In this document: positions 1 through 64,000 of the stretch, piece by piece
Layout: every line of letters begins with the position of its first letter
Numbering within the stretch: the first letter of the stretch is position 1
Position numbers and translations under genes: made by a program
DNA from: Azolla caroliniana
Taxonomy: Eukaryota > Plantae > Polypodiophyta
Direction: 5' to 3'
Length of the DNA stretch: 64,000 nt
Assembly (NCBI GenBank): GCA_043228905.1
Contig: JBHGNT010000004.1
Location: 2,914,001 to 2,978,000 of the forward strand
The notes under the pieces: generated by a model
What the model saw: only the letters and a program-made list of their open reading frames with translations
The model's database searches: none
Told to the model about the DNA's origin: nothing

Positions 1-46
1 GTCTATGAATTAACAGGCTCTCTCTTCAATGCAATCGAGGAATTTG

Positions 47-90
47 CGTGCGTGTGTGTGTGTGTGTGCGTGTGTGTGTGTGTGTGTGTG
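47..90. repeat. (TG)n microsatellite
   Basis: Run of TG dinucleotides with two CG interruptions; a similar (TG)n run lies at 656-681. Confidence 0.9.
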
Positions 91-3032
91 ATTTCATATA
101 CGAACATGTCCATGCCTTGGACACAATTAGTCAAAGAGGGGTGAGAAAGAAGAGGTGAGATCGATTAATGATAAAAACACGGCATAATAGAGGAGAGAAG
201 AGAAAGGCACCTAGGCATTCTGCTCCTAAAAATGGGTCTACAACACCTATGTTCCACAATACAAAGACTACAAATCATTGAAGTGCCCTATATTAAATTA
301 ACTCTTATGTTATTGAAGTAATTTTTATTATGGAAATTTCCATTGATATCAGAGTGATATTGGATCTAGTTAGTTTCCTACTCGACCCCTTGTCGTTATA
401 CCGAAAATACTCTCTCCCACTTTCCTACCAAAGCTTCGTGAGAAATTTCAACAATAATATTAGAATCGCCGATTCATGCATCTATCAATTGTAACTACAT
501 AGTGCAAGAACATATATATTCACTTTGAAATTGTCAAATATGTGAGACACACCAACAATCGGAGAATACAAACTTTGAACGTTATCTTCTTACACAACCA
601 CCACATACATGCACATATGTACTAGTGAGAATGCAGGCATATAAGCACATCAACTCTGTGTGTGTGTGTGTGTGTGTGTGTCGTAATACCCTAATACATA
701 TCCAAATGTTTACATGTAATATGTATTGATGCCTAATGGTGTTATGCCTATTGGAGGGTAGGAAGTGTGTCCCTCTTTCTCACATTCTTCTACAATTGTC
801 CCTCGTATTTGGATTAATATCATAACAATGTTCATGCAAAGGTACAATCAATGTTGAACTAGGAAGAAGAACATTACAAGGAATAATATCATATCGTTCA
901 ACTTCATACATCCCCACATCCCATCCCATCACATCATTCCGAAATCCACTTCCTCACAAACACTAAAGGTCTAGGAATCGCCATGATCACAAGGCTCTAC
1001 GACACATCTTATGACAAGACACCATATCTTCTTTTATGCAATGCCGATGATGATTGTTGTCATCCTTCAAAAGGAGGGGGGGGTTACAAGAGAAAGTGTG
1101 GTGGTCCACCATTTTACATGTGGAAGTATGGTTGTGAAACTTGTATGAGATGATCCCGAATGTAGGATCGATGGAATAAATTTCTCCTTTACATTTTTTC
1201 GAAAGTGCTCGAGACCTTCCGACAACACACATTTTACGAGTGCCATTCGTGCCCAAGGATCAATGATCGGTCGAGATTTAACGATTCAATTCGATTGTAT
1301 CATGTTTTGATTCGATTCGATTCGATTGTATGGTGTTTGAGTTGTGGAGTCCTACATGTATATATCTCTATGTGGCTTTTGCCCACATCCTAATACAGTT
1401 TCTAACCAAAGTTTGATCTGTCCAAAAACAACTCATTGATTGATATAGTATCCAATATATTTATATGCTTCTACAAAGAATCAAAGAATATATATCTATA
1501 TATGATCGATTGTTTGAGAGACGATCAGGTAATCAAATTAGAATCCCTCGTGAGTTTTGATTATGGATGTGAATAAGGTAAGTGTAAAAAAAAACTATAG
1601 ATAAAAACCAGATCAAATGGGATCGGAACACAGGGATCACAAACATTAGCATTAGGTACATATACAAGGAAGGAATTGATCGAGCGTCTATGGAAGTAAA
1701 TATGCATTCATTATAAGGTTAGGATGTCTCGGGTTCGATAGATAATTAGGTTTAATTTGGCCCTTTCAATTAGATCGATTGTTCTTCTGATGTAGAGATA
1801 CATAGAAATGAGGGAAGTTTTAGATCACTGGATCGAAATCTCTTTACTGAATCAGTCATATGTTGAGTCTAAGTTCGGAATCGCTTGACTAATCAGTCAT
1901 ATGTTGAGTTTAATAAGTATTAGACGATGATAATTTATGTTGTACAATGATGATGATGGATTCCAAAAGGCTAATTCAATTAGGTTATATAGTCTACAAT
2001 AATGCTTGTTGATGTAATGTTGAGCTCTTTCTTTTCATTCTATCATGAGCAACAATGATAGGGTTTTCCATGTAGTTCCCATCCTAATCTTTCTGATAAT
2101 CCAATTATCTTTTTATCCATGTTGCTCTATGATGATGGATTCAAAGAGTCGAGTCTGATCGAATGGATTCCCTGTTGATATTTGTGTTAACTCAACTATG
2201 AGAAATAGTGCTAGGGTTTCTGGTTCCTTGTTAATCTTTCTGTCATGCTAGGGTTTTGTTTGTATTACTCTGTTTACCACAAATAAGCAGAGCTCACACA
2301 TTCTTCAATTTGTAATGAAGCTTTGTTCATCTATTACATTCTTCCATACATCTTTCTCAATGCACTAGGGTATGCAGTTCCCCATGATCTACTTTAATTT
2401 GTTTTGTGTTTTTTTTCTCTCATGTTTATGGATTTCAATGGTTGTCAATAAACCCTAAAACAGTGATAATGGCATATTATCATCATTCCTGTTGAAAACT
2501 GATATTTCTCTGCTGCTGGCTCAGTCTGCACCTTTGCAAGTAAGTTTTCCCTGCCCTTACTCTTCTATTTGGAATAAGTTAATGCTACAACTGGGTAGAA
2601 AACAGGGTTTCAGCCCATTTTATTGAACTTCCATAGGAAAATGAGCTCTCAATTGAGTTAAATTCACCACAAAGGAGGAAGAATGGGTAGCTTTATAAGA
2701 TTGTTTGGTTGATTGTTTCTCATGGAAGCCATGGCTAACTGTCTCAGTAGACTCTTGGATTGACCATTAGACCCTATATCAGTTTCTTGGATTGATGAGA
2801 CCCTAATAATATCCCTATGAAAATTTGTGAGCCTTTATGTAGAGCCTACATCTATGGTTTCTTAGCTATCTTCACTCAATATGTTGTGGTTTGTGTAGCT
2901 AAAGAAGCGTTCAGGGTTTGGGATTAAGTATATACAAGATGATGATATATTCATAGAGATTGCATGTTTTATCTATCAAAATGCAGCACTTTTGGAACAA
3001 AGAAAACATGAGTTTACTTCAAGTTTTCCATC

Positions 3033-3635
3033 AAGATGAGACGCCTTGTCTCTTCGGATCGGTGCTTGGGGAAGGTGATAGGTGTGGCGAGGTATAGTGC
3101 TTTGATCATTCTCTTCAATACCTACATCTAACAAGATAGATGTGTTCAAGATCCTCACTTTGATTGAAATCTACAAGTGCCAGAATTTTTACAAGATAGA
3201 TGTGTTATAGAAGTTATATACCTTTTCATGGTAAGATGAGACGCCTTGTCTCTTCGGATCGGTGCTTGGGGAAGGTGATAGGTGTGGCGAGGTATAGTGC
3301 TTTGATCATTCTCTTCAATACCTACATCTAACAAGATAGATGTGTTCAAGATCCTCACTTTGATTGAAATCTACAAGTGCCAGAATTTTTACAAGATAGA
3401 TGTGTTATAGAAGTTATATACCTTTTCATGGTAAGATGAGACGCCTTGTCTCTTCGGATCGGTGCTTGGGGAAGGTGATAGGTGTGGCGAGGTATAGTGC
3501 TTTGATCATTCTCTTCAATACCTACATCTAACAAGATAGATGTGTTCAAGATCCTCACTTTGATTGAAATCTACAAGTGCCAGAATTTTTACAAGATAGA
3601 TGTGTTATAGAAGTTATATACCTTTTCATGGTAAG
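3033..3635. repeat. Perfect tandem repeat, 3 x 200 bp
   Basis: ACGCCTTGTCTCTTCGG starts at 3041, 3241 and 3441; the ORF track shows identical translations at 200-bp spacing. The sub-repeat ACAAGATAGATGTGTT occurs twice per unit. Confidence 0.95.
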
Positions 3636-4779
3636 CACCAACTACTCAAATTGCTAGAAGTGTAGTCTCATGAAATCTACAACTTTATCACTTCTAGTGA
3701 CAGAGAATGCTTATAATATTTTGTTATGTCTTATGCCTATTTCCATGTTTGCGTGAAAAGATCTATCTCTTTTATGTATTTGCAATGTTGTATAATGCAA
3801 TACTTGGTACAATAGATAGGTAGATAAAGTAGATTCAAATGTATGCTTATTTTCGTGTTTCCATGAAAATATCGCTTTTATGTATTTGTAGTGATGTATA
3901 ATGCTCAATACAATAGATAGGTAGATAAAGCATATTCAAATGTGATTATAGGTTTTTCCTAAAGGTTGAGCATCACCGAAGATTGTGATACTTAGCGTGG
4001 AGAAATTTTCTATAGAAAAACATGCATAGGCAATGAGGGTCCTTGCCAATCCCCAACATCCTATCTCACATCAACGAGAGCATGAGGTAAAGCAAGCGTG
4101 ATCTGTGGTACATATGGTGAACAAGGAGATGGGCTTTGATAGCAAAGATGGACAATGAGACGAGCTCTAGTAGCAAACATGGATGAGTGTGCTTTGCTTG
4201 ATTGAAGAAGAAGATGTTTGTGTAGTTTCAACGGAACGTTATGTAATATAATTTGTGGAATGTGAGCTTCCGCATCTCTCTCAAGCCATAATATTTCGGA
4301 ATCGCAAAAAACCCTCATTCATGGAGGAATCTATTGAGGTAACATGAAGCAAGTGCAGTGCATCCCATCTTCCAAACTATTCTTGCATCCATCTAGAACT
4401 CAAATATCTTGGGTTGTGTCTTTGGAACTTTTTTTCGTGCTTCCCAATCATTTCTAGAAAGTCAATGCGAAGGTTTATGTTGTATCTCTTGTACATATTA
4501 ACCAAGATACACCTTTTTATTTAGAAATATTTAAGGGAAATTTTCCCATGGTACCCCGTTTATCCTCAATATAAAAATTGTTTTTGTCATTCAGTTGATT
4601 AAAGTTCACGGAAGCTTAACCATTTGGTTGTGCCAAATGTAAAGGTATCACATATTGCATGAAGAATGACAAGAACTAAAGCATATAGTTAGACACATGT
4701 CACATAAAATAGAATACATTTTTTATTGTCCATAAGGAGGTCATCTTCTATGTGAGCCTTCCTTAGAAGGGGGGTTACT

Positions 4780-5520
4780 ACTGTGTAATAAAAACTCTCA
4801 CATATGGTGATCATGCATGCTAAAGGATGCGGTATTCATCCTCTGTTAGGTTTTCATTACATATCTTGCATATCTTCATACTTCGGTGATGATGTGATGC
4901 AACCTCAACAATTAATTTATGTGAGCAAGTTCAAAGAAGTGTAAAGCCTCTAGAGAGCCAAGGCTCATTGGGGTACAATAAGATGCAACTACATAAGTTT
5001 TGGCATTTTTACCTTGTATTGGGGGTAACATTTGCAATGTAATATTCCGATTTGGACATTGTAGCATCTAGTGACATCATTCTCAGTGCCTCTAGTAATC
5101 TATCGTCATTGACCACATGCTTCATAGCATCACATGAGAGCTTGAAAGGATATTCTACTTCTCGTCTTTTAATAATATTGTCAAGCACCCAACTAGATAC
5201 GAGGAGATTTTACTCTTATTAGTTTTTTGTACATTAAATCCTATGTTTCAAGTTTGTTTTTGCAATTTGCGATCAGGCATATTCTTGACTTCTCTGATAT
5301 ACTCGTAAATTTTTTGCATGGCTAGCACCTCTATGACTTGAGCACTTGTTTCTAGTAGCATTAGGAATTTGAGGATTTAACTCCCAATATTTGTCTAGGT
5401 AAGAACATTAGGAGTTAGGAGAACCCCACACTTCCACTCCATAAAGTAACACTTGACCACTAGAGCATTTAATAACTTCAATCTCACCTCCCATCCTCGA
5501 ATATCGAATTGGTGGTGAAA
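4780..5520 (-). mobile_element. Degraded non-LTR retrotransposon (LINE) ORF2 3' fragment, non-L1 type
   Basis: Minus-strand translation with frameshifts gives LKLLNAL..VLLYGVEVWG (5421-5480), VQKTNKSKI..SSWVLD and KICKICNENLTEDEYRIL. Same family as the fragment at 16443-17370. Confidence 0.7.
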
Positions 5521-8500
5521 TTCCACGTCCTAGGCTAATTTGGAAAATTTCACTAATTTTAAACAAAATATGCTATACTTAAGATCTTCATCATTTTTAC
5601 ATCCATTTGTGGTATGCTAAATTTAAAAGACTTCATTTTTACCCGAATAATGTTGCTAGAAAAGAGTTAGTTGGGAGATGTAGAGTCGGGGTAAAATGGG
5701 GTTTATTTTAGTTTTGTTGGAGTTAAGGGTCGGATGAGTTTTTGTTGTTTTTGTTTGATAGTTTTGGAGTTGTTCCTCCAAGTTGTATATGTTGATCCCA
5801 TTGTGGATTCGGGTAAACTCTGTTGTATTCTATTTGCTAATTAATGCAAAGTAGTGTTTTTTTTTTTTTGGGGGGGGGGGGGGGGGACTCCATTTCCAAC
5901 CTCCACAACCTCTTGAAGATGGTATTACACAAACCATTGGTTTATCCTCCCCCTTGCATATTCACCACCTATCAACACAATATCATTGACATTTTTATTT
6001 TTATTTTTATTTTTATAAATTTTTACAACAACGTTAGATTTCTTCTTTTATTCATCCACACCATGGAGCACTAGTCTTGTATCAAGAACATAGCCTTGTT
6101 CTTTCATCTGAGAATTCAGAGTGTCTAGTCTTGCATATATATGCTTGCAATCGGGATGCCACTGCTCACGAGGAAAGAATCTATGAATGTCATCATTCAC
6201 CTCAATCATGTTGCATCCTGGTCATTTCTTTACTCCTCAGTTGACCATTGTTTCTCTTAGCATTTTTACATTCCACCTCCCATTTGGCATAAATATTTGA
6301 GAGCAATATATACAGAGCTCCATTATTGGGCCAAGAGAGATACGTAATTTAAGGCCATTTCCCCTCACTAGAACTCCCCTAAACTCCTACTCGCACCAAG
6401 AAGAGTCATCCATATAAGAGTTGAGACACAAAATGGCATACTATAAATAAGGTCGTTGGCCACATCATTGACATTTTACCTATCTATATCACAAATTGAG
6501 GTGCACCCATGCCTTTCCTCAAAAAACACCTTTATATTGGAAAATCTCTTCCAACTAAGATTGCTCTATTCATAGCTCCCCATGAGTTCCCACTACCTAA
6601 CTGTTTGCATCTAGCATGATGTCACATGCATTATCATCTAACTTTCTTAATTCATGCACGTTTGCAAATGTAAGAAAGGCCTATGTTATCTAAAACACAC
6701 TCGAAATATGGATTGAATATAAGTATGGAAGGGTTCAACAACGTAACCTCACATGATGATGCATGCATTTTTGCATCTAAATATAGTTTTGTCTTTGTAG
6801 GTGGTTCAATTTCAGGCAAAGCTTATAAGCAACATTTGGTTCCTCGTTGCTTATGGGGCTCAAGGGGAGTAGAATAGAATATAAAATGGTTGTTTACCAT
6901 CCACTAGGAGGCCAATTTTGACTTAGTATACGTACCGTACCCATCAAGATGAACCTTCACAATTATATTCATCATGAATATGCCTTCATCCAATATCTCC
7001 ATTGTTTCGGTTAAATCTAGAGAATGATATTAAAATGCCCAAACTATCTTGAAAAAATAAAACATGAGGATCAAAAGTACTATCATGGTCAAAGAGAGGG
7101 AAATCTTCTAAAATTTTGATTCACACCAAGCACTAAGAAACATGCATATTTTCTTTCCAATGTAATACCACAAATTAAACGTGAAACGCATTGTAGGGTT
7201 ATTGGTCTAAACTTGTCTTTGTAATGTTCTACTCCTAAAAAAGGAACGAAAAAGTGGACTAGTAAAGTTTGAAAATAAAAATATTGAATGACCAATTAAA
7301 AAAAGTGACATGAACTTTATATATACACCATCTTAAGAGTCCCATCTCCACTAAGATGCATTACATCAACAAATGGATAAATCGCTACATTTTCTATAAA
7401 TATCTTTGCAAGACAATCATCTAATGACACCAATACGATGATAAGTTGATAACATTATTCAAATTAGCTTAATTAACTTACATATTATGACAAAGTAAGC
7501 TCTTAGGTTATTACTACTCGATTCAAATTAACATTAATTAAGAAGTTTAGGTATCTAAAGTTATTGCATAATTGCGTAATCAAGACTAGGATATATGTAA
7601 AGCGATTTTATTATCACATTCAAAGGTCAAATATGATCTAGGGATCCAACCTTGACGGTCAAATATCTGCGAGTTACATTTGGCTTGGCACTTGCAAGCA
7701 AGGTCATGAAATAGTGAAACTTTTCATTGCGTAATCAATGACTTTTTACTATGATTTATTGATAGCCGTGAAAGTTCTTGGAAATGTAAGTTGAGATGCA
7801 TTAAGAAAAGGTTGTTCCATATACCACTTGAGAGCATATACATCTCGAAAACAATGGATATTGACTTTTCTAAAACGTGTTGAAAGTAAGAAGTTTCGTT
7901 GCAACTTGTTACAACACTTTGGGTGGGAAATTACATATCTTGACATTGATAAAGAATGTCACTTTGATGAATGTGGGCGTGTGCGCATAAATGTAGTTGG
8001 TGAATATGATGCTATATCGAAGAATCCATGGAGCCAAATGTTTCTTACCATGTAGAATGTTGGTAGATACTCCCTATTTTTTTCATTTGGACTAACTTCA
8101 TTCTTGAAGTACTCAAAGCCAATGAATGCCTCCAAAATTCCTTGAATGTGAGAAGTAAAGGAATCGAGGAACGATATGTAAAGTTAAGAAATAAAATGTC
8201 CAATCAAGGGCACATGGAGAAAACGGACATGATAAATTTTCAATTGTTATGGGAATATACAATTGTGTGATAGAGGGAGATGCATTTAATTCCTTGATGA
8301 GATTAAGACAATATATATGACAATGACCCATGACAACATAAACTCAAAGTTCTCTACCATAAATTCAAGGCTCGAATTGATCATGGCTTATTGTTACCAT
8401 CCAAAATATGATATAGATCAATAGATTCTATTAATTTCCTTATTTTTTTAGTATGACGATAGTATGCATTGCATTATTACTTCATGACTCCCCTTCCATA

Positions 8501-9891
8501 AGAGAGTCAGCTCTATTACAAAGTTCTAAAGAGAGAACAAGTGTTAGTGTTGGTTGTGAGGTGGTAAAGTAGAGGATTCAAATCCCAAGATGATGGTTCG
8601 TTGCTTTTGGTACACATCGACTAACCATTTGCACTACTTTCACCTTCCCATATTCTTTTTGTAAATCATAGAGTCATCTTGGCGTGAGCTCTAATTTCAC
8701 ATCCAGAAAGGTTAGGGCCTGAGGAATTGATCCCGATTTTCTTTTGTGTAGAGGTTGATCCATCATGTACAATGGAATGATTGAGGTTAGTAACATGTGC
8801 CACTACATTGTCAATCAAAATAAGCAATCTTTTGCACAACACAATGCTCTTTGATATTATGTATATCACATGTTGTTTGGAAATTTGGTTGTTGTTCTTT
8901 TCTTCTTTTTTCCAAAAAAATGGTTGTTGTTCTTACATAGCAAGGTTTTTGGAATAAATAAATAGGTGTGTGTGCCTATCTAAACAGATATAACCCCATA
9001 GGGTAAGACGTGTGTGCATGTGTGTATGTTTGTGATACATAGAATTGTTTGTGACAATGTATGAGTTTGCACTTCCACTCACAAAGTCAAAGAATATGTA
9101 CATGTAAGAGTGTGCATGCATCTTTATATGTAAGAGAGAGAGTGTGTGTACATAAATATATGTAACAGAGAGAGAATGTGCATAAATATATCAATTGTAT
9201 GTAAGAGAAAATACAAAGAAATGATTGTGACAATCCTCGGGTAATGTTTGTCACAATACTTTGGTAATTTAGGTAAGATTCATTTCCGCACTATATTATA
9301 TGTTTGAGTTTGTATGATCTTACGTTTGAAACGGTAAAAAATGGGGAGTCAAACTCAATCTTTTGAGAAGAGCAAATTATCTTTACGGTTTCCCGCCCGA
9401 TGTTACCTAAGATAAAAATAAATGTAAAATATTTCCATATTGTAATGGTAACTTGAGGTAACCTTGATTTTGAAAAGGAAATGTACGTCGAAATTTTGAA
9501 CGTCAAGTGTTCAAACTTCCTTTTGCTTATCTTGGGATGAGTAATTTAATCCGGTTTGTGGATCACAAATTCTAGTTATGTTGGTATATAATCCCTCATA
9601 AGGTTTTCATCCAAGACCTTGTTCCACTATATTCTAATAATAATCATATATACACATGTCTTTCTCTCCTATAACCAACAAATTAATATATTTATTCACA
9701 ATCTCGACTAATTGCTATTGTCCTTTGAATGTCTTCAATAATAAACAAAAATAAGGAGTAGATATTCATCTAACCCAATAAAGAGTAGCATTTGTATATG
9801 GTGGGTGTGTGACGTGTCTATACAGTCACATGGTGCATCATCATGACCAACATGTAAAACAAGGTTTTGTATTTGCTTACATCATACTAAG

Positions 9892-10255
9892 ATGATGCTA
9901 TCTAGTACAACACATGTCCACACATCCATATACATCACAATGTGAAGGAGGTACCCTGTGAAATATGTACAATACTACAACTTTTGATAGTGGATGTTCT
10001 AACTTCTCATGCTTGTCTAATAACACATGACCCAAACCCATTATATCACTCCTAGACTCGACTAAATCGCTAATATGATGCTATCTAGTACAACACTTGT
10101 CTATACCCATTTGCATTGCAACATGATGGAGGTTACATTGTGCGATGTGTACTATAATATAGCTTTTGATAGTGGATATTCTAACTTCTCATGCTTTTCA
10201 ACAAATATATGCCCAAAGGCCACAATGTCACTCTGTTTCTAAACTAATCACTAAT
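9892..10255. repeat. Diverged tandem duplication, 2 x ~183 bp
   Basis: ATGATGCTATCTAGTACAACAC at 9892 and 10075; CTTTTGATAGTGGAT(G/A)TTCTAACTTCTCATGCTT in both copies. Confidence 0.85.
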
Positions 10256-11809
10256 GCCTCGATTATCTAAAACAAACACATCCTTCCTTACATCATGATT
10301 TGTGACTATTTCACAACTATGAGATGATTTGCCACATAATTATCTTGAGCACTTGATGTGATTGATGAATGTTATTACACTTTAACAACTTCATGCATCT
10401 CTTGAATATACTTGGTAGGCCCTTGAGTACCTTATGTAGCAATAACTTTATTAGTGATTTGTTTGACAACTAAATTGAAGCATAATACACTCACCATCGA
10501 GATAAATTTGTCTTCAATCCTTGTTGTGAAGCATATATACAAAGGCAAATCTCCTCCACCTTGAAATATGAAAAATGGCAATTCATTTGTTGGCAAGACT
10601 ATGAGCCTAGTAACATGAAATCATTGTTGCAATTACATGAGTCACAAATTACAATGAATTCAAAATGTTGTACATAGAGAACACTTTGTGATAGTGAGTT
10701 AGAAAGATCGAGATTTTCATTATGGGTTTCTCGAATAGAAAAACCTCGGTCATATCCATATAACTTAAATTTTAATTGTACCCATTGTGCATATGAATAG
10801 TATTGACTCATAATCAATAAAATACATGTCAAATGTGTCCTTTATGGTTAAGGTTGCATTGATGACAAAAACTCGTTGCCACGGAAATATCACAAACAAG
10901 TAACCACATTAAGGGCAAAGGCATAGGTAAATACACAAACAAAAATCCCTCTAGTTGATCAATCAATGACCTTCTCACAAAAAGGTTGATTTGAAATTTA
11001 TTGATTCAATTAACATAGTATCGGGGGCTTGGCAACTTTTTATCCTTAAGAAAAAATGAAAAAATAGAAGGCATAAGTTATAACTAAATCCCATGTTCAT
11101 TTGGCGAAAGGAATAAGATGCTCGTGTTATGAAAACGTGATATTATTGATGCACCCTTTGTGAGCCAATTACGGGCCATGGCATTAGTGAACTTCATATC
11201 CAAAACCTTGACCGTTGAATCATTTAGGGTGCTTTGTGATGAGTCTAAAACTACAAAATACACGACAACGATGTGCAAACGTTACAAGTATAAAACAACA
11301 CACAACAAGATTAGGAGTAAATTGTTATGTAGTGGAAGCAGACGTGTGTGGAGCATTTCTCAAAATAGAAGCACACGAGGAATTTCCTAGTCAAGGTGGG
11401 GTGAGCATCATCGAAAGCTCGCGTTTTCTTCCAAAACCTAACGGTGATGAAGCAACATAGCCGAGGAAAGCTATCCCTAGGGCAGACTTTACCTATCTCC
11501 AAAGTATCGGATACGTTCGAGAAGTAGGGTGGGTTTCGGGTGTTTGGGGGTGGCCAAGGTAAGGAACACAATATGCGCGGGCTCATCGCGGGAAGATTTT
11601 GATAGCATGGGTTGGAAGGTTTGGAAATACATAGTCTAATCCAAGTGTGGGCAATTTGCACATGTGCATGTGCATGTGCAATGATATATATAGATAGATA
11701 GATAGATAAGCCATGTACATATATGTATTAACATCAATGGATTTTTATTCCTTTTTTTTTGTTTTGTTTTGTTTATGTTTTCCGAGGGAGGAGGTTACAG
11801 ACTTAGGGA

Positions 11810-12120
11810 TAAATAGAAAATAAACAAATAAAATAAAATAAAATAAAATAAAGCAAAATAAAAACAAGAAAAATAGAATTGGCTAAATAAAATGAATTGA
11901 GCAAAAAAAGAAAGGAGAAAAAACTCCCGTTTTTTGTTTTGCATATTTTTAAAAAAAGAGAGGGAGGATTCAGGAAGGTACATAATGTATGTAAAAAATT
12001 TGAACGAGCGAGGAAATAAAAAATAAAGGAAATAAAAGGAGAGAAGAGAGAGGAAATAAAAAAAATAAAAGGAGAGAGAAAATAAAAAATAAAGGAAATA
12101 AAGGAGAGAAGAGAGAGGAT
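11810..12120. repeat. A/purine-rich low-complexity tract with short AAATAAA/GGAGAGA repeats
   Basis: Repeated AAATAAAAAATAAAGGAAATAAA(A)GGAGAGAAGAGAGAGG-type units upstream of the SMR gene. Confidence 0.7.
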
Positions 12121-12123
12121 ATG

Positions 12124-12130
12124 ACGTGGC
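12124..12130 (+). promoter_or_regulatory. ABRE/G-box-like motif ACGTGGC upstream of SMR gene
   Basis: TGACGTGGC ~350 bp upstream of the ATG, followed by a (GA)n tract at 12249-12285 and TAGGGTTT motifs. Function is inferred only. Confidence 0.3.
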
Positions 12131-12243
12131 ACGGGCGGCGGACATCTCTCTGTCTCTGTCTCTCTCTTCCGCCTGTCTGAAAGCGGACGTCAGAATTCGA
12201 TTACGCGCCATTTTTTTTCTTCCTTCTTCTTCTTCTTCTTCAG

Positions 12244-12289
<46 letters not shown>

Positions 12290-12473
12290 GTAGTTAAAAC
12301 CCCTTTTGCCTCCTCCTGCTATTAATTAGGGTTTCTCCATTTCCTGGCTTTCCTCTGCTTTTGCTTCTTCTTTTTTCTGTTCCCTGTTAGGGTTCCTTGT
12401 TCACTGCCTTCCCAATTCCTCCTCCTGCTCTTATTCAGTGCTCTTCTTCCCCAGCCCAATCCCATCGCCATCT

Positions 12474-13340
12474 ATGCCTCCTTATTTGGGCGGCCATAGC
12501 ATGGACACCCATGCCCGCCTCAGTCTCCGAATCCCTACTGCTTCTATCCCCTCGGGTGGCCTCCGCAGCTTCCAGCCCGAATCTTCCCCCTCCCCCCTGA
12601 ATATCCCTTCGGAATCTTCTCCCCATGCCCGCCTCACCGCCCGAATCCCGGCAGTCTCGATGCCCTCCCCGTCGAATACCCCGTTGGAATCTTCACCATT
12701 TCTGGCTCCGGTGTCTCGGGGAATTCTCTGGGAATCTTCTCAATTGCCCTGCTTCAACATAAGCAGGAGCCATGGAAACTCCGCGGACCAATTGGACCAA
12801 TTTATACGTCTTGCTTCTCATTCTAATCATGAAATCACGGGAGAATTCAGCCGCCAGATTTTCGGTGTCTACTCTAGCGATTCTAGAACGTCCAGCTCTC
12901 CTCCTCCTCCTCCTCCTCCTCCATATTGTCGGAAGCAAGGAAACGGCTATGGCGAAGAAGAATTTAGCCGGGATTTTAGTGGCACCTCCAGTTCTAACAC
13001 TGTCGAATTTAGCGGCGCCTCTAGCTCTAGCTGCGGTGAAGAGAAGTCGGAAGAAGAAGAAGAAGGAGAAGAGGAAGTAAAAGGTGGAGGCGAAGACAAT
13101 GAAGGTTGCTCCACTCCGAGAGCTATGGAGTTTCAGATTCCGAAGCTTTGTTTAATCTGTCCACCTGCCCCCAGGAAACGACAGAGACAACAGAGTAAAA
13201 CCTCATCGCCTTCCATGTCCAGACTTCGGGTTCGTATTAGTAATTCGGGGAAGAAGACTGTTCCGAGCCTTTTTGTTGTGCCCGATTTCACAGCTTTCTT
13301 TCCTCCTATTTCTGCTCACGAGCTCTCATCAGAAGGCTGA
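12474..13340 (+). CDS. SMR: SIAMESE-RELATED (SMR) cyclin-dependent kinase inhibitor, single exon, 288 aa
   Basis: C-terminal SMR motifs in order: CSTP, FQIP, CPPAPRK, FVVPDFTAFF. First ATG at 12474 (the ORF track starts at an upstream GTG). Confidence 0.85.
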   Translation: MPPYLGGHSMDTHARLSLRIPTASIPSGGLRSFQPESSPSPLNIPSESSPHARLTARIPAVSMPSPSNTPLESSPFLAPVSRGILWESSQLPCFNISRSHGNSADQLDQFIRLASHSNHEITGEFSRQIFGVYSSDSRTSSSPPPPPPPPYCRKQGNGYGEEEFSRDFSGTSSSNTVEFSGASSSSCGEEKSEEEEEGEEEVKGGGEDNEGCSTPRAMEFQIPKLCLICPPAPRKRQRQQSKTSSPSMSRLRVRISNSGKKTVPSLFVVPDFTAFFPPISAHELSSEG

Positions 13341-13972
13341 AAATCGATCGGTTCCAATTTCCTCCTCCTCCTTCTTCTTGGACTTGTACTTAATATGATG
13401 ACAGTTAGATCTCTGTGTAGAGGGGCCTTGTAATTGCTCAATACATTCATATAACAGTATAATGAAGGTAAGGTTTACATGAATATATGCATTTTCTCTC
13501 TCGCTCATTGTGTCTGTGTCCTTCCTCTCTATGTATCCATGAAATTAGCTTTATCTGTGTTGTTTCTTAGCAGATTCTAGGGTTCTCCTTTCTCGTTCTG
13601 TATTAAATAAAGCTTTGGGCGGCAAATTAGGGTTATGGAAAGACACAGAGACACAGCTAGGGCTATCTGTGTTGCGTTTTAGCAGGTTCCAGGAGTGGCC
13701 TTCCTCGTCATGTGTGAAGGAAGAAGCCTCGGGTGATTGGGTTTAGGTTTTTATGGAAAGACAGAGACCTACAGGCACCAAAATATGGTCTCTAGAAAGA
13801 AACTCAGTCAAGAGTAGTGTGAATGAAACATAGAGACATGTTTTATGGACATGGAATTACATGGTTTTGGGACAGTCTCGTGATGGGATGGGCGGGCCGG
13901 TCCTCGTCTCGAAGTGTCGGGGTCAATGGGTATGGGTTCTTTGATTGATGTGCTATGTTTGTCCATCATATA

Positions 13973-14279
13973 TCATGCCTCTAGGAGGGGCTGCGGGTCA
14001 TGGCTATATATGCTCCTTCATGTGCTAGGTTGTCCGTCACATGACTCCTCTTGGAGTTGCTTGGGTCATGGTTATGGGCTCCTTCACGTGAGATGTCCGT
14101 CATGTGATGCTTCTCGGAGTGTCTTGGGTCATGGTTATGGGCTTCTTCGTGTGAGATGCTGACCGTCATGTCATGCCCCTCGGAGCGGCTTGGCTCATGG
14201 TTCTGGGCTCCTTCATGTGAGATGTTGTCTTGTCATGTCATGCCTCTTGGAGTGGCTTGGGTCATGGTTATGGGTCCCT
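13973..14279. repeat. Minisatellite, ~5 diverged copies of ~60-65 bp
   Basis: Recurrent GGGTCATGGTTATGGGCTCCTTCA(C/T)GTGAGATG..GTCATG..ATGCC.CT.GGAG unit. Confidence 0.85.
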
Positions 14280-16410
14280 CAATGTACGACGCTGTCCATT
14301 GTGTTGACAACATTGTGTGTGTAGGTAGGTGTGTCTGCATGTGGCTTGTTTAGTGTCCCGACATTGGAAGGGTCCCAGGGTTTATGAAAACTTGTTAGTG
14401 TTGTAGTTTGTTGCACTTTTCTCGCAAGACATAGCTCAATATTTGTTGTTAGTCAGTTCTATCGGAACATCCATGCCCCCTCCACCCACCTTTTTCTAGA
14501 CCCATTTTTGGATGTCATCCGATTGACTCAATGTGATGAATGGGAGAGATAGATTTTTAGTTTTTGAGGTTAATTATGGCCTTTTTGGACCCACAGTGAA
14601 ATATTTTCATGGAGTGTTATGGGAGTTTCAACATAAGTGTGACTCTTGGTTTTCAAGACTCTTTTTAATGTGTGTTACATGGTAGTTGAGATAGTGAAAT
14701 TTGAGTAGAAATAGGTAAGGATTTAAATTGTGGACTAAATAAGCTCAAATGTGATTGGATTGTGGTACTTAGGCTCCTGAAGTTATGTGATTCCTTTAAC
14801 ACAATTAGCTCCAACTCGCATACCCACTCTTGCGTGTACATTGAAAAAGTTGAATTGGCCAACCTTTGTTTACCATTGTTTTTATCAATGGGTCAATATG
14901 TTTGAGTGTGAGTGTGACATTGTTGACGTAGCACATGATTAATCTCATGGGTGAACACGACAGAAATATTTGATATTAATCCTCATTGTGTTTTCACGTT
15001 CGGTATACTAGAACATTATCATAATATGGTTGTTTCGAAAAATATGACATCGTTGAGAAAGGGAGTGAAACACATGGATTTTATTATCATGCTTATAGTT
15101 CAAATATGGCCAGGGACTAAAATAAAAGGTTTTCATGCGATGTGGCTTGATCTTCAAGAACTTTATTTATGAAATTTTCAATTGAGGTCGTGCATTGTGA
15201 TTGAAAGAAATATGCATACGGGTAGTTGGTGGAAAATGTGGGGGATGCAACTTGCATGTGGTTGAACATGGTGCCTTCTAGTTGAGTGCTAACACTTGCT
15301 AACTTCTTTGGGGTAAAATATGGTCTTATTTTAACTTCTTTACTTGCTTCTCATGTAATCATAGCAAGTCCATGAGAAGTTCTTTCAGTCTTCAACTTCA
15401 TGTTCAATAGATAAATTTGGAGTTTTAGTGGTCTTGTGCCTCACTCTCATGGTATATGGGTTTAAAATGGTAATTGATTAAGGTTCCATCTCCTTTGACT
15501 TTTAATAATTGGCAACCACATTTCTTTCATGTTAAGGTCATTGCCAAGAGGTTATATATATACTTGTCAACAATTGTCCCAAAGGAGGAATACCCATTTA
15601 TTACAAGAAGGGGTATTTTGCACATAACATTCTAAATGTGCAAATGATCATAGATGATTCTAAGGAATCCATGAAGAGTTAATCATGATACAATTAGATC
15701 TTGAGAAATGAATGATGATGTGAGTTGTTTGTTTGTTAATGAGTCATATTGGTTTGGTGAACTGGTGTCAAGTTTGTTATATACTTTGCACAAGGAGTGA
15801 AGTTCACATATCATGTTGAATAGAAGAATCACCCAACCCATTTCCTGTTTAAAGCTGGCGAGACAAGGATGTTCATTGCGTTTCTTATTCTTTAATATTG
15901 TAAGACACCCCATTTGAACAACAATTAACACACCATATGATATAGTAAGGTCTAAGGGCTATTCACGGGATTAGGGAACGCCACTCCCCAATGACAAAGA
16001 CCACATCATACATTAACACATCACAACATGGTTCACCGCTTCACTCCATGCAACGGTGGAGTCCTCAAAAGCTTATGAGGTTAATATAAAATTTACGAAC
16101 ACCTAATTGTTAAACTAATTAAGAAATAATTTGGTCTTAATAAAACAGATAATTACTAGATAAGGAACAAATGAAGTATCTTACTTAAATAATTAATTAA
16201 TAAGTCAAAAGTATGTATATATTTTGATTAATTAGTGCGGCAAAGCTATATAGACAAAGGTGGCTCCATTTACTTTGGATATAAATGAATACTAATTACA
16301 TGGGCCATCACCAACATGACTTTGTTGTCACTAATCTATGCTTAATATACATAGAAGTTAAGAAGATAGAATATTAGGCTTTGAATTTATGATTAGAATG
16401 ATAATGAGAG

Positions 16411-16441
<31 letters not shown>

Positions 16442-16442
16442 G

Positions 16443-17370
16443 AAATTATATTATCGTCTTCGGAGGTCAAATATGACCTATGAGACCAAAAATATTACAT
16501 TTCACATGATACGTGTGAAAGTGAGTAGTGATTCTCAATGTTCAAGAACTTTACCGATGAATGTTGCAATCGAGAGTGCACATTGTGGTTGTGAGAGGAA
16601 TTCATGCAAAGATTGGGCTCGGTCGAAGAGATGTGGAAAGCATGGTCAAATATGATCAAATGCAGAGCATTGTATCAAAGTGTGATACTGAGACTCATGA
16701 ACTTGTTTAGGGCAAAGTGTGCATAGCCGACCACTCTCATCACTTGTGTCCCAACACCCTGTTTCACATCGCAATGCATGTGAGCTAAGTCGCATGGAAG
16801 CAATGGTTTGAATGGCAGATAACGGTATGGGCTCTAACATGTATCGATGTGTACGATTTCCCCATTCCGCAAAGAATATGGTTTTGTAGTTAGGTGCAAC
16901 ATGTGTAGTATAATGTGTGAAGCGCGAGCCTCCACATTTGTCCCATGTCATGATACATTGGCGTTGCAAAAAGGCCTCATTTACAGAGGAATCTAATGAT
17001 GCATCATGAAGCAAGTGTCTCGCATCCCATCTACCAAACCATTTTTCTATATCTTGCATCCAACTGGAACACAAAATTTTTCTTTTATTCGTCTTTTGGA
17101 TCTTTTTGGTTGCTTCCGACGCAATTCTAGGAAGTCGATATGAGGGACTTTTTTGAACCTTAAGCATATATTCGAAGGTCAAATGTGACCTATGCGACAA
17201 AAAATATAACATTTTCATGTGATGCATGTGAAAGTGAGTAGCGACTCTTAATGTTCAAGAACTTTACTAATGAATGTCATTGTCAAGAGTGCACGATATG
17301 ATTGCGAGAGTAATTCAAACAAGGATTGGCTTTGGTCGAAGATGTATGGAAAGCATAGTTGGATGTGATG
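16443..17370 (-). mobile_element. LINE ORF2 3' end (non-L1 type, RTEX-like zinc knuckle) plus a second 200-bp 3'-end copy, between (GATA)n tracts
   Basis: ORF 16646-17227 has RLSSHALRCETGCW...RLCTLC...ESQYHTLIQCSAFDHI. 16462-16660 and 17173-17370 are diverged copies of the same 3' end. (GATA)n at ~16410-16440 and ~17378-17394. Confidence 0.75.
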
Positions 17371-18754
17371 AAAGAAAGATAGATAGATAGATAGAGAGTG
17401 AGCGAGAGGGAAAGGACGTTTTACAGGTCAAACATCGTTTTTACAAGTGATTACTAATCTCTACTTTGTTGAGTCTTTTTGCTCGCTATCATATAAGGCT
17501 GACCAAGAATGGAAAGTACATAATTCTAATTATGGATGTTGGCAACGTAGAACTTAATATTCACATTCTTCTGCTCAAACATTCGTTTTCAAACGACTGC
17601 GTATGTTATGAAAACATACTTATGTTTTTTTTTGACGTTTTAAATTTTTTTTCTCACTTTTTTAATTCAATGAAAAATTAATGAATTCACTAAAAATTAA
17701 TTAATTAGGGTTTCAGCAAAACCATGAGTTGGAGGCCGAGAACAAGATGTAGGCATCGCGTCGAGGATGCAGGTCGAGAAGAGGAAATATGGTCGAAATT
17801 AGGGTTTTGACTGGAATTAGGGATTTTAGCGGAAACCCTAATTTGCAGGCCGAGAACAAGATGTAGGGGGGAGGGAGGATGTAAGTTTTAAAAAAATGAA
17901 TAGTTGTTTTTTCAAAAAACAAAACCGAATACTTTTACAAGTATTCGTATTCATATTTCGTATGCGTTTCGTTGTTGGGGGGGGGGGGGGGGGGGGGGAG
18001 GCCCTACAAATGCGAATGATCAGATTCGAGCTCGTTGACCAACGCCCACTCGACCATTTGTTGGGAGGCCCTACAAATGTGAATACGTAAATCTATGGTA
18101 CTACTATTGGAACCGCTAAACCGTTAAACCATAGATTAACGGTCCGGTTCGGTTCGAGCCTAAACCGGGACCACACACACACACACACACACACATACAT
18201 GATACATCCATCATTTTACAAACAATTATTTCTAGATCCATTTTTGGAAGAAAAAAACAAAAACAAAATACATTTCTAGATCTTGAATAACATATTTACA
18301 AATCTGGCCAAGAAAAACCACATCCACCCACACACATATATACAGAGATCAAAAGTTTCTTCTTCTTCGTCGTTTCCTTCTCCTTCTTCTATCAATTCTC
18401 TCTTCTAACGGGTTTCTCCTCTGCCGTACGCTCTCAGAGGTTCTCTTTTGAAGAGATCCGAGCCAGGTATTTCAGTATTCTTCACGCTCCAGCCAATTCT
18501 CTCATTTATAGTTCCTCCTTTCCTCAATGATATCATTATTTATAACAGATCTGCTCGATCCATTTTCTTTTCCATTTCGATCGATTGCATTTCTGCATTT
18601 ACTCCCTCGCTTTGTTTTACTTGTCTGAATTAGTTAGCTTTTGTGTCTCTATTAAAATCTTTGCAATCCCACAGATCTGTGGTTTTTCGAGTCTGTTTTT
18701 CGAACGTTTAGTGCAGTTAATAATCGTATATGTGGACATCAATAATACAGAAAT

Positions 18755-18935
18755 ACAACTTAACCTGGTCGTGAAAAAGCTCCTTAATGCAGAAATTAAG
18801 CTTCCTTTGGACACAAAGAAGCTTCTTAATGCCGAGTTTAAACTTAACCTTTCCATAAAGAAGCTCACCTTATCAATTACGAAGCTGAATCCCTGTATTA
18901 GGAAGCTTAATATCTTCATAATGAACTTAAGTTAA
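18755..18935. repeat. Degenerate 21-bp minisatellite in the 5'UTR intron of NRS/ER
   Basis: AA(G/A)CT-like cores recur at 18777, 18798, 18819, 18840, 18861, 18882, 18903 and 18924. Confidence 0.65.
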
Positions 18936-19027
18936 ACTTTGAACCTTAATTACGAAACGAAGTTCTGATTGTTACTTGCGATGATCTGTGATCACAGAAA
19001 CGAACTACTCAGATCTGCGCAGGGAAG

Positions 19028-20208
19028 ATGGTAGCTGTCCAGAATGGAGGCATCAAATTCTTGATCTATGGACGGACAGGATGGATCGGAGGTCTTTTGG
19101 GAAGCCTGTGTGAAAAGGATGGTATCGCCTTTGAGTATGGGAATGGACGTCTGGAGAACCGTGCCCAACTTGAGGCGGACATTGCCAATGTGAAACCAAC
19201 CCATGTATTCAATGCAGCCGGTGTCACGGGCCGCCCGAATGTGGATTGGTGTGAAACCCACAAGGTCGAGACCATCCGTGCCAATGTTGTCGGGACACTT
19301 ACTCTTGCTGATGTTTGTCGGGAACATGGTTTGCTTCTTATCAACTATGCCACTGGTTGCATATTTGAATATGATGAGAAACACCCCCTTGGAACGGGCA
19401 TCGGTTTCACGGAAGATGAGAAGGCTAACTTCATCGGCTCTTTCTACTCCAAAACAAAAGCTATGGTTAGTTAAACTTGTTCCTTTTTTCTTATGTCAAT
19501 GGGTACATTATCTACACGATGATATGGAGAAACGAAAGTAACCCGAATTCCAACTCTTGACAATGTTGATGTCGTCAATGATATATAATGATGGTGTCAA
19601 ATTTATGTTGATGTCAAGCTTGGCATTAAATTATTTGGAAAATTGCAATGGTAATGCGAATGAAGCCAAGAACAAATGGGCAATTACAACATGATGATGC
19701 TAGTAAAAAGGCTTCAGTGACAATGCTTATTTATTGATTATAAGATTCCTTTGTTGCATTTTTGTAGGTGGAGGATCTCCTAGGTAATTATGAGAATGTA
19801 TGCACACTCCGTGTACGCATGCCCATTTCGTCCGACTTGAAGAACCCACGCAACTTTATTACAAAGATCACTCGCTATGAGAAGGTTGTCGACATACCCA
19901 ATTCAATGACGATACTCGACGAATTGTTGCCCATATCCATTGAGATGGCCAAGCGCGGATTGAGAGGGATATATAACTTCACCAACCCTGGTGTTGTAAG
20001 CCACAATGAGATTCTGCAGATGTACAAGGACTACATTGATCCCTCATTTACATGGAAGAATTTTACACTTGAGGAACAGGCTAAGGTGATTGTGGCACCT
20101 AGAAGCAACAATGAACTCGACACAACTAAGCTGAAGAAAGAATTCCCTGAACTTCTCTCCATCAAAGAATCTTTAATCAAGTATGTCTTTGAACCAAATA
20201 AGGTCTGA
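19028..20208 (+). CDS. NRS/ER: Bifunctional nucleotide-4-keto-6-deoxyglucose 3,5-epimerase/4-reductase (nucleotide-rhamnose synthase/epimerase-reductase), 2 exons, 292 aa
   Basis: Exons 19028-19465 and 19768-20208 (GT-AG) join as KTKAM|VEDLL. Motifs KFLIYGRTGWIGG, NAAGVTGRPNVDWCE, SFYSKTK, LRVRMPISSDL. Probable 5'UTR intron 18467-18997. Confidence 0.95.
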
Positions 20209-21895
20209 CGAACGAAAATAGTGAGGCAAGTGTTGTGAGATTGATGGAATGTGGATGGGTGCTTATTGATATGGAACCAACATCGATTAATTTTTAGTCT
20301 CATGAATTTATTTATTTTTGTTGTGTTGCGGGAATTTTAGTTTGTTATTTGATCATTATCCAAAAAGACATTGACATCTGAATATAAACTAGTTATTGAA
20401 GCTCATCTAGTGCGTTGATGCATACCCATGAATCCTCATATAGCTACATTAAATGGTTTGTGGAGCTATTCTCAAAGAATAGGCACATTATGATGACGTA
20501 AAGATCTTAATTTTAGGTTTTTGAATGATGACTCGATGGTTTATGAGTTTATTTTCAGAGGATAGGCTAACTATGATGTAAAGTTCTATGGTGATTATTT
20601 CCATGGGCCTTTCCGATGGCCCATGATTGCTACTTTGTTTTGTTCATTACGCTCACATGTGTTCTTCCTTAGCCAATGGCGGGAGGTATTGATTCGAAAA
20701 CATTGTTGTGAGTGTGAAAGTCATCATTTTGGTTTATTGGCATTCTAAAGGAAATTACATGCTAAAGACTATATTACGTGCATAAGTACAATATAGAAGT
20801 GGCATCTTTATGCATCATAGTTTAGATTCAAAGGTTTACTTTAATACAATTTTAGATATAAGGATGAGTTAGATGCTTATTATAAATTCTTTTCATTGTG
20901 TTTGTTTGAATTCATGCTCATAGTAGTTTTGTTCCCTAAAAATGGATCTACAACAATGTTTTCATTGCCTTGTAAAATACAATACTATAAAACAAATAGA
21001 GACTTTTGTGATCTAGTTGGCTACTCTCCATATAAAAAAAAATGTCATGTTTTTAGTATAAACTTTTGCATAATCTTTGAAAGCTAGACTGCTAATATAC
21101 TGAGCATATTTTAATATTTGTCAAACTCGTTTGTATTTTACTTGAAGGTGGAGGTGATCATCGCAATCCTCTAGTAAGCAACATCTAATGAGAGCTTTGC
21201 TATGAGAAATGGCCTAGTAAAATAGTATTCACGTGGAAATTTTCTTGTGATCTCTTGGTAATAGCCACCAAAAGCAATATCAACTAAGAGAACTCCAGTA
21301 TAAGAAAATAGTGGAAGAACAATTCAATGTTTAGGGTAACAAGGACAACAATCAAAATAAGAAATTTGTATAATGCTCATGTATGCTTAAATGGTTGAAT
21401 GTGTAGGCTTAGGATTACAATCACAAGATTGAGTATGGAGCCTTCAATCCAAATGTACGACACTATTAAGAAGTTGGAGTAAGAATTCTATCTATTCCAC
21501 CACCTTGTAGGCATAGCTACGGAGAACATGGGCCCAAGGTCTAGCAAAGTTTAGAATTCAATGAGAAATTGATAGAGGTTAGGTTAAAATTTTCAAATAA
21601 TTGCATAAAGCTCTAGGAGAGTATTCTCATGAAAGAACCCCATCACCCAAATGAAAAGATCAGGGGCCAGAAAGTAAAGTACAAATCAATAAATGATACA
21701 ACAATGACATAGATATCCAAAGAACAAGAAGAAATCTGAAAAATAGAATTCCCCTATTTTCACTAACAAAGACAACTATAGTAATGCCCTTTTGCCCCAA
21801 AATGATTTGCTTAAATTTTCCAAAACCTAACCACAATACACTCTCTTAAACGCAAGTCAAAGTAAACTAGGCATATTTTAAATATTAAAATTCTT

Positions 21896-23579
21896 TTGTT
21901 GCACAAAAAAACCTTACTTGCCAAATTTGTGGTGCGAGGACTCCAACCAGGAAATGACTGTTCGAAAATGATATTGCGGTTACGTTTCGCTTACTTTAGG
22001 CCACGAAAAGGGGTCAAATGCCCCCCCCAAACGGGATGGATTCTAAACATGGATCTCAAACCTAGTTTCTCTCGCCAATTGCAGGATAGATTCAGTGCAT
22101 CCATGTGGAAGGCATGGTGTGACATTAGACGAGGGCTCAAGTGCGATCAACCGAGATCCGAACCTGCCTGGCTCAGTCAACGTATCCTATGGAACCCATG
22201 TATCAAGGATGAATCTAATCAACTATTGGGATCACGTAAGGGGTTGTCATTAGGATACATTGTAGCAGGTCCAGGAAAAAGTATAGAATGTTGGAGACGG
22301 TTTATGTCACTGTCACCACAAGATCAAGCCAATATACTCCATGGAATCAGGGGCGGATGGACTATGAAATTGGAAATCACTAACGCTCTACTGATTAGGG
22401 AAGCTGCTACTCAAAGGACGACAATGGAGAAATGGATAGGCTATGAGGAGGAGGGATCTTTGATCCCGCGAGGTAGGGGAACACCAGACAGGATCGAAGG
22501 CTCTGAATTGCGAGACACTGGGACACCAACACAGAATAACGCAATTCGAGTACTCGCGTATACTGGTCATCAATGGATTGTAGATCCTGATCCGATCAAA
22601 GTACAACCCGATTGGCACATATGTACTCATGAAAACACATGGCTATGTAAGGTTAGTTGGAACCCTTTGCAATGAACATGGCGTAATCCTTACGCGGGGC
22701 AAGGAAGCAAACCCATCCCTTTCTTCCAATTCACAACTAGATTGGGTCGTCACATTCTAGCTGCTCAAACCGCCTGAGAGCCGGCTGCTGCAAAGGTCTG
22801 GCACACATTTCAAGTTCCTCACACAATTATCACCAAGTTTTGGCAGAAAATCTGGAAACAACAACACGCGAGGCGAATTACCACGTTCCAATGACTATAT
22901 AACATAAGTCACTACCGGCGGGAGCATGGTAACGTGGGAACCTTAGCTCTCCTAATTGTGTAGAGTGCCCAAATGTAGTAGAATCAATACGACATGCTCT
23001 GTGGGACTGCCCAACGTCCCATCGAATATGACGGGGGGTTGGCCACTTGTTGCAATTATGCCAGGTGCAAGGGTCAATCAAGTGGGGAAGTATATGTTGG
23101 CTATCATGGCAAACCCCAGTTGGCAGATATGAACATTAGGAGGAGGGGATGACTTTGGTGATAAAAGCACAAGAGGTTTCTTTCTCCACCAGCGACAATG
23201 TCCACTCAACTCCTCTTAATGACAAATCTCAAGTTGTGTTGGAATTGGTTAGCCCAATAACTCTTTGGATTTTATGGAAACAACGGTGTAGACGGGTCTT
23301 CTCCAACCAAACCGCAGATCCAACAAGGTTACTGCAAGAGATATGGAGTGAAATTGTAGCCACTCTAAAGAGCAAATATGATGGCCTTAAGGGCGGCTCT
23401 GATGGAGTCGAAAGACAACGAATCGCCTTCATCCAACAATGGTCTTCCTCTCCCTTTCTTGAGTTAGTGGGCATCCACATAAGATGGAACTATCGCGCCC
23501 CTATAGGAATTTATACATAATAGTCTCATTTGTAAAATTTTATAACTAATGGAAGGAGTTTTTTTGGAAAAATAAAAAA
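21896..23579 (+). mobile_element. 5'-truncated L1-type LINE (post-RT region and zf-RVT), decayed
   Basis: LLAKFVVRGLQPG, FWQKIWK, CVECPNVVESIRHALWDCP and LWILWKQRCRRVF, with in-frame stops and an A-rich 3' end at ~23567-23579. Confidence 0.8.
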
Positions 23580-23632
23580 CACATTGCATATGTATATAAT
23601 TTATGAGGAATAAGATTCAATTTACAAGATAG

Positions 23633-24118
23633 TGTTGTCTAGAGGACAAAAATGTAAAAATTAGGAAATTAGCAAACGACGGTAGTGTAACCGAGTAGGA
23701 AAGAATGCCAACGAGCGCCGAGTCCGAGTATCACGGGCTCGGCTGTGTATTAGGGGAAACGTTATTTAAACAAGGTCGAGCACCTCAGAGAGAGAGAGGA
23801 AAAATATAGGCGGAAGCACTAGCTTAGTCGATCGTAACTAGATAATCCTGTAAGGGCACTGGCCGTAGGCCGTGTTCTGTAATCCTTTTGGTGTTGCAGT
23901 AATATATCTGATTTGTGCCCATTTTGCTCCATGTATCTGTGCTTTGGCTCATACTTATGATTTCAGCGCCGCCCACGCTTAACAAGATCTCGCTAGTGTT
24001 TTATCTCTGATCGTTTTCTCCCTCACGACGCCTCTGTTACGAGCCTTCACATACCACGCCCTTGGATATTGATAGTCGTAGGTCTATCGAAGGTGTTCAC
24101 CCAAAGGAACGGGTGACA
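23633..24118 (+). repeat. 5' LTR of element A
   Basis: TGTTGTC...GGGTGACA; matches 40525-41010. Confidence 0.95.
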
Positions 24119-24123
24119 CAATT

Positions 24124-24136
24124 TGGCACGCCCGGT
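24124..24136 (+). promoter_or_regulatory. Primer-binding site of element A (tRNA-Arg-like)
   Basis: TGGCACGCCCGGT 5 nt after the LTR; complementary to a tRNA 3' end ...GGGCGTGCCA (plant tRNA-Arg, from memory). Confidence 0.75.
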
Positions 24137-24410
24137 TACAGCTGTGGGTGCACAGCGAACTTCGTTGAATGTAACCACCAGCCGCCGTTACGGCGCCCCC
24201 TCGCACCACGAGGTCTCGGCCACTTGCTCGACGCCCTGAGCCAGTCGAAGGAACTTCCGACTCAGCGGTCACTGACCAATCCTTTCCCGAGCAATCCGAG
24301 GCTTCCCCAGTGCAATCCTCGCCACCGGACACTCGATCGCGAGTTGATTCCCCACCAAAACCCCCTCGAGCCCTCTGGAGGTCAATCAACCGGAACTAAA
24401 CCCTTTCCCG

Positions 24411-27400
24411 GTGCTACCAGAAGACCCAGAGTACGACATCATGCCGTACCCATTACCACGATACACCGACGGACCAGACGCGGAGTCACACATCCGTGCC
24501 TTCATATCCACGTGGCAGGCCAACCACTCAACGCACCGCCTCACGCCGGCCGAAATCGATGCCTCAAAGATTGCTGAGTTCACACTCTCCCTCGATGAAC
24601 CGGCCGCACGATGGTACTCTCGCCTCGAAATAGGAGAGGCCACCACTTTCCAAATCGTGCGCACAAAGTTCCTTGAACTTTTTCATCGCGATGTGCCTAA
24701 ACGGGAACTACACCGGCAATTCTTCTCTATATGCCAAGAACCGCACGAAACGGTCGCGTAGTTCACGATCCGGTTCTAGGATCTCTACAGAAAAGTGGCC
24801 GATGATGTCTCGGCACAACATATACCGGACACTTTCCTGTCCAGTTTACGAGAGCCTCTCTGAACCACTCTCGCACTTACAAATTTCGCCAACCATACTA
24901 TCGAACAAGTCATAGTGCGGGTTCTCGCCCTCGATCGGACCCAGCACGACGCGGCCTTCTCGATGACATCCTTACAAAACGCTCTTCCCCAAGAGGACAA
25001 TCGCTTTCGCCAAGCTCTCCAATGCACGACGTGTTTAGGATCAGGGCACCTGGCCCTCGAATGTCCCCACCAACCACAATGTTCGATCTGTCAGTCTCCA
25101 GCTCACACTGTCGAGCAGTGCGAATATAATATGTTGAACCGCACAACGGCGGCACCGGTCCGTCAGATCGAGCCAAGAAATACATACTCTCGGCAGGACG
25201 AGCGATATGCCTACCGAGACCAGGATAACGACCGACCGCGATCCCCGAATCGACGGCGCCAAGACGACGGCTACCGACGTGATGACCGCCGTGATCACTA
25301 TCGCGATGACCGGCACGACGATTATGCTCGATATGATGACGATCGCGATGACAGCTATGACCGACGGAACTCACGCATTGATCGGCGAAACGGCCAACTC
25401 ACGCAACAATAGAAGACATCACAACAACTGCCGACATGACGCTCCTTAAAATGATCAGCGCAACTCCAACGCACCTCAGACCAACCCACCACCAAACGAG
25501 ACTGGGAATCAACAACAACAGCTTCCACACACAGACCGAGCGGACACCAGCAGCTCGGCCAACGTTACGTGTTTTAAATGTAACCAACCAGGCCACTACG
25601 CCACGCAATGTCTAACAACCGACTGTGGCAAAGCACCTGCGGTGACCGTCACTACCAGGAGTAAAGCGCAGACTACACAATGGCAAATCCAAGACGAAGT
25701 CCGTCAGGCAGCAAAAGAATGGATCGACACGACCAATAAAAAGAATGTCGTGCGCATGCAAACTGACATGAGAGACATGCCCAGCGAAGCACCACAAACC
25801 TCGGTACCATCCACGTTGACGGAGGACGACCAACTATGGGATGTTCTTACCAACTCCCGCATCTCGCTGCCCCTACATAAACTGTTACCACTCATGCCGA
25901 GATTTCGGGACACCCTGGCAGCACTCCAGGCCAATACGAAGCCCATGACACCACCGGTACACCTCACCGAAGCAGGCACAGGTCCACCACTCATGGATTC
26001 TCAGAACCCAGCCGTGCGAAACATCATTAAGGGCCAGGACCTGCATAGATGCATCATCGACGGCGGATTCGGCGTAAACGTTATTAGCGAGTCAACATGT
26101 CAATGGGAACCATGCCCCTTTTGGCTTCGGATGGCCGACACCCGCTCCGTTCGCCCCATTGGTTTAATCCGCCATCTCGATTTCACACTCGGAGGCCACA
26201 TGTTCACGATCTCGGCCGTCGTACTAAGATTGGAGACACAAGGCCCAATGTTACTAGGTCAACCATGGTTGTGTACAACGAATATCAAGCAACATTGGCA
26301 ACGCAACATGATCTCATTCCGAAGAGGCAAGACAAAAGTCTGAATCATCACTGAAGAACGAGTCCCCGTCGCCCTCAACACTTTGCCGATATACGCAGAA
26401 GGGGTCCATATGCTTGACGGTTTGGCCGATGAGGAGGTCGATGACTTCCTAGATGATCATCCCACGATCATCCCTCTCTTCGAAATCAATGCCATACCAA
26501 CCATCGAGCCACCTAAACACGAGGAGGTCACGGAGGAATCACCACCCCAAGATGAACCAGATCCAACCACAGTTGCCGAGCTACGCCATGCTCGGGATGC
26601 TTTCGAACGCGAACTCGCCATTTCACAACGAGTCAAAGCATCAACCCTGGAAACAATAAACCTCGGCTCGGACGAGAATCCTCGTACGTTACAAATTGCC
26701 AATAATCTACCAACCGGAGAACGGGCATCCCTCGTACGATTGCTCACCGACTACCAGGATGTTTTCGCTTGGTCTTACACCGATATGAAGGGGCTCGATC
26801 CTCAATACTACCAACATCAAATCCACCTCTTACCCGACACTCGACCGGTTCAGCAGAGGCGCTACAGGATGAACCCCAACTACGCCGCTAAAGTCAAAGA
26901 GGAAATCCACAAACTACTCCGAGTGGGCTTCATTCGTCTTGTTAAATGGGCCACGTGGTTGAGCACGATCGTAGTAGTCCCAAAGAAGAACGGAAAAATC
27001 CGCGTCTGCGTAGACTATCGGAAGCTTAACGCGGCAACAGTCACCGACGGTTTCCCTCTCCCCTTCATGGACAGCGTCCTCGACACGGTAGCCGGCCACG
27101 AATGCTACAGTTTCCTCGACGGGTTTAGCGGCTATAACCAGATAAGAATGCACCCGGAGGATCATGAGAAAATCGCTTTTGTCACGGAATGGGGTGTTTT
27201 TGTGGCAGAAGTAATGATGTTCGGTCTAAAAACGGCGTCGGCCACGTTCCAACGCATCATCACCGAAATCTTTCCTGACTACATCCCGGCGTTCATGCAA
27301 GTATTTCTCGACGATTTCGCCATGTATGGCCATCGACGGGAACATATGACCCAGTTACGACTCTGCCTGGACCGATATCGCCAAGCTCGATTGAGCTTAA

Positions 27401-29509
27401 ACCCGGCGAAATGCGCGTTCTTAGTCACTAGCGGCAACCTTCTCGACCACATTGTCAGTCAAGAAGGCATCGCTATGGACCCGGATAAAGTAAAGGCCAT
27501 CATGACTGCCTCCGCACCCTCAAACGCTAAGGCACTAAGCCGATTTTTGGGATAGATCCGGTGGCACAGCCGAATGATACGACACCTGGCCGATTTCGCG
27601 ACACCTTTACACGCGGCAATCCATCGCCTCCCCTTCCAATGGACGTCAATCAAGGACACGACCTATCAAACCCTGAAACTAATGTTCTCCCATGCCCCGG
27701 TGGTCCAACCTCCAGTTTGGTCCGAACCGTTTCATGTCTTCGTAGATGCTTCGGACATCACCATCGGAAGTGCCCTGATGCAATGCACACCCCCGAATTG
27801 GTATAGGCCCGTGTACTACGCCAGCCGACGGCTCTCGACCGCGGAAAAGAATTACTCCACCACGGAGCGGGAGGCCCTCGGTATGATTTATAGCATCAAT
27901 AAATTCCGGCATTACCTCTTGGGCCGGAAGTTTACCTTTCACGTGGATCACTCGGCCCTTCTTTATTTGGTCAATAAACAAGCCCTCACCGGACGGTTGG
28001 CTCGGTGGATGCTCCTACTCCAAGAGTTTGATTTCCAGATTCAGCATCGACCCGGGGTACAACACGCCGTCGCCGACTATTTGAGTCGTCTTGAGTTAGG
28101 GGAACCGACGAACACAATGTACGACGAGCTACCGGACGCCAGCCTATTTAACCTTAGTACCACGATGCCAGACATTAACGAAGATGAATGGATCATGGAG
28201 ATGACCCATTTTCTCACTACAGGTTTACCTCCCGAGCACATGCCCCTGGACACGAGAAAACGCCTAGCAGTGCGTAGCCGGAATTTTTGCCTCGTCTCGG
28301 ACATTCTCTACCACAGGCTCGGACGGCATATGGCGCCGAGCGATTCGGCAATTCGAGAAGAACGTCGTTCTTCAGGAGGCCCACCAGGGAGTAGCTGGGG
28401 GGCACTACGCCGGGGATTCCACGGCAAGGAAAGTTTGGCAAAGCGGATTGTGGTGGCCGACAACGAAGAGAGACGCTCACGAGTTTTGCCGGCAGTGCGA
28501 TTTGTGCCAATGATTGGGGCAACCAATGGAACAGTCATGCATGCCACACCAGTCGATTCTTCTGTTGGACCCATTTCAAAAATGGGGTTTGGATTTTGTA
28601 GGCCCTTTCAAACCACCCCCGGCCCGTACAAGGAATAGGTATATTATCGTTGCCACGGACTACTGCACCAAATGGGTCGAGGCTAAAGCTCTCCGAGACA
28701 ACACGGCGGCATCCACGGCTAAATTCGTGTACAAGCATCTTTGGTGCCATTACGGATGCCCAATCGAGCTCGTTAGTGACCAAGGTGGGCACTTCATCAA
28801 TCATATAATACGTGAGCTTACACACCACTACGCGGTGGTGCAATACTACCCGCAGGCGAACGGCTTGGCGGAATTGACCAATAAAATCCTCCAAACCATA
28901 CTGAAGAAGATCGTCAATGAAAACAGGACCGATTGGGATGACAAACTCCAGAGCGTGTTGTGGGCGTATCATACGACTTTCAAAACAAGCATCCAATCAA
29001 CCCCCTTTCGAATGGCGTTCGGGTTAGAAGCCGTAATGCCCGTCGAGTTCCAAGTCCTAAGCCTCCGAGTTCAAGTCAAAGCACGGCTCCCCGAGGTCCA
29101 ATTCGAGCAATACCGGCTGGAACAACTCCTCGAACTCGGCGAAGACAGGATAGAGAGTATGGCCCAACTCGAACAACGCCAACGACAACGCAAGGCTTTC
29201 GTGGATCGACATCGAAACGGGCTGGAGAAGGAGCTCACCATCGGCAAACCGGTTCTTCTTTTTCAAACACGACTCGGGTCAATGTCGGGCAAATTAAGAT
29301 TTCGGTGGACCGGTCCATTCTGGATTATCGACGAGTTCAACGAGACGTTCCAACTCGGCACACTCGCCGGTGACACTGTCAAAAGCTGGGCAAATGGTTT
29401 CCGACTTCAACCATATCGAGGCACTACACCACCCAACCCGTTTACCGAGCCACACGGCACAAACAAGTTTCGGGAGACCCCCACGGAGGAGGCCACGTGT
29501 CCCCCTTAA
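24411..29509 (+). pseudogene. gag-pol of element A, broken by stops and frameshifts
   Basis: Gag with CCHC knuckles, protease IIDGG, RT (KKNGKIRVCVDYRKLN, FLDD), RNase H (FVDAS, TEREALG, DHSAL) and integrase (WGLDF, LVSDQG, PQANGLAE). True gag start not determined. Confidence 0.9.
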
Positions 29510-32231
29510 CAAGGACTCGCCCTTCTTCTTTTTTGAAATTAATAAAGTAGGTAGGATTAACCATAGTTTAGCCGCCGATTAGCTACACCTACACCACCCA
29601 CCTAGGCACCCACAATTTAGGAGCACCCCTAGCCACCTCTCATTTAGTACCTATTTAAGCACATGCAAAGCACTCGAAGCACCCCACTCACCTTCAGGAC
29701 ACGTGGCGCTAGTCACTTATTATGGCACCCACGACTCAGAATCTTCAGGATTCTCTTCGGGCACAAAACCCTAGGAGTAAGTTACTAAAACCGTTTCCAA
29801 AACGCAGCACATACACAGAAGTTCAATATTGCTTCCAACCTCCATCGCTCTCAAGCTCAGAAGCCCCTTCTCGCTCTCATCGCTCTAAACGCTCTTGCTC
29901 TCAAGCCCTCTTTCGCTCTCATAGCCCCTCTGCCGAGCTTCCCCTTCCTGTTGTTCCTCCTCTGTCTCGCCCTCGCCTCATCACTCTTCCATACAGTCAA
30001 ACCCCGTCTCCATCTCCACCATGCCTCTTACCGTTTCAACAAAAACCCACGCCTGACTCCAGGAACGAGGAATGGGCGGTTACCTGAAAATCATCGATGC
30101 CCCCGCGCACTCGGATGCCCAAGGAGTGGCTAAACGTATTTGTCCCGAAGCCATCACCAACAACGTGCTTCGGGCTGCTTTGGACCTGCAACGGGAGGGA
30201 ACCATGAGGTCGACATACCCCCGGCATCGAAGCTGAAAGAGTACTTCGGTGAGTACTCAGCCTCAGGGAAGGCATATCGCACGTATGCCGGTCCCAACAG
30301 AGCTTTCGGGGAGATTGCTCGTATATTGATGGAGTATGCGTTCGTGCATACAAACCCGACGAGCATGCCGCAAAACAAGGCAGCCATCATCATCAGCGCG
30401 TATGAAGGAAACAGAGTCGATGGGGGAATCATCACAGGCGAAGGACTCCGCGCCGCCTTAGCCTCATTCCAGTCAGGTAAGAAGATGTTGTCTGTTCTTA
30501 CCCACTTTTTGATGGTTCTATACCCACCCTCTTCTCTTCCTTCCCCTCGGACACTCATGTCCCCACCACCACCACGAAGGCAGAGAGAGAAATCGGTGGC
30601 CATCAGCCACGAAGCATGGGAGGAGCCCACATCGCCTTCACCTCTTGCCGCCGACCAAAACCCATTCCTAACAAAAAAGGGCAGTTTCTGAGACCTACCA
30701 AGAATGGGAGGAGGAGACAGCCACGGAGGACAACACGGAAGATGATGTCACCATTCGACAGCCCACGCCGCGCCCCTCGGTAACTCCCCCAGGGCCTAGC
30801 CCACGCCCCAACACACAACAGGCAGCACCACCGCGACCCCAGAAAAGGAAGCAGGCGGAGGAAACGACACCACCGGCCCCAGAACCCCAAACCCAGCCGA
30901 GCAAGAGAAGACGACTCAACCGCGAGTCCTCGGCAGAACAGAAAGACCCACAACAGGAGCAAGCCTTAGTTGTCAACCAGAGCAACTTGGCCATCATCCC
31001 TGAAGAGGCATCGTTGAACCAAGGAAAGATCGAGCATGGGCAAACAACGCAGATCTCGGAGGATGAAGTCCTTGGTTATAAAGACCTCCCCACGGAGGCT
31101 TACGAATTTAGTGCGCTCCTATGGCTCGGTACGACATTCGAGTTGGTCGACTTCCTCACCAGAGCCCAAGTCGCGGCAGCCGCTCGAATGGCTGAAGAGC
31201 ACGCCGAAACATAAATGATTCAACGTGCGCTATTAGGTGAAATTGAGCCCCAGGACGACAGGGCTTTACAAAAAATAGGGAGGAAGAAGCAAGCAAAACA
31301 GGCCGCTCTCCTCATGGAGGTCCCCGAGTTGAACACGGCCCTTATCGAGGCATATAGTGACCTGGATCGCACTACGCGGGCAGCCAAAGACATGGCCTGA
31401 AAGATAAAAACAGCCCAAAAACAGGCTCAGGTGGCTACGGAATTATGGCACGCTGCGAAACAGAAACTGGTAGCCTGGGAGCAAAACCGGCCAGAACAAC
31501 AACTCTTGAGCCTTCCGGCCACGACCACTGAGGCCCTCCCAGCCCCTCCATGCATAACATTGATAGATGAAAGCGCCATCACGGATTCAATCTTGACGAT
31601 CCAGGCCAGCACACTAACGGACTCGTTACACATGGTCGATGCCTGCACAACAATCGAGGCGGACACGCCCATGGAGAAGACCGAGATACCACCCCCTCGT
31701 CCAACCAAGGAGGTGGCAACCCAGATAGAACCCCCACTCCGGGATTACCGAGCGGAGCTTAAAGAAGAACAACGGCGGGCCGAGAGACACGAACAACGGC
31801 ATCAAGAGGCCATGGCTCGCTTAAAAGAAGAAGCTTCCAAACATATGGCCGAGATTAGAGCCCAGGCCGACCAAAGGATACACGAGCAGAACGAAGCATT
31901 GGGCCGGGTACAAGCGCAAGCCGCGGGCAAAGAAGCAGAACTCAAAAGCAAGCTGGAGGAATACGCGGCCACAGTGGAAGAGAAAGAGAAGGAGGTCCTA
32001 GATCTACAGGCCGCGCTCGACAATGTGAAAGACTGGAACCACCGGCAAGAGGAAAGAAATTGCCAACGGGAGGAGAGAATGATCGCGGAGAATGCCGAGC
32101 TGCAGAGTCCGCATACGACCCTTAAAGAAATGGCTAACGAGTTTTTCATCAAATGCAAGCTACTTTCGGAGCAAAAAGACGAATTATCTGATTCCTACTT
32201 CGCCCTACAAGAGGAGAGAATCGTCGAACGG

Positions 32232-33031
32232 TGTCGAGATATTACGCAAGTGCGTGTGGAATAGAGGCGGGACCGCGGGGGTCTCGAACCAAAGAGCAAG
32301 CGAGGGAGGAGAAAGAGAGAGAACCGGCTACGCAGGACCGGGGATACACAGGGACACGGCCCTTCAGCACGGAGAACGCGAACAGACACCGACACAGACG
32401 GATGCGAATGACTAAATATGTGTATTAACAAAATGGCTAACACGACTACAACCCCCGATGGGGCACAGGTTGGTTGCAACCGAACAGGCCGGCGAACAGA
32501 TGCCGATGCCTGTTCGCTTCGACGCACAAACGGGGAAATGGGGGGGGGGTAGCAGGTCGGAGGTGCTGCCGGAAGCACTCGGGCGTTCCTCGAAACAGCG
32601 CGAGCCTCCCCGGAACCCTGCACAGAAAGCTTTGGAGCTCAAGAAGGAAGGAAACAGAGAGAGCGAAGCGTCCAGAAACGGTCCGACAGCACTTCGTCCT
32701 CTCCGCGCCAGATCCCTGCAACAGCTCTTTCCCGCTCCTTATATAGGCCGACGAACAGGCCGTCGTGTCAGCTTTATTCCCTGTCCCTTTTGGACAGGGA
32801 TCCGCTCCGTTTTTCACGGATCCGAGTAGTTACGCCGCCGACTCGTACAGTTCGCGCGCGCGACCGAAAAGACTGTTCGAGCGGTCTTTGTCTCCACTTG
32901 AGTTAGGGCCCGTTCCTGCCGATTATCCTCTCAATTCGTTTCTATGTACAACTCGGAGCGTGCGCGCGTGAAGAACCGGTTCCCACGCCTTGGTGCGCCG
33001 ATTCCGCCTATAGACGGTTTTCTTCACGACA
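32232..33031 (-). repeat. 3' LTR of element B
   Basis: Near-identical to 38762-39561; preceded on the minus strand by the G-rich PPT TTAGGTGGGGGCGGA (33032-33046). Confidence 0.95.
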
Positions 33032-33102
33032 TCCGCCCCCACCTAACCGCGCATCCTCCGGTATGCGCCAAGAGAGTTGGGACGGAGAAAACCGGCCCGT
33101 CT

Positions 33103-36100
33103 TCATTCCTCGCCCGTCGGTTCTTCTTCATTTTCGGATCGTTCGTCATTGCCGACCAGGAGAGCCGGGTCTGGCTCGTCGTCGTGTCGCTTCTTGAACG
33201 CTTTGATCCGCTTCCCTGCAACCGGTATCGCCATTCTCGTGCCGTCAAGTTCCGCCAGGTGATATGTCCCGTTGTCATTGGCACTCCGTACCACGTAAGG
33301 CCCGAACCACCTTCGTGCGAACTTCCGTGTGGCTCGGTGCTGGTTGTCGAGGCTGCTGTCGTAGACGAGCACCCAGTCACCTTCTTCGATTTTCTTCGGT
33401 CGTAGCCGGTGCGTTCGGTCGAACCGGGCTTTGTTCTTTGTCCTCGCCACCCGGAGCTTCTCCGTAGCCAGTGCCACGTCCTCCGGCCTCCGCTCGAGCT
33501 GTCGTATACGTGCGACCAACAACTCCTCCCGGCTCATCTCGTCCCTCCAGTCGACCGCTGCCCACGAGGAGATCGTCCGTTCAACCGGCATGATCGGCTT
33601 CTGGCCGAACATGAGCTCCGTCGGCATGTACCCGGTTACCGAACTGTGCGTGGTCCGGTCTGCCCACAAAGCATAAGGTAGCAGCCGCGGCCAGTTACCG
33701 ACTTGGCCTCCGCATGCCCGAATCAACGCCTTGACGATCGGTCCGTGTCCGCGCTCCACCTTTCCATTCGCCTCCGGATTGTACGCAGTGGTGAGCGAGA
33801 GCTTGACTCCAAGCCGGTCGAACAGCTCCGCGGCCTCTTCGGCGTCCAACTCCCCTCGGTCAGCCACGATCTTCCCGACGCACCCGTACCGGCATATCAC
33901 GTCCTCGACTAGGAACCGACACACGGCCGCGGTCGTCTTGTTCTGAAGGGCTCGGCCTTCCACCTGGTTCGTCAGGTCTTCCCGCGCTAGGACCAGATAC
34001 CGCATCTGTCCTACCCCCATCGGCATCGTCACCAGATCTACCATCCATTTGAAGTGGATAGTCGGAGGGTACGTAGGGTGAAGCCCGTCCCGGTGTCGGA
34101 CTATCGAGTGCATCTGACAACTCTCGCAAGTTGACACGAACCGATGCACGTCCCGGTACAATCCCGGCCACCAGTACTTTCCCTTCAGCTTCTCAAACGT
34201 CGCCCACGTTCCACGGTGTCCAGCCCAAGGGCTGTCGTGGTAGGCCGCCAGTAGCTCCTCCTGCTCTTCCTTCATCGCCACCACTCGGAGCGGGACGCCG
34301 TCCCTCTTCTTCGGGTGCTTCCATAGATGCCCATCTCGGAGAAAGAATCGATATGCTTTCTTCCGGATCCGGTTGGCCTCGTCCTTCGTCCATGACGCAT
34401 CGGGCGTCATCGTCTTCAAAAACCCGCCGATCTGCAGCCATTCCCCGTCGTACTTGCTCGCGTCGAACTCGTTAAGCGCCGGAGTGCTCATCCCGTCGGT
34501 CGTTATGTATGCCGCCTCGAAGAAATCCACGCCGACTTCTTCGTCTTCCGAAACCATGCCGCCCTCGTCGTCGTACCTCGCCCTCGAAAGCATGTCGGCC
34601 ATGGCGTTGTCTTTCCCGGAAATGTGTCGTATTTCCGGGTCCAGGGACTTGATGTACGCTATCCACCTGAGCATCGCCAGGTCCGGAGTCGCGCATCCGG
34701 AAACCATACCGAGAATCGGCAGGCAATCCGTCTCGATGATCACTTCCGTCCCTATCAGGTAGTCTTTGTCGGCCTTAACCGCCGAAACAATACCCCAGAG
34801 TTCGCGTTTAACCTGGGCGTACCCTCGCTGCCGTTCACTGAGGACTTTCGCGCCGAATCGGATCGGAAACCGATTGCCGTCCTCGTCTTCCTGGTTCACG
34901 ACCCATCCGATCCCGGTCGGACTGGTATCCACCGTTATGAATACCGGGGTACCCTTCCCGTAAACCGCCTTCCGGAGTGCCGGTGCCGCTGCAAGGGCCT
35001 CTTTCAGCTTCCGGACCGATTCCGCGTGCTTGTCTAGCCATTCGAACCTTCGCCCCTTTTTCAGCAACCCGTACAGTGGCTCCGCGACGTGTGCGTAATG
35101 CGGGATCCATATGTGGTAGAACGCGCATGCCCCCAGGAATCTCCGTACTTCCGTGACCGAGCTGCAGTCGGGCTTCATCGCGGAGATGGCTTCTACCTTC
35201 GCCGGAGACGGTTTCCGGCCATATGGTCCGCACAGGTGTCCGACCACCATGATTTCTGACTGCCCGAAGGCCGACTTCTCCCCGGAGAAGGTGAGTCTCG
35301 CATCCTCTAGCCTTTGCAACACCTTCTCGCAGTCGTCGACGTGCGTCGCCACGAATCGCCGGCATCCGTCCGGCCCGATCGTCTCGTCCTTTTCTTCCAC
35401 CGGGCATCCCTTGATCGGGATGTCGTCCAGAAACGGCATGGTAATGTCCGGGACACAGTCCCTCAGAACCTTGTTCATCGCATTCACCATGTGGGCCACC
35501 GAGTTGGTCCCTCCTTGCGGCAGTGTACACATCCGAACTAGGCCGAGGGGAGTTCGCATCGTCGTAAGGTCTCTGCTCTCCACGGCCAGCTGGAACTGGT
35601 CGTACCCTGAGTATAGATCCCCGACCGAGTAAATTGACCTTCCGGCGAAGGCCTCCGCGAACTCGTCTATGGTCGGTCCGATTCCTGCGTTCCGAATGGT
35701 CACTCGATTGACCGGCTGCAGGTCCTGGATGAAGCGCAGCGAACCGTTTTTCTTCGGTACGGTAAACCATCGATTCGAATATGGGGCGCTCGACGGCTCG
35801 AGAATTCCCATATCAACTTTCTGCCTCAGCAGCTCCATCAACTTCGGGATGTGAGCTCTCGAAACCGGGATTGGCTTGAGATTCCATGGTACATGCGGTA
35901 CCGTGAATATCAGCATCGGCTCCACGATCGTCGGGTCAACGCACCCGATTTCCTCCGGCGAGAATGCGAAGGCTTTCCCGTGCCTTCCGAGCATTCTCCG
36001 AAACCGGTCTTCCTCCGCCGGCAGTAGGAACCCGCCCCCACCGATTTTGAGCTCTCGGAGCGTCTCGTCAGTGAAGGTGTGCCCTATGCAGGCCGGATCT

Positions 36101-36600
36101 CGTAGACTAGGGTCTGATGCAACCCCTTTGATTCTCGACGCGCTGTCCTCCGGTAAGGGTGCCGCTACTGGCCTTACCTTCCGGTCCACAGTCTTGTACT
36201 TGGTGTTTACGTGGGCCGTCCGAACTGACTCGAGCCCTCGACCGAAGTCCGCGATGACTTCGTACATCTCCTCGGAACACACCGGTATCGTCCGGTTGTC
36301 GTTAAGGCCTTCTTCGACTACCTTTCCCAGCATTCCCAAGGTGTCGTCGAATGAGACCGCCTCCACGGCTCCGTTGATTTCCTCGTCCGGGCCGAGAACC
36401 CCGCACGCTCGAAGTCTCGCCTCCGTCTTTGTTTTCTCTCGGCCGGCGATGCCGACCATCGCACACGCTCCGCTGTCGGAGAACAAAAATTCCCTACCTA
36501 TGGTACAAGGTTTCTTCGGTTTTATCGTACAGGTGTGGGGTTTTCCCGGGGTGTCCGGACTGTCGCGGCCCCACGCCTTGGCAGCCCTCTCTAAAAATCC
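33103..36600 (-). CDS. Pol (RT-RNase H-integrase) of element B, predicted to be expressed by -1 frameshift
   Basis: Open frame with PKKNGSLRFIQDLQPVN, DLYSGYDQ, FLDD, ITVDTS, ETDC, H..H..C..C, WMVDL, VADRG and PEANGKVE. The frame is open upstream through GGATTTT at 36600-36594. Confidence 0.9.
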   Translation of the reverse strand, partial: GFLERAAKAWGRDSPDTPGKPHTCTIKPKKPCTIGREFLFSDSGACAMVGIAGREKTKTEARLRACGVLGPDEEINGAVEAVSFDDTLGMLGKVVEEGLNDNRTIPVCSEEMYEVIADFGRGLESVRTAHVNTKYKTVDRKVRPVAAPLPEDSASRIKGVASDPSLRDPACIGHTFTDETLRELKIGGGGFLLPAEEDRFRRMLGRHGKAFAFSPEEIGCVDPTIVEPMLIFTVPHVPWNLKPIPVSRAHIPKLMELLRQKVDMGILEPSSAPYSNRWFTVPKKNGSLRFIQDLQPVNRVTIRNAGIGPTIDEFAEAFAGRSIYSVGDLYSGYDQFQLAVESRDLTTMRTPLGLVRMCTLPQGGTNSVAHMVNAMNKVLRDCVPDITMPFLDDIPIKGCPVEEKDETIGPDGCRRFVATHVDDCEKVLQRLEDARLTFSGEKSAFGQSEIMVVGHLCGPYGRKPSPAKVEAISAMKPDCSSVTEVRRFLGACAFYHIWIPHYAHVAEPLYGLLKKGRRFEWLDKHAESVRKLKEALAAAPALRKAVYGKGTPVFITVDTSPTGIGWVVNQEDEDGNRFPIRFGAKVLSERQRGYAQVKRELWGIVSAVKADKDYLIGTEVIIETDCLPILGMVSGCATPDLAMLRWIAYIKSLDPEIRHISGKDNAMADMLSRARYDDEGGMVSEDEEVGVDFFEAAYITTDGMSTPALNEFDASKYDGEWLQIGGFLKTMTPDASWTKDEANRIRKKAYRFFLRDGHLWKHPKKRDGVPLRVVAMKEEQEELLAAYHDSPWAGHRGTWATFEKLKGKYWWPGLYRDVHRFVSTCESCQMHSIVRHRDGLHPTYPPTIHFKWMVDLVTMPMGVGQMRYLVLAREDLTNQVEGRALQNKTTAAVCRFLVEDVICRYGCVGKIVADRGELDAEEAAELFDRLGVKLSLTTAYNPEANGKVERGHGPIVKALIRACGGQVGNWPRLLPYALWADRTTHSSVTGYMPTELMFGQKPIMPVERTISSWAAVDWRDEMSREELLVARIRQLERRPEDVALATEKLRVARTKNKARFDRTHRLRPKKIEEGDWVLVYDSSLDNQHRATRKFARRWFGPYVVRSANDNGTYHLAELDGTRMAIPVAGKRIKAFKKRHDDEPDPALLVGNDERSENEEEPTGEE

Positions 36601-38717
36601 TCTTGGTTATCGGAACCGAGGGAGTCGCGGTTACGCTCGTGGTTCGGCCTAACCGTCAAAAACTGGACCGAATGGCGGCCGTCCTGGCTCTTGACCCGCG
36701 CATAGGCCGAACCATTGTCCAGCACCTTGGTCTCCATTCGCGCCGCCGTGATGTACGGCTCTCCCAGTATGACCGGATGCGAAGACGTCTCCTGCACGAA
36801 GAAGTGCTGGTCAATCTCGACGTCGCCGATCTTGACTCGCACATTCGGACAGGCCCCGTGCAGTTCCTCGGTGGCGCGCGTTGCTGCCCTTATTTTCCAC
36901 CCGTGCTTGGTGTTGATCGGCCATTTGCCCTTCTTATAGAAGTCCATGGACATCAAATTGATCTCCGATCCGTGGTCCACCAAAGCTATCACCGGTTCCT
37001 GGACATCGCCGATCTTCACCGGGGTTTCCGTGGTCGCTCGGGCCCAGTGCGGTCTCGAATAGTGGCTTTCCGCCCACTCGTCTCCCAGCGCCATGTCGTC
37101 TAGGTGCGTCGTCCGCACTTCCACCGGTCTTTCCGGTTCTGTCTCCGTTGACAGCCTCTTCCGTTTCACCAAGTCCACGATGGAGTCGTGGAACTCCTTC
37201 TTGGCGATTCCAAGCACCTCCCGTAGCGACAGCTCCACCTTGCTGTCGAGGATCCGTTCCTCCAGGACCTTTCGTAAATCCGTGGTTCTTTCTATCTCCG
37301 TCCCCAGACGGTACCCGCCCTTCTGGGGTTTATCTTGCGTACCGGCCCTGCCGGCTTCGTCCCGTCGTGGCCCGGACCGGGTCTCGTATCGTTGTGAGGG
37401 CCCGGTCGTCCCGGGTTTTCCCACCCGCTTCTCTTCTACCAGAGCCTCGTAGTTCCGGCAAGCGGCTTCCACGAAGCCCGTCCTTTCCTCGACCGGGTCG
37501 CTCCACCCGGTCATCTCCCGTACCCGTTTCTCCGCACGGTCCGATTCCTCCCTTTTAAGCCCTGCACCGGCAAGGCCTTCCAGCATCGTCGGCCAGAACC
37601 CGGCTTTGCTTTCCTTTCGGGCCTCGCCGCCCCCGACTCGAATGCCGGCCGACGCCGAGTAGTGGACGGTTTCCGCGTGTCGGGCCGCCGCCTCTTCCAT
37701 CAACCTTTTCATACCACCCTTTCCGTCGTTTCGGCTCAGGGCCCTTCGGGTGTCGCTGGCATGCACCCGTCCTTCCCACAGGTACACCACCCGGTCCCTC
37801 AGCGCCTCCGCGAAGTCGCCGCAGTCCTTCCGAACGTGGCCGACTTCATCGCACCACATGCACCTGTTTCCTGCCGCCGGCCGTCGGTCACGAGCCGGTT
37901 CGCCTCCTTCCCTTCGGGCCTGCGCGATTTGGAGGTCCTTTATCGCCTTCGTCAATTCCTCCAGCGCCGCTCCTCCGGTTGAGCCTCTGACTACGCCGGT
38001 CGAAGCCGAACCGGTTTCCAACCACTCCCGGGTCTCTTCCTTGCGCACCTGTGGCGCTGGTTCGAGCTTCCTTGCTGCGACCGAGCCCGACCCAGTCGCC
38101 CCGTTATCCGCCCATTCTCGCCGTTTGTCGAAACGGCCACAGACCTTCCTGACAGCCGCCCAGTCGGTAGTGAGCCCGTCTTCGGTTTCCAGCAAGAGGC
38201 CCACTTGCTCCCGATCCCGCTCGTCGACCGACTTGACAAACAGCAAGACCCGGCTCGTGTCCAGGATGGTTCGGTCGAGCGCCGAAAGGCGCGCAAAGTT
38301 TTCCTCGAACTCCCGGAGGAGTGCCGACGCGTTTCTTCCCTTCCCCGGGGACTCCACCCATTCCATGAACCTTCGCTTCGAAAGCCGGAGCGCGTCGTCC
38401 AGCCCGTATTTCTCTAGGAGCCGACCTTCGAACTCCTCCCAGGTACGGCTCTCCGCCCGCACCTCGAGCACCTCCGCATGGATGCTCGGCATTGCCACTC
38501 GGGGAAAACCGGCAAGACGCCTTTCTTCCGGAATGTCCCGCATCAACATTTCTGCACCGTAGGACGCCAGATACTTCGTGGCATCCCTCCCATCGAACCG
38601 GCCGATCGTGCCGACGACCGCCTCAATAGCTCTGTCGAGGGCACCGGTACCCTCGCGCGCGTTTACGATCCGATCCACGGCCGAAGCCATGGCCTCTGCG
38701 AGATCCGACCCCCTCAT
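36591..38717 (-). CDS. Gag-protease of element B
   Basis: First ATG at 38717; zinc knuckle CMWCDEVGHVRKDC; aspartic protease ALVDHGSEINLM and VILGEP; ends GAT TTT TAG. Confidence 0.9.
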   Translation of the reverse strand: MRGSDLAEAMASAVDRIVNAREGTGALDRAIEAVVGTIGRFDGRDATKYLASYGAEMLMRDIPEERRLAGFPRVAMPSIHAEVLEVRAESRTWEEFEGRLLEKYGLDDALRLSKRRFMEWVESPGKGRNASALLREFEENFARLSALDRTILDTSRVLLFVKSVDERDREQVGLLLETEDGLTTDWAAVRKVCGRFDKRREWADNGATGSGSVAARKLEPAPQVRKEETREWLETGSASTGVVRGSTGGAALEELTKAIKDLQIAQARREGGEPARDRRPAAGNRCMWCDEVGHVRKDCGDFAEALRDRVVYLWEGRVHASDTRRALSRNDGKGGMKRLMEEAAARHAETVHYSASAGIRVGGGEARKESKAGFWPTMLEGLAGAGLKREESDRAEKRVREMTGWSDPVEERTGFVEAACRNYEALVEEKRVGKPGTTGPSQRYETRSGPRRDEAGRAGTQDKPQKGGYRLGTEIERTTDLRKVLEERILDSKVELSLREVLGIAKKEFHDSIVDLVKRKRLSTETEPERPVEVRTTHLDDMALGDEWAESHYSRPHWARATTETPVKIGDVQEPVIALVDHGSEINLMSMDFYKKGKWPINTKHGWKIRAATRATEELHGACPNVRVKIGDVEIDQHFFVQETSSHPVILGEPYITAARMETKVLDNGSAYARVKSQDGRHSVQFLTVRPNHERNRDSLGSDNQEDF

Positions 38718-38739
38718 CTTCTGCTCTTCTGCCGCCTCT

Positions 38740-38757
38740 TTCACGTCGGGTTCACCA
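38740..38757 (-). promoter_or_regulatory. Primer-binding site of element B (tRNA-Trp)
   Basis: Minus strand TGGTGAACCCGACGTGAA, 4 nt inside the 5' LTR; complementary to the plant tRNA-Trp 3' end TTCACGTCGGGTTCA-CCA (from memory). Confidence 0.85.
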
Positions 38758-38761
38758 AAGA

Positions 38762-39561
38762 TGTCGAGATATTACGCAAGTGCGTGTGGAATAGAGGCGG
38801 GACCGCGGGGGTCTCGAACCAAAGAGCAAGCGAGGGAGGAGAAAGAGAGAGAACCGGCTACGCAGGACCGGGGATACACAGGGACACGGCCCTTCAGCAC
38901 GGAGAACGCGAACAGACACCGACACAGACGGATGCGAATGACTAAATATGTGTATTAACAAAATGGCTAACACGACTACAACCCCCGATGGGGCACAGGT
39001 TGGTTGCAACCGAACAGGCCGGCGAACAGATGCCGATGCCTGTTCGCTTCGACGCACAAACGGGGAAATGGGGGGGGGGTAGCAGGTCGGAGGTGCTGCC
39101 GGAAGCACTCGGGCGTTCCTCGAAACAGCGCGAGCCTCCCCGGAACCCTGCACAGAAAGCTTTGGAGCTCAAGAAGGAAGGAAACAGAGAGAGCGAAGCG
39201 TCCAGAAACGGTCCGACAGCACTTCGTCCTCTCCGCGCCAGATCCCTGCAACAGCTCTTTCCCGCTCCTTATATAGGCCGACGAACAGGCCGTCGTGTCA
39301 GCTTTATTCCCTGTCCCTTTTGGACAGGGATCCGCTCCGTTTTTCACGGATCCGCGTAGTTACGCCGCCGACTCGTACAGTTCGCGCGCGCGACCGAAAA
39401 GACTGTTCGCGCGGTCTTTGTCTCCACTTGAGTTAGGGCCCGTTCCTGCCGATTATCCTCTCAATTCGTTTCTATGTACAACTCGGAGCGTGCGCGCGTG
39501 AAGAACCGGTTCCCACGCCTTGGTGCGCCGATTCCGCCTATAGACGGTTTTCTTCACGACA
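38762..39561 (-). repeat. 5' LTR of element B
   Basis: 800-bp copy; TATATAAG TATA-like box on the minus strand near 39268-39276. Confidence 0.95.
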
Positions 39562-40524
39562 ACGGGAACAAGTCCGGGCCGCGTGTCAAAAAGAATGGGA
39601 GAAAGCTACCGAAGAGCTCACCAAGCATTACAAGCAGTCTATCCAGCTCGTAACCGCGGACGCAAAGAACACTCTAGCCACCTATGAACTACTCACAAAG
39701 AAGCTTTAGGCCGAGGTCAACAGCTTAAAAGAGGAATTGGCAGTCGTCCGAGCACAGCCCGGCATGGATGAGACATGCATCAGAATACTGATCGAGAAAC
39801 AGTGCCAACACCTCACCAAAAAGGTCGAGGAAACATTAAGTTGCGCAGGAGAGGAATGGGCAGCCCAAGCTGCCGAATTGCATATTTTACGCGCCGACGC
39901 CGAGAACCGACGGAAGGAGGGCCGCGGCTTTTACAAAATGGACGAAGCCAGCATACAAAACCTTCGTTCAGATTTAACCGAGGATTACCAGTCCTTGGCA
40001 AAATCTCACATCGCGGCAATCAAGCAAATACTAGAGGACTTCAATGACGATCAGATGTTGTTTTGCCTAGAAGCAGAAGCCTTCGAACGAGAACGACTCG
40101 TAGCCATCCCGACCAGCCCTCCAACGGCCACAGAGCAGAAGGAAGAACCTCCCAGCGAGGAGATCACAGACATGGCACAGGAGGAACTCGCCCCGGCCAA
40201 CAGACCTCCCGAGGACGCCCACACAGTACCAGATCCAGTCAAAGTAGAGGGCAGCGCCCTCGAACCCACACCACCACCAGAAGAATCAGTCGCACCTGAG
40301 ACGGACGCCCGAGAGGATATGACACCCCCGGACCAAACTCAACCCCCCGCACCGACAATCCAACCAGACCACCCTGCCACCACCCCGGACCTCGAAAACA
40401 TCCTCGACATCTTAGAAGAGGAACGAAAGGAGGATCACGCCTAAAAGGCAATTTTTGTAATGTTGTTAGTATTTTGTAAGTCGTCGGTCCGACGGACAAG
40501 GTCCTATCCCACGGGCGTGCCAGG

Positions 40525-41010
40525 TGTTGTCCAAAGGACAGAAATGTAAAAATTAGGAAATTAGCAAACGGCGGTAGTGTAACCGAGTAGGAAAGAACGC
40601 CAACGAGCGCCGAGTCAGAGTATTACGGGCTCGGCTGTGTATTAGGGGAAACGTTATTTAAACAAGGTCGAGCACCTCAGAGAGAGAGAGAAAAAATATA
40701 GGCGGAAGCACTAGCTTAGTCGATCGTAACTAGATAATCCTGTAATGGCACCGGCCGTAGGCCGTGTTCTGTAATCCTTTTGGTGTTGTAGTAATATATC
40801 TGATTTGTGCCCATTTTGCTCCATGTATCTGTGCTTTGGCTCATACTTATGATTTCAGCGCCGCCCACGCTTAACAAGATCTCGCTAGTGTTTTATCTCT
40901 GATCGTTTTCTCCCTCACGACGCCTCTATTATGAGCCTTCACATACCACGCCCTTGGATACCGATAGCCGCAGGTCTATCGAAGGTGTTCACCCAAAGGA
41001 ACGGGTAACA
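40525..41010 (+). repeat. 3' LTR of element A
   Basis: TGTTGTCC...GGGTAACA followed by the TSD GATAG. Confidence 0.95.
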
Positions 41011-42465
41011 GATAGGTCAAGAAAACCAAATAGAAACAAGGCATGACATTAGTTGGTTCTAAAACTAGTGCATCTATCCATTTCTCGTGGAACATATTTT
41101 TGTTTCCCTTGACATTCATCTAAGCAAACATCAATGGGTTTTAGTTTCACATTATGTTGCACACATTAATAATGCATCACACAATGAAATATAATAAAAC
41201 TTTTGTTGGAAAATTTTAGATTCTGATAGTTTGGTGTTCGACAAGCACATGCGTAAGAGATAGAGCTTTGCTCTCATTCAACTTGCTCACAATTAGGGAA
41301 GATGAAGTTTGGTGTTTGTATGCCAATATTGTGGTGCACTCATTGCTCAAACAATCCCAAACAAAATTGAGACAGTTCCATCAGCTAGTCCCAACGACTA
41401 GCTACCAATAGTTGCCCCAACGTCTAGATATGACCCTATATAAAGAAATGGTGTGGAGGATCATTCCTCATTCTCAAATTCCCATATTCCCATATTTTGC
41501 TCCAAGGAATGTGGTGGTGTTCTCTTCCTCAATCAATTTTGGAGTTGTCCCGACTCGTCCCCATTCATCCCAACTTAACTCAATTTTTGGTTATGTCCCA
41601 ATTTTGGGACTGTTGTAATATTTTTAGTGAACATAATATAAGAGCATTTGAGTCCTATACTTGTTTCCATTCACATGTCCTTGTGTAATCTTGATTTTGG
41701 GACGTAACATATACGTTGTAAGTGAATGTGCGTTCCAATTACATCTTGTGGTAAATTATATGCACAAAGGTAGTTATTTGTATCCCCTTGCTCAAAGTGA
41801 TTTTGAGCATAATTTGTATATCATATATAGTAAATGAAGCATAACCAAATACAATGAATGCAATAATAAATATTTTTACCTTGGCAAATAGAAACCCAAA
41901 AACTTTATAACTCCATAGCAACAATGCCAAAATGAAAGCCCTTTTGTTGACTGAATTACAAAATACCCCTTCCATTTCTTGACCTTTCCTTAGGATTCTC
42001 CAAATCTTTCCTTCTATTTCCCTAACTACAATTCAAAAAGGAATTGTGTGGATAAGCAAGGGGTCAATGTTAAGGTATAGGAAACAATGATTTGGATGAG
42101 TATGTAGTCTACCTAGGAATCTAATCACGCAACATCAACAACAACAAAATGTTGTTCACATCAAATTTCATGTTTGCCACATCATCCAAAACACTTTACT
42201 TGTCGTAAGATGGCAACCCAATCAAGAACAAAGAGTTGGACAAAATAGGGCACATATTCCCTAGATTAGGTAAGGTTTCACAGCTTCAATTTCCAACCTA
42301 ATGTGTGTCTCACAATAAGATCAAGCCTACAACATGTAAATTAGTAGTTATGTTGGGGTGGTGCAAGAAGGGGCAATGCAATTTGCGTAAGGTAACAAGC
42401 TAGAGTTTGATACATGAAGCTACATTAGTTAATCAAGGGAAATTGATACATTTACAAAATATATA

Positions 42466-45281
42466 TCACAAAAGAGAAGCATGCACCTCTTCACTATCGG
42501 TAGAAAATGCAATTACATCCATTAGATCATCAAGATGAGTTGTTATTACGCTATCAAAGCACTGCAAATTCTTAGAAGAAGTTTTTAGTGACCAAACACT
42601 AGCCTTCTTATGTATCCTCTCAGACATATCAAAAGTTTCATCATCAGAATTTACTGATTCAACAAGTAAATCGTGATCCCGGATGGTATTTGGCCTTCTA
42701 TCCACATGATCTGAGATCATATATTTTTCCCACTTTGAGACAACTTGTGCTTCTTTTGGATTTTCTATATTTGCTTGGTTTACCATCATCTCCTCGGAGT
42801 CCAAAAAAGCTGCCCATTTCGAAATTGGTTTCTCCATCACATTACGCTTTGGCCTTGGAGACTCTAATGCTGAATTCCTCTCCATTTTAACCTCTTCAAG
42901 ATGATTTTCACTTGGCCAGATCTTAGCTTGTAGAATTTGCACATCATCATTTCTTTGCATCTTCGAGTATAATGTTTTTTTATTCATTCCAAACTGAGAA
43001 CAGTTCTCCTTGTAAATTTCTGACTTGTTCCTTGTTAATTTATGAGAATTTTGGGCCCTGAATTTATTAGGAGACTTTTCATTCATGTTTTTCCGTTTGA
43101 GGTTTTTTGCGTCTGGAAAGATCGTTACAAACTTGGCATTCTTTGCATCAGGAAACAAACTCATGAATTTCTTGTTATACTCTGATGCATTTTCTGATAC
43201 CTCAGGCATTTCATTTCCCTGCAAGCATTTTCCAAGAAAATAACTTATTAGAACAATGCCACTGGTATATTTTTCGTGAATATATGTTCTGAAGTATTCC
43301 AAGGATCTGAAAACATTCTGGTTTGAGGACTGCTAAATGATTTTTCCTTTTCTTTTAGTAATGCTTTATATCACTGGTAGGAAACATAAAGTCGAGGTGA
43401 AAACTCACAAAAAAATACTAATATACAAAACTATGCTTGAAAGAAGTGAAAGAAAATTTGAAATTCGTCAATTGCAATATCATCAAGCAGAGATGATCAT
43501 ACAATGAAGAAACAGAATTCATGGAAAACAGGTTAATGGAAAATTGTGTTGTTGCATGATATCCATGGTGTCCATAATCCTCAAAAACCTACCCAATTTA
43601 AAAATTGGATGTACTGCAAGGAAGCCCTGGAAATGAGGCCAAATATCCAAAAATACTTACCAAAATGGATTCTTTGGAAATAATGGCAATCCCACAACAA
43701 GTGGTTAACAGACTCTGAACCAAGTTTGCATCATTGTCTAAATCATTATTTCACAAAGGCTATCAACAGCAGGTTTCCTAAGGATCTGAAACCCTCATGT
43801 CATCTAGAATTCTGATACAATTTGTTTTCTATGAGCTATGAGGCTGAAGGGAAGTGCCTCCAAAATTATTCTTTGATGGAGACTTTCCCAATTATCTGAA
43901 AACCTATCATAGATTCTACTGCAAATATCTGTCTGTGTTAGGGATGCAGCTCATCCAAGTTCTAACTAAAGACTTTTATTAAAGTATCTAAACAGTTTAT
44001 AGCTTCCCATGCAAATTTCCCCTGTCAGGCTTGCATTGGGGTGTGTAACGAAGGTTTCAAAATTACTCACAAAAGGTTCCACAAGGATCTGAAATTCTAA
44101 TATTCTCTGAGTCCCTCCATCACTTAGAGTCTGAATATTTGGCTGCAACAGCACAACTGAAATCAAGATAATGATGATGATTAATCATGATCACAGACTC
44201 AAAGAGAAACCAGATGAATCAAGTAATTGTGTTCCCTGGTGTAAGTCTCTGCATTTAGCTATGTATGTAATGGAACTCCAAAATTATTCTGTCACTAGGA
44301 CTTTCAACAAAACAGAGAAATCCCAATAATCTAAGTTCTCTTCATTTTCTCTATTAGAAAGTGGCAAAACTAAAATCCAGATTAATTCAAATATGAAATG
44401 GGAAACTGAGTCAAATAATTGTTTCTCTGATTAAAATGGAACTCCTTAAAATTCTTAATTTTCTAGGCTTTAGACACTTAGAAACAGTAGCAACAAAACA
44501 GGAAAGAAGACCAAAAAACGATATTTGTGAGGTATATCGAACCTCCGGAGTCAAGAATTCTTCCCATTTGCTTTTATTCCTTGCAGATTTTGAGCTTTCC
44601 AACCCATCACACGAGATATTTCTCTGTTAATTTAATTATCCTCACAATCAGAAGCAGAAGCAAAACGGAAATCGAGATGAGCAAAAAGACCACAAAATAT
44701 CAAACCTGAGGTGTCATGTATCCATTCCATCTGCTCTCTTTCCTCCCAGGATCACGTTCAGATGAGATATTTCTCTGCACATTCAAGCATCTTAATTGAT
44801 CTTTACCATACCAATCTGTGGACGGTACTTCTACGAGTGCTGAAACTTCTTCTCCTCCTCCTCCTTCTCGTACCTCTGTGTAAGCGTGAGAGTGGTTGTC
44901 CATGGAAGATTGATCCTTTATAGAAGTGCTGTGACGGGAGAGGTTGAATTCTTGAACGAAGATCCGGACATCCTTTGCGGCAGTGGAGGAAGCGAAGACA
45001 TTTCGGACAGACTGTTTCTCATTGCAAACGGCGCAGATCCACTTGTTGCTGGATTTCTTCTCATGTTTCACCTGAGAGAGAGACAGAGAGACAGAGATAA
45101 CGACTCAGGTATTATCACCTATTAGTATTTCACAAGATTCTACCAAAATTCTTACCACAATTTACAAAGCTGCAAGCAAATCAACCATACCAGAGAAACT
45201 GCATACAAAAGAAGAAGAAGACGAAGACGAAGAATTACCTGCATCATGGAGCATTTGTAACACTGCAGAGCGAGGAAGCTC

Positions 45282-45286
<5 letters not shown>
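42466..45286 (-). CDS. MRNIP: MRN complex-interacting protein-like (MRNIP family)
   Basis: Exons 45286-45239, 45071-44706, 44623-44543 and 43218-42466 (GT-AG, in frame). N-terminus MPSFLALQCYKCSMMQ|VKHEKKSSNKWICAVCNEKQSV...AKDVRIFVQEFN matches the family zinc ribbon. The 3' exon structure is less certain. Confidence 0.8.

Positions 45287-45329
<43 letters not shown>
45286..45329. repeat. (CT)n microsatellite abutting the MRNIP start codon
   Basis: (GA)n on the minus strand runs directly into the ATG; a (GT)n run lies at ~45458-45484. Confidence 0.9.
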
Positions 45330-45334
<5 letters not shown>

Positions 45335-46932
45335 TCAAATTTCAAATTCAAAATACATGGTCTGTCTGAGCTTCTGTTGCCGAAAACCAACATTGTGACT
45401 TTATAATGGATTTGGCTACAACAATAGCATTATGTTACATGTATTAATTACTTGAAGGTGTGTGTGTGTGTGTGTGTGTGTGTGGATTAACCCCACAATT
45501 GTTTATATGACTGATGAGGTGATTAGATCACATCAAAGTTTTATGATATGTTTAGATGTATGTATTGTGCACAATCCCCTTCCTTAATGAACTGGACGTG
45601 GAATTGATTAAGGATGAAGTGCACTCGGTTTTAACACATCTTCCTAGTGGTACAAGCCCTAGACTAGACACATCACCTAACAAATGTAGTTTACAAATTG
45701 GGTGTCGAAGTTATTCACAAATGTCGCAACAACAACAAAAGTTTACTAAAGTATTTGAAGAAGTTAATACACTCAAGGGGCCTAGTTGCATAGGGGTCAA
45801 ATGTAGCCAAAAGTGGATAAAAGGCGATCGAATGGGGATCCATAATGCCAAGCTCAATCCCGTCGATCACCCATGTTTCTTTAGTTCAATATTGATCTCC
45901 ACACTTTTGAAAAGAATGCCTTCTAAGCTCCCAAGCATTTGTCAATTGCGTACATGGTCACTATTCACACTCCACAAATTCATAGAAAAGGATTTTATTA
46001 TCTTATATACTAAACACATGCAGCAAACAAAAGAATGTTTCAAACCCAAGCATGATCACCATTATGGAGAAAAATATTTGTTTCACTAGGAAATTGGCAA
46101 GGCACAATTCCTGGGAACAAGAAAATGGGTTCTTTAACGACACGCAGAAACATCTGATGTTGCATTATAACCACATTCTACCTACCAAACCATCTAATGC
46201 CAGCACTGAGAAATTGAGATAATTTATATTTCACATGAAAATGCATATTTGCAATTGATGATGATTAGCATTCCATGTTATTGTAGCTATTACAAGCCTC
46301 CAAGAGCATACAGCACAAAAGATTAACTATGAAAGAAACCACATTGGTTTGATTATAACTCATATACAATTAAAACCATATTCAAAATAAAACAGCATTT
46401 TCCAATTCACGAGAAAGGGAAGGAATTTGTATCTAACCCTACCCAATGGGAAGAAAGTTTACTATATTGATTTACAAGATGAAAGATAATTCAAACATGA
46501 CATAAAATACAGTCACAAGCATACCATAAAATCGCTAGTTAAAAAGAGTCATATAAATGACCAGAGGTCAAATTAACAAAGAAAAACTTGATCACAACCA
46601 TTAGATAATCAGGGCTAAACATCAGCAGAATTTGAGTATGCACTGCAAAAGAGCTACAAGAACACTTTTAATTTTAGAACTGGAAAACTACAACCCAATT
46701 TTACTGTTTACAAAGCTTTACTGTACACGTCAAAGTTCAGATCTTAATAGAACAAATAGCAAATCAAGACGGAAAAGAGATCAAAGTGGAAGGAACCTAA
46801 AGATAACCAAAACTATCTTCATGGATGTATCTTCCAGAATTAAATGTTAATTCAATTTTAGTTGGAAACACAACTCATATTCAGAGACTTTTGTCAGATC
46901 TGTATACATCCAACCAATGCCTTTCGCTGAAG

Positions 46933-49014
46933 TTAGCGTCGATAAGGCGAGTATTGCGGAGACCTATCACGCCCATAATGACCCCTGTGTGAATATCTAG
47001 GTGATCGTTCACGACTATATTCCCAATCACACTCTCTACTAGCTCGATATGGAGAATATCGAGGGGAATGCCTATATCTATCACGATCATCACTGCGTCC
47101 GTAACTTCTTGTGTTGCCACGCAAAGCAGCTGCAGAACAAGTAAAAAATGATTTCAAGGATAGCATAGAGACCAGCAAACATTACTCAGGATGATTGCAA
47201 TTCAAATGGATCACCAGCCTTACATGGCCACAATTGCTACCTTTGAAATACCCCTACCTTGTTGCCATGTTGGGTATTTTTATCGCATTACCACGAAGTT
47301 TCCAAAATCTTACATTAAGTCCCCTTACTACAACCAAAACATTACAGCATAGAGATCCTATATTTCTTTGAAAAAGCTAACATGCCAAAACGCATTGATC
47401 TTTGTTAATGTTCCGTTGTTTCAAAAGAGCAGAGCAAGTTGTTATAATATATGAACTTGACACTTAAACTATATACAATGCAGATGAACCACGAGAAGGT
47501 ACACCACACATACCTCGTGCACCAAGATAAGCTCCAGGAGTAGGTGTTCTTGCTCTCTTTCTTTTAGCCTGTGTCATGAACCACAGTTAGCAACCTTACG
47601 TGTTAAGAATGGGAGAACGGGTTTGGTTTGATACAAAGTGATTAATAAGCGATACTATAATTATCAGGCATTACTAGATAAAAGTTCATACTAAGAAACA
47701 GGCCATCTCTAGTGCATGCCTGGGATATTCACTGTGGGTCACTATTGCATCTAGCTTAATTAACTAGTGATCTGTAGCACTCTTACCAACTATTCATTGT
47801 TCGCAACGCAAAATTTGCATTCGATAAAGGCACTCTTAAAAGAGAGAAAAGAGGAAAGATGACTTGAATTTCAGAAGTTAAGGCTGTTGCCGAATTTGGT
47901 TCAGCAATCCTTCTTAATGGAAAGCTTAATCTCTACAAGTCTCAAGTTGATGTTGTTTGCTGATAGAGCTTAAATGCCGAAGCAGAGCCAAGCACTGATA
48001 CCCTCTAAATCAAAGGAGCTTGAGAGTGTGTATTTGTTAAGTGAAAGATTGCTCAGGCAGATTTTCTTGTTGGTGCCTTACGAACTGGTACAGATAAAAT
48101 ATATTTTGGGAGGGAATTTTGATGTTGTTGGAGGAGGACTTGAAGGCACTTTATTTTCTGAATGTGATCAAGCCGTTCCAAAGACACAGCAATAGGAATT
48201 AGCAAACTGAAGTGAGAAATTACAGCAGATACAATCAACACCTAATGCATGCCCAAGTAACCTTGCTTATTTCTGCACCACATAGCAAAGACTCGTGGTT
48301 ACCTTCTCTACAGTAATGATTCGTCCCTCCAAGGTAGATCGATTCAAGTACTTTATACATCTCTCTGCATCTTCAGTAGAGGCCATGGTTACAAAGCCAA
48401 AACCTCGAGACTCGTGAGTCCGAGGGTCAACAACCAATCGACACTCAGTGACCTGTAAAAATGGAACCTGAGTAAAGAATGCAATACAAAAAAAAAACCA
48501 TTCATGCACCAGTTTATGAGTTAAACCAATCTTCACCTTCCCTTCTCGAGTAAAATGATCTTCCAAGTCTCTCTCTGTTACCCTTGTTGAAAGGCCAGTG
48601 ACATACAAGTTGTTACCAGGATTATTAGCCTCGTCACTGGCCCCGTTCTCCCTGCCATTCTCCCTGAAGATACATCAATTACTACTCAGCCTCATCAATG
48701 CATTTTCTGAGTCTTATTATAAACTTCCTAGAAGTTCAATGAAAACCCTGAGGGTTGCAATTTGCCAGTAAACTTCAAAATCCTTTCGAAATGTTGACCA
48801 TCCCTTGTTCTTTTTTCTATTATAGTGATGATAAGTAATAGATGGGAATAAAATTTCCCATCTCCGACAATTTTCTATGCCATGTACCACAACAATACAC
48901 ATACAGAAAATGAGTCAAAATAACAGAGATTGATAATGACACCAAAACCAGAATTGGGCAGCCGTGAAAGAAATATATTCAACTAGAAACCAATAGCAAA
49001 GAGAAGTTTAATGA

Positions 49015-49057
<43 letters not shown>

Positions 49058-49535
49058 TGAACACTTCAAAATTAAGCAAACCTTAGCACAAAAGCTGAAA
49101 TTGGCCCATTCTTACCTCCTTGAGAATTTTTTGGCACGCATAAAAGTACAAACATCTACAAAGAAACTGAAGCGTAAAAGCAGAAATTTGTACTTGTTAA
49201 CTCGAGGATTACCTCCTTGCCGGGCTTCTCGACCTGTGTCTGGGAGGGCTCCTCGACTGCAAATACCTTGACACTCTCGGTGAAGGCGATTCAGAGTATC
49301 TGGGCCAAACTCAAAATTCAGTCATAACCGATGAAGGTAAAATTAAAAAACGTTCTTCACATGAATCTCAGCGCAGAAACGGGTCCTTACCTGCCGCGCC
49401 TAGGTGAATCTCCCTGCAGGAGGGGGAAAAAACAGTACGAGGAGTTTAGATCGGAGAGAAACAGAACAACAAGGAAACCCTGAAAAACACGGCGGATCGG
49501 AGAAGGAGAAGGAAAAGGAAAAGTGTTCTTACCAT
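46933..49535 (-). CDS. SR45a: Serine/arginine-rich splicing factor SR45a (Tra2-like RRM), 7 coding exons
   Basis: Exons 49535-49533 (ATG only), 49413-49391, 49299-49213, 48663-48537, 48452-48303, 47568-47514 and 47129-46933. Motifs NPGNNLYVTGLS, ESRGFGFVTM, AKRKRARTPTPG and RYSP repeats. Confidence 0.9.
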
Positions 49536-49590
49536 ATCTGGAAGAAGGGCGTTGTGAAGTAATCAGAGAGAAGGCTAAGGAACGAGACAA

Positions 49591-49613
49591 AACCCTAAAA
49601 CCTAAACCCTAAT
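49591..49613. promoter_or_regulatory. Telo-box cluster (AAACCCTA x2) at the 5' end of SR45a
   Basis: AAACCCTAAAACCTAAACCCTAAT ~60-80 bp upstream of the ATG. Confidence 0.5.
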
Positions 49614-49766
49614 CCGGGGCCTGGAACAAAGGAAAACGCAGAAGGAGCTAGAGAGAGAGAGAGACTGTGTGCTTTTTGGACAACAGCCGAGATTTCGTTT
49701 CACACTTGTCCGGACAAAAGCTCCCATTTTAATCATATCTTTGGTTTATGTATTTATACCCGAGTG

Positions 49767-50123
49767 CTCTTTTGAGTCTTCACAACACCCAAGCTTTTTG
49801 TTGTTCTCGTGTTTGTACACATAAGTCTATAACCTTGCGATCGCGCTAAATTCTTCTACCTCGGGTTCTCGGGTTTATACGTGTGCCCGCCATTAACATG
49901 TGAAACCATACGCTTCTTCTTCATTGTCTGATGCCGGTCATTTCACTCTTTTGAGTCTTCACAACACCCAAGCTTTTTGTTGTTCTCGTGTTTGTACATA
50001 TAAGTCTAAAACCTTGCAATCGCGCTAAATTCTTCTACCTCGGGTTCTCGGGTTTATACGTGTGCCCGCCATTAACATGTGAAACCATACGCTTCTTCTT
50101 CATTGTCTAATGCCAGTCATTTC
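49767..50123. repeat. Near-identical tandem duplication, 2 x 179 bp, in the SR45a upstream region
   Basis: CTCTTTTGAGTCTTCACAACACCC at 49767 and 49946; about five substitutions. Confidence 0.92.
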
Positions 50124-51356
50124 GCAGAATCTCCTTCTCGATTTTCAGTTCCTTCCTATCAAATTTCATAATGTTGCCATTCCTCAAGCCACACAAAAAA
50201 CTTGCTTCATTTACTTACACAAAATACAAATCTTACGACAATGAAAGTGGAAAGTGCGAAAACTATTATCTTGCTATTTGAATGGAAGAAGTGTATTTGT
50301 ATAGATATATCAATAGCCATGGAGATCGCATTTCTAGCATCAATGGACAAACTATTTTATTAGGTCACCTCAACAACAAATTGGAAATGTGATGACATTG
50401 GTGCACTTTGGTGCACTTTGGTGTTTAATAGCTTTTATGTATGATCACCATACTTCACAGTAACCGTCTCAACAATTAAAGTATGATTATGTGAGCGTGT
50501 AATTTAAAGGGAATGCGCAAAGGGTAAATAATTCAAAGTTCTTGTTACTAATTGCTCAAGGAGACCACGAGATGTTTCTCAACCACCAAAATACCAACAA
50601 CCATTAGTTTAAATCCTCACCTTATATCATGAAAAAAAATCCGGTACAACCATATTTTATTTTCACTTGTGTGCAAGTAATCAAAGAACTCCAAACTCTA
50701 TTGACCTAAAAGCTGTTCTTTTCAAGAAACTGAATCACAAACATTGAAGAAAGAAATGGCCTCTTATAAATCATATCAAATTTACACTTGTCACTAAGAT
50801 CTAACATGAACATTGGTTCCTAGAATCTTTCTCTTGTGTTTGATGGTTCCCACACTCTCCCATTGTGCACCTAATTTTACCCTGCCTTGTATCATGCTTA
50901 AACAGGAATAACAACATAGGTCGAAGGGTATGTAAGATTCAGTAAGAAGTGTGGAAATGACAATCCACTTCAAACCTCAACTCGAATCATCCATTCCATA
51001 CCATGGGAATTAAACAAGTTAATTGTTTTTTCTGCAATACTAAAACTACAAGCTGTTTTATTTCAAACATTCACAACTTATGTTTGAAACATATTGCCAA
51101 TGTTTTCACAAACACTTTTGGAGACCACCAATGTTTCGTTATCCCTTAACAAAGATCATATAAATGATTTAAACTAGCACCATATGAGATAGAAAACACA
51201 CACTGAAAATTAACAAAAACAACACTTGAACTCAGTTTCAAATATTTAAAGATTGTCTGATATCTGCAAAGGTATAATAAGTGCCGATAAAACCGACATG
51301 GTTTCTGTTCTATGAATTAGTCAGCATATTAATCCAACTTTTATGGCCTCAGGCCC

Positions 51357-54096
51357 CTATTCTTCCATGGCATCTCCTTCCACAATTGTAACTTTCTGTC
51401 CTAACGGAACCACTTTGGTTGAAAGCACAGCTGTAATCACCCAAAAAAAGCATCAAAATAAGTCGATCACAAATAAGCAACAAGTAAAAAAAACATTATC
51501 GCTGCGGTTTCATTGGGAAAAGTTTATCCCCTTGGATATTGGGTAGATAAAGATACAGTTAAGATGTTATCCAATACATATGATAACCACCGTACAATAT
51601 GCTGTTTAAACGAAAATGAGGGAGGACAACACACACCTGTATGTCCAATAGCAAAAGAATATCCTCGTTTACTGACATAACTCCGAGGATTAGGCTGTTG
51701 ATAATTCCTCAAATATTCCAGTTTTCCCTATCATATGATGCATTACTCACATTTAGCAACCCATACTTGTCATTTCTGAAACCATTACAAATAAGGTAAC
51801 ACATGCCTTGGTGATTATGCATAGATCCACATTACTCCCACTGCCCAAATCATTGAAAATACCAGAACAAATAGCAGCAGCTACAAGTGCCATCCCTTCA
51901 TCCTTCTGCACTCATTATAAAATCATGGTTAGCTTACCAGCTAGAGACAACTATGCTATTTTGCAACAGCATTCGAGACTTGATGTTGGAACACACCGTC
52001 ATGTCTTCCTTGTATCTCGATTCAAACATTGCCATTGCAGCTAAGGATCCAGACCCCATTGTTGCAAATGGGAGAGTATCAGTAGAGCCATGGGGATAAA
52101 CCTACAGATATTTGACCAAGAAGTGATAATATTAAGTGAGAAAATATTAAGTGACCAACCCAAATAAGATTTAGAAACACAGCTTACAGTATGCAAGTGA
52201 GGTCCAGTTGTATCATAACCGCCAAGAACTAAAGCGGCACTCACATGACCTTGATACCTGCATAAGATGAATAAGTCTATGATATCTGGAATATATTTCG
52301 TGTTCAAAGAAAAAATATATACTTTGAGTAACCTGAATAGGTGGGACTTCAGTAGTGTAAGTGCAGTAACAACTCTTGATTCACGACCTGTTGCATATCG
52401 ATGTAGCTCTAATTGGGAGCTTACCATGTCTGTAAGAGTGTATAAGATATCATGAATGTCTGCGCACTTTAATATTCTCCAAAGAAAAGATCCCTGTAAG
52501 AGCATGTACTATGCATGCACCTTGTGGATATATATGTGTATATATGCCATTATCTAATGCAAGCAATTGCAACATAATTGAATGCATCACTAGGCAATCC
52601 ATATTTACCACAAAGCATAGGAATGAAATGTTGAAGGAATTAATACCAGTCACATTTTCTGTGTCTGCAGCTGTACCAGCTCCACAACAATAGATGTTCG
52701 GAGCTAATTTATGTATTTTCTCACAATTCTTGTCAGCTACAATGGGTCCTTCAGTTGCTCTAGTGTCTGCTCCTAAAATGACACCATCCTTCAAGCAGCA
52801 CATCCCAAAAACAGCATTTTAAATTAAGAAAAAAAAACAATTGCAATGAAAACTTACATGCTATGCAAGGACATACTAGTAAAAGCATCCACCACAGAAA
52901 ACGAAAAGTGATAAGCTTTAAGCATTGAGATTTCAATCACAGAGATCTTCATGATTAATGCAAGACTTATTTTCTAAATCTACGGTGGAAAGAACTCTGC
53001 ACAGAAAAATGAAAGATGCTGATAGTTAAATATAGAAGGTTAACTCTCTTCCATTTGATAAGCTCAAAATTAACTTTTGCCTCTCTTTTGGATGAGTGCA
53101 AAAATACTCAAGGATGGAAAGATAGTTGACAAGTACCCTATAGGATATTTACCAGAACAGTTGCTTGAATACAAGCACTACTTAATTTCATTGCCATCTA
53201 TGAGATCAATTGTGGGCTCAGAGGGGACCTGTCTTATGCCAGTTTCTAATCTGGGATTCAATTCCAATGCTTGAACAAAGTTTATACTGAACTCTCCATT
53301 CCTTAGTATATTCAATAAGATCATATATAACTGGTCCTTGCTTCCCGCAAATTCCTAGATTAGGGTTTATCATTGTCCCCATCCTCGCCCCCATCTTGGT
53401 TCCTTACCCTTGTAAAGGTTGTGGTTCCTATATATGCATTGTCTTCCTCCTCTATATGTTTGTAAGCCCATAACCTTGTATTTTCTATCATCTCAGTAAA
53501 CAGTTACCGCAGCAAGAATAACTTGGAAGTGGAATTAGTTTTACAAGACCTGGACTTCTCTGAAAGATGATGAAACAAGGATTTTGGTGGAATGTACCCC
53601 ATCTCAAATATTTGAGATCCAACATTTGTTATGAGCTACTGAACCAGATCCTGTGGGATTCAATGCACTTCACCACATCTTATACCATTAAGTTTGTATC
53701 CTCTGTGTTTAAGGGGGGTAGGCAAAAGTGCAAAGAATTTGTATCCCTGTGTACCTTTACGGTTCTCATCCAACATCACGAAGTTTGCATCGATGACTAA
53801 ACAAAAGCACACCGAAATCCCTTTTTAAAAGTCCATTCATGTTATGAAATACCAAGGGGCTGGGTTTGGACAGGAAGTCTTGCGATGTGCATAAAAAGGA
53901 GAAAGCACCTTGACGACGGGAGGAAAACGAAATCCAACCAAAATCAGAGATTTACCTTGTAGATAAGGCCAACAATGGTGGTTCCCGTCTTCAAGAATTT
54001 GGTCTGGACACCTTTCTTCTCAAGCATAGCATTGCGAATGCATAGATCAAAGCTGAAGCCACCTTTCGCGGGGACGTCGACATCAGGTCTAGTCAT
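51357..54096 (-). CDS. PBB: 20S proteasome subunit beta-2 (beta type-7), 8 exons
   Basis: Exons 54096-53956, 52788-52647, 52429-52333, 52257-52188, 52101-51997, 51905-51807, 51727-51637 and 51430-51357. Motifs [11 protein letters not shown]|TTIVG (catalytic Thr), [34 protein letters not shown]. Confidence 0.95.
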
Positions 54097-54238
54097 GGCT
54101 ATGGAAGGAGGGGGAAGAATAAACCTGGGCTTGGCGGCGTCGAAAAGGCGCAGATTCAAGCTCTTCTCTGCTCCTACTCTGTTCTGTAGCTATACATACA
54201 AACAAACAGTATGCCTTGGTATGCAAGAATCCTGCATC

Positions 54239-54256
54239 TATGTGTATGTGTATGCA

Positions 54257-54299
<43 letters not shown>

Positions 54300-54311
54300 G
54301 CGTGTATGTGT
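54239..54311. repeat. (TGTATG)n microsatellite
   Basis: About 12 hexamer units just upstream of PBB. Confidence 0.9.
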
Positions 54312-54449
54312 GGACATGCTCAAAGTGCCTTTTGTGCGTCAGTGTTTGTGTGGAGCTTTTGCCCAACACTAATTTGAAGGTCTGGTCTGGACTCGGTCCA
54401 TCAATGACCCTCGGTTTGTTTGCCATGGTATATGTGTATGTGTATGTGT

Positions 54450-55317
54450 ATTGGCTAGTCAATTTTGGACCCATCAAGGGGTCACATCCGATTTTTTAGC
54501 AAAGTTTTGGAGGACATTATGGGCAAGGAAACAAGATATGAAAATAAATGTCTTCCGATGGCTAGTAATACATAGAGCATTACTGATCGACCAATGGTTG
54601 CAACAATCAGGTGGACCGATTGCATGCATCTATTGTGGTTGCCAGACGGAGACATTGAAACATTGCTTGTGAGAATGTCATGTTGCACGACAAGTTTGGA
54701 GAAGAGTGTTCCGAATTCTAACCTTTATGTCTAGGGATGGCGGTTTTTCCTGGGGGATGTGGTCATATGAAGCATGTCCAAATGATACGATCATTAGAAT
54801 TCAAAGAGGAAGGATAAGGGTGGTGCAATGAAGTTATATGGAAATTCCTTATATGTTAAAGGCAATGCAAGATGTATGGGAGCTGCTATGCACCACCACA
54901 ATGTGGTTTATTTGGATTGTTAGATGTTCTAAGGTGTTTGATAATACTACTATTCATCATGTGGAAAGTGTACCTGGATGCATATGGTGCATACATTGAA
55001 AGGGCGGTATGATGAATTTAAAGGTGAGATAGATGTTGCAATGTTGCAATGCCTCAATTTTATCACCTATTCGAACAAGGGCCCTTTTCTCACACTACAA
55101 AACACAAGATCGATATGATGCCTAGCACCACCAATTACATAACTAGGTTATTGAGTGGTAGAGTGTTGATGCTATCTATCCTTTAGGGATGGGAACCCAT
55201 GGAAGAGGGCAACATATCAAGGGAGGCTTGACGGTAGGTCAACATTCTTGTAATAATTGTTTATAAGTTATAACTAATGAAAGGATATTTTCATGGGAAA
55301 TTTAAATAAATAAATAA
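54450..55317 (+). mobile_element. 5'-truncated L1-type LINE (zf-RVT), related to 21896-23579
   Basis: FWRTLW..KINVFRWLVIHRAL..CIYCGCQTETLKHCL(W)EC..ARQVW and HTLKGRYD; (TAAA)n tail; 18-bp candidate TSD ATGTGTATGTGTATGTGT at 54432-54449 and 55318-55335. Confidence 0.8.
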
Positions 55318-57675
55318 ATGTGTATGTGTATGTGTGGACATGCTCGCAGCTCAATGTGCCTTGTGTGTGTGTGTGTGGAGCTTTTGCCCAACACTAATTT
55401 GAAGGTCTAGTCTTGACTCGGTCCATCAATGTCCCTCGGTTTGTTTGCCATGGTAGCGACTCTCGTATGAGTTGGTAATTCCCAAGTGTTGGCTTTTCCA
55501 ATCTTTGATGGTTGGTCTGGTCTCTTGGGAATCTCATCATTTTAAGCGTGTAAGTCTGCATCCAATATTGGGATGGTTTGACCCCTCGAGATGCCCCATA
55601 TTGTTGCCCTCTCATAGAACCCTAAGTGTCAACTTACGATCCATCCACATGACACCTACCATATTGCACTCCAAAGCTTCCAAATGATTGTCTTAATGGT
55701 TTGTTCAAATTATATATACTTCTATTAGGATAATCTTGTGGCCATTCTACTATGTTTCTTGGATTGTGGGGAATAGAAGGAAAAAAACATGCATGGGTGC
55801 AAGGAGGGAAATGGATGCATCTTGAATATTGTAATCTTGGAGACTTGTAAAGAACAACTCATCTCCCAATAAACATTGCTCTAGTAGAACATTCCCTCAA
55901 ATGTATATTGATAACATACCATCACAAAACACAATGTCTCTTTCTCATTCAACAATGCATGATTCAAACTTGTTCCAAATTCATGGGCAAGCATACCATG
56001 TGCAAACAAACTCGCCATTGCCTTCTCATACTACTATCACATTTTATTTAGACAAGATTGTATGTTCAATACTCAAACATACTACAAAAGAACACGACTT
56101 GAAGCATGTTGTGAAGTGGAGTGTACTAAACAAACACCTTTGATTTTACAACAATTTGGTAACGTACATCAAATTAATCTACTTCCATGTTCTTTAATTG
56201 AAGGTAGAACCACAACTAATTTATTGCAAAATAACACGTGCAATATTTATGTTATTCCCCCTGGCCAGCAGGTGCACCTTAAACAAACATCTTGGAATGA
56301 TTTGGCATAAGAGAGGCAATGAAATGCTTCCCATTCCTATGCTAAAACCACAACAATGCATTAATATATTGGAATTCGATGAAGATAGGAGAATTTTAAT
56401 AAGCGGACCGACTTACAAGTGTCAATGCATACAAGTTTTTATGTTTCTCAACTCGAAACTATGTTGATATATTGGAAAAGAGGCATAGTCCAAATGTTTG
56501 CCTAGTGGAGAAAACATACGAGAAGATTATAGAAAATTGACATTATTTAGTGAGGAGGTGGCATTTGATCTACCTGGGATACTTGCCACTTCACATTCCT
56601 TTTCGCGGTGTCTACATGAAAGTAATCAAAATTGTTGGAAAAGTACGTTGATAAAATAAGGCTCAATGCACACATACATAAATAGCCTCTAACAAAGGCC
56701 CCTTATTATAGGGTTGCCAAATAAAGGCTCAGTGGACTCTAATTTCCCACACACATAGAACTTATAACCACCATGGAAAACTCCTCATTCAAAATGTTTT
56801 CCAAACTATTTGCGAAGGAATTTTGCACCTACAATTATCACCTACTTCTACTCTCCTCTATTGGAATAACACACAAAAGACAAACTAAAACACAAAAAGC
56901 AATGACGAATCAACTCAACCAATATCCTCTGACACATATGGTTGCTAGCGTGCAACACTCCTACCCATGGAGCAAGAGATGCCCCCCCCTTAATCCATAT
57001 GTCTACAACGTAAATCTCATTTATTCACATCAATGTGATCGGCAAACCAATTTGTTATCGTTCATGGATCGTCAATTGAAATATTGCCCCTTGAATGGCT
57101 AATTTATAGACAACAGTTAGTTAGTTTGCCTCATCAATCGTTCGGTTCAATGTGTGGTATGGCAGAGATAAAAAATGTCATGCATGCAACCCAAAGTCTG
57201 GTGCACACGGAAACGTAGTTCAAAAATTGAAATAGGAGATTTCGAGAGCCTCGGAGCACGGGTTTGTAAAAACATGAGTTACCACTAGAGTTCAATGGAA
57301 TGAGATATGTACATATAGATGAGATGAGTTCATACAAGATTTGAACCCGGGAGCATGGGTCAGCAAAAATAGAAAATTAAAAGAAACAGAAAACAAACAG
57401 AGCAACATACAGAATTTCTGATACATACATACACACATTGTCTTCTGCTCTTGACTTCAGATATTGCAGAGGGATCAGGGATCTTAGCAGGTATGTGTCT
57501 TTCTCTCTGCACAGACAAGACCCTTCTCAAGTGCCTCCAAGTTTCTATCCTTTTCTTGGATTGAAAGAATCATTCTATTTGATCTCATGCACCTGTCATG
57601 TTTGTTGCTGCTCTAAATATAAAATAAAATCGCATCAGTTCCTTTGAAGATCTACTGAGAAAAGGATCATTCAAA

Positions 57676-63693
<6,018 letters not shown>

Positions 63694-64000
63694 TGCAAAT
63701 TTTGGGATCCAAAGAAGTGCTTCAGAATATTCTGTGAAATATATTGTAAGCTAAGAAATCAGAACGTAATTATGTGATTTTTGAAGAAGTTGAAAAGGAA
63801 TTTTTGCTTTGGAAGTAATAAAAATTTCAATGATATTCTAATTCTTCGTAAAACAAACAAGGCATCATTTTTTGGAATCACACCTTTACTCAACCGACCA
63901 CCCCTTGGAGTTAAACCATTAGAAATTTGATCATCAACATACAAATATTATGTCCAAACTTGGAGAAACTTCATACATCTGAATTATTTTTCTAAATACA

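Follow-up and report, generated by a model that had tools for sequence, protein, structure and literature searches.

The window, that is the whole stretch of 64,000 nt that was analysed, contains a decayed copy of a Ty3/gypsy LTR retrotransposon, called here element A, into which a second element (element B) is nested. The long terminal repeats (LTRs), target-site duplications (TSDs), primer-binding site (PBS), reading frames and the cassette described below are arranged as follows.

23633-41010, plus strand: element A, Ty3/gypsy LTR retrotransposon, decayed copy, recognised by its LTRs, TSD and coding domains
23628-23632, plus strand: left TSD, 5 bp, GATAG, repeated at 41011-41015
23633-24118, plus strand: 5' LTR of element A, TG...CA, 486 bp, with 96.3% identity to the 3' LTR
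24119-24123, plus strand: spacer between LTR and PBS, 5 nt
24124-24135, plus strand: PBS, complementary at 12 of 12 positions to the 3' end of the stand-in tRNA-Arg(UCU) L089
24441-29509, plus strand: gag-pol, broken by stops and frameshifts, its start inferred by tblastn of relatives
29642-40444, plus strand: extra 3' open reading frame (ORF), sense, interrupted by element B, located by tblastn with the 1170-aa ORF of relative L006
32232-39561, minus strand: nested element B, an independent and younger Ty3/gypsy insertion that carries a PBS and a purine-rich tract of its own
40483-40492, plus strand: cassette part 1, tRNA positions 49-58 (5' strand of the T-stem and T-loop up to A58)
40493-40505, plus strand: cassette part 2, insert of 13 nt that contains a 4-bp hairpin and separates tRNA positions 58 and 59
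40506-40522, plus strand: cassette part 3, tRNA positions 59-76 including CCA, minus one C of 65-66
40523-40524, plus strand: spacer between CCA and 3' LTR, 2 nt (GG)
40525-41010, plus strand: 3' LTR of element A, 486 bp
41011-41015, plus strand: right TSD, 5 bp, GATAG

Element A measures about 10 kb without element B, and its two 486-bp LTRs differ at 18 positions (3.7% divergence). The coding order is gag (with a zinc knuckle), protease-like motif, reverse transcriptase (RT), RNase H and integrase, the protease being recognised by its motif only and without a Pfam match. No Pfam match to an extra archaeal-type RNase H (aRH) was obtained in the ORFs of the window or in the intact relatives P0001 and P0004, and the extra 3' ORF (about 940-1170 aa), which stops 39 nt upstream of the cassette, matched no Pfam family above the cut-off. 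The same ORF lies at 1381-4890 in L006 and at 916-3723 in L017, and in all five cassette-bearing elements (the window copy and the relatives L006, L017, L032 and L056) it ends with an acidic motif, ILDIL followed by D or E, at most a few dozen bases before the cassette. A TATA-like motif is found on the sense strand of all five LTRs and on the opposite strand of two. A short hairpin is predicted just inside the LTR start, beside the predicted priming site, in four of the five elements (40527-40545 in the window; L006, L017 and L032). For ATHILA elements, an AT-rich spacer of 3-6 bp between LTR and PBS is given as usual in the accessible part of bioRxiv 10.64898/2026.03.20.713144.

Nested element B is Phygy-like, with a 4-bp NCGN-type TSD, LTRs 99.75% identical, open frames of 726 and 1167 aa and a PBS which we take to be of the kind for tRNA-Trp. 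Elsewhere in the window, three perfect copies of a 200-bp unit (3033-3635) represent either a very recent duplication or an assembly artefact; a tandem array of 63-67-nt units (13907-14304), a 179-bp tandem duplication (49767-50123) and two repeats of about 140 bp separated by 1 kb (54292-55455) were also observed.

The initial annotation placed a 16-nt tract at 40507-40522, followed by GG and by the 3' LTR at 40525, and this position is correct. Its statement that no polypurine tract (PPT) precedes the 3' LTR of element A is borne out by the composition of the junction, where the last 15 nt contain 9 purines (12 in the outgroup L034) and no purine tract, the closest run of at least 11 purines lying at 40137, within the extra 3' ORF. 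The complementarity to the PBS described there is also exact, 40512-40522 being the reverse complement of 24124-24134 at 11 of 11 positions. Given the local base composition, an exact 11-mer would fall by chance at one of the 6 offsets next to the LTR with a probability of about 1.7e-6. Over the whole window, the matches to a 10-mer with at most one mismatch are as numerous as expected (2 observed, neither inside an LTR, against 1.85 expected), so that the signal rests in the position of the tract. Four exact matches to the 16-mer outside the window are unrelated and due to chance. As an internal control, nested element B carries an ordinary purine-rich tract at the corresponding position. The polypurine tract is absent from element A, and a tRNA-matching cassette stands in its place.

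The 16-nt tract is the 3' end of a cassette of 40 nt (40483-40522) that ends 2 nt before the 3' LTR, and the likeness to tRNA reaches 24 nt upstream of the tract first described, across an inserted hairpin. The cassette corresponds to positions 49-76 of the tRNA-Arg(UCU) of a bacterial stand-in, L089, interrupted between positions 58 and 59 by 13 inserted nt and lacking one C at 65-66; both peculiarities are found in all five elements. The stand-in was found with a pattern built from the cassette, which matched 8 loci, 2 of them tRNA-Arg(UCU) genes according to ARAGORN. The mimicry of a tRNA-Arg 3' end with one missing base, proposed in the initial annotation, holds against this bacterial tRNA, which is not that of the host; we assume that the 3' end of plant tRNA-Arg(UCU) is like that of L089. 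A plant tRNA 3' end was sought in published text and one supplement and was not found, and ARAGORN recovered from loci L005-L084 two tRNA genes, neither of them Arg. Within the window, ARAGORN and Rfam detected no tRNA or RNA family, nor did Rfam in the cassette of L056 at E up to 10.

Against positions 49-76 of this bacterial, non-host reference, the five cassettes match at 24, 26, 25, 25 and 23 of 27 letters, part 1 accounting for 8 of 10 in the window, 9 of 10 in L006, L017 and L032, and 7 of 10 in L056. The spacer between CCA and LTR is 2 nt long in all five elements and its first letter varies. Two letters of the window cassette, 40485 and 40506, are private to this copy, and the majority letters in sequence reads restore the match to the tRNA. 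The few differences are in the majority wobble-compatible changes (G to A, T to C), which are also those that cytosine decay gives; position 55 in L017 and position 75, within the CCA, in L056 are unable to pair with the tRNA even by wobble.

Relatives were collected by an integrase scan of metagenome contigs covering about an eighth of the collection, in which at least 534 of 559 stretches were confirmed and the best 80 loci were used. Liverwort, fern and lycophyte names appear among the protein matches, which together with the Phygy-like element B would hint at a moss-like host. Protein scans of viral contigs gave no relatives. In a quick integrase tree of 24 of the best 80 loci, 51 of 120 proteins and the window, the latter falls within a clade of 15 rows (11 loci, 3 proteins and the window) with an SH-aLRT support of 100%, and the rows carrying aRH form a separate clade. 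The LTR junction is reached by four of the 11 clade loci, L006 (87% integrase identity), L017 (71%), L056 (69%) and L032 (66%), and in each of them the tract lies 2 nt ahead of the LTR. The contig of L007 extends 3.75 kb downstream and exits the element before the LTR, and that of L032 exits it after the LTR and is without a visible PBS. Except for the window and L006, the LTRs of the cassette-bearing elements are unalignable. A profile of the five cassettes gave no further copy among the best 80 loci at E below 1. The outgroup L034 (42% integrase identity) has an ordinary PPT and an Athila-like PBS, its LTR edges having been deduced from a circular contig. In L040, L042, L045 and L049, purine runs precede TG but were left out of the PPT count, the LTR edges being unverified. 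In the distant relative L048 (38% integrase identity; region 14965-15024), only a weak purine stretch precedes the 3' LTR and the PBS resembles that of L056.

Reads were taken from six of 24 listed public runs, four contig runs (three organisms) and two raw RNA runs; no run recorded as RNA stood among the listed carriers of the sequence. The bin 40493-40519 is the deepest of 30 bins in three contig runs and the second deepest in the fourth, with summed depths of 80,460, 147,440, 108,800 and 200,496, compared with 3,136 to 11,719 at 40439-40465; summed depth is not copy number and is taken here only as the mark of a stretch common to most subfamilies. In each of the four contig runs, a second peak of depth coincides with the U5 end (40979-41005), which is therefore also common across subfamilies. 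In two contig runs (419 and 255 records), no alternative letter reaches a share of 4% between 40503 and 40533, except at 40506 where the window copy is odd, and no insertion or deletion is listed in the cassette at this share. Other copies, in the reads of three organisms, and the four junction-reaching relatives carry the tract and not a PPT, so that the normal PPT in other copies which would have refuted the initial annotation was not found. In the contigs of organism C, the loose end behind the LTR consists of the spacer and the same 11-nt PBS, with a low agreement of 0.49 over 32 records. In run X1, the loose end behind 40528 shows the LTR start of a sister family with 11 nt complementary to stand-in tRNA positions 59-69 (9 contigs, agreement 0.68), which may be only the hairpin at the LTR start. 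The raw RNA runs gave 10 and 18 reads only, without a pile-up of ends, a number uninformative on cleavage after the CCA. Poly(A) RNA reads cross the cassette into the LTR, and the cassette is therefore part of transcripts. Over 40510-40524, the first mate lies on the minus strand in 18 of 22 RNA reads, which would represent sense RNA provided that the library was made in the usual stranded manner (the type is not on record).

To what extent the cassette is held by sequence or by structure was examined with the five elements. Among the four relatives, pairwise identity is 93% for positions 59-76 and 75% for positions 49-58, compared with 53% for the insert and 21% and 27% for the flanks. The insert keeps its 13 nt and its short hairpin in all five elements with four different stems among them, that of L032 being displaced by one register, and its loop letters vary freely in DNA reads. 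Changes on both sides of a pair concern two of the four insert pairs and none of the five T-stem pairs, and the covariation score is 0.289 versus 0.098 in shuffles (reached in 3 of 500 shuffles, which with five rows only is not a probability). RNA reads of a sister family show a further two-sided change, 40496/40502, with identical counts at both positions (3 of 8 and 8 of 10 reads). As aligned, the innermost pair of the T-stem fails in two of the five elements, and position 55 of the T-loop takes three letters. As expected for an outside tRNA partner of fixed sequence, the tRNA-like parts appear to be held by sequence and the insert by shape.

The complementarity between PBS and tract, complete in the window and L006 (11 of 11), falls to 9 of 11 in L017 and 6 of 11 in L056. 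The PBS of L056 fits another tRNA (7 of 11 to the stand-in) and yet the cassette was kept; this comparison rests on a single contig, in which the 3' end and the PBS are connected across one collapsed LTR. That the cassette of L056 is at the 3' junction is confirmed by the end of the extra ORF upstream, which is common to these elements. The PBS and the 3' tract therefore do not covary, which argues against PBS pairing as the function. The arrangement first described as an inverted PBS probably arises as a side effect of two sites that match the same tRNA on opposite strands.

Based on these sequence comparisons, we propose that the complement of the cassette, on the minus-strand DNA, binds a second host tRNA-Arg which would prime the plus strand, the first of the options offered in the initial annotation and a reading for which we judge the case slightly better than balanced. 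The mechanism would comprise five steps: (i) a tRNA at the ordinary PBS would prime the minus strand; (ii) RNase H would clear the RNA and expose the complement of the cassette, whose first 11-12 nt, predicted to be single-stranded, could act as a toehold; (iii) tRNA-Arg(UCU) would anneal over about 27 nt (positions 49-76), with the 13-nt DNA hairpin looped out opposite 58/59 and one C of the tRNA bulged about 11 nt from its 3' end; (iv) RT would extend from the CCA, the 2-nt spacer supplying the overhang; and (v) RNase H would remove the tRNA, the bulge possibly setting the cut. The usual overhang at the cDNA end of LTR elements is trimmed by integrase, and eukaryotic tRNA carries m1A58, i.e. 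at the site of the insert. When the last 28 nt of the tRNA were cofolded with the minus-strand cassette, a duplex with looped hairpin and bulged C was predicted in all five elements, at -23 to -30 kcal/mol with RNA parameters as a proxy for those of RNA/DNA hybrids. For the minus strand folded by itself as DNA, the first 11-12 nt are predicted to remain unpaired in the four relatives and not in the mutated window copy.

Several observations favor this tRNA-primed plus strand. The missing C is fixed in all five elements and in the reads, and gives a bulge only if the partner is a tRNA. Preservation of sequence in the tRNA-like parts together with that of structure in the insert fits an outside tRNA as partner, and the reading is further favored by the change of the L056 PBS while its cassette stayed, and by the purine tracts at the same position in outgroup L034 and in element B. 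In Ty3, a distortion of the helix shifts RNase H cleavage about 11 bp downstream (PMC5371799, accessible sections); by analogy, the bulge about 11 nt from the CCA end could set primer removal. On the other hand, positions 55 (L017) and 75 (L056) are incompatible with pairing to the tRNA, RNase H would also attack a tRNA annealed to DNA unless this were protected, the reference L089 is bacterial and was found with a cassette-built pattern, and five elements were compared. PPTs are kept by sequence too, so that conservation alone is compatible with a primer made of the element's own RNA. An argument that the first-strand PBS is repaired from the tRNA at each cycle was dropped, the PBS of Ty3 not being inherited from the primer according to the accessible sections of PMC5371799. 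The broader proposal, that the whole clade primes both strands with host tRNAs through a split site, a hairpin at A58 and a bulge directing primer removal, and that families of the L056 type would use two different tRNAs, appears to us evenly balanced.

The main alternative, unlikely in our view and still to be taken seriously, is that the element's own RNA, an option also raised in the initial annotation, forms a T-arm-like hairpin which survives RNase H, is cut just after the CCA and then acts as the plus-strand primer, a tRNA-shaped replacement for the PPT. The plus-strand RNA is indeed predicted to fold into a hairpin (-12 to -19 kcal/mol) that leaves the CCA outside the stem in L017, L032 and L056, and the cassette occupies the position of a PPT and is present in transcripts that read through into the LTR. 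Moreover, the PBS matches the tRNA over only 11-12 nt, so that RT may recognise a T-arm stacked on a short duplex. A structural mimic should however drift with compensation, as the insert does, whereas the T-stem shows none and loses its innermost pair in two of five elements, position 55 takes three letters, and the T-loop is interrupted by the 13-nt insert. The fixed missing C would also be without a role if the RNA paired with its own copy.

An improbable alternative is that the cassette binds or mimics tRNA for packaging, RT pausing or strand transfer, the plus strand being primed by an undesigned short GC-rich RNA remnant. It is consistent with the 8-9 purines found in the 15 nt before the LTR and with the variation of PPT sequences between elements (PMC5371799, accessible sections), but it accounts neither for the lack of a separately kept purine tract nor for the CCA end lying exactly 2 nt before the LTR in all five elements, which is the place required for the 3' end of a primer.

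Still less probable, the antisense transcript could be the replicating genome, or both strands could serve, with the complement of the cassette as the true first-strand PBS. This site would have the longer match to the tRNA (about 27 nt versus 11-12) and a 2-nt spacer, and 4 of the 22 RNA reads over 40510-40524 are in the minority direction. The TATA-like motif on the sense strand of all five LTRs, which contrasts with two of five on the other strand, gives little support to the initial suggestion that both strands serve as template, and the 18 of 22 sense reads, subject to the library type, are also against it. This explanation only moves the problem, the other end being also without a PPT.

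Pairing of the tract with the PBS of the same RNA, which would circularise it or allow self-priming as the initial annotation had also considered, is a shade more doubtful again. The predicted pairing energy, -22 kcal/mol in the window and -14 in L006, where complementarity is full, weakens to -10 in L017, which has a C-A mismatch, and to -4 in L056, so that such pairing finds no support as a conserved function; it leaves the upstream 24 nt of the cassette unexplained and is largely refuted by L056, subject to its single contig with collapsed LTR. A copy-specific rearrangement or chance, for which the decay of the window copy (3.7% LTR divergence, broken pol) could be invoked, is refuted by the presence of the feature in the reads of three organisms and in four other families, and we consider it negligible.

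Element A possesses the features of Ty3/gypsy elements, with direct TG...CA LTRs and TSD, the order gag-protease-RT-RNase H-integrase and a tRNA-complementary PBS, except for the PPT before the 3' LTR. In canonical LTR priming, as in Ty3 and HIV-1 (PMC5371799, accessible sections), a tRNA at the PBS and an RNase H-resistant PPT are used; element A has in common with these systems the LTRs, the 5' PBS, RT, RNase H, integrase and the presence of a priming signal immediately upstream of the 3' LTR, but this signal is a tRNA-matching cassette ending with CCA instead of a purine tract. The same sections describe the bipartite PBS of Ty1 and Ty3, in which the acceptor stem and T arm of the tRNA pair with two separate segments, split in Ty1 by a small loop, much as a hairpin divides the cassette. 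Those segments are tRNA-complementary on the genomic RNA and serve the minus strand, whereas the RNA of the cassette is tRNA-identical, so that the site would exist only on minus-strand DNA.

Compared with the plant non-chromovirus Ty3/gypsy elements in the accessible part of PMC6317226, element A shows the same domain order, no chromodomain, and the 5-bp TSD and extra ORF of the OTA elements; its PBS is of the tRNA-Arg type, as in TatIII, Ogre and Retand. The Tat elements (TatI-III, Ogre, Retand) possess an aRH in this source, and element A is without it. Athila shares with element A the lack of aRH, the 5-bp TSD and the extra ORF, but its PBS is that for tRNA-Asp or Asn and its PPT junction is conserved, neither feature being found in element A; the separation of its clade from Athila is one of features, the quick tree having had no labelled Athila row. 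Phygy (4-bp NCGN TSD, tRNA-Trp PBS, no extra ORF) differs from element A in all three respects (5-bp TSD, Arg-type PBS, extra ORF), and Selgy (4-bp TSD, tRNA-Ala PBS, about 5 kb) in its TSD and in its length, about 10 kb for element A without element B. Element A belongs to the non-chromovirus Ty3/gypsy elements, and none of Tat, Athila, Phygy and Selgy agrees with it on all the features listed in supplementary table 5 of the accessible part of PMC6317226, and the cassette-bearing elements form their own integrase clade. For these plant lineages, the same part of PMC6317226 describes no loss of the PPT; its reference sequences and per-element table may hold members of this clade.

Two other types of LTR elements carry comparable sequences. 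The TRIMs Helenus, Ajax and Cassandra (PMC10886601, accessible part) contain, as element A does, a sequence derived from a small RNA, but it lies inside the LTR, is likely a Pol III promoter, and belongs to non-autonomous elements that keep PBS and PPT, its author having found no priming role, whereas the cassette of element A is outside the LTR of a coding element. The self-priming Tf1/sushi, Tcn1 and TAR elements (PMC10085805 and PMC6317226, accessible parts) encode an 11-nt complement of the PBS, as does element A; the self-primer of the Tf1 type is however the 5' end of the RNA, inside the LTR, and the PPT is kept, whereas the complement in element A is outside the LTR, at the position of the PPT, and does not covary with the PBS. 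In the openly accessible literature that was searched, no description was found of a tRNA-like cassette replacing the PPT or of tRNA-primed plus strands. The one published use of 'inverted PBS' that was found concerns iPBS marker primers, and a presumed link between the ends of Ginger transposons and tRNA was discarded, the words tRNA, PBS and primer each being absent from the text of PMC2836005.

The PPT is regarded as near-universal in the replication of LTR retroelements and is a defining signal for annotation tools. The feature described here is real, conserved across the clade and unexplained by known priming signals, the mechanism being the part that we infer. An abundant natural clade with a tRNA-shaped site in the place of the PPT means that plus-strand priming can be rewired, and makes it possible to test directly which properties RT and RNase H require to choose and remove the second-strand primer, and how the PBS and PPT signals are related. 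If a tRNA primes both strands, both initiation steps would be under the control of the tRNA supply of the host and of tRNA fragments; and if the primer is instead the element's own RNA, an element-encoded, tRNA-shaped primer would likewise be a new kind of plus-strand signal.
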